DNA of 40,023 nucleotides. Origin: Pseudomonadota bacterium (GTDB taxonomy: Bacteria; Pseudomonadota; Gammaproteobacteria; UBA4575). The stretch spans positions 1 to 40,023 of the forward strand of contig VXPJ01000046.1 in the NCBI GenBank assembly GCA_009839635.1, in the 5' to 3' direction. Shown one piece after another: positions 1-40,023 of this stretch. The position numbers and the translations under genes are program-made. Below the pieces are notes generated by a model. That model was given only the letters and a program-made list of their open reading frames with translations, had not been told where the DNA came from and did not search any database. Numbering within the stretch: the stretch's first letter is position 1; every line of letters begins with the position of its first letter.

Positions 1-408
1 GAGACAGAGGGTTTTGTTCTAGAGCAATACGCAAATCTCGGCGTGACTGCGAACTTTTACAAACATGCTGACCGGGATCCAGAGGATGTCCACATTCACC
101 ATTCTTGGGACACGGACCTGCTAATTTACGATTGTTGTGTACGCCTTGATATATTGACAGGTGCAGTAATTACAGGCGCAAGATGCACTGAATGCAATGC
201 TTTTTTAGCCTGGTTTACAGCGTCCTACCCGCCAGAAGAAAAATACGAGGTAAGAATAAAAGGGGTTCCTGTTATCGAAATGAACAGGCGAAGTCGTCTA
301 GACTTTGGGCTCGACATGCTTCACTACATGTACAAGGGCAAGAACTGGAAAGAGCTTGCCGATGGTGAGTACTGGAATACCAGCACAGGGCTGGTAAAGC
401 CAATCTAG
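1..408 (+). CDS. hypothetical protein, possibly truncated at the window edge
   Basis: Track ORF 43..408 starts at GTG, but the same frame is open back to base 1, so the true start may lie upstream of the window. GC is lower than in neighbouring genes. No motif recognised. Confidence 0.35.
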   Translation, partial: ETEGFVLEQYANLGVTANFYKHADRDPEDVHIHHSWDTDLLIYDCCVRLDILTGAVITGARCTECNAFLAWFTASYPPEEKYEVRIKGVPVIEMNRRSRLDFGLDMLHYMYKGKNWKELADGEYWNTSTGLVKPI

Positions 409-455
409 CCTGTTTCAGCATTCAAATCCCCCTCCCTCTCCACCAGTGGACTAAA

Positions 456-1583
456 TCACTGAAACCTTTCCGTTGCCCCGTAGTGCGAGCCGATGAAGAT
501 GGCTTCGGTGCCTTCTGGCGTGGTTGCATGGCCATGGTGAGTGCCAGCCACGGCACGCGGGTTGCCGCTGGCATCGTCCACGGTTGAGAAGCGTCCCGAC
601 CAACTGCCGCTTGAAGTCATGTTCAGCAGCGGGTGCCTGAGCGTGATGGTTGTGCCAGTGAACTGGCCGTCCTGTTTGATGAGGGTGGTTCCGAAGTCGA
701 TTTCGAAGCCAGAGGCCAAACGGTCCTCCACTGACATAAGACCACTTTCCGGGAAGGCCGCGATGTCGAACAGGCTAATGTTCGTGACCCCGCCGGAGAT
801 CATATTGCTTGAAAAGTCCGCTGTCAGATGCAGGGTACCCAGGTATTCCCCCGCCTCAAGTGTCCCTGCGGGTCGTCCGTACAACGCCGAAAGCTCGGTG
901 CCATAGGTCCCAAGATACATGCCCCCCGCACGTCCCGTATACGTTGCACTGCCGGAAACGGGCACCGTGACGGCCTCCTTGTAGTCGGTACCGTCAATGA
1001 AAGCGCCAAACTCGACGTTCCTGGCTGCATCGACATGTATCCAGTGCCCGCCCGCCAAGTAGTTGCCAAAATCATCGTCGGACCACTCGATGGCCGCAGA
1101 TCCGACCGTCACGCCGTCATCGTTGGTCCTGACTATCCTGCCGATCGTGGTCGAACGGTTGGTGACTGTGTTCTCTTCTCCCGTGAACCGCTGTACCACG
1201 CTGGTGCCGTCGACGTCCGTATCGAGGAACAGCGTGCTGTTGTCCCGGCGATTCAGCAGGAACGTGAACCTTGCCCCCGTAAACACCGTTTCCACGCTGA
1301 CAGGGCTTGACAGTCCTCTGTTCGCGGTCTGCACGATACTGCCGAACACGGTCTCGCTTGCAAGGGACAGGGCCGATGAAATGGTTGGCGCAACCGTGCC
1401 TATGGCAGTGACGCCCTGCTGGTTGTCGCCCTCGAAAGCGGTCTGCTGCAGGGGCTGCTGTTGTTCGTGCATGGCAGGAGCCAGGGCCGGGTTCATCATC
1501 GCAGGCTCACTGCTCCCACCGCCTCCGCCACAGGCTGACAGCCATAACGCCATGAACGATACCGCGAATATCCTGTTGTACAT
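456..1583 (-). CDS. surface-lipoprotein-like protein with TbpB/fHbp-type C-terminal beta-barrel
   Basis: ATG at 1583 is preceded by AAGGAG. N-terminus MYNRIFAVSFMALWLSAC-GGGGGS reads as signal peptide, lipobox Cys and poly-Gly linker. The C-terminal segments ATYTGRAGGMY...GTLHLTADFSSNMISGGV...GSWSGRF...AVAGTHHGH...IFIGSHYGA match the 8-strand barrel pattern of TbpB/HpuA/fHbp lipoproteins (Pfam TbpB_B_D, from memory). Confidence 0.7.
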   Translation of the reverse strand: MYNRIFAVSFMALWLSACGGGGGSSEPAMMNPALAPAMHEQQQPLQQTAFEGDNQQGVTAIGTVAPTISSALSLASETVFGSIVQTANRGLSSPVSVETVFTGARFTFLLNRRDNSTLFLDTDVDGTSVVQRFTGEENTVTNRSTTIGRIVRTNDDGVTVGSAAIEWSDDDFGNYLAGGHWIHVDAARNVEFGAFIDGTDYKEAVTVPVSGSATYTGRAGGMYLGTYGTELSALYGRPAGTLEAGEYLGTLHLTADFSSNMISGGVTNISLFDIAAFPESGLMSVEDRLASGFEIDFGTTLIKQDGQFTGTTITLRHPLLNMTSSGSWSGRFSTVDDASGNPRAVAGTHHGHATTPEGTEAIFIGSHYGATERFQ

Positions 1584-1594
1584 TGGTAATCTCC

Positions 1595-1810
1595 TTATTT
1601 TTTGTGGCGAAGCGGTTGCGTGATCACACGCTTGCCGTCAGTCACGGTGACGGTCACCAGCTTGTTCGGGTTGTTCGGGTCGTACTGGTCCTTGAACAGT
1701 ATCTGGGCCTTCTGCATCGCCATCTTGAGCGATTTATACACGCCTATCCTTGGGAGCCTGCCCTCTTTCTCGTCCAGGCTGGTGGTCATGATGTATTGGT
1801 TTTCTTCCAT
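1595..1810 (-). CDS. small hypothetical protein (71 aa), likely co-transcribed with the lipoprotein gene
   Basis: ATG at 1810 is preceded by AAGGAG. Its stop lies 12 nt upstream of the lipoprotein start at 1583. No recognisable family. Confidence 0.5.
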   Translation of the reverse strand: MEENQYIMTTSLDEKEGRLPRIGVYKSLKMAMQKAQILFKDQYDPNNPNKLVTVTVTDGKRVITQPLRHKK

Positions 1811-1833
1811 GGTTGCTCCTTATCTAACATTCC

Positions 1834-2382
1834 CTAGAACATTATCCCCACGTTGACTTGTGCCGATACGCCGGTGTTATGGAGTGATGATTGTGCGCCG
1901 AGTATCCAGTGGCCGACTCTCTTGCTTGCGCCAGCTGACAGGACCAGGGTGGAGTCGTTTCTTGCACTGTTTTTCATGGTCTCGCCGGATACAGTGGCTT
2001 TGGTGGTCTTGCCACTTAGTGTGTGTTCGTAGTCGATCGAGGCGTATGTGCTTGCCATTCCCCAGTTCCTGTGAGTTAAGGACGCCAAAACTTCCCGTGG
2101 TTTGGGCTGGGGTTGAGAATAATGTCCTAGCACCCGTCACGTCGGTGAACCTGTCGATGGATACGTCCGTATAGCCGAGTCAGGCCCCAGTGCTTGAACG
2201 TGCGGCCTGCTTCGGCCTGCATGGTGATGCCATCCCCGTCGATGCCGGAAGCCAGCCTGCCACGGGTGTCCGAGCGCGCGCTCAGGTCGTACCGCGATGC
2301 GGCTGCACACGGCAGTTGCAAAGGCTGGTTCGATGCCAAGCAACAGAAAAAAGACTGTGAATAGAACTTCCCTGTATGTCAT
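1834..2382 (-). pseudogene. frameshifted small outer-membrane beta-barrel protein
   Basis: Three minus-strand fragments in different frames read as one protein. 2137..2382 begins with a signal-peptide-like MTYREVLFTVFFLLLG...AFA. 2127..2339 carries YDLSARSDTRGRLASGIDGDGITMQAEAGRTFKHWGL. 1834..2133 ends ...GVSAQVNVGIMF with the terminal Phe typical of OM barrels. Confidence 0.5.
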
Positions 2383-2446
2383 ATCTAGAGCCTTTGTGGA
2401 CGTTTTGCGCTATTGACGAAAAACGCTGCCGTCACGGGTGTCAATT

Positions 2447-2471
2447 ATGAAATCATAAGCTTTGATTTCAT
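2447..2471. promoter_or_regulatory. inverted repeat ATGAAATCA-N7-TGATTTCAT
   Basis: Perfect 9-bp arms, 65-90 nt upstream of the OM-barrel pseudogene start. It shares the TGAAATCAT half-site with the 12604-12639 repeat. Confidence 0.3.
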
Positions 2472-2601
2472 CTCACTCGGAACTGCGTTATTAAAAGTGA
2501 GACGTCATTTCCTGGAAACCAATAGACGATTCACCCGGAGAGAATTACCGCTCAGGCACCAAGCTCACTGTGACTGTACACATACGTGACTAATTTGGCC
2601 T

Positions 2602-2615
2602 CTATCAGTTGATAT
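2602..2615. promoter_or_regulatory. near-palindrome CTATCAGTTGATAT (variant of the same motif)
   Basis: It differs from CTATCAATTGATAG at two positions. It lies between the luxR 3' end and the OM-barrel pseudogene start at 2382. Confidence 0.3.
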
Positions 2616-2750
2616 AAACCCCTAGGCATGTCCTGGGACCAAAGCATTCGGGTTCTGTCGGCTACGCGCTACCCAGTAGTTTCTGTGAACCCCTTGGCAT
2701 ACACCGGGAGGGTGTAAACCAGAGTGGGGCTGCACAGATACGCCGTGCTT

Positions 2751-3893
2751 TTAGTTTTTTAATCCAGGAAATTCCGAGAGTGCGTGTATGATCTGAGTCA
2801 ACTCGACTTGGCGTGAGATCCCAAGCTTGGTGAAGATAAGATGGAATTGGTAGCGCAGGGTGTTGTAACCGCGCCCGGTCATCGCTGCGATCTGACGCAG
2901 AGTCCGCCCCTCGGCGAGCATCACTGCGATCCGGGCCTCCTTTGCCGAGAGCCCCAGAAGCTCTTCCACGAGGTCGGGGTCGATGCTGACACGGTCCATC
3001 GGGTCCATCAGGAGTATGAGCGCGGCAATGCGTCTCGTCTGGTAGTGCTCTTCTCGGCTTTCCACGGGCATGACGTGCAATACCAGCATGGGCAACAGGC
3101 CAAGCTGGCGGATCACCATAGATCCGCTCCTGGCATGTGCCCCATACCGCGGTAGTGCCCGGGCCAGTAGTTCAGACAGTTTGGACTGGTCCGTTGGCTG
3201 CACAGCAATCAGTGAATTGGCCCGGCAGGTAAGTCCGTCATTTTTCGCAAGCAGCTTACTGGCCTTGTCGTTCATCGTCGCAATCATTCCGCGACGATCC
3301 ATCTGGATAATGCCTGCACGGGTGCTGTCTAAAAGTGACGCACCGAGCGCGTCTGCCTCGGTCAGTGCAGACCGCACCCGCACGTACTGGTGAATCTGCG
3401 GAAGCACGCGGGCAATCATTTCGACCCGCGACGTTGACCAGCCAGTCGAATCCACGGGATCGGCGATTCCCCATGCGATATGTGCGCCGTCGGACATATC
3501 GAGACGTACTTCCAATGCATTTTGCATCTCATACCGCGAATAGGCTTTGTTATAACACCTCGAGCGCTTTCGTTCCTCTTCCGTGAATTGTTCGGCAATG
3601 GGAACGATCTTGCCATGAGGGAGCCTTCGCATACGCGGGACATGCTCGTCTGCAGCGTGATAGTGCTTCAGGTATTCATGCATCTGGTCAGGGCGTGAGT
3701 CCCCGCGGTAGCAGCACTTGGTGAAATAGATATCTACATGGGTGCTCGAACTGGCCTTCCCGAAAAACAACGCATTTCCCTTGGACCCGCAGGCCTCATC
3801 GATGAGCTTGGAAGCTTGCGGCCAATGGGTGTCATCAAGCATTGCCTCATTTAGAGAACTGATGATTCGGCCGAAGATGCCCTGCGGACTCAT
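2751..3893 (-). CDS. LuxR/GerE-family transcriptional regulator with uncharacterised N-terminal sensor domain
   Basis: C-terminal HTH LSAKEARIAVMLAEGRTLRQIAAMTGRGYNTLRYQFHLIFTKLGISRQVEL. I prefer the internal ATG at 3893 (MSPQGIF..., GAGG 4 nt upstream) because the track start at 3929 runs into the 135-bp intergenic repeat. Confidence 0.85.
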   Translation of the reverse strand: MSPQGIFGRIISSLNEAMLDDTHWPQASKLIDEACGSKGNALFFGKASSSTHVDIYFTKCCYRGDSRPDQMHEYLKHYHAADEHVPRMRRLPHGKIVPIAEQFTEEERKRSRCYNKAYSRYEMQNALEVRLDMSDGAHIAWGIADPVDSTGWSTSRVEMIARVLPQIHQYVRVRSALTEADALGASLLDSTRAGIIQMDRRGMIATMNDKASKLLAKNDGLTCRANSLIAVQPTDQSKLSELLARALPRYGAHARSGSMVIRQLGLLPMLVLHVMPVESREEHYQTRRIAALILLMDPMDRVSIDPDLVEELLGLSAKEARIAVMLAEGRTLRQIAAMTGRGYNTLRYQFHLIFTKLGISRQVELTQIIHALSEFPGLKN

Positions 3894-3914
3894 TTCACCT
3901 CTCACCCCGGATCC

Positions 3915-4053
3915 ACGCATGCATAACAATCACCCAAGAACAAATTCCAAGGAGCTGCATTCCGATGGCCTCAGGAGAGGGGCTTATACCATTTGATGCA
4001 AATACAGTGTAATCCGTTGACTTATGCTTGACTTCTATCAATTGATAGATTCC
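3915..4053. repeat. ~135-bp intergenic repeat, copy 1 (luxR / autotransporter divergent region)
   Basis: ACGCATGCATAACAATCACCCAAGAA...GCTGCATTCCGATGGCCTCAGGAGAGGGGCTTATACCATTTGA...ACTTCTATCAATTGATAGATTCC aligns along its whole length with 8144..8278. Confidence 0.85.
4035..4048. promoter_or_regulatory. perfect 14-bp palindrome CTATCAATTGATAG (candidate operator)
   Basis: It lies 142 nt upstream of the luxR start and 213 nt upstream of the autotransporter start. It sits within a 24-nt block identical to 6838-6861. Confidence 0.5.
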
Positions 4054-4260
4054 AGACTAGCGGCAAACCTTTACCATAAATGTCATATTGATAGGTATCC
4101 ATTTAATCCTGATGTGGGGTTTCTGGATACCTACAAAATAAGTGTGTAGCGGCATCGCTTTATTAGACACTGGGGCCCACCTGCTTTTCAGATACTTCCC
4201 CTGCCACATCCTTGGCGCCCTTTAAAATTTTTCTTTCAACTTGCTGCAAGAGAGTCATGT

Positions 4261-6675
4261 ATGCAAATACCTAATTTTAAAGTGAACTACAGGGAGGTGA
4301 TTCGCCTATTTTGTATTGGCACAGTATCTTTTCTCTTCCTGACACCCCACCTTGCACATGCCGCACCGCCAGCTATCACTTCCGCCGTTACCGACGAGGC
4401 AGGCACCACGATCACCATCACCTACGACCAGGATCTTGACGAAAGCTCCGTGCCGAGCACCGAGGGCTTCATCATCCTCAAGAGTTTTGACACGCGCCCA
4501 AGCCACATTCCGAGCACCTCGTGGACTGGTGCAGGCTTTTACTGCTGGGTGGGCAACCAAGGCATTTCCAGTATCAACTGCCCGGTGGCGATCACCTCGG
4601 TGACCGTATCCGGTGCCGACGTCACCCTGATCATCCCGACCACCCACAGAATCCTTGCAGGCGATGCCATTGCCCTGCAGTACAGCGCATCGCATGCGGT
4701 CAACCCGATCCAGATCGAGGCGGTCGGAGAGAATCTGCCTGAGCAGGCTGCGAACATCGTCGGAAACAATCGTCGGAATATCACCAACAACGTCCCGGAG
4801 CCGCAGATCCAGTCCGCAATAGCCACCGGCACCCGACTGGTCCTGACCTATGATACCGCCCTGGACAGTACCCAGGTGCCGCCGAACTCGTCCTACCGCA
4901 TCACCGTGGGCGGCGTGGAGGTCTCGGGCAACAACGACGATGCGCCATGGGAGATTGCGGTCAGCGGCCGCCAGGTGATCATCATCATGGGCGAACCCAT
5001 CCCGGTGGACCAAGAGACCACCCTGAAATACACGCAGCCAACCCTAGATGCACAGCGCCTGCAGAGCAGTATCGGCAACGACGCGCCTGGCTTCGAGAAC
5101 TACGAGGTCACTGTCAGGCAGCCCCACAGTCGCACACCCGCTGACATTACCCCACCCGAGCTGGTATCCGTCGTGCTGCTTGATGACGTGTTGACCCTGG
5201 CCTTCAGCGAATCCCTGCGTACCGACACACCTCCCGTGTCCGCCTTCGGGGTCCTGCTGGAGGGGCAGAGCGTTGATGTGGTCTCCATCGAAATACAGGG
5301 CGCCACTGTAACCCTACACCTGGTACAACCCGCGAGGATCGGCGAGGCCGTCACCGTCAGTTACACGGTGCCGGACACCAATCCTATCCGGGATGAGGCT
5401 GGCAACCCGGCTACGCCTTTCGAGACTGAGATCGACAATACCACGCCGGACCGCGAGCCGCTTGAACTACAATCGGCCATGGTGAACGGCGTAGACCTTG
5501 ATCTCGCCTACGACGACATGCTGGATGCAAGTGCTACCCCTGCGCCCACCGACTACACCGTGCGGGTAAATGGCAAGGCGGTGGCCGTGCAGGATGTCAC
5601 CTTGGGCGCGACCACCGTATCCCTGACATTGGCCATGGCGGTGATCCGCACGGACCGCGTCACCCTCAGCTACGGTGCACGTACTTTGCGTGGGGTGGAC
5701 GGCAATCCCGTCGACACCTACACCGACTACTTGGTCACCAACAACAGCACCGACCATCCCGCCAGCCTGTGGCTATCGCGCTTCGGGCGCACCGTGGCCA
5801 CACAGGTTACAGACAGCGTACAGGCGCGCATATTCACGCCTGACGAGCGCACGGGGCTTCGCTACGCCTCCTACACGGGAGAGACCGATACTGGCACACA
5901 AGCAGCCTTCTGGGGGCGTCTTGCAGGCACGGGCTTCAATGGCGAGCAGGATGACGTCAATCTCAGTGGCGATATCACCAGCTACCTGGCAGGTGTGGAA
6001 CTGCGTAATGCCATGGGCACGCTCGGCATCACGCTGGGGCAGAGCGATGGCGAAGGAAACTGTGGCATGACCGGGCGTTCGGACGAGATCAGCGCACAAC
6101 TCACAGGCATCTATCCCTACCTCGGCTACCGCCTCACCCCCGCCCTCACGGCATGGGGCACGGCAGGCTACGCAAGCGGCCACATGCGCCTGGATGATGT
6201 GCGTGCAGACATCGAGCTGCAGATGATCGCAACGGGCCTTCGCAGCACCCTTGCACATGCAGGCCCCCTGCATCTCACCGCCGAGATCGATGCGCTCTAC
6301 GCCCGCACGAAAGCCCATCGCCCCCTGCCCGCCACCGAACGCGTCCACAGGTTACGTGCGGGCCTTGAAGGAACGCTCCGAGCCAAGGTCTACCACCACC
6401 TGTGGGTACCCGCCCTACGTGCCTCAGTACGCTATGACGGCGGCGATGCTGAGACCGGCACCGGCCTTGAGCTCCACCCCAGCCTCACCTACCGCAACCT
6501 CGCCAACGAACTCTCAGCCGAGCTACGGGGACACCACCTCGCGAACCATGGCGACGACGACTTCGAGGAAAACGGCTACTCGCTCACCCTCGCATGGAGC
6601 ACAAGCACTGGCACCGAGGTCAGCATGAGACTGGAGGAAAGCCATGTGCAGATGCAGGCCAGCGTGGCGTGGTGA
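4261..6675 (+). CDS. autotransporter with four SWM/Ig-like repeat passenger domains
   Basis: Signal peptide ...FLTPHLAHA. Four ~100-aa repeats of the type xPxLxSAxxxGxxLxLxYDxxLDxxxxPxxxxY/F (putative flagellar-system-associated/SwmB repeat, from memory). C-terminal ~300 aa (from about 5773) has alternating beta-strand pattern ending ...MQASVAW, typical of an autotransporter beta-domain. Confidence 0.85.
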   Translation: MQIPNFKVNYREVIRLFCIGTVSFLFLTPHLAHAAPPAITSAVTDEAGTTITITYDQDLDESSVPSTEGFIILKSFDTRPSHIPSTSWTGAGFYCWVGNQGISSINCPVAITSVTVSGADVTLIIPTTHRILAGDAIALQYSASHAVNPIQIEAVGENLPEQAANIVGNNRRNITNNVPEPQIQSAIATGTRLVLTYDTALDSTQVPPNSSYRITVGGVEVSGNNDDAPWEIAVSGRQVIIIMGEPIPVDQETTLKYTQPTLDAQRLQSSIGNDAPGFENYEVTVRQPHSRTPADITPPELVSVVLLDDVLTLAFSESLRTDTPPVSAFGVLLEGQSVDVVSIEIQGATVTLHLVQPARIGEAVTVSYTVPDTNPIRDEAGNPATPFETEIDNTTPDREPLELQSAMVNGVDLDLAYDDMLDASATPAPTDYTVRVNGKAVAVQDVTLGATTVSLTLAMAVIRTDRVTLSYGARTLRGVDGNPVDTYTDYLVTNNSTDHPASLWLSRFGRTVATQVTDSVQARIFTPDERTGLRYASYTGETDTGTQAAFWGRLAGTGFNGEQDDVNLSGDITSYLAGVELRNAMGTLGITLGQSDGEGNCGMTGRSDEISAQLTGIYPYLGYRLTPALTAWGTAGYASGHMRLDDVRADIELQMIATGLRSTLAHAGPLHLTAEIDALYARTKAHRPLPATERVHRLRAGLEGTLRAKVYHHLWVPALRASVRYDGGDAETGTGLELHPSLTYRNLANELSAELRGHHLANHGDDDFEENGYSLTLAWSTSTGTEVSMRLEESHVQMQASVAW

Positions 6676-6841
6676 CACCACACCCATTTTTGCAGAGGAG
6701 GATGATAGCAAATTAGAGACACTTCCCATTCAAATAGGTGTCGCCGGCGGCTTGCTGCCCTTGGTCCAACTGGCCTTAAACCTAATATGGTCGCCTTGGT
6801 TGGCGTAGCTGGGTACAAACTTCATGGCCTTCTCCCTACTT

Positions 6842-6855
6842 CTATCAATTGATAG
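6842..6855. promoter_or_regulatory. perfect 14-bp palindrome CTATCAATTGATAG (candidate operator)
   Basis: It lies 123 nt upstream of the lipoprotein ATG at 6978. The 24-nt block ACTTCTATCAATTGATAGATTCCA is identical to 4031-4054. Confidence 0.5.
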
Positions 6856-6977
6856 ATTCCAAGTGCGTTTTAATTCGGTAACCTGCCAACCGAATCAAGG
6901 CCAACAATCCACTTTGGGAGCTATCGGGATCAAGTAGCGTGGCGCAGTCATTTTTGCGCTAAGTGAAAGGGGTAGTA

Positions 6978-8129
6978 ATGCAAGGGACAGCCAAGCGCCT
7001 AGTTATACTCACTCTTTTTGCATTGGGGTTGTCGGCATGCGGCGGAGGAGGCGGTGGCAGCAGGAGCACAGAGACAGTACCTGTGCCGGAACCTGAAATG
7101 CCCGTACCCCCTCCCCAACCTGGGCCAGGGCAGCCGACAGACCCGGCTGAACCCGCAGGACCACGTGAGCCGGGTGATCCCATAGCGCCACCGGATGATC
7201 CTGTGACACCGCCACCTCCTCCCTTGACGGAAATCCCTCTTTACAAGGCAATGGGCAGACTTGTATCCGAAAGCAGTCTGTACACAACTAGTACTTCCCT
7301 TGAAGGGAATACGATAGATGGTCTTGTGATCACTATTGATGGCCCTGAGACCGTGCCATTCACCAGCAACGGAGAAACCCTTATTTCGATAACCGGGTTT
7401 ACCAATGCGGCCCAGTCACAAACTCAGGTTCCCGTAGCGAGCATGCCATATCCACCTGAAAACCCGTTCAACAATAGTACAAGGCATGACGTCTATCTCT
7501 ATACCAACAAGGCAGGTGCCACGGATACGGAATATGTTCAATTTGGCTGGTGGAACTCGTATTCAGATCACGATGGCACCATTGAAAGCTCCTTGCCAGA
7601 CGGTGAACTCAGCAGGGTCTCCATGACACCTTACGCCACGGGAAACAGCGAAGCGTATCCAGAATTGCATGATGGCGACAATCATGTAGCAAAAGGAACG
7701 GCCTCCTATTCCGGCCATGCCGTGGGGCTGTATGCAAGGAAAATACAGAACGTATACCGGGAAGGGGGACAGTTCGCCGCTACCGTAACCTTCAGCGCCG
7801 ATTTCAGTGCCACGCGAGATACTTCACAGGGGGATCCTGAACCCAAGGAGCAGTTCCTGACAGTCATCAGCGGACAGATCACCAATTTCAAAAACGACCA
7901 AGGGAATGTCATTGACAGTTCATGGACAGTGCCCTTGTCCAGATTTGCACATGACTATGCAGATCAGGGTGAAGCTCTTTTTCGTGGGCCTTCAGGATGG
8001 AACTACCTGTTCCACGGCGCGATTGCCGGGGATTCCACCAACATGGCTCCGAACAGTATCATCGGCACATTCGAGCACTCCTTCACGAATGGAGAAGTGG
8101 CAGGAGCCTATGCGGCCTCGAAGCAGTGA
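6978..8129 (+). CDS. surface-lipoprotein-like protein with Pro-rich linker and TbpB/fHbp-type C-terminal beta-barrel
   Basis: ATG at 6978 (track start is GTG 6963). MQGTAKRLVILTLFALGLSAC-GGGGGGS gives lipobox and poly-Gly, followed by a Pro-rich stretch. C-terminus GTASYSGHAVGLYA...VTFSADFS...ISGQITNF...IIGTFEHSFTNGEVAGAYAASKQ resembles the ...GAFGAKKQ ends of TbpB-type barrels. Confidence 0.8.
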   Translation: MQGTAKRLVILTLFALGLSACGGGGGGSRSTETVPVPEPEMPVPPPQPGPGQPTDPAEPAGPREPGDPIAPPDDPVTPPPPPLTEIPLYKAMGRLVSESSLYTTSTSLEGNTIDGLVITIDGPETVPFTSNGETLISITGFTNAAQSQTQVPVASMPYPPENPFNNSTRHDVYLYTNKAGATDTEYVQFGWWNSYSDHDGTIESSLPDGELSRVSMTPYATGNSEAYPELHDGDNHVAKGTASYSGHAVGLYARKIQNVYREGGQFAATVTFSADFSATRDTSQGDPEPKEQFLTVISGQITNFKNDQGNVIDSSWTVPLSRFAHDYADQGEALFRGPSGWNYLFHGAIAGDSTNMAPNSIIGTFEHSFTNGEVAGAYAASKQ

Positions 8130-8143
8130 TTATCATCTTACGA

Positions 8144-8278
8144 ACGCATGCGTAACAATCACTCAAGAAAAGATTCCGAGGGACTGCATTCCGATGGCTT
8201 CAGGAAATGGGCTTATACCATTTGAAGCGGATGAGTGTAGTACGTTGACCCGCGTCTAACTTCTATCAAAAGATTGTG
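8144..8278. repeat. ~135-bp intergenic repeat, copy 2 (downstream of lipoprotein gene)
   Basis: ACGCATGCGTAACAATCACTCAAGAA...ACTGCATTCCGATGGCTTCAGGAAATGGGCTTATACCATTTGA...ACTTCTATCAAAAGATTG. The palindrome half-site is degenerate in this copy. Confidence 0.85.
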
Positions 8279-8294
8279 TAGTTGTCCGCAACCT

Positions 8295-8480
8295 ATGACC
8301 ATGAAAGAACAAGTCATACAGTACAGTGGGGCTACCGCCACCATACATGGAATAGATGACCTCGGTCACCGCATCGTGGAACTCAAGATCCAATCAGGAG
8401 AGGTGACGTACATCCTGAACATGAACATCAAGCAAGCATCGCAGCTTGGCCTCTTGCTTTTGTCTCCCAAGAAGGAATGA
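8295..8480 (+). CDS. small hypothetical protein
   Basis: Track ORF 8274..8480 (TTG start), first ATG at 8295. Its TGA overlaps the next ATG (ATGA at 8477-8480), which suggests translational coupling. AT-rich region, no family recognised. Confidence 0.35.
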   Translation: MTMKEQVIQYSGATATIHGIDDLGHRIVELKIQSGEVTYILNMNIKQASQLGLLLLSPKKE

Positions 8481-8743
8481 GCAAACACAGCATGAGCAGG
8501 TTTCTACTGGCTGTCTGCACGGCAGCTATTTTGTATGTGCCGCTGGTTCATTCTGTGGATTACGGGTAAGAAGTGATTAGGTACGCGATAAGTCCATGCT
8601 TCAATGAAATTTACAGCCAGCACATGCAAACCTATGGAGAGTTGGGCTTGAGCAGGAACGAGGTATTCGGCCTTTTTATGCAGGTGGAGCCTGAATTGGC
8701 AGTCAACGCAGTAAATGCTAGTACCCTTGGTCAAGGGCCATGA
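8477..8743 (+). pseudogene. small secreted-protein gene interrupted by an in-frame TAA
   Basis: Hand translation gives MSKHSMSRFLLAVCTAAILYVPLVHSVDYG-TAA(8567)-EVIRYAISPCFNEIYSQHMQTYGELGLSRNEVFGLFMQVEPELAVNAVNASTLGQGP-TGA(8741). It has a signal-peptide-like N-terminus and an AAGAAGGAA Shine-Dalgarno, and is coupled to the upstream ORF. Confidence 0.3.
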
Positions 8744-8924
8744 CCTAGCGACCAGAAAGACAATCTACGGAATTTGGGCGGTTTCATGCATGCAAGCCGA
8801 CATGAAGTAATCTGGCCTTACTAGTCTATTACTCGGCAAGGTTGCGGGAGCAGGTAAAGTCAGGCTAATGCTTGGCCCCTGGGTAAAGTCTGCGCCCTCC
8901 TGCTTCCGTCTGAAACTTTTAAGA

Positions 8925-9090
8925 AATTTAAAAGAGATGCCAATATGAATGAATTTGAAGATCACACAGTAAAGTTGCTTGAGGCCATAGAAGTAGTTCT
9001 AGGTACCATTGCTGTACATATCGAAACTACCAATAAAACCCTCGAAAGTATGGTTGAGAAATTTGATAACCAGAGGCTACAGGGTTAGAT
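8925..9090 (+). repeat. duplicated small-ORF module, copy A
   Basis: It aligns with 9305..9484, including the Shine-Dalgarno region, ATGAATGAATTTGAAG, CCATTGCTGTACA.ATCGAAACTACCAATAAA and AAATTTGATAA.CAGAGGC.ACAGGG.TAGAT. Confidence 0.8.
8945..9088 (+). CDS. small ORF (47 aa), paralogue A
   Basis: Hand translation MNEFEDHTVKLLEAIEVVLGTIAVHIETTNKTLESMVEKFDNQRLQG. Below the track length cutoff. Supported only by conservation with the paralogue at 9327..9482 in the same frame. Confidence 0.4.
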   Translation: MNEFEDHTVKLLEAIEVVLGTIAVHIETTNKTLESMVEKFDNQRLQG

Positions 9091-9100
9091 CTATTTATCA

Positions 9101-9292
9101 ATGCTCTGTCCCCGCTGCACCGGCAAGACCCGGGTAAAGAACAGCAGGCCGTACGAGAACTATGTTTACCGCCAACGTGCCTGCAAGGACTGCGGGTACA
9201 TCTTTCCCACCCTTGAATACGAGCCCGGCGTTATCAATGCAATGGCCCGTGAAGCTTGTTTGTCCGTTCGTCTTTTCAAGAAATACCCGTGA
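9101..9292 (+). CDS. NrdR-like zinc-ribbon protein lacking the ATP-cone
   Basis: MLCPRCTGKTRVKNSRPYENYVYRQRACKDCGYIFPTLEYE follows the NrdR N-terminal pattern M-x-CP-x-C-x3-4-T-x-V-x-[DN]SR...R-x-R-x-C-x2-C...F-x-T-x-E. The ORF is only 63 aa, so there is no ATP-cone. Confidence 0.55.
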   Translation: MLCPRCTGKTRVKNSRPYENYVYRQRACKDCGYIFPTLEYEPGVINAMAREACLSVRLFKKYP

Positions 9293-9304
9293 TCCCGCTT
9301 TTTT

Positions 9305-9484
9305 CAAATTTTAAGGAGATATCGATATGAATGAATTTGAAGGTCGAACAGTACAGGCACTTGAAGCCATAGAAGAAGCCCTGTCTACCATTGCTGTACA
9401 CATCGAAACTACCAATAAAGTCCTCGAAAGTATTGCAAATATGATCATTGATAAATTTGATAATCAGAGGCCACAGGGCTAGAT
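9305..9484 (+). repeat. duplicated small-ORF module, copy B
   Basis: See copy A. This copy carries a 12-nt in-frame insertion. Confidence 0.8.
9327..9482 (+). CDS. small ORF (51 aa), paralogue B
   Basis: Hand translation MNEFEGRTVQALEAIEEALSTIAVHIETTNKVLESIANMIIDKFDNQRPQG. TAAGGAG lies upstream. It differs from paralogue A by a 4-codon insertion that keeps the frame. Confidence 0.4.
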   Translation: MNEFEGRTVQALEAIEEALSTIAVHIETTNKVLESIANMIIDKFDNQRPQG

Positions 9485-9761
9485 TTTTCTCTTATTCGCC
9501 ATACAAACATAGGAGCTACATTCTATGAAGCAGAGCCATCTAAAGAAAATCACCCTAAGATAATTTCAGAGTGCGGTGAGATCGATCATGCATGGTGGCA
9601 AGCCAGAGGAAAAGGCCGTAAACCGGATGCCGACCAAGAAGGAACTGGACACGAAATGGCGACTGGTCCGCAAATAGCGGGCAGGGTCTTTGCGTATTTA
9701 GGTATATAATTCCCATTCGAAACCATATCCCAACAACACCCAGCCCAAAACTTCCCGACTT

Positions 9762-9798
9762 AAGGCGCGGGTTCAGGCCTGAACTCTTGGTGCGCCTT
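9762..9798 (-). terminator. hairpin terminator of the TonB-dependent receptor gene
   Basis: AAGGCGC (9762-9768) pairs with GCGCCTT (9792-9798, overlapping the stop codon). An inner palindrome TTCAGGCCTGAA is present, and a T-run follows on the minus strand (GGAAGTTTTGGG). Confidence 0.45.
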
Positions 9799-12316
9799 AC
9801 CAGCCAAGGCTGGCATTGACAAAGTAGGTGCGACCGCGCACGGAATCGTAGCTCAACACCGGGTTGTTCGGGTTTGCCGGGTTCGAGGCTGGCTTGCGAT
9901 CATCGATATTGAGTGCACCGGCACTGAGCCTCAACCCCTGCAGGCCGTAGGCGCCCTGCCAGTGCAACGCCAGGTCATGACCCGTCCAACTGTTCCAGCG
10001 GCCCGTGCGCGTTGGATTGTAATAGCTGGACATCGAATGGACGTTCCAGCTTGCCGTCAAATCTCCCCGGCTTGCACGCAGCACGGCATGGACGCGGTGG
10101 CGCGGGAAGTCGCCCGGCTGCTTCACGCCCTGCACCCTGGAATAGCTGTCGATGGTGCGCAGGTAGTTGATGTCCAGGTCCAGCAGCGCCCAGGCAGTCT
10201 CCCAGGCCGCTCCGGCACGCAAGGCCAGGCCCTCGGTGCGGCTGTCGTTGTCCCTGTCGTTCATCAGCGGGCGCACGATCTTTTCGATCGTTCCGGTCTC
10301 ACTGCCCCCGACACGCAAGACTTGTGCACCCTCCGGCAAGTCCTGGCCACGGTTTTCCAGGTTGACGAGAAGCTGAGTGCTCGGCCGGGAAGCCCGGTTC
10401 CAGACTTTTTGTCGATACCAGTCGGCCGTGAGAAACATCGATGTGAATCGTAGGGTGGCACCGATGCCGACCGAACTGGCCTTGGCCGGGACAAGGTTCG
10501 GGTTTCCGACATCCTCGGTCTTGATCTGAAGCACGGGCGCCTGATCGACGCACGCCTGCGGATTATCAAGGTAGGCCTTGCAGTCGCGCACGTATGGGAA
10601 AACGTTTCTGTCGGACTCGTACAGATCCCGGATGCCTGGTGAGAACTCCGTGTAATCGGAATGCAGGCGAAATCTGAATGCATCGTTCACCCGGTAGTGG
10701 CTGGACACCCGCCAGGCCGGTGTCCCGCCAACATCGTCATAGTCCCGGAGCCGACCGGTCAGCACCAGCTCCCAGTCCGGAAGCACGGGCAGGCTTGCCG
10801 CCGCCTTGGCCGACATCACGTGACGGTCCGCATCAACCAGCGAGCCGCCGCCGCCGAGGACCTTTGTGACATCGTACACCCGGTTTTCGAAATCCCGGTG
10901 ATGGACCACATCCTGAAACGAGTAGTCCTCGAACTCGAAGGCGGTCGTCCAGCGGACCGGGCCGCCGGGCAGGGCCAGGGCGGATCCATCGAGTGCAACG
11001 TGCAGCACCGTGATCTCCTCGTCATAGTTCTGGCGGCTGTGCAACGAAGTCCTGTGGATAGCGGCCAGGTGAGCCGGCTCTGTGGAAAGCGGGTTCACGA
11101 AGTCGTAGTCGCCGCTCAGGATCTCGGCGGTTACCAGTTCTTCACTGACGAACGTCTTGCCGTCTTCCACGCCACGTTTGCGGTAATGCCGGATATGTGC
11201 GTCATAGCCCAGACCCGAGGCCAACTCTCCGCGGATCCCGGCAACGAGATTGCGATCATTCCAGTCCCAGCGCCAATTCCGTGTACCGTGGCCCACGAAG
11301 CGGTGGGCGAGCGTCACGCTGCCATCGACCGGAATCACAAGACCCGGGACTGCGGCCTCCAGCGTATCTTGGACGGAGCTGGCCTGTGAGACATCGAAGG
11401 TAAAGGTGCCGGGCGGCGGTGCCCAGGTGTAGCGGGTGCGTGTCTGGGCAGCGAGCACATCCAGATAGATCTCCGCACTCTCCCCGATGGGGTGATCGGC
11501 ATGCAGAAACACGCTCTCCCGCTGGCTCCTGGGATAACCGGCGAACCACGCGACATTACCATACGGGTAGCCGCAGACCTCACCACTACTGCCCGCAAGG
11601 GGGCCCGTGTAAACCTGGGGGTCGCAGGCACCGATGGCATAGCTGTCATCACCGACAAGCAGTGTGTTGCCGGCAATTGACACACTTTGCGCACCGGCCA
11701 GGGAATCGGTGAACCGGGTGCGGGTGTAGCTGCGTTGGGAATCTTTCACTTCCTCGCTGAAAGCATGGTCAATGCCGACCAGGACATGACCACTCCCCAC
11801 GGGTCCACCCCAGATGGCACTGCCGGCGTTGGAGTCGATGCCGGGTTGATCCGGGCGGCCCAGGCCGGCTGAAACCTCGCTGCCCTGGAAGTCGCGACGG
11901 CGTACGATGTTGATGGTGCCATCGCCGATATGCCCGCGGTAGCGGGTCGCACCTTCCTCGATCAGCTCAATACGCTCAATACTCGAGAGCGGGAAAATGG
12001 AGAAGTCGAGTCCCGTGACCGGCCGACCGTCCACCCGGTAGGAGCCGCCGATCGCCGCGGACAGGCCGTTGATTCCAAACACGTTGAACGCCGAGCGGCT
12101 GGACAGAAACTGCGACAGGGTGGTCATCCCCGAAAGCTCGATCGCTGTCCGGTCAATGACCAAGATGGGTTTCGGAGTGTGCGCCTCGCTCTGGCTGTAT
12201 ACCGGCAAGGCCATACAGGCCAGTACAAGTGCAATCAGTAGCGTGGCAACCAGCCTGTGGGCTCGCCGATTTCGCCGCAGGGTTTGGGAAATTTCAGGGG
12301 TGTTGTCGGCCGTCAT
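9797..12316 (-). CDS. TonB-dependent outer-membrane receptor
   Basis: Plug-domain pattern (IDRTAIELSG...SIERIELIEEGATRYRG...GTINIVRRRDF), a long beta-barrel and the C-terminal ...GRTYFVNASLGW. Start chosen at ATG 12316 (MTADNTPE..., GAGGAGG upstream) rather than the track start 12424. Confidence 0.9.
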   Translation of the reverse strand: MTADNTPEISQTLRRNRRAHRLVATLLIALVLACMALPVYSQSEAHTPKPILVIDRTAIELSGMTTLSQFLSSRSAFNVFGINGLSAAIGGSYRVDGRPVTGLDFSIFPLSSIERIELIEEGATRYRGHIGDGTINIVRRRDFQGSEVSAGLGRPDQPGIDSNAGSAIWGGPVGSGHVLVGIDHAFSEEVKDSQRSYTRTRFTDSLAGAQSVSIAGNTLLVGDDSYAIGACDPQVYTGPLAGSSGEVCGYPYGNVAWFAGYPRSQRESVFLHADHPIGESAEIYLDVLAAQTRTRYTWAPPPGTFTFDVSQASSVQDTLEAAVPGLVIPVDGSVTLAHRFVGHGTRNWRWDWNDRNLVAGIRGELASGLGYDAHIRHYRKRGVEDGKTFVSEELVTAEILSGDYDFVNPLSTEPAHLAAIHRTSLHSRQNYDEEITVLHVALDGSALALPGGPVRWTTAFEFEDYSFQDVVHHRDFENRVYDVTKVLGGGGSLVDADRHVMSAKAAASLPVLPDWELVLTGRLRDYDDVGGTPAWRVSSHYRVNDAFRFRLHSDYTEFSPGIRDLYESDRNVFPYVRDCKAYLDNPQACVDQAPVLQIKTEDVGNPNLVPAKASSVGIGATLRFTSMFLTADWYRQKVWNRASRPSTQLLVNLENRGQDLPEGAQVLRVGGSETGTIEKIVRPLMNDRDNDSRTEGLALRAGAAWETAWALLDLDINYLRTIDSYSRVQGVKQPGDFPRHRVHAVLRASRGDLTASWNVHSMSSYYNPTRTGRWNSWTGHDLALHWQGAYGLQGLRLSAGALNIDDRKPASNPANPNNPVLSYDSVRGRTYFVNASLGW

Positions 12317-12603
12317 GATTCCTCCTCGCAATTCGATTCCAAGCCTGTGCCTCGATGGCTGATGTCCCACGTGCCATAGGGCCCGCACAGTGTGTCCTGC
12401 ACTATGGAACCCGCATTCGCGCATGTCAAATTCGCCCGTGCCCAGCTCACATTTCCTGCTGCCCCCATCATTCCCGTTCCGTGAATTCCATCCCCGGGAT
12501 CCCTGCCAGGAATCGAGCTCATACCGAAGATACGCACATATTGTTATTCAGTTTCTACCTATATACTATATGTAGCGGAATTGTATATAATTCCTGCTAT
12601 TTT

Positions 12604-12639
12604 CATGATTTCGTCATTTGATTACATGATGAAATCATG
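12604..12639. promoter_or_regulatory. AT-rich inverted repeat in the TBDR / autotransporter divergent region
   Basis: CATGATTTCGTCAT (12604-12617) and ATGATGAAATCATG (12626-12639) are reverse complements at 13 of 14 positions, with an 8-nt spacer. Confidence 0.35.
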
Positions 12640-12744
12640 TAGCCGCACCAATACGGGACCCGCGCCACGGAGGCCAAGGCACTTGCACAAGGACATTGCG
12701 ACTGCTCCACCACGCACCGGCACAGACCGGACCAGGGGGCTGAT

Positions 12745-15700
12745 TTGATCGCCTGCCCCCACTCCCTCGTCCGATTCCTGCGGTTCCTGGCGTTCGTGCT
12801 GGCAGCCCTGGTCTTGCTGGGTCCGCAAGCCCAGGCCGGCGATCTGTGCAAGAACACCAGGCTGCATGCCGAGTGGGACGAGTTGCCGAATTCCGATACG
12901 GACAGCTGGGCGGTGGTCAGCAACGCGCCCTTCCAGACGGGACGCAGTCCCCGGGCACGGATTCAGGCCTGCCTGCGCAATTCGGAGTTCAGTAACCTGC
13001 TGGGCTACAGCGGCTCCCCGTTCCGCTTCATCATCAAGGTGCACGTCAACGGCATTACCTACTGCCCGAACAACGGCTACGGGTACGACCGCTACAAGGC
13101 CGACGGCACGGGCACCGAGGTCGATACGGAAACGGCCTATGCCTCGTCCAGCTTCGGCTTTGACATGCTGGTGCCGATTGCGCCCGACGATGTGGTCACC
13201 TTTTCCTGGGACTCGGACGGCGTGGCCGACCGTTCGCAGGGTTGCAGTACCCCGCGCGGGCTGAACGTCATCACCACCCCGGTGCTGAACATGACGGGCG
13301 AGGAAGACTCGAGCACGAGGGATACGGAGGACACGGACACGGAAGGCTTGGAGAACACCGTGGACCTGCCGACGGTCACGATCGAGGCAGACGCCTCGAC
13401 CGTGGAAGAGGGCAAAACCGCCGACTTCACCCTGACCCGAACCGGGAGCACGGCATCAGCACTCACGGTCAATGTACTCGTGACCGAAAGCGAGGACATG
13501 ATCCCGACCTCCCTGGAGAGGTCACACACTGTAACCTTCACCTCCGACAATGATACCGCCACGCTCTCCCTGCAAACCGACAACGACGAGTTGGATGAAC
13601 TCGACAGCCTGGTCACTGCTACCGTGATCGCGCAATCCGGCTATACGGTCGGCGGCACGGGCTCGGCCTCGGTCACCGTCGAGGACAACAATTGGCCGAG
13701 CGTGACGATACACGCGGGCCCCTCGCCGATCAGCGAGGCGAACGGGCCGGCAGCCTTCACCCTCAAGCGCGTGGGCCTCACCGAAGAGGCGCTGGTCGTG
13801 AACATACGGGTGGCGGAATCCCACAGCATGGTGGATTCGGGCTACACCTATCCCACGACCCTGACCATTCCGGCCGGACAGGCGATGGAGATCATCGAGG
13901 TGCCGATCCATGACGATACGAACGACGAGGACAACAGCACGATCACGGTGGCGATCGAGCCGGGAGGTCCCAGGTCCTACACGATCGGCTCGCCTTCCAG
14001 CGCCTCGGTCATCGTCGAGGACGACGACACCACCCCGGGACTCCCGGTGGTGACCATCCGTTCGGACCGTTCGAGCCTGACGGAAGGTCAAAGCGCAACC
14101 CTGACCCTTTCGCGAAGCGGGGACACCACGGCAACCCTGGACGTGACGGTAAGCGTGCAGGAGACCGGAGAGATGACCACGCAGGACGGCACGAGCACGG
14201 AAACGTTCGGCGTCAGTGATAGCCGGATCCAGCTGACCCTGGATACCGTGGCAGACGACGTGGACGAGCCCGACAGCCGCATTACCGTGACGGTGATCGT
14301 CGACAGCGCCTACACCGTGGGTACGCCTTCCGCCGCGACGATCGACGTGCGCGATGATGACGGCACGAGCCACGGCACTACGGGCAATCCGCGCAACCCG
14401 CAGGCCGGGCCTGGCGGGGTGCTGCCGGAGATCGTGATCCTGGCGGGTCCCTCGCCGGTGGTCGAGGGCACAGAGGTGGCCTTCACGCTGCGAAGGTCCG
14501 GGCCGATGGAGACCGCCCTGAAGGTCGAGGTTGCAGTGAGCGAGTCCGGCAGGATGCTGCAGAGGCCCCCTCCTGCGCACGTATCCTTCGATGCCGGCAA
14601 GATGCTCGCCCTGCTGTCGGTGCCGACGGTCGCCGACCGGCGCAATGAACCGGACAGCGTGGTCACGGCGCGCCTGCGGGCTGCCACCACTTACACGATT
14701 GGCCAGCCGGGCACCGCAACCGTGGTCGTGCGCGACGACGATGAGCCGACCGGATCGCGCACGCGGGTCAATGACGAACTGCTGCCGCGCATCACCCAGG
14801 CGATGATGTCGAGCACGCTGTCCGCCATCTCCAGCCGACTGGAGATGGCCGCACCCGGGGGCGTGGACAAGAGAAAGACCCCGGAGGCCGAGGCGGAGGA
14901 GGAAGTGACCTCGATCGAGGAGATCCTGATCTCCATTCCCCAGCTGCAACCCGGCGAGTCCGTGGACCTCAAGTACCTGTTGGATGGAAAATCCTTCGTG
15001 CTGCCGCTCGGGGCCGACAGCGGACCCTGGGAAGCAGCCTCGCTGTGGGTACGCGGCGACTATCGTGACGTCGGCGGCGGGCGCGACCGCCCGGTCATCT
15101 GGGACGGCGACCTGACCAACGCCCACATGGGGCTCGATGCGTGGCTGCGGCCCAACCTGCTGGCCGGCATCGCGCTATCGCGCTCAGACGGCGACTTCGA
15201 TTTCCACGACCGCGAGGATGCCGTACAGGGCGATTACGATGCCGAGCTGACCAGCCTGCACCCGTACCTCAGCTGGTCCTCGCCGGACGACCACATGCAC
15301 ATCTGGTCCACCGTCGGCTACGGAGAGGGCGAAGTGCGAATCGACGCGGAGGGCTGGCGCGATTCCAGTGACACCCAGATGATGAGCGCGACGCTCGGCT
15401 TCAGCAGCCGCCTGGCCACGATGCAAAACCAGTATGCACCCGGGGTCTCCACCCTGCGCCTCAAGGGCGAGGGCAATGCCACGAAAATCCGTGCCCGCGG
15501 CGGCGAGGAGATCGCTTCCCTGAATGCCGGCTTCAGGCGTACGCGCCTGGCACTGGAAGGCAAGCACGTGCTCGAGAAAAGCGACGGCCGGCTGCTGATC
15601 CCCTCGCTGGAAGTGGGCTTTCGCCATGACCGCGGCGATGCTCTCACCGGCTCCGGCATCGAACTCGGCACCGGGGTGCGCTACAGCGATCCGAATCGGC

Positions 15701-16149
15701 GCCTCGCCATGGAAGGCAGGGCCCGCGTTTTGATCGACCACGACGACGATTACGACGAGTGGGGCCTGATGGGCGAGATCCGGGTCGATCCCACGCCCGG
15801 GCGCCACGGCCTTGCATTCAGCCTCTCGCCGCGCTGGGGCCTGCCGTCGAGTTCCCTGAACAGGCTCTGGGCCTGGGATGCCGGCACCGGACAGCAGGAG
15901 GTGCGCCCGCAGATGACCGGGCAGTTGAATGCCAAGCTTGAATACGGGTTGCCGGCACTTGGCGGGCAGGGTCTCTGGGTACCGTTTGCCGACATCTCGC
16001 TGATCGACGAAGGCGGCCTGGACATCCGCCTGGGGAGCAGTCTCGAGGTTGCCCGCTCGCTGCACCTGAGCCTCGAAGGCGGGCGTCTCGGCGACACCGC
16101 GGATGCCTCTGGGTACGGCATCGGGCTGTGGTCCAGGATGCAGTTCTGA
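12745..16149 (+). CDS. autotransporter with four Calx-beta-like passenger repeats
   Basis: TTG start, signal peptide ...LLGPQAQA. Four ~110-aa repeats (LPxVTIxAxxSxxxEGxxAxFTLxRxG...ALxVxVxVxES...DDxxEPDSxxTxxV...YTxGxPxxAxVxVxDDD). C-terminal beta-domain ends ...GIGLWSRMQF. Confidence 0.85.
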   Translation: MIACPHSLVRFLRFLAFVLAALVLLGPQAQAGDLCKNTRLHAEWDELPNSDTDSWAVVSNAPFQTGRSPRARIQACLRNSEFSNLLGYSGSPFRFIIKVHVNGITYCPNNGYGYDRYKADGTGTEVDTETAYASSSFGFDMLVPIAPDDVVTFSWDSDGVADRSQGCSTPRGLNVITTPVLNMTGEEDSSTRDTEDTDTEGLENTVDLPTVTIEADASTVEEGKTADFTLTRTGSTASALTVNVLVTESEDMIPTSLERSHTVTFTSDNDTATLSLQTDNDELDELDSLVTATVIAQSGYTVGGTGSASVTVEDNNWPSVTIHAGPSPISEANGPAAFTLKRVGLTEEALVVNIRVAESHSMVDSGYTYPTTLTIPAGQAMEIIEVPIHDDTNDEDNSTITVAIEPGGPRSYTIGSPSSASVIVEDDDTTPGLPVVTIRSDRSSLTEGQSATLTLSRSGDTTATLDVTVSVQETGEMTTQDGTSTETFGVSDSRIQLTLDTVADDVDEPDSRITVTVIVDSAYTVGTPSAATIDVRDDDGTSHGTTGNPRNPQAGPGGVLPEIVILAGPSPVVEGTEVAFTLRRSGPMETALKVEVAVSESGRMLQRPPPAHVSFDAGKMLALLSVPTVADRRNEPDSVVTARLRAATTYTIGQPGTATVVVRDDDEPTGSRTRVNDELLPRITQAMMSSTLSAISSRLEMAAPGGVDKRKTPEAEAEEEVTSIEEILISIPQLQPGESVDLKYLLDGKSFVLPLGADSGPWEAASLWVRGDYRDVGGGRDRPVIWDGDLTNAHMGLDAWLRPNLLAGIALSRSDGDFDFHDREDAVQGDYDAELTSLHPYLSWSSPDDHMHIWSTVGYGEGEVRIDAEGWRDSSDTQMMSATLGFSSRLATMQNQYAPGVSTLRLKGEGNATKIRARGGEEIASLNAGFRRTRLALEGKHVLEKSDGRLLIPSLEVGFRHDRGDALTGSGIELGTGVRYSDPNRRLAMEGRARVLIDHDDDYDEWGLMGEIRVDPTPGRHGLAFSLSPRWGLPSSSLNRLWAWDAGTGQQEVRPQMTGQLNAKLEYGLPALGGQGLWVPFADISLIDEGGLDIRLGSSLEVARSLHLSLEGGRLGDTADASGYGIGLWSRMQF
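13366..14742 (+). repeat. four tandem Calx-beta-like coding repeats inside the autotransporter gene
   Basis: Repeat units start at LPTVTIEAD, WPSVTIHAG, LPVVTIRSD and LPEIVILAG. Each ends in an acidic V(E/R)DDD/DNN boundary. Confidence 0.8.
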
Positions 16150-16198
16150 GGGCACGCCCGGGCTTCCATAAGCGCCTGTCCTGGCCTATCCTGCTTCG

Positions 16199-17329
16199 AT
16201 GCAGGACCATCAGGAATCTCCGCCGGGTCTGGAGTACGATACCTCGGCGCCGGTACTGGTAACCGGGGCCACCGGCTACGTCGCGGGCTGGCTGACCCGG
16301 CGGCTGCTGGAGGAGGGCTTCAGTGTGCATGCGGCAGTGCGCAACCCGGGCATTGCCAACCAGATGACACACATCGAGCGAATGCGCCGCGAACTGCCGG
16401 GCTCCATCCAGTTCTTCCAGGCCGACCTGCTTGAACGCGGCAGCTACACCCGGGCCATGAAGGACTGCAGCGTCGTCTTTCATACCGCCTCACCATTTGA
16501 GTTTGCCGTTCGCGACCCGCAGCGCGAACTGATCGATCCCGCGGTACTCGGCACCCGCAGCGTGCTGGACAGCGTCAACGTCACGGGCAGCGTGCGCCGG
16601 GTAGTGCTGACCAGCTCCGTGGTCGCGACCTACGGCGACAATGCGGACATCGCGAAGCTGCCGGGCAAAGTTCTCAACGAGGAGGCCTGGAACACGACGT
16701 CCACACCCAAGCACCAGCCCTATCCCTACTCAAAGACGCAGGCGGAACGCATCGCCTGGGAAATTGCCGAAGCGCAGGATCGCTGGCGCCTGGTGACCGT
16801 CAACCCGGGACTGGTCCTCGGACCCTGTGTCACCGACTACATCCCAGACGCCTACTCCTTCTCACTGATCAAGAAGTTTGCAGACGGCACCCTGAAAGCT
16901 GGCGTGCCCCCCTACGAGACCGGCATGGTGGATGTGCGTGACGTGGCCGAAGCCCACCTGCGTGCAGGCTTCCTGCCCGGGGCGCAAGGGCGCCACATCA
17001 TCTTCTCCGATGTGAAACGCTTCATCGACGTGTCCGCACTGTTGCATGCCATGTTCAAGGATCATCGGCCATTTCCCCACCGGGTGCTGCCGAAATGGCT
17101 CCTCTGGCTGGTGGGGCCGCGGGCTGACAAGGCATTCACCCGCCCCGTTGTCAGCAAGAACATGAGACATCCATGGCGCGCCGACAATTCCAAGTCCAGG
17201 CAATCCCTGGGCATGCAATACCGTGCCATTGAGCAGGCCATCACCGACATGTTCTCGCAGATGATCGAACTGGGAGCGGTGCAAGTGCCCCAAGCCCTGA
17301 CCGGCAGCCACAAACCCGGCACTTCATGA
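16199..17329 (+). CDS. NAD(P)-dependent extended SDR, epimerase/dehydratase or aldehyde/flavonol-reductase-like
   Basis: VLVTGATGYVAGWLTRRLLEEG Rossmann motif and a YPYSKTQAE catalytic YxxxK. Confidence 0.9.
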   Translation: MQDHQESPPGLEYDTSAPVLVTGATGYVAGWLTRRLLEEGFSVHAAVRNPGIANQMTHIERMRRELPGSIQFFQADLLERGSYTRAMKDCSVVFHTASPFEFAVRDPQRELIDPAVLGTRSVLDSVNVTGSVRRVVLTSSVVATYGDNADIAKLPGKVLNEEAWNTTSTPKHQPYPYSKTQAERIAWEIAEAQDRWRLVTVNPGLVLGPCVTDYIPDAYSFSLIKKFADGTLKAGVPPYETGMVDVRDVAEAHLRAGFLPGAQGRHIIFSDVKRFIDVSALLHAMFKDHRPFPHRVLPKWLLWLVGPRADKAFTRPVVSKNMRHPWRADNSKSRQSLGMQYRAIEQAITDMFSQMIELGAVQVPQALTGSHKPGTS

Positions 17330-17430
17330 ATCCTGTGCAGGGGACACTCCACCCCTAGCCCATAACGTCTTGTTTTTCTTCTCATGCCCGGGTGCTTTGT
17401 ATATACTTGTTCCTTACTAAGGAGAACCCC

Positions 17431-17718
17431 ATGTCTGAAAAAGATGACCAGGAAATACTGGAGAACGTCAAGAGTTCCGTCGATTTCAGTATTGTCACGG
17501 ACAATATCCTCGGGATTGCAGACTTCGTGATTGAAAAGCACGAATTCAAGAACGACTGTAGCCTCACGGACGAGCAGCGCGAACAGGCGACCGCGAAGAT
17601 CAAAGAAGCCCTGTGGGCACAGGTCGAGTCGCTCAAGCTGGAACGCAAGTCAATCCTGCAGGAAATGTTCGACAGCGCGGAGAGTGCCCTGGCGCAAGTG
17701 ATGCGCGACGGAAGCTGA
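17431..17718 (+). CDS. hypothetical acidic helical protein (95 aa)
   Basis: ATG at 17431 is preceded by AAGGAGAACCCC. No family recognised. Confidence 0.5.
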   Translation: MSEKDDQEILENVKSSVDFSIVTDNILGIADFVIEKHEFKNDCSLTDEQREQATAKIKEALWAQVESLKLERKSILQEMFDSAESALAQVMRDGS

Positions 17719-17989
17719 TCGACGCCGAGTGAAGCTGACGGGCAGACCTGCCTGAGCAGATTCCATACACTGCATCGCCCATCGCACCATCTTCGGGTCA
17801 AACGAGAACGAAGGCCGGCGCTCGACACCGTGAACATCGAGCGGCTGTCCGACCAAGACCCGATCCCCCTGCATCCCTGATCCGGACATTCGTCAGGGCT
17901 CCAGACTAGATACTCCCAGATCATTAGGCAGGCCGGATACGGCATGCGGCTTCCCGGCAACCACTACGCCCGGAATCCGGTGCGTGGGT

Positions 17990-20485
17990 TCAAAAGCTGT
18001 ACAGCCAACCGCTCAGCAAGGTGAATTCGGCTTCCGCGTTTTCACGGTGCTCGGGCTCATGCGACCAGGTCGCGCCAAAGCGCCATTCGCCCAGGACCAG
18101 GGGCTGGCGCCAGTGCGCAGCCACGTCCACCTGGCGACCGCTCGGCGCCAGGCGGGCAGTCATGGAACGTTGCAGGACGGTGCCCGCAGGGGTGCGCCCG
18201 ACAGGGACCTTGAGGGAGGCGCGGCCCCCCTCGATACGAAGCGGCTGTGACACCGACAAGCGAAACGTGCCAGCCTCGCCGACTTCCCGGGTGGCGCGAA
18301 CCGCGAACGTGCTGGTTGCAAGCGAGGAGACCCCGGTGATCAGGCCCCGCGTGGACGCGGGGCGTACCCGGCCGATCTCGGCGCTGGCTCCAAGTGCCCA
18401 GCCGGCAAGCTCCGAATCCATCGACAGCCCGAAAAATACGGCATCAGCGCCGAGTTCGCCGAATGCCCCTTGAGCACGGGCACCAAGCAGGGAATCGGGC
18501 TCGCCAAGCCACCCGGCATGCAGGGCCACCGGGGTACCCGCAGCCTGCCAGGACACCAGCGCACCGGTCGCCGGCGTCTCGCCCGCCACCCCCTCGCTCG
18601 TGAACGCACTCGCGGAGAAACCGGACGGACCCGACACGCTCAATGCCACGGCCGGCTCGGCACGTGCGAAATGACCGGCCTGGCCCGCGCCCGGCATCTC
18701 CATCAGGCCAAGTCTCCATCGCGAGGCAGAAAGCCCGGGCGATAGCAGTTCCTGCACGTAGATGAAATCGAAGTCCTCGCCCAACGGGGCACGGGTATCG
18801 GGGACGCCGGACAGGAAGTCCTGCATCTGCACGTTCATTGGGGGTTTATAGGCGGGGGCTGCGAAACTGCCGAGATCAAACCAGAAGGGGGCACCGAGGG
18901 CATCGAAGGCAGCCATCTCGTGCCCGCGCAGCGATTGCACGAGGCCATCCCCGAAGGCCGGGCTGGACAGCAGTTGCGTGTTCTGCAACAGGACGCCCGG
19001 AGTACCGATATCGGTTTGCCGGGGGACCTCGAGCAGCCCCACCGGTGAGGTGGCAGCGCCGAGATCCATCAGGCCGTGGCCATACACCGCACGGTTGGCG
19101 TAGATCCCGCGATCGTTGGCGGTATCGAGCAGCCTGGACAGCAGGGCCGTGTTGGAGAGCTGGTTTCTGAACAACTGCTTCATCACCGCCAGCCCACCGG
19201 TGACCATGGGAGCGGCAAACGAGGTGCCGTCGACGGTCGCGATGCCCCGGAATCCGTCCTGGCCCTCGTGCGGCCCGAAATAGGTCGCCAGGATATCCTC
19301 GCCCGGGGCGGCCAGGCACCAGTTCGCGGCGATGCCGCAGCGGTTGGAGAAATCGGTGATCAGACCGTCCTCACCGATGGCCGCCACGGCGACCGTGTGG
19401 CCGCGAAGCTCCGGGATGCGGGCCATCAGGCCCGGCAATACTTCGACCGAGACCGCGTTGATCGCGAGGTTCCGGCAGTGGTCTTGGCCTGCTACACAGC
19501 TGTCCCCATGGCCGTTGCCCGCGGCCCACACCAGCACGGTCTTCTCATTCACACCGTGCTGGGCCATCGCGGCGATGGCATTGCCGAAATTGGCGCGCAG
19601 CTCACGCACGCTGTAACTGTTGATGATGCCCTCCGAACCCACGCTGAGGTTCAGGAAGTCCACCGTCCTCGTTCCGCTTCGCCAGTTCAGGGCACCGTTG
19701 ATGACGGTCGTCCAGAAGCTGTCGCGGGACTGCAGGCCGCTCAGCGTAATCGGGTTGTAGCCCGCCGGGCCCCGGCCCGTCGGAATGGCGAACATGGCGA
19801 TGTTTGCACCCCAGGCGACACCGTGACCGGCATTGACGGTGGTGACGATTCGAGGGGCCGCCGCCACGCTGGCCACCGCAGTGCCGTGGGAAAACCGGGT
19901 GCCGGTTTCGTTGACAGCCCCGGCCAGGAAGACCTCATTGATGGTCGAGCCGGCAAACAACTGGTGGGACAGATCGATGCCGGAGTCCACGAAGCCGACC
20001 GTCACCCCCTCGCCCGGGTCAATGGGAAGCCCGGTGAGCAACTCCATGTGGGCATAGGCGCGCTGTGCCCGGATGCTGGACAAGCCCCACTGGTTGTTGA
20101 AGTTGCGCTGGTTCTCGTAGACCGTCATCCGGCCACTCACCTCATTGTCGAATTCCGCAAGCCCGAGGCAGCCCTTGTTGACCGTCTGGATACACAGTGT
20201 GGATGGGTCCGGGGGTAATGAAGGCAGCGATGGTGGTGTCAGGGTCGGTGCCGGGGCGGCCATCTCCACCGGGGTTTGCTGCTCCGGGGTTTCTACCGGG
20301 TCGGAGCCTCCCTGAGAGGGCGTTGCAGGCGGCTGTGCATCCGAGCTGGAACCGCCGCCGCCACCTCCGCATGCACCAAGGACCATGACCAGCGCAAGAC
20401 CGGCCAGGCGCAGGGTTCTCTTGCCCGCATGGCGGCCGGATGAACCCGGCACGCAGGGCAGGCAAAAGACAGGGTGAGTCATCAT
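17990..20485 (-). CDS. lipidated subtilisin-like (S8) serine protease autotransporter, NalP/SphB1-like
   Basis: Lipobox LVMVLGAC-GGGGGGSSS. S8 triad motifs VGFVDSGID, SHGTAVASVAAA and GTSFAAPMVTGGLA. C-terminal beta-domain ends ...LLSGWLYSF. Start taken at the ATG pair 20482-20485. Confidence 0.9.
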   Translation of the reverse strand: MMTHPVFCLPCVPGSSGRHAGKRTLRLAGLALVMVLGACGGGGGGSSSDAQPPATPSQGGSDPVETPEQQTPVEMAAPAPTLTPPSLPSLPPDPSTLCIQTVNKGCLGLAEFDNEVSGRMTVYENQRNFNNQWGLSSIRAQRAYAHMELLTGLPIDPGEGVTVGFVDSGIDLSHQLFAGSTINEVFLAGAVNETGTRFSHGTAVASVAAAPRIVTTVNAGHGVAWGANIAMFAIPTGRGPAGYNPITLSGLQSRDSFWTTVINGALNWRSGTRTVDFLNLSVGSEGIINSYSVRELRANFGNAIAAMAQHGVNEKTVLVWAAGNGHGDSCVAGQDHCRNLAINAVSVEVLPGLMARIPELRGHTVAVAAIGEDGLITDFSNRCGIAANWCLAAPGEDILATYFGPHEGQDGFRGIATVDGTSFAAPMVTGGLAVMKQLFRNQLSNTALLSRLLDTANDRGIYANRAVYGHGLMDLGAATSPVGLLEVPRQTDIGTPGVLLQNTQLLSSPAFGDGLVQSLRGHEMAAFDALGAPFWFDLGSFAAPAYKPPMNVQMQDFLSGVPDTRAPLGEDFDFIYVQELLSPGLSASRWRLGLMEMPGAGQAGHFARAEPAVALSVSGPSGFSASAFTSEGVAGETPATGALVSWQAAGTPVALHAGWLGEPDSLLGARAQGAFGELGADAVFFGLSMDSELAGWALGASAEIGRVRPASTRGLITGVSSLATSTFAVRATREVGEAGTFRLSVSQPLRIEGGRASLKVPVGRTPAGTVLQRSMTARLAPSGRQVDVAAHWRQPLVLGEWRFGATWSHEPEHRENAEAEFTLLSGWLYSF

Positions 20486-20611
20486 GTATGTTCTCAAACG
20501 GGTTCCGGTCCGGGGGTTCTCTCGGCAATCCCCCGCAAGACTGCGGTCACCGTGGCGGGAAATTATAAATCAGGCGCGCTCGAGGTTGCCATTCACCTCG
20601 CATGAGGTGAG

Positions 20612-23080
20612 CTATCCGGGCGCATCCCGCGAGGCATCCGAATCGCTTCCCCGCATGCCCTCCAGCGCACCAAGATCGAGGGCTGCGCGCGATGCGGTCT
20701 CGCGAATGACCTCGGGCAGTTCATCAAAATCGTCATGTCCACAGGCACGCGCAATGGCCGCCTTGACCTTGGGGTCCAGCGCCTCCTCGTCCAAGGGGTA
20801 GCCCACCACCATCTGCAGGGCGCCGCGGATATTTCTCCACAGGCGCGTGGCCTCGGCCAGGCGCGCAGCCACTTCTTCATCCATCAGCCCACAGCCGCCA
20901 GCCGTTTCATACACGGAGGCGGTGTCGGAAACCAGCAAGGTCAGGGCATCCTCGGCGTGGGTCAGCTGGACCCAGCGCGCCGCATGCTCAAGTTCGTGCA
21001 GGCCGCCGTGCATGTCCTCGATCGAGACAAGACCCGGCCCCGGGACATCGTCGGCCACCGCCGAGAGCTTATCCAGCAATTCAAGGCGCCCCGTCCCGTG
21101 CGTCAGGACTTCGCAGCGTGCCTTGTCCAGGTGCACCTCAAGGCCTGAATCCACCGGCGCAAATATGCAACGCGCCTGCATCAATGTGTGTAGCTCGTAG
21201 GCCGTTCCTGCCGTTCTGTGATGTTCTGTAAATTCCTCCAGGGAGCGCACCGGCGCGGCCTCCCGGGTGCGCGGGATCTCCGCAAACAGCAGGTTCTCGT
21301 GCGAGAACGAACGCAGCGCATTGTAAAAGCGAGCCCCCAGGGACCGGAAGTACTCGGGCGGGGTGCCTTCGTATACGAACGCGATCTCGAGTTCGCAGCC
21401 AGGCACGGCTTCGCCGCTTGCCGCATCGCCGAGCAGGACCGCGGCCAGTGCGCCGCGGGCACGTCGTGCGCGCCTTGATGTAGAGCGATACTCGTCCTCG
21501 ACGGCGGCCAGCAGTACAGAGATCGAGGCCTGTGCAAGGTTCGTGAACACGGGTCCCGCCTCCACCGGCGAGAGGTTGCCGCGCATCACGTGCATGCTCA
21601 CCTGGAAGACCTTGTCGTTGAGCCAGTTGCGCACGGTCTCGACTTTCTCGCGCTCGCCCTGGGCCGGCAGCTCGGCCAGCTGCTCGGTCATCTCTACCAG
21701 CCCGAATTCATGCGTCCAGTACAAACGCGCGAGCCCCTTGCGCGCGATCGTCTCAAAGCCCGTGTCCGGCCCAAAGCCATCCGGCAGGTCCAGGTCGGTG
21801 AATTCGCGGTCCTCGAGGCAGTCCAGCAGTTCCGGGGCGGCGTTGATCCACTCGGTCAGGCGCGGCGAGGCTCCGAGGATTTCCTGGATGCGCTCGATCG
21901 ATTCCGGGCGGGCCACGAAGGCCGCACTGTCGTAGGCGCTCCAGTCACCGATATGCGGATAGAAGTGCGCGCGCCAGCGGTCCACCATCGGGTCCATGAC
22001 CTCGAACCAGCGTTTGGGGGCCACGGCGAGCCCGGCCATCTCGGAATAGTTCCTGGGCAGCTGCGGGGACTCCTCCTCGCCGTGATGCTGCAGCAGCGGG
22101 TAGTAGCGGGTGGCCTCGATGTGATGGTCGGCATGGCGCTGCATGTTGTAGTAGATCCAGTTGGTGAACTTGCTGGCCGCACTCCAGGAATGGCGGGGCG
22201 CGACACGCTCGAAGCGGCCATTGGGCAGGCGGATGCGCTGCAGCCCGTAGTGCTGCACGTAATTGATGATTTTCATGGACAGGATGATGCCCGAGCAAAA
22301 CAGCGCAAACACCAGCACCGCCCAGATCCCGCCCATCCAGTAGACCAGCAGATACCATCCGGCCATCGTCAGGCCATAGCGCCAGAACGGGTTGCTGTAA
22401 TGCCACACCGGCAGGTGCCGCCTCGACAGCCGGCTGCACTCGAAACGCCAGGACTCGCGCAGGCTCGCGGCCAGATCCTTGGGCAGGTACTGCCAGAAGC
22501 TCTGACCCTTGATCGCCGTGCCGTGATCGGCCGGCGTGCACACCAGGGCATGGTGCACGTAGATGTGTTCGGTGGCGTAGATCGGGTACGACACGGACGC
22601 CAGCAGCAGCTCGCCCAGGCGACGCTCCCACAGGGCACGTTGATGGATCAGTTCGTGTCCGGCGATGAACACCGCCTGTCCCACCAGGGCCAGGAGGACG
22701 GCCAGCAGCAGGCTTTCCCACAGCGCCAGGTGGCCCACAACCAGGATCTGCCAGAGCGCATAGACGAACGTCACCAGCCACAGGAGTGCCCAGGCCCAGA
22801 TCGCAAGCTTGTACAGGATCAGCTGGCTCTCCAGGGTGGCCTCCGGGTCCATGTTGCGCGTTTCCGTGCCGAACAGCTTGTCGAACCAGCCGGCCAGCAT
22901 GAAATAGACGGCCGGCCCGAGCAGCCACCAGCCCCCGAAGGTGGCGGCCAGCAGCATCAGGGGGAAGACCATCAGCGAGATGAAATACGGAAGGGCCGCC
23001 CAGATCGTCGGCTCGATGATGCCGCCTTGAGGGCCGGCTCCGGCACCCACACCACCCGGTTCTACGTTACCTATCGCCAT
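20612..23080 (-). CDS. fusion of an AlkB-family membrane di-iron oxygenase with a GlnE-like nucleotidyltransferase-type domain
   Basis: N-terminal ~395 aa carry HELIHQ, EHIYVHH, NYVQHYGL and QRHADHH (AlkB His boxes and the NYxEHYGL signature). The C-terminal ~425 aa resemble the glutamine-synthetase adenylyltransferase repeat (...GCELEIAFVYEG...RSLEEFTEHHR...). Start at ATG 23080 with GGAGG 5 nt upstream; the track start 23095 is TTG. Confidence 0.85.
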   Translation of the reverse strand: MAIGNVEPGGVGAGAGPQGGIIEPTIWAALPYFISLMVFPLMLLAATFGGWWLLGPAVYFMLAGWFDKLFGTETRNMDPEATLESQLILYKLAIWAWALLWLVTFVYALWQILVVGHLALWESLLLAVLLALVGQAVFIAGHELIHQRALWERRLGELLLASVSYPIYATEHIYVHHALVCTPADHGTAIKGQSFWQYLPKDLAASLRESWRFECSRLSRRHLPVWHYSNPFWRYGLTMAGWYLLVYWMGGIWAVLVFALFCSGIILSMKIINYVQHYGLQRIRLPNGRFERVAPRHSWSAASKFTNWIYYNMQRHADHHIEATRYYPLLQHHGEEESPQLPRNYSEMAGLAVAPKRWFEVMDPMVDRWRAHFYPHIGDWSAYDSAAFVARPESIERIQEILGASPRLTEWINAAPELLDCLEDREFTDLDLPDGFGPDTGFETIARKGLARLYWTHEFGLVEMTEQLAELPAQGEREKVETVRNWLNDKVFQVSMHVMRGNLSPVEAGPVFTNLAQASISVLLAAVEDEYRSTSRRARRARGALAAVLLGDAASGEAVPGCELEIAFVYEGTPPEYFRSLGARFYNALRSFSHENLLFAEIPRTREAAPVRSLEEFTEHHRTAGTAYELHTLMQARCIFAPVDSGLEVHLDKARCEVLTHGTGRLELLDKLSAVADDVPGPGLVSIEDMHGGLHELEHAARWVQLTHAEDALTLLVSDTASVYETAGGCGLMDEEVAARLAEATRLWRNIRGALQMVVGYPLDEEALDPKVKAAIARACGHDDFDELPEVIRETASRAALDLGALEGMRGSDSDASRDAPG

Positions 23081-23201
23081 AACAACCTCCAGCAAAGCGC
23101 TGGAACGTATTCATCGTTGAAATTCATTGTCCGCATCGGGATTGGCATGTCAAGGCGCGGGCTGGCGCATTTCACGCTGGTCAGCGCCTGTGATCCCCAT
23201 T

Positions 23202-25589
23202 ATGCTACGGAGCATGGTTGCGGATTCGGGTATGCCAGGACCACACAGCCCGCACGTGGCGGGCACAGGGCCGAATGCGACTGCCCCGCAAGGCCTGCTG
23301 CACAAGGTGAGTGCGGCCGATACCGGTGTCATTGACAGACCCGTGCTGACCCCGCATCTCGAGTACCGGATCCTCGACGCCGAGCGCGTGCTGCTCGTCT
23401 CCGAATCCTTCAACACGCTGCTGCACGGCCCGTTCTACGGCTCGCTGCTGGCGCTGCTGGATGGCACGCACAGCCACGACGAGATCACATCCACCCTGGG
23501 GTCGCAGTGGGTTGGCCAGGATCCTGAGGTCTGGCTCAAATCCCTTGCATCGCGAGGCTACATCGTTTCAGGTGAATACCGCATGGCCCGCGAGCGCGCG
23601 GCCTGGTGGTCCTCGCTGGGGGCCTCCCCTCGGTTTGTCGAGGAGCGCCTGGGAAGCGCAGGCGTGAGCGTGGCCGGGGACGAGGAGTGTGCCCTCACGG
23701 ATGCGCTGGAGTCGATGGGCGTGGCCGCAGGTCCAGGATACGAGGATCTCCGTGTGGTGGTCTGCGAGGACTACCTCGATGCAGTGCATGCGGACACGAA
23801 CCGCGCACAGATGGACTCGGGGCAGCCCTGGATGCTGGCCCGTCCGAAGGGGACCAGTCCGCTCATCGGCCCGGTGTTTTGCCCGGGCACGGGCGGGCCG
23901 TGCTGGAATTGCCTCGCTTACCGCCTGCAAAACCACCAGGAGGTCCATACTTTCGTGCGCAACCGCGAGGGCGAGGCGGGCGCATTTCGTGCCTTCGCCA
24001 TCGAGCCCGGGCTGCTGGAGGCGGTGCACGCACTGATCGCGGCCGAGATCGCCAAGTGGCTGGTGTTCGCCGAGCGTGCCCCGATTCACTCGAACGCGAT
24101 CTCGCTTGAGTTCGGCCCGCTGAAAACGACACACCATCCCGTGCGCCGGCGCCCGCAGTGCCCGGCGTGTGGTGAGGAGGCACACTACCGCGCGGATCGC
24201 CCGGCGCAGGTGGTGCAGCTCAAGCCGAGCCCGAAGGATGTGCAAAACAGCGGCGGGCTTCGCGCGGTCCATCCGGAACAGACCCTGGCGCGCTACTCCC
24301 ACCTGATCAGCCCGGTCAGCGGCGTGGTCAGCTGGCTGGAGCGCACCACCGAGGTCAGCGACCCCTGGCTGCACGTGCACTGGGCCGGCTCCAACCTGGC
24401 GCTTCGCATCAAGAGCCTGAGTTCGCTGCGGCGCAGCCTTCGAAGCAAGAGCGCGGGCAAGGGGAGCACGCCCGAGCAGTCGCAGGCGAGCGCGCTTTGC
24501 GAGGCCATCGAGCGCTATTCGGGCGCCTTCCACGGCGATGAGATCCGCACCCGCAAGCGCTATTCGGAATTCAAAGGCCAGGATGAAGATGGACAGGCCA
24601 TCCATCCGAACGAGGTACAGCTGTTCAGTGACCACCAGCTTGAGCACGCCGATGAAATCAATGCCCGCGCACACCCCTACAACATCATTCCCCCGCACTT
24701 TGATGCGCAAGCCGAGATCGACTGGTCGCCGGTGTACTCGCTCACCCGCGCGCGCCACTACTACCTGCCGACCTCGATCCTCTACGGCATGACCCCCGAG
24801 CAGCGCGGCCCGGGCGATCTGTGGGCGGACTCGAACGGCTGTGCGGCCGGCAACACGCTGGAGGAGGCTATCCTGCAGGGCTTTCTCGAGCTGGTGGAGC
24901 GCGATGCCTTCTCGATCTGGTGGTACAACCGCCTGCGCTGTCCGGGAGTCGATCTTGAGAGTTTCGACGACGCCTATCTGGCCGGTGCAGCGGACTACTA
25001 CAGGACGCTCGAGCGCGACATGTGGCTGCTCGACGTCAGCGCCGATTTCCCCATCCCGGCCTTCGTGGCGCTGTCGCGCAGAACCGACACGCAACCCGAA
25101 GACATCCTCTACGGGGCCGGTGCGCATACCGATGCGCGCATCGCCGCCCTGCGTGCGGTGTGCGAGATGAACCAGTGCCTGACCTGGGTGCCGCGCCCGA
25201 AAACCGGGCACACCGGCTACGGAGTCGATGACCCGATGTGCCTCGCCTGGTGGCAGAACGCGAGGCTTGAGGCACACCCTTACCTCGCCCCGGATCCCGG
25301 CGCGCCTGTACGCTGTGCCGCGGACTATCCGCTGCCCGAAACCGACGACATCAAGGAGGACGTCGAGCACTGCTGTGCACTGGTGGCCGACAAGGGCCTG
25401 GAGATGCTGGTGCTCGAGCAGACCCGGCCCGACATCGGCATGCCGGTGGCCCGCGTCATCGTGCCGGGCATGCGCCACTTCTGGGAGCGCTTTGCCCCGG
25501 GGCGCCTGTACGAGGTGCCGGTGCAGATGGGCCGGCGCACGGCACCGCTGGCCGAGTCCGAACTCAACCCCGTGGCGGTCATCGCCTGA
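23202..25589 (+). CDS. fused E1-like (SagC-type) / YcaO (SagD-type) azoline-forming cyclodehydratase
   Basis: The N-terminal half has an RRE-like segment and CWNC...CPAC zinc motifs. The C-terminal half has YcaO motifs SAGKGSTPEQSQASALCEAIERYSG and GCAAGNTLEEAILQGFLELVERDAFSIWWYN. The start is uncertain: track TTG 23127, candidate ATGs at 23202, 23214 and 23232. Confidence 0.9.
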   Translation: MLRSMVADSGMPGPHSPHVAGTGPNATAPQGLLHKVSAADTGVIDRPVLTPHLEYRILDAERVLLVSESFNTLLHGPFYGSLLALLDGTHSHDEITSTLGSQWVGQDPEVWLKSLASRGYIVSGEYRMARERAAWWSSLGASPRFVEERLGSAGVSVAGDEECALTDALESMGVAAGPGYEDLRVVVCEDYLDAVHADTNRAQMDSGQPWMLARPKGTSPLIGPVFCPGTGGPCWNCLAYRLQNHQEVHTFVRNREGEAGAFRAFAIEPGLLEAVHALIAAEIAKWLVFAERAPIHSNAISLEFGPLKTTHHPVRRRPQCPACGEEAHYRADRPAQVVQLKPSPKDVQNSGGLRAVHPEQTLARYSHLISPVSGVVSWLERTTEVSDPWLHVHWAGSNLALRIKSLSSLRRSLRSKSAGKGSTPEQSQASALCEAIERYSGAFHGDEIRTRKRYSEFKGQDEDGQAIHPNEVQLFSDHQLEHADEINARAHPYNIIPPHFDAQAEIDWSPVYSLTRARHYYLPTSILYGMTPEQRGPGDLWADSNGCAAGNTLEEAILQGFLELVERDAFSIWWYNRLRCPGVDLESFDDAYLAGAADYYRTLERDMWLLDVSADFPIPAFVALSRRTDTQPEDILYGAGAHTDARIAALRAVCEMNQCLTWVPRPKTGHTGYGVDDPMCLAWWQNARLEAHPYLAPDPGAPVRCAADYPLPETDDIKEDVEHCCALVADKGLEMLVLEQTRPDIGMPVARVIVPGMRHFWERFAPGRLYEVPVQMGRRTAPLAESELNPVAVIA

Positions 25590-25600
25590 GGCACCGGGGC

Positions 25601-27934
25601 ATGAATACACCCGAACATCCGACGTTTGCGATGCGCTTTGGCGAGTGGGTGATCGCCTGGCGCTGGCCGATCATCGTGGCCTCGCTGGTGCTGGTGGCCC
25701 TCGCTGCAAGCGGCATCGCGCGATTTGAGTTCTCCGCCAACTACCGCATCTTCTTCGATGGTGACAACCCGCAACTGCTGGATCTGGAGGCGCTTGAGAA
25801 AACCTACGGCAAGAACGAGAACCTCGCGTTCCTGATCGTCCCCGACGATGGTGACGCCACCTCGCAAAACGCGCTCTCGGCCACCGTCTGGCTGACCGAG
25901 GCCGCCTGGCGAACGCCCTATTCGCGACGCGTGGACTCGCTCGCCAACTTCCAGTACACCACCGCCGACGGCGATGACCTGTACGTGCGCGACCTCATCG
26001 ACCCGCAAACACTGGACGATGCCGAAGTGCGCGAGCAGATCCGGGCCATCGCGCTGTCCGACCCCAGGATCGCCGGCAGCATCCTCGGGCGAGGCGGTGA
26101 TGTCAGTGTCGTCAACGTCACCCTGGAGCCGCCGGAGGAGGGACTGCTCGAGGCCGTGGCGGAAGTGACCGAATACGCCCGCAAGGTGGCTGCCGAGGGG
26201 GAGCAGCGCTTCCCGGGCATCGACCTTCGCATCGTCGGCACGGTCATGGTCAGCCAGACCTTTGTCGAGGCCTCGGTCGACAGCCAGAAGATTTTCCTGC
26301 CGGCCAGCCTCGTGCTCATGGCCGTGATTCTTGGCCTGCTCGTCCGCAGCTGGACGGGTGTGGCCGCGACCGGCCTGGTGATCGTCTTTTCCATCCTCGT
26401 ATCCCTAGGCGGTGGCGTGTGGCTCGGCATGCCGTTCTCGCCGCCCATCTCGCCGGCCCCGACCATCGTGCTGATGATCGTCGTGGCCAACTGCGTGCAC
26501 CTGCTGGTGGCCCTGCAACAGCGGCTTCGCGCGGGCGACTCCAAGAATGAGGCCATCGTCGAGTCGCTCAGATACAACCTGCACCCGGTGTTTCTGGCAA
26601 GCCTGACCACCGCGCTCGGGTTTTTGAGCATGAATTTCTCCGAGGTGCCGCCCTACCGTCATCTCGGCAACTTCATCGCCATCGGCATCGTCGCCTCCTT
26701 CACGCTCTCGGTGACCTTCCTGCCGGCCCTGATCTCGCTGTTGCCGTTTCGCGCACGCCCTGAACGAAAGCTGGGTGCGGTCACCATCGAGCGCCTCGCC
26801 AACACCGTGCTGCGCTACAGGACTGCGCTGTTCGTCACCTGGCTGGTGATCGTTCCGGTCATGCTCACGGCCATTCCCCGCAACGAGCTCAGCGACGTGC
26901 TGGTGCACTTTTTCGATGAGGGCGTGGAGTTTCGCCAGGACACCGATTTCATGGACGAGCACCTGAGCGGCAACACCCTGCTGGAGTACTCGCTGCACGC
27001 TCCCGAGGAAGGCGGGGCCACCCACCCGGATTTCCTGACCGAGATCGCCCGGTTTGCCGAGTGGTACCGTGAACAGCCCCCGGTGCGCCACGTCGCGGTC
27101 ATCACCGACACCTTCCAGCAACTCAACATGAGCATGCACGGCGATGATCCCGCGGCCTACCGTCTCCCGGAAAGCCAGGAGCTCGCGGCGCAGTACCTGT
27201 TGCTGTACGAGCTGTCGCTGCCGCAGGGCCTGGACATGAACAACCAGATCGACCGCTCGAGGTCGGCGACGCGCGTGTCGGTCTCGGCCGAGACGCTGTC
27301 CTCCCGGGAGGTGCTGGAGCTGAATTCGCACGCCAACGCCTGGCTGGCCGAGAACGCATCGGACATTACCGAGATCAACAGCACTGGGCCGGCGACCCTG
27401 TTCGCCTATATCGGACAGCGCAACATCCGCGCCATGCTGATTGGCACCGTGCTGGTGCTGGTGGCGATTTCCGCCATCCTGCTGATCGCCCTGCAGTCGA
27501 TTCGCCTGGGCCTGATCAGCATCGTGCCCAACCTGGTGCCGGCGGCGCTGGGCTTCGGGGTCTGGGGGTTGACGGTCGGGCAGGTGGGGCTTTCGCTCTC
27601 GGTCGTGGTCGCCATGACCGTCGGCATCGTCGTCGACGACACGGTGCATTTTCTCAGCAAGTACCAACGGGCGCGCCGCGAATATGGCCAGGCGCCCGAG
27701 GAAGCCATTCATTATGCCTTCGATACGGCCGGGCGCGCACTGCTCACCACCACGCTCGTGCTGGTCGCCGGCTTCCTGATTTTCGTGTTCTCGCCGTTCG
27801 TACCCACCGCACAGGTGGGCGTGCTGACCGCGATGATCATCGGCTTTGCGCTGGTGGCCGATCTGACCCTCTTGCCGGCACTGCTGATGCTGGTGGACCG
27901 CACGCCCGGAAAGTCCTCCGCGGCCTCACCCTGA
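25601..27934 (+). CDS. RND-superfamily / MMPL-type exporter (COG1033-like)
   Basis: 777 aa with two blocks of about six TM helices separated by large loops, and an N-terminus typical of 'predicted exporters of the RND superfamily'. It starts 12 nt after the ycaO stop, so an operon is likely. Confidence 0.9.
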   Translation: MNTPEHPTFAMRFGEWVIAWRWPIIVASLVLVALAASGIARFEFSANYRIFFDGDNPQLLDLEALEKTYGKNENLAFLIVPDDGDATSQNALSATVWLTEAAWRTPYSRRVDSLANFQYTTADGDDLYVRDLIDPQTLDDAEVREQIRAIALSDPRIAGSILGRGGDVSVVNVTLEPPEEGLLEAVAEVTEYARKVAAEGEQRFPGIDLRIVGTVMVSQTFVEASVDSQKIFLPASLVLMAVILGLLVRSWTGVAATGLVIVFSILVSLGGGVWLGMPFSPPISPAPTIVLMIVVANCVHLLVALQQRLRAGDSKNEAIVESLRYNLHPVFLASLTTALGFLSMNFSEVPPYRHLGNFIAIGIVASFTLSVTFLPALISLLPFRARPERKLGAVTIERLANTVLRYRTALFVTWLVIVPVMLTAIPRNELSDVLVHFFDEGVEFRQDTDFMDEHLSGNTLLEYSLHAPEEGGATHPDFLTEIARFAEWYREQPPVRHVAVITDTFQQLNMSMHGDDPAAYRLPESQELAAQYLLLYELSLPQGLDMNNQIDRSRSATRVSVSAETLSSREVLELNSHANAWLAENASDITEINSTGPATLFAYIGQRNIRAMLIGTVLVLVAISAILLIALQSIRLGLISIVPNLVPAALGFGVWGLTVGQVGLSLSVVVAMTVGIVVDDTVHFLSKYQRARREYGQAPEEAIHYAFDTAGRALLTTTLVLVAGFLIFVFSPFVPTAQVGVLTAMIIGFALVADLTLLPALLMLVDRTPGKSSAASP

Positions 27935-28044
27935 TCCGCCCTTTTGCCGGGGCGAATGCCGGGAAACCCGAACCGCCTGACTGCAGCGGCCAAGCCATCA
28001 GGGGCTTAACTTCCGGAGTTCGCTGACCTAGACTGTCCACTACC

Positions 28045-28482
28045 ATGGCAAAAGCGAGAGCCATCGACATCCTGCGGATCTTCCACCGCTTCCCGGACCA
28101 GGCGGCCTGCATCGAGCACCTGGAGAAAATCCGCTGGGGAGACCGGCCCCGTTGCCCGCATTGCGCAAGCGTCCGTGTAGCCAGAAAGGCAGACTCAGGC
28201 CGTGTCGGGCGCTGGAACTGCTACGGTTGCAAGTCCAGCTTCAACGTCCTTTCGGGCACGCTGTTCGAGAAGACCCGCATCCCGTTGCAAAAATGGTTTC
28301 TGGCGGTCGGCCTGATCGTCCATGCCAGGAAAAACCTGTCCAGCTACCGGCTGGCCCGCAGCCTGGTTCTGAACCAGAAAACGGCATGGTTCATGGAACA
28401 GCGGATTCGCGCCGAAATGGCCAACAAGCAGAGCAAAATCCACCTGCAGGGCATCTTCGAGGGGGACGAGACATTCAAGTAG
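28045..28482 (+). mobile_element. IS1595-family transposase remnant (zinc-ribbon/HTH part only)
   Basis: FPDQAACIEHLEKIRWGDRPRCPHCAS...WNCYGCKSSFNVLSGTLFEKTRIPLQKWF matches the IS1595 N-terminal zinc-ribbon domain. The ORF stops at ...EGDETFK, where the DDE (ISXO2-like) domain should begin. No terminal inverted repeats were found. Confidence 0.7.
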
Positions 28483-28571
28483 GCGCAGGGCCCCGCACGA
28501 GATCGTTCAACCTAAAAGCGGACCCCGGGGTCGTGCAAAGACCCGGTCAAGCCCCTAACTACTTAATTATC

Positions 28572-28600
28572 TTGAGTGGTGCAGGTGAACGCGCTAGCAT
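28572..28600 (+). promoter_or_regulatory. candidate sigma70-type promoter for the precursor gene
   Basis: TTGAGT (28572-28577), a 17-nt spacer, then TAGCAT (28595-28600), about 48 nt upstream of the ATG at 28649. Confidence 0.3.
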
Positions 28601-28648
28601 GAATCCAACAACAACACGATTTGCGATGTATAACTAAGGAGGATTGCC

Positions 28649-28900
28649 ATGAGAAGCGGCGATGACATGCTTAAGCAGATTGTTGAGAAGTCTGCCCTGG
28701 ACACTGAATTCAGGCAACAGCTTCTCGATGATCCGAAATCTACCATCAGCGCAGAGTTGGGCATTTCCATGCCCGAGTCGATGAACGTTGTGGTCCACGA
28801 GAGCGACATGCAGACGGTGCATCTTGCTCTGCCACCGGATCCGAACATCACCGAAGAACAGCTCGAGGCGATTTCCGCCGGGCTGTGCTGCTGCTGGTAA
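28649..28900 (+). CDS. NHLP-type (nitrile-hydratase-like leader) RiPP precursor, predicted core LCCCW
   Basis: AAGGAGG lies 7 nt upstream of the ATG. The leader ...FRQQLLDDPKSTISAELGISMPESMNVVVHESDMQTVHLALPP...ITEEQLEAISAG resembles NHLP leaders that end in a GG-type site. The last five codons (28883-28897) encode L-C-C-C-W. Confidence 0.85.
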   Translation: MRSGDDMLKQIVEKSALDTEFRQQLLDDPKSTISAELGISMPESMNVVVHESDMQTVHLALPPDPNITEEQLEAISAGLCCCW

Positions 28901-28974
28901 CACCGGTGACCGGCCATTAGCCGGTCCAGACGCAGGCCATCCTCGCCTGCGCCGATCTGCTTTTATCTAGACTG

Positions 28975-29005
28975 ACCCTTCGTCCCGCACCGGGGCGGAG
29001 GGTTT
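28975..29005. terminator. strong hairpin between convergent genes (possible bidirectional terminator)
   Basis: ACCCTTCGTCCC (28975-28986) pairs with GGGGCGGAGGGT (28992-29003), including two G-U pairs, over a 5-nt loop. Smaller hairpins lie at 28908-28926 and 28931-28951, the latter followed by CTGCTTTT. Confidence 0.4.
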
Positions 29006-29027
29006 CGTCCGCTTGCCCGGGACGAAT

Positions 29028-30167
29028 TCAGAAACTGACCGCACCGGACAGCACCATGAACACGTAGGCCTTGGCTTTTCGCAGTTCATCCTCGGAGATC
29101 ACCAGCTTGATGTGGTGGATGCCACGCAGCAGCACAAAGCGCCCGGACTTCGCAAACAGCGTCGTCGGCTTGCTCACCCACGTGGCCAGCTCGGCCAGCT
29201 TGCCCCGGTCCACCAGCGCCTCCTGGCCCAGCGCCTCAAGGAACGGGTCCCAGTCGGTCAGGCCATCGAGCCAGTAGCGGGAATCTTTCGTATAGCGCTG
29301 CTTGACGATCAGCGTCAGGCCCAGCGTCGGACCCAGGCCCTGCTCCTGGACGTCGATATTGATGCCGGTGCGAACGATGTCCGTGCGCTTCGCGAATCGC
29401 TTGAGCACCGCATCGACGGCTGCAATGTCCCCGGGCCAGCCGGTGTTCTCAAGATACTCGCCAAGCTGTGCGCTCGAGCGAAAGCCCATGACCGCCAGGC
29501 GTATGGCTTGCGAGCGCGAGGGAAACACACCGAACGAGTCCATGCGCGTATCCCCGGGCTGCATCCGGTAGCTGCGCTCGATGTGCCCGCGATGGGCCTC
29601 GTCCATCGACCAGCCAAGACAGGACACCAGCGCATCCGCGACCAGGGCAACCTCGCCGTGCTGCTCGCAGCCCCCGAGTATCGGGCGCTCGCCAGGGCGC
29701 AAAAACATGCCCGGGAAGGGCGGCTTGCCCGGCCCGGCCGAACCGATGTCGTATTCGAGCATGAGCTTTCGCCCGACCACCTCGCGAAGCGGCGAGGGTT
29801 CGGCTTCCATCTGGCGGAACAGGCGGGCGATCGCGCACGCCAGTGCATCGCCGGGATCCGCCTTCGCACGGGCAAGGAATGGTTCGGCCGATCGCGTGCC
29901 GGCAGCCAGCGAGGCGCCAAAATCCGCCAGCGGCGCTGTCTCATGCAGCGGTAGTTCGAAACCAAAGGGAAGGGCCGCCATGGTGATCGGAAGTTTGGCG
30001 GCGCAATCGAGTACTCGGGTCCATTGGGAGTCGCCGATCAGCACCGGCGAGATTCGCTCGCGAAAGTGCTCGAGCAAGTCGGCCATGCTGCCGCCTTCAT
30101 CGGCCAGGCGCTCCTGGGTCAGCAGGATGGCCTCGTCGATGCTGATGTCCTCTGGGGCAGATGCCAT
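29028..30167 (-). CDS. uncharacterised protein (379 aa), candidate PT-barrel/ABBA-like fold
   Basis: Last gene of the minus-strand operon, 11 nt after the upstream stop, with GAGGAAG as Shine-Dalgarno. No cofactor motif recognised. Five beta-hairpin-like segments occur at roughly 56-78-aa spacing. Confidence 0.7.
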   Translation of the reverse strand: MASAPEDISIDEAILLTQERLADEGGSMADLLEHFRERISPVLIGDSQWTRVLDCAAKLPITMAALPFGFELPLHETAPLADFGASLAAGTRSAEPFLARAKADPGDALACAIARLFRQMEAEPSPLREVVGRKLMLEYDIGSAGPGKPPFPGMFLRPGERPILGGCEQHGEVALVADALVSCLGWSMDEAHRGHIERSYRMQPGDTRMDSFGVFPSRSQAIRLAVMGFRSSAQLGEYLENTGWPGDIAAVDAVLKRFAKRTDIVRTGINIDVQEQGLGPTLGLTLIVKQRYTKDSRYWLDGLTDWDPFLEALGQEALVDRGKLAELATWVSKPTTLFAKSGRFVLLRGIHHIKLVISEDELRKAKAYVFMVLSGAVSF

Positions 30168-30178
30168 GTCTTACTTCC

Positions 30179-31474
30179 TCAGCTGCTCAGCGCTCGTGCG
30201 AGGCGCCCCAGCGCCTCGATGCAGAAGGCCGTGGTCACGGGCTCCGAGCCGTGCCCGAACTGCCCGACCACCCCCCACTTAAGCGTCTGGTCGCCGAAAG
30301 CGAGCAGTTCCGGCCAGCTTCCGTCCTCGTGCTGTGCACCCAGCAGGCGGGCCAGCTCGACTTTCATGTCGATACGGCCCAGGCACTGCACGTTGTCGAG
30401 CGCCGAGACTGCCTGGGCGCTTTGCAGCAGGTTGCCAAACCCGCCCTCGGGGTCGCGAAGACCGAGAATACGGTCTGCCAGGATCGGGCCCAGGGACTCG
30501 AGCGCGGGGCGAGCGCGCACCATTGTGCGCGTGATGGCGTAGTAGATCGCTATCGTATCGGGATACCATTTCGAGGTGTCGTGCACGCGGTCCTCGCGTA
30601 CCAGTTCCTCCAGCCAGCGCTGCGCGGGACGGGTCTGCGGGTGATCGCCGAGGTAGGCGATGACGTTCGCATTCACCACCGGGTCGGCCTCGATGCGAAA
30701 TTTTGACACGACATCGGGCTCGTCCTCGCCCAGCACCCAGGTCAGGAAACGGCCCTGCGCATCGCGGTTCGACAGGATCTTTGCCACGTTTCGCCCGAGC
30801 GCGATCCACGGATGCGAACCAAGGATCAGCGAGCACAGGGTCGTGCTGTCCAGATCCTGGGGCAGGTGGCGGTAGTAGCGCCACATGCCGGGATATTCCA
30901 TGGTGTCCATCAGGTACGCCCGGCTCGCCTCGCACAGGGTTCTTGCACGAGCATCCCCGCAGCCTTGCAGGGCCAGTACGCAAAATGCCGTCACGAACGC
31001 GGGGCGCTCGAAATGCCGGGGCACCTCGGGATCGGCAATGTTGAAGCGAATGCAGTGCCAGGCACCGTCATCGGTGATGCTGGATTGCAGGAATTCGAGA
31101 CCACGACCGATACTGTTGCGGGCGGCCGACACCAGGTCGTCGGCGCTCGCCCCGGAGTCCACCGCCCGGGCCGGTGCGGGAGTGCGCATCGGCGGGGCCG
31201 GATCGTGCAGCGTCTTGCGAAGAAACTCCAAGGAGGCCACGCCGGTTTTCGCAGCTTCGCGTTCGACCGGCGTGCGCTTACTCACCGGCGGCAGCACAAG
31301 GTGGGCTTCGGTCTCGCTCGCCTGGTGCACGAACACCTGCTGGTCGGCGGAGATCTTCACGCCGAGGGCCTCCTCGATGGCCTGCCTGGGATCATCGATG
31401 AGGCGTTGTCGAAAGCCTTCGTCCCGGCCCGCACGCAAAATGAGCTGGCCTGCGCCATCGATGGGAGGGTTCAT
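30179..31474 (-). CDS. NHLP-leader-like domain fused to a prenyltransferase/squalene-oxidase-repeat (alpha/alpha-toroid) domain
   Basis: Residues ~8-65 align without gaps to the precursor leader (20 of 60 identical by hand: FRQ.L.DDP...I...LG...V.VH...HL.LPP). The remaining ~350 aa carry repeats DDGAWH, EYPGMWRYY, DAQGRF, DPEGGFG, HEDGSWP and a DLDSTT motif resembling DxDDTA. Confidence 0.8.
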   Translation of the reverse strand: MNPPIDGAGQLILRAGRDEGFRQRLIDDPRQAIEEALGVKISADQQVFVHQASETEAHLVLPPVSKRTPVEREAAKTGVASLEFLRKTLHDPAPPMRTPAPARAVDSGASADDLVSAARNSIGRGLEFLQSSITDDGAWHCIRFNIADPEVPRHFERPAFVTAFCVLALQGCGDARARTLCEASRAYLMDTMEYPGMWRYYRHLPQDLDSTTLCSLILGSHPWIALGRNVAKILSNRDAQGRFLTWVLGEDEPDVVSKFRIEADPVVNANVIAYLGDHPQTRPAQRWLEELVREDRVHDTSKWYPDTIAIYYAITRTMVRARPALESLGPILADRILGLRDPEGGFGNLLQSAQAVSALDNVQCLGRIDMKVELARLLGAQHEDGSWPELLAFGDQTLKWGVVGQFGHGSEPVTTAFCIEALGRLARALSS

Positions 31475-31528
31475 GGGAGTGCTTTCACAAGCCTGCTGTG
31501 GAGTCGAAGTGGGCCGTCCGGGTTCGGA

Positions 31529-34471
31529 TCAGGCGATTTGCCTTTTGACCAGTTCCCTGAACACCCCGTCCTCTTCCATGAGTTCCTCGAAGCTGCCGTG
31601 CTGCGCCACCTTGCCGCCGGACAGCACGTAGATACGGTCCGCCTGCTCAAGCGTGGACAGGCGGTGGGCGATGACCAGCCGGGTGGAGGTCAGGTCGGTC
31701 AGGTTGTCCATGACCCGGGCCTGGTTTTCGTTATCCAGCCAGTTGGTGGCCTCGTCGAACAGCATGATCCGCGGCTTGCCGATCACCGAGCGGGCGATGG
31801 TGACGCGCTGGCTCTCGCCGCCAGACAGCACCGAGCCGCTGGCGCCGACCATGGTCATCATACCCATGGGCATGGCCTTGATCTCTTTTTCGACTTCGGC
31901 GGTTCGCACCGACTCCCAGACCTCATCGGTGGTGATTCCGTCGTGATGGCTGACCAGGTTGTCCCAGATATCCAGGGGGTGAAGCCCCACGGCTTGCGGC
32001 ACCGCGCCGATCTTGCGGCGCAACTGGCGCAGGTTCAAGTGGCGCACATCACGCCCGTCGTAGTACACCGCACCGGCAGTAGGCCGGTCGATGCCGAGCG
32101 CGAGGCGAAACAGGGTGCTCTTGCCGGTGCCGGACTCGCCAGCGATGGCGATGAACTCGCCCGCGCGTGCGTGGATCGTGACATCGTCGAGAATCAGCGG
32201 GCCGTCCGGGTCGTAGCGAAACGAGATGCGGTCGAACAGGAGGTCTCCGCCCAGGTATTCCACCGGCTCGCCTTCGGTCTCGGTTTCGGGATCTGCAGCC
32301 AGCAGCGGGCGCATCTGCTTGAACGCCGGCAACAGGGCCGCAACGGTCCCCAGAGATTCGCCAAGGCGTGCGATCGCGCTCTGGAAGGCGATGAAGACCA
32401 GGTAGACGACCAGAAAATCACCGACCGGCATGATGCGCTCGCCGACGGTCACTGCGGCCAGCAGCAAGAAGGCTCCCGCGAGAAACGGCAATGCCGCGGA
32501 AAACGCCCGCGAATGCCCCTCCAGCACGCTCAAATCGAGTTCCGCACGTTTTTGCTCGCGGTAGTCCTGGGCCCACATGGCAAACGCGGAGCCTTCGGCA
32601 TTTTCCACGCGCAGCTTGGCAAAGCCGCCAACGATCTGGAACAGGCGCCCGGCGACACGCCGTGACGCACGGATCATGCGCCCGTACGGAGCAATCTGCA
32701 GGACACCGAGCATCCCTGTAATGAGCAGCGACCCCAGACTGAAGGCCAGGGCGAGACCGCCGAGGGCGGCATCGTAGAAGAAGATGACGGCAAACACCGG
32801 GACCAGGAAGATGACTGACAGGAAGCTGTCGGCGACCACTCCCTGCAGGCCGTCTCGAAGATTCTGGAAGGTCATGCCCGACATCGCCAGGTCGCCTGAC
32901 GGATGGCGGTGCAGGATGGCCGGCGGCAATCGCATGAGGCGGTCCCAGAAGGCCGCTTCTGCACGCGAGGCCGAGCGCCCCTCAAGACGCATCATCGCCG
33001 TACTTTGCGCGAGGTGCAGCAGTGCCCCGAGAAGGCCGAACCCGGCCAACACCCAGGCCACGGCGTAGATCGCACCGGCAGTGCCGCCTGCGGCGATTTC
33101 ATGGGCGACAAAGCCAAGCGCCAGGGCCGGCAACAATTGGATCAGCCCGTAGGGAAGTCCTGCGAGCACCAGCCGGGCAATGTCCGGTCCCGATCCCTGC
33201 AGGGCCAGGCCCAGCAGGTCCGCCGGTTTCACCTCGCCTGCAGGCAAGGGGCGGTAGAACATCCACGCGTCCTCACGCAGTGCGGTAGCGTGTTCCTGGC
33301 TGACGCGAACCGTGCGCTTGCTGACCGGGTCGATTTCACGGTAGCCGCCGAACACCCCCGGCAGCAGAGCCACGGGCTGGCCGTCCTCAGCACGAAACCC
33401 CAGCATCGCGTGGCTGTCGGTACGCCACCACCGGTCCTCGTCCTTGAGCCGCACGCGCCTTGCACGCACTCCGGAGGCATCCAGCACGTCGACCAAGCCG
33501 AGCGAAGCCTGCGAAGGCCCGGAACGTGCGGGAATCTTGAAATCGATACCCTCGTGGCGGCCGATGACCTGCAGGGCATCGACCAAGGTGGTGTCTTCAA
33601 GGCCGGCATAGCGGCCCACCGGCTGGTCGTAGAGGTTGAACAGGCGCGCGCGGGCCGCCTTCTCGGCCGTGCGCCGGCTCGTTGTGCGGGCACGTTCGAG
33701 GTTCACATCGTCGACCACGGCCAGTCGTCGGTTCAGGCGCTCCAGGGTGAAGGCGACCTCATGAAAATACGAAAGTGCGCCCTGCAGGCGGCCCTGCTCG
33801 GCCAGGGTTTGCGTGCTCACGCATTCCAGCGTGGTCTCCTCCAGCGTGGTCAGCCAGCTGGTGCGGGTCAGCGGCAGCACCGCATCCCCTGCGCCGCTGG
33901 CCTCGGCCAACTCCATCGGATCGACGATGTCCATGAACAGCAGCGCACTGCCCGGGTGCGGGGACGCCCACACCACCTTGCGCTGCACCGACAGCGTGCT
34001 GTGTGCCGGGACCTGTATCGCACCGGCCTCGGCCAGGGCCGTCGGGCGCGGTGCGGGCGTGGCGAATCGCGACAGCGTGTCGGTCATCTCGCTCAGCCAG
34101 GCATCGGTCTGTTCGGCAAGCTCAGCCGGGTGCACCTTGGACAGCAGGGAGACCGGCAGGCGTTTCAGCAAGGTGCCGGGCAGGCCCTTGGCTACCAGGC
34201 TCAGCGTGGTTCCATCCTGCGCGTCAGGTTCGCGCGCAGGAACCCCTGGCAGGAACCAGCCCGCCTCACGGCGCAGCAGATGCTGTGGAGACGACTGCTC
34301 CACACCGTCCTTGAGCTCGACTAAAAACAGGTTGACGGTGCCCCGGTCAATGAGCCAGATGCTGTCCGCATCGTCGAGCTTCACCGGCAGATTGCCGGCA
34401 CAGGGCACGTCAGTCCCCAGGCGAGCCGCGAGTTCGGCGATCGAGGAGTAGGCGGGCCGGGTGTCCTGCAT
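31529..34471 (-). CDS. NHLM-type ABC transporter with N-terminal cyclic-nucleotide-binding-like domain
   Basis: 980 aa with a cNMP-like N-terminus, a TM domain, and Walker A GESGTGKST, signature LSGGESQR and Walker B IMLFDEAT. The start overlaps the upstream stop (TAATG at 34471). It resembles TIGR03797 (from memory). Confidence 0.9.
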   Translation of the reverse strand: MQDTRPAYSSIAELAARLGTDVPCAGNLPVKLDDADSIWLIDRGTVNLFLVELKDGVEQSSPQHLLRREAGWFLPGVPAREPDAQDGTTLSLVAKGLPGTLLKRLPVSLLSKVHPAELAEQTDAWLSEMTDTLSRFATPAPRPTALAEAGAIQVPAHSTLSVQRKVVWASPHPGSALLFMDIVDPMELAEASGAGDAVLPLTRTSWLTTLEETTLECVSTQTLAEQGRLQGALSYFHEVAFTLERLNRRLAVVDDVNLERARTTSRRTAEKAARARLFNLYDQPVGRYAGLEDTTLVDALQVIGRHEGIDFKIPARSGPSQASLGLVDVLDASGVRARRVRLKDEDRWWRTDSHAMLGFRAEDGQPVALLPGVFGGYREIDPVSKRTVRVSQEHATALREDAWMFYRPLPAGEVKPADLLGLALQGSGPDIARLVLAGLPYGLIQLLPALALGFVAHEIAAGGTAGAIYAVAWVLAGFGLLGALLHLAQSTAMMRLEGRSASRAEAAFWDRLMRLPPAILHRHPSGDLAMSGMTFQNLRDGLQGVVADSFLSVIFLVPVFAVIFFYDAALGGLALAFSLGSLLITGMLGVLQIAPYGRMIRASRRVAGRLFQIVGGFAKLRVENAEGSAFAMWAQDYREQKRAELDLSVLEGHSRAFSAALPFLAGAFLLLAAVTVGERIMPVGDFLVVYLVFIAFQSAIARLGESLGTVAALLPAFKQMRPLLAADPETETEGEPVEYLGGDLLFDRISFRYDPDGPLILDDVTIHARAGEFIAIAGESGTGKSTLFRLALGIDRPTAGAVYYDGRDVRHLNLRQLRRKIGAVPQAVGLHPLDIWDNLVSHHDGITTDEVWESVRTAEVEKEIKAMPMGMMTMVGASGSVLSGGESQRVTIARSVIGKPRIMLFDEATNWLDNENQARVMDNLTDLTSTRLVIAHRLSTLEQADRIYVLSGGKVAQHGSFEELMEEDGVFRELVKRQIA

Positions 34472-36681
34472 TATCCCGACTTGACCAGCTTGTAATAGGT
34501 GCCGTCGCGATCTGCAATCAGGTCATCGTGCGTGCCGCGCTGTACCACGACCCCCTGATCGAGCACGATGATTTCGTCGCAGTCGCGCACCGTGCTGAGG
34601 CGATGTGCCACGATCAGGCAGGTCACGCCGCGACGGCGCAAGGCATCATCGACATGCTCCTCGGTCGCCGCATCGAGCGCGCTGGTGGCCTCGTCCAGGA
34701 TGAGTACGGTCGGGTTGCCGACCAGCGCGCGGGCGATTTCCAGGCGCTGGCGCTGGCCGCCGCTGAAGTTCACCCCACCTTCCTCGACCTCGGTCGCATA
34801 GCCTTGCCGGCGAAGCAGGATCTCGTCGTGGATCCAGGCATCGCGCGTGGCGGCGAAGATGGCCTCATCCGGGATGGCCGAATTCCACAAGGTGATATTG
34901 TCGCGCAGCGACGCGGAAAACAGCACGACCTCCTGGTCCACCATGGAGATGGACTGGCGCAGGACTTCCTCCGGGATCTCATCGCGCAGGTGCCCGTCGA
35001 ACAGGATTTCGCCGGACCAGGGCTGGTACACCCCGGACACCAGGCGCGCCAGGGTCGACTTGCCGGAACCGCTCGGGCCCACCACGGCAACGCGCTGCCC
35101 GGGCTGGATCGTCAGGTTGAACTCCTTGAGCAGGGGCGGGCGGCTCCTGTTGAATCCGAAGGTGACGTCGCGCAGTTCGAGTTGCCCGGTCAGCTGCAGG
35201 CGCCCGTTGAACGTCGGGATGGACTCCGATTCCGGGCTTCGGCGGCGGATCACGGGATCTTCAGCGGCCCGCGAGATGTCCTCGAGTCGCTGCAGGTCGG
35301 TCTCCAGGGCCTGGCGCCTGTCGGCGAACTCCAGAAACTGCCCGATGGGCGACAGGAACATCTCCGCCAGGATGTAGAACCCGACCAGGGCACCCAGGCT
35401 CATTTCCCCGGCCAGCACCAGGCTTCCGCCGATGCCGAGGATCACGGCGGCCCGAAGAATGGCCACCAGCCCCGGCAGCGCTGTGTTGAATGCGCTGAGC
35501 TCAAAGTAGTGCTGGCGCGCCTCCAGTTCGCGCGCCTGCTGGCCGCTCCAGCGTGAGAAGAAGCGGTCGTCCGCACCGGTCATGCGAAGGGTGTCCGCAT
35601 GGCTGAGCATCTGCATGCCCACGCCGATCAGCAATCCCTGTTCGCGGCGCATCGACTGGATGCGCACCGTGCGAAGCGAATTCAAAAAGTGCACGACCAT
35701 GCCGTGAAGGACGGCGAGTAACACCACGATCAGGCTCAGCAGGGGTTCGTACACCAGCATCACGATCAGCAGTACCGCACTCATGACCATGTCGACGAGC
35801 AGCACCAGGAACTGGTCAGTGAGATTTTTCGCGATGCGGTCGATGGAGGACACCCGGTCGGTCAGGTCACCGGTCAGGCGGTGCTCGAAAAATTCCACCG
35901 GCAGGCGCAGCAGGCGCGTCAGGTTGCGGTTGTATCCAATCACCGAAATCCGCACCGCCAGGCGCTTCAAAAACCGGTGCTTGAGCAGGGACAGCAGGTA
36001 GACCAGCACCCCGGCACCCAGCAGCGCGCCCACCAGCCCGCCCCAGGCGCCGTGGTTTTCCAGCACGTCGTCGACGAAGATGCTGAGCACTGCAGGCACG
36101 ACCAGGGCCAGCAACGTCACCATCAGGGCGGTGGCCCCCACTCCGGCAAGCACCGTCCAGGAGCCGACCAGCAGGGTGCCAAGTTGTGTGAACAGGCCGG
36201 GGGCCTCGCCGCCGGCCTTGAAATCCTTGCCGCGCTTGAAGCGCAAGGCGATCCCGCTGTAGCTCTTTTCGAACTCCTCGGCGCTGACCTTGCGCCGCCC
36301 GGTGGACGGGTCGTTGAGGTAGAAGTACCGCTCGTCGAAGCCTTCAAGGACCAGGAAATGGCTGAACTGCCAGAACAGGATCAGCGGCAGCTCCAGCTTT
36401 TTCAACGACTCGGAACGTACGCTCAGGCCACTGCATTCCAGCCCGTAGTGGCGAGAGGCCCGCAACAGGCTCGCCGCGCTGCTGCCGTCGCGGCTGACCT
36501 CGCATTTCTCTCGCAACTCGGTCAGCGGCACCCAACGCCCGAAAAAGCCCAGTACGCTGCCGAGGCTCGCCGCCCCACATTCGGAGGCGTGCATCTGCAG
36601 CATCACGGGTGTGGCGATCCGGTGCTTGACGGAATCCGAGGTGGCCTGATCCCCGGTGCCCTTGGAGGCACTCGGCGCCAT
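34471..36681 (-). CDS. NHLM-type ABC transporter with C39 peptidase domain
   Basis: N-terminal C39 motifs QMHASECGAASLGSVL (catalytic Cys) and HFLVLEGF...YLNDP (His/Asp). ABC motifs GPSGSGKST, FSGGQRQR and LILDEATS. It resembles TIGR03796 (from memory). Confidence 0.9.
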   Translation of the reverse strand: MAPSASKGTGDQATSDSVKHRIATPVMLQMHASECGAASLGSVLGFFGRWVPLTELREKCEVSRDGSSAASLLRASRHYGLECSGLSVRSESLKKLELPLILFWQFSHFLVLEGFDERYFYLNDPSTGRRKVSAEEFEKSYSGIALRFKRGKDFKAGGEAPGLFTQLGTLLVGSWTVLAGVGATALMVTLLALVVPAVLSIFVDDVLENHGAWGGLVGALLGAGVLVYLLSLLKHRFLKRLAVRISVIGYNRNLTRLLRLPVEFFEHRLTGDLTDRVSSIDRIAKNLTDQFLVLLVDMVMSAVLLIVMLVYEPLLSLIVVLLAVLHGMVVHFLNSLRTVRIQSMRREQGLLIGVGMQMLSHADTLRMTGADDRFFSRWSGQQARELEARQHYFELSAFNTALPGLVAILRAAVILGIGGSLVLAGEMSLGALVGFYILAEMFLSPIGQFLEFADRRQALETDLQRLEDISRAAEDPVIRRRSPESESIPTFNGRLQLTGQLELRDVTFGFNRSRPPLLKEFNLTIQPGQRVAVVGPSGSGKSTLARLVSGVYQPWSGEILFDGHLRDEIPEEVLRQSISMVDQEVVLFSASLRDNITLWNSAIPDEAIFAATRDAWIHDEILLRRQGYATEVEEGGVNFSGGQRQRLEIARALVGNPTVLILDEATSALDAATEEHVDDALRRRGVTCLIVAHRLSTVRDCDEIIVLDQGVVVQRGTHDDLIADRDGTYYKLVKSG

Positions 36682-36682
36682 C

Positions 36683-37234
36683 TCAGGAGGGCCTCATCCG
36701 AAGGCGTGCGATCGGCGACTGACGGCCCACTTCAATGGTGACCTCGCATTCCTTGCGTGCAGGCACAGCGGCCCCGGGGGGCGCATCGAGCCGGATGCGC
36801 AGGCGGTGCACCGACAGCGGCGCACGGCCCTCGAACATCGCCAGGAACTCGGTCAGGGGCAGCACGGAAATGCCCGCCACTTCCCCTTCCAGGGTGTGGA
36901 GATGCCCGTCGGCGCCACTGAACTCGATCTTCGCAGGCTGGCCGGCCTCGATCTGAGCGGCGGCATCGCGCTTGATCCACACCATCGCCTGCAGGCTGTG
37001 CTCGCCCGCCAGCGTGCTTTCACCGGGTCCGGCCAAGACCCCATCGAGCGTCAGGCTGCGGGCCACGCTGCCAAACACCAGCCAGACCAAAAGCACCACC
37101 AATACCCCGGCAATGGCGGCCACCAGCGCACGCTCATTGGGGGTGGAGATGGTGAGCAGCCGGTCCAGCTGTTCGCGTTCTTCCTTGGCCTCGGCGACCA
37201 TGTTGTGAAATGACTCGAATGGATTGTTGAACAC
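36683..37234 (-). CDS. short HlyD-like / NHLM secretion adaptor protein (183 aa)
   Basis: GTG start, one TM helix (ALVAAIAGVLVVLLVWLVF), then barrel-sandwich-like segments (...AMVWIKRDAAAQIEAGQPAKIEF...GEVAGIS...). Its stop lies 1 nt before the ABC start. Confidence 0.65.
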   Translation of the reverse strand: MFNNPFESFHNMVAEAKEEREQLDRLLTISTPNERALVAAIAGVLVVLLVWLVFGSVARSLTLDGVLAGPGESTLAGEHSLQAMVWIKRDAAAQIEAGQPAKIEFSGADGHLHTLEGEVAGISVLPLTEFLAMFEGRAPLSVHRLRIRLDAPPGAAVPARKECEVTIEVGRQSPIARLRMRPS

Positions 37235-37422
37235 GACTTAGAGCAGCCTCCTTACCTGGATCAAGCAACGTCCCAGGAGACATCCCATCCGGGATGGCAT
37301 TGAAACTTTTAGCGATTATAAGCAATCTCGCCCAAGAAAGATCAAATTCTCACCCCAGCGCAGGCCATGGCCTGGAGCTTCGCACACCGGTCACTTCACC
37401 TGTTCCGGGCACTCAAGGTACA

Positions 37423-38319
37423 ATGTCACACGTCCATCACGCGCCTGTGCAGATGTTTCCTGATCACGAAACCGCCCGAAACCGGCGGGTCCACGACGAC
37501 CCGACTAAGGCTTTTCCATGCGCGCGCAGGGGGTGGCTCGGGACCCTGGCCCTGATCCTCGCGGCACTGGGACCGGCGCAGACACCGGTACTGGCGGAGA
37601 CGGCGGAAGAAAAAGGGCTCAGGATTGCGCTGGAGGCCGAGGCCCGCAACGACGGCTTCGGGGATTTCACCGCGGGCATGACGATGGTGCTGCGCGATCG
37701 GTACGGGCGCGAGAGTATCCGCCAGATGCGCTTCAAGGTGCTGGAGGTGGCAGGCGACGGGGACAAGAGCCTGTTTGTGTTCGATCAGCCGCGAGACGTG
37801 CAGGGCACCGCCCTGCTGACCCACGCCCACATCAACACCCAGGACGACCAGTGGCTGTACCTGCCGGCCCTGAAGCGGGTCAAGCGCATCAACGCCTCGA
37901 AGCGTTCCGGGTCCTTCATGGGCAGCGAGTTCTCCTACGAGGACATGAGCACGCCGGAAGTGGAGGAATACACCTACAAGTACCTACGCGACGAGCCCTG
38001 CGGCGAGCTCAGCTGTACCGTGACCGAGCAGGTGCCGCTGGACAAGAACTCCGGATACAGCCGCAAGATCGTCTGGCAGGACACCGGTGAGCTTCGCGTC
38101 TGGAAGATGGAACTGTACGACCGCAAGGACTCGCACCTGAAGACACTCACGTTCGCCAACTACGAGCAATACCTGGACCAGTTCTGGCGGGCCGGGGAAC
38201 AGACCATGGTGAACCACCTGACCGAGGCCAGCACGGTGCTGCACTGGACCGACTTCAGGTTTCGCACCAACCTCGACGACAGCGAATTCAACAAACTGGC
38301 ACTGCGACGCGTGCGCTGA
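37423..38319 (+). CDS. LolA-like 'outer membrane lipoprotein-sorting' family periplasmic protein
   Basis: Signal peptide ...LALILAALGPAQTPVLA. Signature DDQWLYLPALKRVKRINASKRSGSFMGSEFSYEDM (LolA_like family, from memory). Start taken at ATG 37423; the track start 37294 is probably too far upstream. Confidence 0.85.
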   Translation: MSHVHHAPVQMFPDHETARNRRVHDDPTKAFPCARRGWLGTLALILAALGPAQTPVLAETAEEKGLRIALEAEARNDGFGDFTAGMTMVLRDRYGRESIRQMRFKVLEVAGDGDKSLFVFDQPRDVQGTALLTHAHINTQDDQWLYLPALKRVKRINASKRSGSFMGSEFSYEDMSTPEVEEYTYKYLRDEPCGELSCTVTEQVPLDKNSGYSRKIVWQDTGELRVWKMELYDRKDSHLKTLTFANYEQYLDQFWRAGEQTMVNHLTEASTVLHWTDFRFRTNLDDSEFNKLALRRVR

Positions 38320-39548
38320 TGCGTCCTACCTGCGCCATAGCGGCCCTCGTATTCCTGGCCGGTGCAGGTATCGAGGTCCGGGCGCTGGACCTCTCGGGTG
38401 ACCTGAGCCTGCAGGCGCGGGGCTACCCGGAGTCGCCCGCGCATCCGGGGCAGCGCTCGTCCACCGCGGGATGGGTCCTCGAGCCCACGCTGCACGGTGA
38501 ACTCAGCCACACCACCAGCTTCACCTTCACCCCGCTGTATCGCTTTGATAGCGCGGATTCCAGGCGCACGCACGCGGACCTGCGCGAGGCCTACCTGCTG
38601 AGGTACGGCGAGTGGGGCGAGAATTCCTGGCAGCTTCGAGCGGGCGTGGACCGCGTGTTCTGGGGCGTGGCCGAGGTGCACAACCTGGTCGACATCGTCA
38701 ACCAGATCGACCTCGTCGAGCACCCGCGAGACCGGCCCAAGCTGGGCCAGCCGATGCTTCACCTGGCGGTCTCCGGGGACTGGGGCTTGGCCGAAACTTT
38801 CGTGTTGCCGTACCACCGCAGGCAGACCTTTCCGGGGCGATCCGGGCGGCTGCGCGCAGGCCGCCTGATCGAGGATGACGCCGCCTACGAGAGCGGTGCC
38901 GAGGAGCGCCACGTTGATGTTGCATTTCGCTACAGTCATGCCGTGGGCGTGCTGGACATCGCGCTGAGCGCCTTCTCCGGCACCAGCCGCGAGCCCCGGT
39001 TCGTGGTGGATCCGGGCGTCGGGGATGCAGGGGCGATGGATGCCCCCCTGCTGCCGTTCTACGAGCAAATCCGCCAGTTCGGGCTCGAGGCGCAGCTTAC
39101 CACCGAGCCTGTGCTGTACAAGCTGGAAGCCATCCGCCGCCACGGCGCACAAAACCTGCTCGGTGAGGGGGAAGATTATGGTGCCTTCATCGTTGGTGTG
39201 GAGCGCACGCTCTATACGCTCTTTGATTCCCCGTACGACCTGACCCTGCTGGGTGAGTGGCTTTATGACGAGCGGGGCAGCCGGGCCACCAGCGCCTGGC
39301 AAAACGATGTGTACCTGACTGGCTTTCTCTCCTTCAACGACGTGCAGGGCACGGAGCTCATCGTTGGCCTGCTTGCCGATCTGCGCTACAACACGCGCAC
39401 CCTGAACCTGGAATTCAAGCGCCGCCTCGCAGGCAGCTGGTCGATGCGACTTGAGACCTTCGCCAACCTGGGCTCAGACCGCAAGGACCTGACCTACGAT
39501 GGCCGGCGCGACAGTTTCGCCGGCGCGGAACTCATCTTCAGCTTCTAA
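38319..39548 (+). CDS. outer-membrane beta-barrel protein of unknown family
   Basis: The ATG overlaps the upstream TGA (TGATG at 38317-38321). It has a signal peptide, alternating strand pattern and the C-terminal ...AGAELIFSF. Confidence 0.7.
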   Translation: MRPTCAIAALVFLAGAGIEVRALDLSGDLSLQARGYPESPAHPGQRSSTAGWVLEPTLHGELSHTTSFTFTPLYRFDSADSRRTHADLREAYLLRYGEWGENSWQLRAGVDRVFWGVAEVHNLVDIVNQIDLVEHPRDRPKLGQPMLHLAVSGDWGLAETFVLPYHRRQTFPGRSGRLRAGRLIEDDAAYESGAEERHVDVAFRYSHAVGVLDIALSAFSGTSREPRFVVDPGVGDAGAMDAPLLPFYEQIRQFGLEAQLTTEPVLYKLEAIRRHGAQNLLGEGEDYGAFIVGVERTLYTLFDSPYDLTLLGEWLYDERGSRATSAWQNDVYLTGFLSFNDVQGTELIVGLLADLRYNTRTLNLEFKRRLAGSWSMRLETFANLGSDRKDLTYDGRRDSFAGAELIFSF

Positions 39549-39773
39549 TCACACCAAGCAGACATTGACTGGTATCGTTCAGCACTTGACACCATACAAC
39601 CAGAATTTGTACAGGTTCCCTTGCATGTACAAAACCGTGAGCTGACAGTGATCGTGATGATGCATGGGAAAGAAGAGGAAGTCCTAGAAATCGGTACGGT
39701 GGAAAACTTGATCCAGGGTGTGAGGATGGCTAGTATTTTGGCAACACCCCTTGCAGTTTAGACTGCAGGGCGC

Positions 39774-39803
39774 AGGGTCTCTTCGGAGGCCCTTGCTTTT
39801 TTT
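39774..39803 (+). terminator. Rho-independent terminator
   Basis: AGGGTCTC, loop TTCG, GAGGCCCT (one G-U pair), followed by TGCTTTTTTT. Confidence 0.6.
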
Positions 39804-39867
39804 GGCAGTCAGGAATGCGAACCCTTGTCGATGTCGACTGCCTTAACCTCAGTGGAGGTCATGAAGG

Positions 39868-40023
39868 ATGATCCAGCCAGGTAGCCAATCCTTGCGCAAG
39901 ATCGCGGTGGTCGGGCGAGGCACTGCGGGTTCTCTGGCGGCTGCAAGCATCACCCGCCTGCATCCGGGGGACGACTACGAACTGCACCACATCTACGACT
40001 CGCGCATCCCGGTGATCGGCGTG
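39868..40023 (+). CDS. FAD-dependent tryptophan-halogenase-family protein (N-terminal fragment, runs off the window)
   Basis: GGAGG lies 9 nt upstream. KIAVVGRGTAGSLAAASI...SRIPVIGV matches the halogenase N-terminus (GxGxxG ... IPxIGVGE). Confidence 0.65.
   Translation, partial: MIQPGSQSLRKIAVVGRGTAGSLAAASITRLHPGDDYELHHIYDSRIPVIGV

Follow-up and report, generated by a model that had tools for sequence, protein, structure and literature searches.

The srp (sponge-derived RiPP proteusin) biosynthetic gene cluster (BGC) was reportedly first described by Nguyen et al. in 2021 (JACS; pmid 34213321). It is covered in PMC10858898, PMC10286304, PMC9426513 and bioRxiv 10.1101/2023.06.09.544420, and its product is a tiny, brominated and thiazoline-containing peptide from sponge-associated bacteria (PMC10858898, PMC10286304). 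The precursor, SrpE, has an NHLP leader and a five-residue core, LCCCW (PMC10858898), and this core defines srp (bioRxiv 10.1101/2023.06.09.544420; PMC10858898). [quoted passage not shown] The later srp papers cited here describe no chemistry beyond thiazolines and bromine and mention no prenyltransferase; some of the accessory-gene annotations given here may already have been published. The wider NHLP/TOMM system with its NHLM export trio was described by Haft, Basu & Mitchell in 2010 (PMC2887384).

Here we compare these systems with a locus in a 40,023-nt stretch of Pseudomonadota DNA (the window). We identify it as a copy of the srp BGC with a lineage-specific rearrangement; it is not a new cluster, since that BGC was already described in 2021. 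Its identity follows from the core LCCCW in a 252-bp precursor gene (the ITEEQL variant), a heterocyclase of the LynD/TruD type, and the probable start of a halogenase gene at 39868.

Extent, gene content and conservation of the locus

The conserved unit extends from 20612 to beyond 40023 and comprises 12 conserved genes and an IS1595 remnant:

20612-23095, minus strand: AlkB-type membrane di-iron hydroxylase fused to a GlnE-like nucleotidyltransferase, 827 aa (PDB profile, GlnE models)
23127-25589, plus strand: SrpC-type fused heterocyclase, wHTH/RRE + E1-like + YcaO (PF02624, E 8e-96; TIGR03604; TIGR03882)
25601-27934, plus strand: MMPL/HAE3-family RND transporter, 777 aa, with sterol-sensing domain (PF03176, E 6e-35)
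28045-28482, plus strand: IS1595-family transposase remnant, partial, 145 aa (PF12760, E 1e-11)
28649-28900, plus strand: SrpE precursor with NHLP leader, 83 aa (TIGR03793, 69.1 bits against a cut-off of 50.9)
29028-30167, minus strand: 379-aa protein with predicted ABBA (PT-barrel) fold (AF2 model and Foldseek)
30179-31474, minus strand: NHLP::toroid fusion (leader TIGR03793, E 5e-10; toroid by Foldseek)
31529-34471, minus strand: NHLM-type ABC permease/ATPase (ABC2), 980 aa (TIGR03797, E 2e-196)
34471-36681, minus strand: C39-peptidase ABC exporter (PCAT), 736 aa (TIGR03796; PF03412, E 3e-32)
36683-37234, minus strand: short single-pass membrane protein, 183 aa (TIGR03794, E 4e-5)
37294-38319, plus strand: LolA-like/TP_0789-like protein of the periplasmic lipid-carrier type (PF17131, E 1e-58)
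38319-39548, plus strand: 409-aa protein, faintly DUF1302-like, putative outer-membrane partner (PF06980, E 0.014)
39868-40023, plus strand: 5' end (52 codons) of a probable SrpI-type flavin-dependent tryptophan halogenase gene, cut by the window end (tblastn)

An earlier note on this DNA had delimited a cluster at 23202-37234. It had hold of a genuine unit, and an ORF and domain search found all nine of its ORFs in place, but the span was too narrow: conserved parts lie outside it at 20612-23095, 37294-39548 and from 39868 to beyond 40023, and both the AlkB-like/GlnE-like fusion and the halogenase start had been overlooked. The close coupling claimed for the minus-strand genes holds, with the junctions TGA-g-ATG, TAATG and TGA + 11 nt + ATG read directly and the 54-nt gap taken from the coordinates. 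The 52-codon halogenase reading, MIQPGSQSLRKIAVVGRGTAGSLAAAS..., is 84% identical to the L007 halogenase (PF04820) by tblastn, over 49 aa only. In locus L008 the sequence runs on into a halogenase matched across all 390 aa of the query; this locus, from a Gammaproteobacteria MAG, is the nearest relative, with 94.6% nucleotide identity across 19.9 kb, and the host genome is itself gammaproteobacterial. Related loci come from sponge-named bins and samples (Spongia_Bin9, SB06xx bins, NGUY21 metagenomes).

The precursor ends in EAISAGLCCCW (...PPDPNITEEQLEAISAGLCCCW), so that the core LCCCW follows an Ala-Gly junction, with putative cleavage after A77-G78. In 42 related loci the last 22 residues are the same as here, and 69 matches contain the core LCCCW. 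The heterocyclase matches LynD (4v1t, E 5e-163) and TruD (4bs9, E 1e-161) over residues 74-816, and YcaO proteins encoded in related loci are 60% identical to it (median). No SagB-type FMN dehydrogenase, TfuA, LanB/M/C, radical-SAM or DUF692 match was obtained in any sizeable ORF of the window, in agreement with the earlier note, and its expectation that thiazolines are retained for want of an azoline dehydrogenase is borne out by the thiazolines reported for the SrpC homologue on LCCCW (PMC10858898, PMC10286304).

The main synteny set consisted of 60 related loci from many phyla, each 21 kb or longer. The YcaO gene is present in 59 of these, the precursor in 57 and the AlkB-like/GlnE-like fusion in 55. 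By gene label, the counts out of 60 are D 60, C 59, E 57, B 55, I 50, T2 48, T1 45 and h 45. Within +/-10 kb, the MMPL gene is found in only 26/60 loci, the 409-aa gene in 18/60 and the LolA-like gene in 17/60. The lipid-type RND exporter proposed earlier is a conserved part of the cluster. The biosynthetic core A-B-C-D-E is intact even where exporters are missing, for example in Nitrospirota loci. Further gene families are conserved in at most 10 of 88 related loci. No conserved dehydrogenase, TfuA or radical-SAM gene emerged among the related loci (60 of at least 21 kb; 88 surveyed), nor a prenyl-diphosphate synthase conserved in the cluster (88 surveyed).

The gene set is a genuine functional unit. 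The earlier note had proposed that orthologous loci devoid of the toroid and 379-aa genes would point to chance adjacency of these genes to the YcaO/NHLP locus. The only point in favour of chance is the IS remnant, which shows that the region underwent rearrangement. However, the 379-aa gene is present in all 60 loci and the toroid gene co-occurs with it in every one; this holds for eight or more phyla and for several arrangements of the genes. Thus the adjacency is not accidental, and we give the chance reading a negligible probability.

The arrangement differs from that of other srp loci: here MMPL follows YcaO, where the 379-aa gene otherwise stands, the 379-aa gene comes after the toroid gene, and the IS1595 remnant adjoins the precursor. 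This remnant retains the Zn-ribbon and positions 1-70 of 215 only of the transposase model NF033547. The gene order is common to the MAGs L008 and L009, which carry a matching remnant at the same position (91-92% amino acid identity), and to L014 and L028, which do not have the IS.

Adjacent thiazolines occur in pyochelin and yersiniabactin, and some MMPL proteins export siderophores. A metallophore role, in which the tris-thiazoline peptide would bind metal and return via the TonB-dependent receptor encoded at 9797-12424, about 10.8 kb upstream, had been put forward. It finds no echo elsewhere: no homolog of the receptor gene or of the intervening genes was found in 87 related loci (in the two nearest relatives the flanks end before this region), no uptake or reductase gene is conserved among 88 loci, and the conserved accessory genes are of lipid type rather than metal type. 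We consider this role very improbable.

Fold assignments of the accessory enzymes

The earlier note had spoken of isoprenoid-type enzymes, and this description gains support at the level of fold. The AF2 model of the 379-aa protein (pLDDT 82) has five alpha-alpha-beta-beta repeats, as in the ten-stranded antiparallel PT-barrel. The best 50 Foldseek matches to the model are all ABBA prenyltransferases, with probability 1.00 (e.g. IptA, 7w8u, E 3e-6); the likeness is one of fold only, with TM scores of 0.4-0.55, rmsd of 7-9 A and 10-14% identity. No Pfam/NCBIfam family, including PTase_Orf2 and Trp_DMAT, matched this protein or any of ten distant relatives even at E<=10, and a profile search of the PDB with it gave no match. 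The 379-aa protein is thus ABBA prenyltransferase-like by predicted fold, and would prenylate the peptide.

Genes of this prenyltransferase (PT)-like family adjoin NHLP precursors in every sufficiently long context examined (L088, L092, L094 and L097), with or without lipid transporters nearby. In L094 and L097, which are other NHLP clusters, they are again paired with cyclase-like genes; other neighbours with isoprenoid-related folds are cytokinin-dehydrogenase-like (L088) and Lcp-like (L092). Among 11 non-srp cores, nine contain Trp, and four have it at the C-terminus. Some PT-linked precursors contain no aromatic residue at all (RCCC in L092, MCCCGI in four srp loci), so Trp could not be the sole acceptor. 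S-prenylation of Cys, as contemplated earlier, is unlikely because all three Cys are consumed as thiazolines.

The toroid model is closest in Foldseek to 8pak, AsDMS (9m7f) and MstE (6sbc), at E 4e-10 to 1e-8 and TM scores to the target of 0.64-0.69, and a profile match to 8paj_A was obtained at E 4e-6. The toroid's motif DLDST (D207-L-D209-S-T), whose two aspartates are invariant, falls on DADST in the alignment with 8paj, a cyclase of solved structure. In srp proteins Ser replaces the third Asp, giving DxDST and not DxDD; the canonical form, DVDDT, is found in a leaderless paralogue in L094. A QW-type motif, Q-x-x-D-G-S-W-P-E, is likewise invariant and lines up with the QxxDG(G/S)W repeats known from squalene-hopene cyclase (2sqc). 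The toroid thus resembles monodomain class II terpene cyclases, and it would cyclise a peptide-bound chain. The fusion to a leader is kept in more than 1000 proteins and was found in 298 species-representative genomes.

This fused leader is 33% identical to SrpE, without gaps, over residues 6-81, and it keeps an invariant Gly78 at the cleavage position (-1). The fusion could therefore be seen as cargo and not as a catalyst working on the peptide. It might, for instance, bind or carry the lipophilic product or confer immunity to it, as a secreted or periplasmic protein exported via C39-ABC after cleavage at Gly78. Its gene lies directly behind the two ABC genes in most loci, and alpha/alpha toroids can also act in binding, as exemplified by complement TED and GGTase beta, which appear among the lower Foldseek matches. 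C39 domains and SrpI use a hydrophobic residue at -7, however, and at this position, occupied in SrpE by the second Leu of L(X)4L, the toroid protein has an invariant Arg, which weakens the idea of co-export. The invariant D207-x-D209-S-T and QW motifs are moreover those expected of a working class II cyclase, leaderless paralogues exist, and Nitrospirota loci retain the fusion without adjacent exporter genes. A cargo role is for these reasons improbable. As part of a cyclase, the NHLP domain may dock the enzyme to the heterocyclase or the exporter, or may send a cofactor-free enzyme through the same exporter.

In the 827-aa fusion, the AlkB-like domain matches AlkB structures in the PDB (8f6t_A, E 3e-54, residues 31-374; 8sbb_A, E 2e-36). 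All four AlkB motifs, the three His boxes and HYG, are present (HELIHQ, EHIYVHH, NYVQHYGL, MQRHADHH). The GlnE-like domain is recognized by PF03710 and NF010706 (E 5e-21).

Export genes and the predicted pathway

The C39-ABC protein reaches 852.8 bits against TIGR03796, just below the cut-off of 853.3, and has the catalytic SECGAASL and His. ABC2 scores 654.8 bits against TIGR03797 (cut-off 709.4). The cNMP label once attached to this 980-aa protein was not confirmed, its N-terminal 290-300 residues or so matching nothing in Pfam at E<=10 or in the PDB. For the 183-aa protein, the name HlyD-like is apt for residues 21-72, which match TIGR03794 positions 6-57 of 421 (22.7 bits against a cut-off of 156.2), but not for the rest. 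Its orthologues are 172-198 aa long and always precede PCAT; it is a conserved short form and, as judged from sequence, not a full HlyD adaptor. The MMPL protein matches TIGR00921 and HpnN models, below cut-off. The LolA-like gene belongs to the srp loci L003, L007 and others, and the 409-aa gene is always directly behind it, with a product of 409 aa in L003 and L007 too. Two independent export routes had been proposed. Both are present; their independence is less plausible than consecutive use, in which the first would act at the inner membrane and the second from the periplasm to the outer membrane.

We consider it reasonably probable that, in this rearranged srp copy, the thiazoline- and bromine-bearing core is then prenylated, cyclised, hydroxylated and exported in two stages. 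The ABBA-fold protein would prenylate the modified core with a C15 or C20 chain, the Trp indole being the likeliest site of attachment, and the MstE-like class II cyclase domain would fold this chain by protonation via the DxDST aspartate. The AlkB-type domain would hydroxylate a terminal methyl of the lipid, and the fused GlnE-like domain may nucleotidylate the resulting hydroxyl. The C39-ABC pair and its short membrane partner would cleave after Ala-Gly and move the peptide across the inner membrane, whereupon the MMPL transporter, the LolA-like carrier and the DUF1302-like protein would take the lipophilic product to the outer membrane. Several points speak against this scheme: the ABBA match is confined to fold, the cyclase motif departs from DxDD, no prenyl-diphosphate synthase is conserved in the cluster, some PT-linked precursors are free of aromatic residues, the MMPL, LolA-like and 409-aa genes lie nearby in a minority of loci, and the srp papers cited here report thiazolines and bromine only.

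Alternatively, two pathways may be co-localised, such that the peptide receives thiazolines and bromine only, and the PT-, cyclase- and AlkB-like proteins make a separate small terpenoid or hydrocarbon lipid, served by the MMPL, LolA-like and DUF1302-like proteins and merely travelling with the RiPP genes. MMPL + LolA-like sets also exist as stand-alone lipid-trafficking modules, and here the MMPL, LolA-like and 409-aa genes are not always adjacent. The reported activities are, in addition, those of SrpC and SrpI only (PMC10286304, PMC10858898). Against this stand the NHLP domain carried by the cyclase, the PT-like genes beside NHLP precursors in L088, L092, L094 and L097 whether or not lipid transporters are near, and the cohesion of A-B-C-D-E in the Nitrospirota loci. 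We therefore regard two separate pathways as unlikely.

Under the favoured reading of a single pathway, and more tentatively, the mature srp product could be a meroterpenoid RiPP, namely a bromo-Trp tris-thiazoline pentapeptide with a farnesyl or geranylgeranyl chain cyclised on the peptide. We know of no terpene cyclisation on a ribosomal peptide described so far. If the proposal is true, the 379-aa protein would represent ABBA-fold RiPP prenyltransferases not recognised as a family before, a terpene cyclase of class II with a captured NHLP leader domain would act on a peptide, and the PT and cyclase pair would mark a wider, undescribed class of Trp-directed NHLP RiPPs (L094, L097). The likeness of the accessory gene products to enzymes for attachment, cyclisation and oxidation of an isoprenoid lipid offers a testable idea for the cryptic srp product.

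Comparison with known systems

The locus shares with the srp BGC an 83-aa NHLP precursor with core LCCCW, a SrpC-type YcaO heterocyclase, a spread across many bacterial phyla, and the accessory gene set of the 60 related loci. A SrpI-type Trp halogenase is probably shared as well, its gene being cut by the window end. The TIGR03793 leader, cyclodehydratase and two NHLM-type ABC proteins are as in NHLP/TOMM systems. Of the TIGRFAM NHLM set, the leader scores above cut-off, and both ABC proteins and HlyD below. The locus differs from these systems in having no SagB dehydrogenase, an HlyD component cut to about 180 aa, and added lipid-type enzymes and transporters.

In cyanobactin pathways (LynD/TruD with a TruF/PagF-type ABBA prenyltransferase), to whose heterocyclases that encoded here is a close full-length homologue (E ~1e-162), an ABBA-fold enzyme likewise stands beside the heterocyclase, and trunkamide-type products likewise retain thiazolines without an oxidase. 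Unlike in cyanobactins, the leader is NHLP and not PatE-type, there are no PatA/PatG proteases and no macrocyclisation, export and cleavage would fall to the C39-ABC transporter, and the PT-like protein resembles no known PT family in sequence. An S8 protease at 17990-20497 matches PatA/G at E 2e-4 with 20 bits (cut-off 421), and no homolog of it was found in other loci.

HpnN-type HAE3 RND transporters bring hopanoids to the outer membrane. The MMPL protein matches HAE3/HpnN models and would similarly carry a cyclic-terpenoid-bearing lipid, but it scores 126.6 against the HpnN cut-off of 751.9, and its partners are LolA-like and DUF1302-like. The ComX pheromones of Bacillus are short RiPPs with a prenylated, cyclised Trp; here, too, the ribosomal peptide is very short and its Trp would bear a geranyl/farnesyl-type group. 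ComQ, however, is polyprenyl-synthase-like and not of the ABBA fold, and YcaO, halogenase and class II cyclase are all absent from ComX systems.

The merosterolic acid pathway (an aromatic prenyltransferase and MstE, PDB 6sbb-6sbg) follows the same logic as that predicted here, prenylating an aromatic ring and then cyclising the chain by protonation. Like MstE, the toroid is monodomain, of about 320 aa (Foldseek E ~2e-9). Unlike MstE, it is fused to an NHLP leader and has DxDST, as in 8paj, in place of DxDD, and the chain would go onto a ribosomal peptide, not a benzoate.

Gene content and identity of the locus

The locus is a rearranged srp cluster, a member of the published family of sponge-derived RiPP proteusin (srp) gene clusters and not a new system. 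Along its whole length the YcaO protein is homologous to LynD (E 5e-163) and TruD (E 1e-161), the heterocyclases of cyanobactin pathways. From 20185 onward, the window runs colinearly, in one alignment at 94.6% nucleotide identity, with a locus from a Gammaproteobacteria MAG (L008), where the match to the halogenase query spans all of its 390 aa. Published surveys have reportedly found the srp cluster in all high-microbial-abundance sponges examined; its hosts span many bacterial phyla, and a single metagenome often contains dozens of copies. The genes in the window are the following.

20612-23095, AlkB-like/GlnE-like fusion, 827 aa, upstream of the YcaO gene
23127-25589, plus strand, winged helix, E1-like "TOMM leader-binding" and YcaO domains (profile searches), 820 aa
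25601-27934, plus strand, MMPL/HAE3 RND transporter, 777 aa, starting 11 nt after the YcaO gene
28045-28482, plus strand, truncated IS1595 transposase
28649-28900, plus strand, NHLP precursor, 83 aa, C-terminus ...EAISAGLCCCW
29028-30167, minus strand, 379-aa protein with no family match
30179-31474, minus strand, NHLP leader domain followed by an alpha/alpha toroid, 431 aa
31529-34471, minus strand, ABC protein (ABC2), 980 aa
34471-36681, minus strand, C39-peptidase ABC exporter (C39-ABC)
36683-37234, minus strand, membrane protein, 183 aa
39868-40023, 5' end of the halogenase gene (first 52 codons), just beyond the span covered by the earlier note

[quoted passage not shown] In a metatranscriptome study of sponges, which describes a precursor gene of the same 252 bp and the ITEEQL variant carried in the window, this gene had the highest transcription of all RiPP-cluster genes across phyla; it ranks among the most strongly transcribed biosynthetic genes in these sponges (bioRxiv 10.1101/2023.06.09.544420).

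ORF listing and profile searches confirmed the gene list of the earlier note, and the junctions it described (TGA-g-ATG, TAATG, 54 nt and 11 nt) are present; the five minus-strand genes, from 36683-37234 through 29028-30167, converge on the plus-strand arm of YcaO, MMPL, IS and precursor. The cNMP label proposed for the 980-aa ABC protein is set aside, as its first 300 aa have no match in Pfam (E<=10) or in a PDB sequence search. The short membrane protein, described as HlyD-like, does resemble NHLM adaptors over about 50 N-terminal residues, while the likeness does not extend to the remainder; its small size is a family trait, the counterparts elsewhere having 172-198 aa. With 852.8 bits, the C39-ABC protein stays just under the TIGR03796 equivalog cut-off of 853.3, so that automatic annotation would narrowly leave it unnamed. 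The catalytic Cys and His of the PCAT are intact. An Rfam scan of the window gave no match, nor did a comparison of the IS-flanked spacer with plasmids. Between the gene for a 409-aa protein and the start of the halogenase, at 39760-39806, a G+C-rich hairpin is followed by a T-run (gggtctcttcggaggccc ttgcttttttt), which suggests that the halogenase is transcribed separately.

Conservation and gene order

Homologues of the toroid fusion number more than 1000 (about 433 aa, 63-93% identity), and a scan of one genome per species located it in 298 genomes. The 80 loci among the matches listed all derive from MAGs, and belong to Gamma- and Alphaproteobacteria, Nitrospirota, Acidobacteriota, Gemmatimonadota, Binatia, Latescibacterota, Nitrospinota and others. 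The window proteins were mapped onto 87 related loci, and occurrences were counted in the 60 loci of at least 21 kb, window included. The 379-aa protein is found in 60/60 of these, the YcaO protein in 59, the precursor in 57, the AlkB-like fusion (20612-23095 in the window) in 55, the halogenase in 50, ABC2 in 48, and C39-ABC and the short membrane protein in 45 each; the counts for MMPL (26/60), the 409-aa protein (18/60) and a LolA-like protein (17/60) are limited by the 10-kb flanks.

With h for the short membrane protein, T1 for C39-ABC, T2 for ABC2, A for the toroid fusion, B for the AlkB-like fusion, C for YcaO, D for the 379-aa protein, E for the precursor, F for the LolA-like protein, G for the 409-aa protein, I for the halogenase and M for MMPL, the usual srp order is h-T1-T2-A-B-C-D-E(reverse)-F-G-I. 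The order in the window is B< C> M> IS> E> D< A< T2< T1< h< F> G> I>. Two related loci (L008 and L009) share it, including the IS remnant, and two more (L014 and L028) share it without the IS; we therefore regard it as a lineage-specific rearrangement.

Among the remaining ORFs, clustering revealed no further family with members in over 10 of 88 loci, and the reported lack of a dehydrogenase, TfuA or radical-SAM partner is borne out, none being conserved nearby. The conditions that the earlier note named as refuting its view, a SagB-like dehydrogenase close by and orthologous loci lacking the toroid and 379-aa genes, were both checked, and the cluster withstands them. The TonB receptor, autotransporter, epimerase, 192-aa ORF and S8 protease of the window were rejected as cluster members, having no homologs in other loci.

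Several features lie upstream of the cluster. The S8 protein (17990-20497, minus strand), directly upstream, is an 835-aa subtilase weakly resembling the cyanobactin protease PatA/PatG (E 2e-4); no homolog was found in other srp loci, the flanks of L008 and L009 ending before that position. The autotransporter-type beta-domain protein (12745-16149) lies 4.5 kb upstream of the cluster. In L001/L002 (7330-9936), which are deltaproteobacterial loci, another such protein is encoded immediately upstream of the toroid gene; tblastn detected no homology between it and the window's, and the presence of both may be coincidence. A stretch of about 1.7 kb (8130-9796), flanked by a lipoprotein-like gene and the gene for the TonB-dependent receptor, has 48-49% G+C, against about 65% around, and no ORF above 76 aa; it may represent the decayed remains of an insertion, or a regulatory island. 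Further upstream, a PAS and LuxR-type HTH regulator (2751-3929, minus strand) and an 804-aa SWM-repeat protein (4261-6675, plus strand) are unrelated to the cluster as far as tested.

Predicted folds of the three large conserved proteins

The 379-aa protein has no match in Pfam, NCBIfam or a PDB profile search, and ten distant relatives likewise belong to no Pfam family. Its AlphaFold2 model (pLDDT 82) comprises five alpha-alpha-beta-beta repeats, and its best 50 Foldseek matches in the PDB are all ABBA (PT-barrel) aromatic prenyltransferases, including IptA, EpzP, NphB, PriB, CymD and CloQ (E from 3e-6, TM 0.4-0.55). The model thus points to an ABBA-fold, prenyltransferase-like (PT-like) protein. 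No prenyl-diphosphate synthase is found among the genes of the cluster. The word 'prenyltransferase' does not occur in the srp-focused literature searched, which did not include the founding description, and this is absence of evidence only. A CaaX-like reading of C-C-C-W was dropped, because in the published work the Cys residues are consumed as thiazolines.

The toroid, modeled with a pLDDT of about 90 over most of the domain, has as its best Foldseek matches monodomain class II terpene cyclases, namely 8pak, 8paj, MstE and the cyclase domain of drimenol synthase (E 4e-10 to 1e-8). In profile searches its invariant D207-L-D209-S-T aligns with the DADST of 8paj, and its QxxDGSWPE with the QW repeats of squalene-hopene cyclase. 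A leaderless cyclase paralogue in the related locus L094 has the canonical DVDDT; a metagenome scan with this paralogue yielded no confirmed relative. Two other readings of the toroid were set aside as first choices: the Foldseek top 50 contain no LanC, and matches to the beta subunit of the protein prenyltransferase GGTase are 10^6-fold weaker than those to class II cyclases.

Over residues 6-81 the NHLP domain of the cyclase aligns colinearly with SrpE, and Gly78 is retained. An invariant Arg occupies position 72, which in SrpE is the second Leu of L(X)4L, a motif reported to bind both SrpI and C39 proteases (PMC10858898). One possible role of this domain is to dock the enzyme to the heterocyclase RRE or the exporter; another is to send a cofactor-free cyclase out by way of the exporter. 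Co-expressed with SrpE alone, SrpC reportedly shows poor activity (PMC10286304), for which a missing partner is one, speculative, explanation.

The 827-aa fusion joins an AlkB-type alkane hydroxylase domain (8f6t, E 3e-54), with its three His boxes and HYG motif intact, to a GlnE-like nucleotidyltransferase. The MMPL protein falls, with scores below cut-off, in the HAE3 group, of which the hopanoid carrier HpnN is a member, and travels with the LolA-like protein and a faintly DUF1302-like protein.

Related NHLP clusters and a proposed route to the srp product

A profile search with the 379-aa family among 1.8 billion proteins returned 725 representative clusters. All distant PT-like members on contigs long enough to have neighbours lie within NHLP clusters; the contigs of L090, L091 and L093 are too short, and in L096 the neighbours of a cyclase-like gene have no family assignment.

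NHLP clusters with distant PT-like genes
L088: three precursors, cytokinin-dehydrogenase-like FAD enzyme, short membrane protein, both ABC genes
L092: precursor ...AAG-RCCC, AlkB-like protein (44% identity to that of the window), YcaO, two PT-like paralogues, Lcp-like oxygenase domain
L094: three precursors ending FTSVGGPIW, FTTGNNPLW and YSFNEPW; YcaO; leaderless cyclase and PT-like gene, the stop of the former overlapping the start of the latter
L097: four Trp-containing precursors, two PT-like genes, cyclase, JmjC enzyme

These clusters (L088, L092, L094/L095 and L097) are apparently undescribed in the literature searched, and their cores mostly contain Trp; the partners of the PT-like family in them are a leaderless cyclase, a cytokinin-dehydrogenase-like FAD enzyme, a JmjC enzyme or an Lcp-like oxygenase. 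Trp occurs in 9/11 non-srp cores and is terminal in 4/11 (P ~6e-7 at a Trp frequency of 1.3%, a value that overstates the case because paralogous precursors are not independent). Together with the co-occurrence of PT-like and cyclase genes, this suggests a RiPP-tailoring pair that prefers Trp-bearing cores. Cores without an aromatic residue are RCCC in L092 and MCCCGI in four srp loci (L034, L039, L070 and L072), where a second precursor, ...EEQLEAISAG-MCCCGI, is encoded besides LCCCW, downstream of the 409-aa gene; lacking Trp, it would not be a brominase substrate. Variant cores are found in single loci, namely LSCCW (L050) and LCCSW (L054).

In the route that we propose, the heterocyclase would install three thiazolines and the halogenase would brominate Trp, as others have reported for the orthologues. 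The putative ABBA-fold enzyme would transfer a prenyl group (C15 or C20), with the indole as the probable acceptor; the cyclase would protonate and then fold the prenyl chain, and the AlkB-type domain would hydroxylate it. For the leaderless core with three thiazolines and 79Br, the calculated neutral mass is 650.0803 Da ([M+H]+ 651.0876); the route predicts [M+H]+ 855.2754 with a farnesyl group or 923.3380 with a geranylgeranyl group, and a 1:1 Br isotope pair. Cyclisation would leave the mass unchanged, while the AlkB-like fusion would add 15.995 Da and possibly, through AMP, 329 Da. The PCAT would cut after Ala77-Gly78 and export the peptide, and the MMPL, LolA-like and DUF1302-like proteins would carry the lipophilic product outward. 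The export systems would thus act sequentially, and not as the two independent routes envisaged in the earlier note, whose observations were confirmed and whose interpretation holds in part. The combination of a PT barrel, a class II cyclase and an AlkB/nucleotidyltransferase fusion would explain why lipid-type transporters accompany a peptide cluster.

In the literature searched, an activity is assigned to 2 of the ~12 conserved srp genes, and the final product is cryptic. With folds assigned to three large genes, this "cryptic RiPP" gains a concrete prediction whose masses can be checked, and it is as a testable proposal for the product of the known srp system that the locus retains its interest.

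Follow-up and report, generated by a model that had tools for sequence, protein, structure and literature searches.

A natural fusion of a leader-like domain and a class II terpene-cyclase-type enzyme in the srp cluster of sponge symbionts

The srp cluster of sponge symbionts was found to include, as one of its core genes, a natural fusion of a leader-like domain with a terpene-cyclase-type enzyme. The gene, which judging by gene order is probably srpA, is located in a 40,023-nt stretch of DNA from Gammaproteobacteria UBA4575 (contig VXPJ01000046.1), referred to here as the window, and its product combines an N-terminal domain of the NHLP leader type, a conserved linker and a toroid of the class II terpene cyclase type (Table 1). 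The presence of a terpene-cyclase-type enzyme next to a prenyltransferase-like gene suggests, as the product of the cluster, a peptide to which a cyclised terpene is attached. Among biosynthetic loci of sponge microbiomes, srp ranks with the most widespread and the most highly expressed; its cryptic peptides occur in dozens of bacterial lineages and in every high-microbial-abundance sponge and are highly transcribed.

Table 1. Coordinates of the described features within the window.
Feature	Position	Strand	Basis
FA_desaturase and GlnE-like nucleotidyltransferase fusion protein, putative, probably srpB	20612..23095	-	Pfam
YcaO cyclodehydratase with E1-like/RRE N-terminal part, probably srpC	23127..25589	+	PF02624 E 8e-96; TIGR03604, TIGR03882
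SrpE precursor, 83 aa, NHLP leader ...ITEEQLEAISAG followed by core LCCCW	28649..28900	+	TIGR03793 69.1 bits; srp precursor in literature
ABBA-fold aromatic prenyltransferase-like protein, 379 aa, proposed partner, probably srpD	29028..30167	-	AF2 and Foldseek
Whole fusion gene, 431 aa: NHLP-like domain, linker, class II terpene-cyclase-like toroid	30179..31474	-	ATG-start ORF
Toroid of the single-domain (beta-domain) class II terpene cyclase type, residues 117-431	30182..31126	-	Foldseek, family profile
DLDSTT, D207-T212, variant class II DxDD general-acid motif, D209 the middle Asp	30839..30856	-	translation, alignment
Variable spacer, residues 99-116	31127..31180	-	column identity 0.37
Conserved linker, residues 66-98, ERExAxTGxxSLEFLRKTxxDPAPPxR	31181..31279	-	invariant residues, column identity 0.73
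NHLP structured nucleus, residues 9-65	31280..31450	-	TIGR03793, BLASTP to SrpE, 8tb1, AF2
NHLP-type exporter: ABC2 (31529-34471) and C39-peptidase ABC1 (34471-36681)	31529..36681	-	TIGR03797, TIGR03796
Trp halogenase start (srpI-like), cut by the window end	39868..40023	+	tblastn 73% identity over 52 aa to L004 halogenase

The window represents the known srp cluster, with SrpE (core LCCCW), a YcaO protein and a Trp halogenase. The sponge-derived RiPP proteusin cluster that Nguyen et al. reportedly described in JACS in 2021, and that is said to be spread over many phyla of sponge symbionts, is the same cluster, the LCCCW precursor, the YcaO protein and the Trp-6-brominase being common to both. 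The core LCCCW was kept in 65 of 68 orthologous loci. Among the 56 fully flanked loci the gene for the 379-aa protein was found in every one and the YcaO gene in 55, while the putative srpB gene was present in 51 of 56 loci, the halogenase in 46, and the TIGR03797 and TIGR03796 exporter genes in 48 and 42, respectively. The exporter ABC genes directly precede the fusion gene and share its orientation, the usual order being HlyD-ABC1-ABC2-fusion. A S8 peptidase and an epimerase encoded upstream were rejected as cluster members, as they accompanied 0 of 80 loci. In Proteobacteria, genes of the lipid-trafficking type (MMPL (HpnN-like), LolA-like and DUF1302) adjoin the srp cluster. An isoprenyl diphosphate synthase was not found in the srp cluster, so that primary metabolism would have to supply the prenyl donor.

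As far as the accessible parts of the srp literature go, the characterised members are SrpE, SrpC and SrpI, the enzymes studied so far being the brominase and the cyclodehydratase only, and the Cys residues of SrpE are the reported YcaO substrates. The same parts mention no terpene cyclase, no prenyltransferase and no leader-like domain on an enzyme, and report no prenylation of the srp product. In the literature searched on NHLPs or proteusins in connection with terpene cyclases, squalene-hopene cyclases or fusions, a description of this protein was not found either, and a bioRxiv paper of 2026 on halogenated sponge peptides does not cover srp. The earlier note on this DNA recognised neither the srp identity of the cluster nor the RiPP prenyltransferase-cyclase enzymes known since 2024.

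The 431-aa open reading frame that had been described at 30179-31474 was confirmed as an ATG-started gene on the minus strand. The concern that the fusion could be a sequencing artefact, with two ORFs in orthologues, was removed: the fusion is carried by 298 GTDB species genomes (sponge-type MAGs), as counted in a scan that was queried with the fused-family alignment and that returned fused orthologues only. A total of 1073 homologues of the fusion protein was obtained, the listed ones being full-length with 63-93% identity. The N-terminal domain is missing in none of the listed full-length homologues, one listed protein of 393 aa covering 91% of the query, and in 73 orthologues (from 80 loci together with the window, L001 and L004) the match begins at residue 1 of the protein. 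Across these 73 orthologues the column identity amounts to 0.67 in the nucleus, 0.73 in the linker, 0.37 in the spacer and 0.77 in the toroid, and the conservation of the N-terminal domain spans at least 10 phyla.

The homology of the N-terminal domain to NHLP leaders was assessed by pairwise alignment, profile comparison and structure prediction. A gapless alignment by hand of residues ~8-65 to the precursor, with 20 of 60 identical positions, had been put forward in the earlier note; BLASTP against SrpE gave a slightly better result with one gapless segment of 25 identical residues in 74 (34%, E 7e-14), and the similarity was significant under profile comparison as well, since TIGR03793 matched residues 9-63 with E 4.7e-10. 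The score of the N-terminal domain (39.2 bits) is below the TIGR03793 cut-off of 50.9 bits, whereas that of SrpE (69.1 bits) is above it. Moreover, the fusion protein was matched by PF02979 (NHase_alpha, E 8e-5), and the family profile matched nitrile hydratase alpha chains (E 1.9e-9) as well as MprE7, an NHLP with an NMR structure (8tb1, E 2.5e-5). In the AF2 model the nucleus is predicted to consist of three helices (residues 7-17, 19-27 and 29-37, helix pLDDT about 80) and a beta-hairpin (strands 48-53 and 56-60), as in MprE7. The consensus of the fused family shares 51% identity with NHLPs from a cluster in which the cyclases stand alone, compared with 35% for SrpE, and in this type of cluster (L002) an NHLP gene is located directly upstream of a cyclase gene. 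The N-terminal domain probably originated from the fusion of a precursor gene with such a downstream cyclase gene.

The motifs by which a leader is handled as a substrate are not kept in this domain. In place of the L(X)4L motif, which in SrpE reads ITEEQL, the fused family shows [F/L/Y/R]-x4-R with the invariant R72 at the position of the second Leu. The double-glycine site and the core are absent as well: the aligned site reads A-A-(K/R)-T-G|(A/V), so that TG stands for GG or AG and Gly/Ala at -2 is missing, Ala, Arg and Arg/Phe occupy positions -4, -7 and -12 instead of hydrophobic residues, and linker and enzyme follow. Hence the statement that neither a GG-type site nor a Cys-rich tail is present held true. 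In the alignment to NHLP precursors the linker, with the invariant residues E71, R72, A75, G78, S81, F84, L85, T88, D91, P92, A93, P94 and R97, stands where those precursors have L(X)4L, the cleavage site and the core, and the pLDDT of the AF2 model is mostly low up to about residue 100.

These losses bear on the role of the domain. By experiment, L(X)4L was identified as the motif that binds SrpI, the brominase, and the RREs of YcaO proteins, and this has been likened to C39 binding (PMC10858898, PMC12455567, PMC12537861). In the model of MprE7 with MprC, YcaO-RRE binding needs two elements, one of which is L(X)4L; docking on the YcaO protein is therefore doubtful after the loss of this element. 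With L(X)4L and the double-glycine context gone, the domain is unlikely to act as exporter cargo or to dock on an RRE by a beta-strand, which weakens two roles suggested earlier, namely cargo of the exporter and substrate-like docking on the RRE of the YcaO protein. Lacking these motifs and a core, the domain does not qualify as a substrate or as a signal for export. Its role is probably docking or leader mimicry. The ABBA prenyltransferase MppC, the YcaO protein MprC and the LanM enzyme DprM have each been published to engage the folded leader nucleus, and docking through the folded nucleus may occur here as well. Activation in cis is a further possibility.

The C-terminal part is a single-domain class II terpene cyclase by predicted activity, and not a protein prenyltransferase. 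The expected alpha/alpha toroid was obtained in the AF2 model of the fusion protein with confident helices (pLDDT 70, pTM 0.72). The AF2 models of the toroid and of the 379-aa protein were both built from shallow alignments of close homologues, with mean pLDDT values of 70 and 78 and TM-scores of about 0.5, and confidence is low for the loops around the active site of the toroid. The top Foldseek matches were all class II terpene cyclases, beginning with drimenol synthase (9mhs, E 3e-9) and followed by 8pak/8paj, MstE, SsDMS, SHC and OSC, with E values from 3e-9 to 1e-5 for the top-ranked cyclases and target-normalised TM-scores up to 0.65. When the profile of the wider family (A4) was compared with the PDB, positions 30-309 of 315 matched the TC-beta domain of drimenol synthase (9mhs_B) with E 8e-28, and further matches were SHC (E 4e-25), AstC (E 2e-20) and 8paj (E 8e-17). 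PF13243 matched the single protein weakly (E 3.8e-4, below the cut-off). The designation "prenyltransferase / class II terpene-cyclase-like" in the earlier note thus stands for the cyclase and falls for the prenyltransferase, as a protein prenyltransferase beta subunit appeared in the Foldseek list only at rank 48 with E 7.8e-3. A LanC-like lanthionine cyclase was considered and rejected as well, as LanC was not among the 50 best Foldseek matches, zinc ligands are not conserved and LCCCW is without Ser/Thr.

The profile alignment placed ppDlDdta against DDLDTT of drimenol synthase with the catalytic motif in register, which bears out the reading of DLDSTT as the counterpart of DxDDTA in squalene-hopene cyclases. 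In class II cyclases the middle Asp serves as general acid (PMC12232559). The corresponding D209 is kept without exception in fused and stand-alone relatives alike, of which the latter carry DLDDTA, and from the alignment it is likely to be the general acid of this enzyme. The motif is DLDS and not DLDD; a departure from DLDD is tolerated in drimenol synthase in the form of DLDT, and the Ser form may be tolerated too. Additionally, a set of aromatic residues (W198, Y304 and W387) is kept across fused, stand-alone and prenyltransferase-cyclase-fused relatives.

For the 379-aa protein encoded next to the fusion gene, no sequence match was found in Pfam, NCBIfam or the PDB, so that its identification as an ABBA protein is by fold. 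Its AF2 model (pLDDT 78) shows five beta-hairpin/alpha-alpha repeats, and the 50 best Foldseek matches of the model were all aromatic prenyltransferases, mostly of Trp, the first being DMATS1 (E 5e-6). The predicted fold makes this neighbour the more likely prenyltransferase of the pathway. A toroid and a domain of the 379-aa type were found fused in one chain in two proteins, P0248 and P0215, as Rosetta-stone fusions, and P0215 adjoins three NHLP precursors with GG|xDW or GG|xSW cores. Pairs of a stand-alone toroid and a prenyltransferase-like protein were identified in other NHLP clusters (L002, L003 and L088), with the cores GESQGHTPW, EGWAQ..., DTWD..., GWES..., SGMWEHHG, SFGKDYG, YY and GGWCSPV. 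Cores containing Trp occur in five cluster types. A distant relative adjoins a UbiA prenyltransferase.

For the substrate and the order of the steps we infer the following. The cyclase would work with the neighbouring ABBA-fold prenyltransferase-like protein, which would put an isoprenyl chain on an aromatic residue of the short core, namely the C-terminal Trp of LCCCW. The cyclase would protonate the terminal double bond and cyclise the chain, a sequence of steps that, going by the accessible part of the description, would equal the published NctPC/ChrPC reactions. The most likely role of the N-terminal domain would be to dock the cyclase on a partner able to recognise an NHLP nucleus; this partner may be the prenyltransferase or else the YcaO protein, and this docking would replace the covalent prenyltransferase-cyclase link of other clusters. 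Taken as a whole, the model of a class II cyclase that acts with an ABBA partner on the Trp of LCCCW and carries its N-terminal domain as a docking leader mimic is put forward tentatively, its probability being a little short of even. Against it stand the lack of an isoprenyl diphosphate synthase in the cluster and the stand-alone cyclases of four other cluster types, which work without an NHLP domain, so that the domain is not generally needed.

An unlikely, though serious, alternative is that the N-terminal domain pairs with the leader nucleus of SrpE, or fills a leader site of the cyclase itself, and so gives an always-on class II cyclase, which could act on a leaderless or exporter-bound peptide. 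Lanthipeptide synthetases have been engineered into an active state by fusing a leader in cis, the N-terminal domain and the linker are strongly conserved, the linker is long, partly disordered and tether-like, and the lost L(X)4L motif and cleavage site fit a domain that must escape processing. Against this, stand-alone cyclases of the same family in other NHLP clusters are without such a domain, so that the family is without an obvious leader-dependent switch. NHLP nuclei are not known to dimerise, which speaks against leader-leader pairing, and the N-terminal domain is closer to the NHLPs of other cluster types than to SrpE.

The same likeness to L002-type NHLPs (51% identity), together with the order of NHLP gene and cyclase gene in L002 and the disappearance of the motifs needed for leader function, would suit an evolutionary relic, in which the leader nucleus is a partnerless folding or solubility appendage. 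A functionless relic would be expected to decay or to be lost in some lineages; however, nucleus and linker are conserved at 0.67 and 0.73 across at least 10 phyla, compared with 0.37 for the spacer, and the domain is missing in no listed full-length homologue, including the one of 393 aa with its 91% coverage. A relic is thus regarded as distinctly improbable.

Little probability is given to a toroid without catalysis that would bind or carry a hydrophobic product or give immunity to it. Toroids that bind, such as transcobalamin and TED domains, are present low in the Foldseek list, and the lipid-trafficking genes named above are nearby, but the invariant general-acid Asp, the conservation of W198, Y304 and W387 across relatives and the close profile match to active cyclases stand against it. 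Less probable again is a protein-prenyltransferase-like toroid that S-prenylates Cys of a CaaX-like CCCW tail. The alpha/alpha toroid fold is shared, PF00432 was weakly matched by 9 of 36 members and the C-terminal CCCW resembles a CaaX box; however, the prenyltransferase beta subunit was matched with E 8e-3 in Foldseek compared with 3e-9 for cyclases, DxD with an invariant middle Asp is a cyclase signature, and a separate ABBA prenyltransferase-like gene is present. Moreover, the wider family has neither an invariant nor a nearly invariant Cys or His, hence there is no candidate zinc site, no gene for a prenyltransferase alpha subunit was found among the scanned cluster genes, and the Cys residues are already accounted for as reported YcaO substrates. 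The least probable reading, for which the leader-like N-terminus and the position directly downstream of two ABC genes in most loci could be cited, is that the protein is exporter cargo, or a regulatory decoy competing with SrpE for the YcaO protein or the halogenase, as the double-glycine site is gone (TG for GG/AG; Ala at -4, Arg at -7 and Arg/Phe at -12), the invariant R72 breaks up L(X)4L, to which SrpI, RREs and C39 domains bind, and a folded toroid of 46 kDa is an implausible PCAT passenger.

If the preferred model of a docked cyclase with an ABBA partner is true, the product would be lipophilic, which would explain why the srp product has escaped detection, and leader mimicry would be an undescribed way of assembling RiPP enzyme complexes. 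The full claim that srp peptides are brominated, azoline-bearing pentapeptides with a cyclised isoprenoid on Trp, made with a cyclase recruited by leader mimicry, is rather doubtful at present. The function of the NHLP nucleus is being actively studied with partners of the YcaO, LanM, halogenase and prenyltransferase types, and a leader-like domain on a cyclase is a natural experiment on the purpose of this folded nucleus; it could also give a portable docking tag for the engineering of RiPP pathways.

Several known systems can be compared with the fusion protein. With the NHLP leaders SrpE, MprE7 (8tb1) and DprE2 it shares a homologous nucleus of helical bundle and beta-hairpin derived from nitrile hydratase alpha, in which the D..FR..L..P and H.V.P positions are kept. 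In contrast to them, it is below the family cut-off, is without L(X)4L, GG-type site and core, and runs into a 350-aa enzyme, and is therefore not a precursor. The leader-LctM and leader-fused microviridin ligases are laboratory constructs, and in borosins such as OphMA the core is fused to its methyltransferase. Like these, the fusion protein has substrate-derived and enzyme-derived parts in one polypeptide; unlike the engineered fusions it carries a natural leader nucleus without core, the true substrate being encoded by a separate gene with its own leader, and where borosins have the core attached, the leader nucleus is attached here.

The toroid is closest to AsDMS (HAD-TC-beta) and MstE, which gave the best structural and profile matches and with which the toroid, DxD(T/D)T and the middle Asp are aligned. 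MstE cyclises a prenyl chain that is already on an aromatic ring. In AsDMS the partner is a HAD phosphatase, whereas here it is the leader-like domain, and a prenyl group bound to the peptide is presumed to be the substrate. Hubrich et al. reportedly described NctPC and ChrPC, two RiPP prenyltransferase-cyclase enzymes, in Chem in 2024. By the accessible part of their description, these combine a MstE-like single-domain class II cyclase with a prenyltransferase, and Trp is prenylated and then cyclised; NctPC is an ABBA prenyltransferase fused to the cyclase, which transfers geranylgeranyl to Trp before cyclising the chain (PMC13290415). Compared by this description, the srp genes fit a coupling of the NctPC type, with an ABBA prenyltransferase and a MstE-like cyclase side by side, next to a precursor with a Trp-ending core, and with P0248 and P0215 as single-chain counterparts. 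As far as the same description goes, the srp cluster differs in that the two activities are on separate proteins, that its cyclase has an N-terminal NHLP-like domain, and that its precursor is an NHLP proteusin which is also processed by a YcaO protein and a brominase.

The gene at the centre of the cluster is an uninterrupted reading frame with an ATG start, and its fusion of a leader homologue with an enzyme is real. The N-terminus of the encoded protein aligned without gaps to the 83-aa precursor SrpE (25 of 74 positions identical; BLASTP, E 7e-14), and residues 9-63 matched the NHLP leader model TIGR03793 with E 4.7e-10 and 39.2 bits, below the family cut-off of 50.9 bits, as well as Pfam NHase_alpha (E 8e-5). 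A profile of 36 family members retrieved nitrile hydratase alpha chains (E 1.9e-9) and also 8tb1, the NHLP MprE7 as solved by NMR (E 2.5e-5). Together, these matches place the leader similarity well beyond chance, so that the leader homologue read from the sequence in the earlier note is significant. A sequencing artefact, which had been considered there, does not account for the fusion: the protein has 1073 homologues, those listed being of ~430 aa, covering the full query and sharing 63-93% identity; the gene is encoded in 298 GTDB species genomes, and in 73 of the loci examined the match begins at residue 1. Database entries call the homologues 'hypothetical protein' or, in error, 'nitrile hydratase subunit alpha'. 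The column identities of 73 orthologues from at least ten phyla (see the table) indicate that the NHLP-like domain and the linker are under selection.

Features of the window and regions of the fusion protein; loci, number of the 56 related loci with full 10-kb flanks in which the gene accompanies the fusion gene
Feature	Position	Strand	Loci	Remark
Unannotated ORF	6963-8129			388 aa
Low-GC stretch	8001-10000			GC 0.48-0.49
TonB-dependent receptor gene	9797-12424
NAD-dependent epimerase	16199-17329	+
Subtilase (S8)	17990-20497	-
FA_desaturase/GlnE-like fusion	20612-23095	-	51/56	827 aa
YcaO cyclodehydratase	23127-25589	+	55/56
MMPL transporter	25601-27934	+		HpnN-like MMPL/RND
IS1595-family transposase remnant	28045-28482	+		between MMPL gene and srpE
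NHLP precursor SrpE	28649-28900	+	53/56	ends ...ITEEQLEAISAG-LCCCW
379-aa gene	29028-30167	-	56/56	no family
Fusion gene	30179-31474	-		431 aa
NHLP nucleus	residues 9-65			mean column identity 0.67
Linker	residues 66-98			mean column identity 0.73
Spacer	residues 99-116			mean column identity 0.37
Toroid	residues 117-431			mean column identity 0.77
Two NHLP-type ABC exporter genes	31529-36681	-	ABC1 42/56, ABC2 48/56
Peptidase-less ABC subunit	31529-34471	-		980 aa
Short HlyD-like gene	36683-37234	-	42/56	183 aa
LolA-like (DUF1329-related) and DUF1302 genes	37294-39548	+
Trp halogenase	window's end		46/56	first 52 codons

The AlphaFold2 model of the fusion protein (pLDDT 70, pTM 0.72) comprised three short helices and a beta-hairpin at residues 7-60, two helices of low confidence at residues 69-88, no predicted structure from there to ~110, and an all-helical domain at ~111-431. 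In a Foldseek search against the PDB with this model, which like that of the 379-aa protein was built from a shallow alignment of close homologues (TM-scores ~0.5) and is of low confidence in the active-site loops, the top matches of the toroid were class II terpene cyclases (drimenol synthase 9mhs/9m7d, E 3e-9), followed by the single-domain cyclases 8pak/8paj and then by MstE, SsDMS, SHC and OSC; protein prenyltransferase beta subunits reached E 8e-3 at best. The predicted alpha/alpha toroid was thereby confirmed. A search of 1.8 billion representatives yielded 1126 relatives, many of which are stand-alone proteins of 305-340 aa that lack a leader-like part and span residues ~115-428 with 30-47% identity. 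The profile built from this wider family matched the TC-beta domain of drimenol synthase over nearly its whole length (E 8e-28), with ppDlDdta aligned to DDLDTT, as well as SHC (E 4e-25), AstC (E 2e-20) and 8paj (E 8e-17).

The stand-alone relatives carry LPPDLDDTA, the canonical DxDDTA of squalene-hopene cyclases, and the DLDSTT of the fused subfamily lies at this very position, as the earlier note had it; the Ser of DLDS is an uncharacterised variant. Invariant in both groups are the middle Asp (D209), W198, N270, Y304, Q381, G385 and W387. In class II cyclases the general acid is the middle Asp, which is strictly conserved within a DXDD motif that is otherwise 'occasionally variable'; the drimenol synthase AsDMS carries DXDT (PMC12232559). 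Predicted fold, homology and catalytic motif thus place the toroid among the class II terpene cyclases with a single beta domain. Of the two classes named in the earlier note this one was retained; a protein prenyltransferase is unlikely and was rejected, since conserved Cys or His residues that could bind zinc are missing from the toroid family, no alpha subunit was found with the cluster, and the structural rank is poor. A LanC-like cyclase was rejected as well because the toroid fails the tests for that class.

The 379-aa protein had no sequence match in Pfam, NCBIfam or the PDB, and its 913 homologues are all unnamed or 'hypothetical'. Its AlphaFold2 model (pLDDT 78, pTM 0.79) shows five beta-hairpins alternating with helix pairs, and the best 50 Foldseek matches listed are all ABBA aromatic prenyltransferases, mostly tryptophan prenyltransferases (DMATS1, E 5e-6; PriB, IptA, 5- and 6-DMATS; also NphB, EpzP and PagF). 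The gene product therefore models as an ABBA aromatic prenyltransferase, and it is tied to the cyclase by co-occurrence, by pairing in other NHLP clusters and by single-chain fusions. Paralogues of the two proteins are also found together in NHLP clusters whose gene content otherwise differs: two cyclases and two prenyltransferase-like genes with six NHLP genes in locus L002, two prenyltransferase-like genes with one cyclase, two P450s and a precursor core YY in L003, and one of each in L088. In the single-chain proteins P0248 (670 aa) and P0215 (667 aa) the prenyltransferase-like domain is N-terminal and the toroid C-terminal; P0215 adjoins three precursors of NHLP type, whose cores are IDWLNN..., ADWFSD... 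and ISWIAG..., and P0248 a 120-aa ORF ending ...SGW. The cores of the paired and the single-chain clusters alike are short, and all they have in common is an aromatic residue, nearly always Trp. No isoprenyl diphosphate synthase was found in the srp cluster.

The pairs are located at L002 4219-12563, L003 4851-10933 and L088 4857-8990 in sponge-type MAGs and represent three NHLP cluster types, which have very short cores (YY, SGMWEHHG, GGWCSPV and others), also carry P450s, FAD_binding_4 oxidases, a JmjC protein and CoA-transferases, and appear uncharacterised. The single-chain loci are L085 (4403-4765 and 4790-6802) and L086 (1656-4801); a PqqD-like gene and a sulfotransferase also adjoin P0215. 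A distant toroid relative in Hymenobacter sp. UYP22 (L089 6737-9104) is stand-alone, is encoded divergently from a neighbouring UbiA-family membrane prenyltransferase, and looks like part of a non-RiPP meroterpenoid pair.

The 'srp' (sponge-derived RiPP proteusin) clusters that Nguyen et al. described in 2021 are defined, according to a bioRxiv paper, by an LCCCW core, the formation of azolines and a brominated terminal Trp. LCCCW is the core in 65 of the 68 precursors compared here, and the usual gene order is HlyD-ABC1-ABC2-fusion-desaturase/GlnE-YcaO-379aa-SrpE. Since the literature names the YcaO protein SrpC and the precursor SrpE, this order probably makes the fusion gene srpA and the 379-aa gene srpD. 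Over 19.9 kb the window shares 94.6% identity with L005, a sponge-type gammaproteobacterial MAG.

In the near-universal desaturase protein, a membrane FA_desaturase domain and a GlnE/GlnD-like nucleotidyltransferase region are joined in one chain; a stand-alone FA_desaturase in the unrelated NHLP-cyclase cluster L088 (11649-12719) showed no similarity to this protein by BLASTP. The transposase remnant, which consists of a zinc ribbon and ~70 aa from the start of the DDE domain, is found at the identical position in MAGs L005 and L006 (~90% identity) and is therefore old rather than a recent insertion. The flanking MMPL, LolA-like and DUF1302 genes accompany the cluster in 14-23 of the 56 loci, mostly in Proteobacteria, and suggest that a hydrophobic product is trafficked to the outer membrane. 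In the peptidase-less ABC subunit TIGR03797 spans only residues 294-979; the preceding ~290 residues have no family match, are conserved in orthologues and could be where the folded NHLP nucleus binds. The HlyD-like adaptor matches the first ~50 of 421 TIGR03794 positions, and as the short form is conserved in 56 of 80 loci, it is no local truncation. The exporter genes (31526-36600) when compared with loci L023, L048, L057, L068 and L080, share ~77% nucleotide identity over 5.1 kb between MAGs of different phyla (Gammaproteobacteria, Alphaproteobacteria, Acidobacteriota), which indicates that the cluster has recently spread by horizontal transfer between sponge symbionts. The low-GC stretch between the 388-aa ORF and the receptor gene compares with a GC of 0.62-0.68 for the greater part of the window beyond 10 kb. 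The subtilase and the epimerase upstream were rejected as cluster members, because neither is present in any of 80 related loci.

The consensus of the N-terminal domain resembles the NHLPs of L002 (51% identity, E 2e-22) more closely than it does the SrpE of its own cluster (35%, E 3e-16). One of the NHLP genes of L002 is followed, after 271 bp and in the same orientation, by a gene for a stand-alone cyclase; an origin by fusion of a precursor gene with a cyclase gene is therefore plausible. Alignment to real precursors shows that the fusion protein retains the nucleus and, in the cleavage region, even the Glu-Ala...Gly frame; there, TG replaces GG/AG, and Ala and Arg occupy the hydrophobic positions -4 and -7. 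In L(X)4L, an invariant Arg (R72) stands in place of the second Leu, and in the clade of the window the first Leu is Arg as well. Experiments by the Agarwal and McShan groups (PMC10858898, PMC12455567, PMC12537861) showed that L(X)4L is the main determinant for the brominase SrpI, that a YcaO RRE requires it together with nucleus helix alpha-1, and that its binding is akin to C39 peptidase recognition. Judged by these replacements, the fusion protein should neither compete with SrpE for the brominase nor be cleaved or exported, and at most the nucleus part of the YcaO interface would be usable.

The folded leader nucleus was shown by the same groups to be a binding surface in its own right for a YcaO (MprC), a LanM (DprM) and an ABBA prenyltransferase, MppC, which inserts Trp and Phe side chains into a Nif11 leader nucleus. 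We infer, as our preferred reading, that the nucleus was retained as a docking module, which would tie the cyclase to a leader-recognising partner, either the prenyltransferase or the YcaO protein, in place of a covalent prenyltransferase-cyclase link. Docking on the YcaO protein, suggested in the earlier note, could hold for the nucleus part and is disfavoured by R72 for the L(X)4L part. Alternatively, the leader-like domain may pair with the leader of SrpE or activate the enzyme in cis, it may be a structural relic, or the protein may be a non-catalytic carrier. That the leader module marks the enzyme as exporter cargo, as also suggested, is unlikely given the altered double-Gly context and L(X)4L.

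Docking through the nucleus would find its counterpart in covalently linked enzymes. A 2026 review (PMC13290415) describes NctPC (Hubrich et al., Chem 2024) as a fusion of an ABBA-fold prenyltransferase with an MstE-resembling cyclase domain, which cyclises the geranylgeranyl group once it has been transferred to Trp, and ChrPC performs the identical sequence of steps with an IDS-like P domain. The proposed srp chemistry thus has direct precedent, and the putative function of the catalytic domain is not a new kind of chemistry. The srp papers covered here mention no prenyltransferase, terpene cyclase or leader-like enzyme domain. Two points appear to be undescribed so far: the natural attachment of a leader nucleus to a tailoring enzyme, and the consequence that the ubiquitous srp product of sponges would be a hybrid of terpenoid and peptide. 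In contrast to NctPC and ChrPC, srp would divide the prenyltransferase-like and cyclase activities between two proteins; its precursor, an NHLP proteusin, is also processed by YcaO and brominase, and its cyclase carries a leader-like domain.
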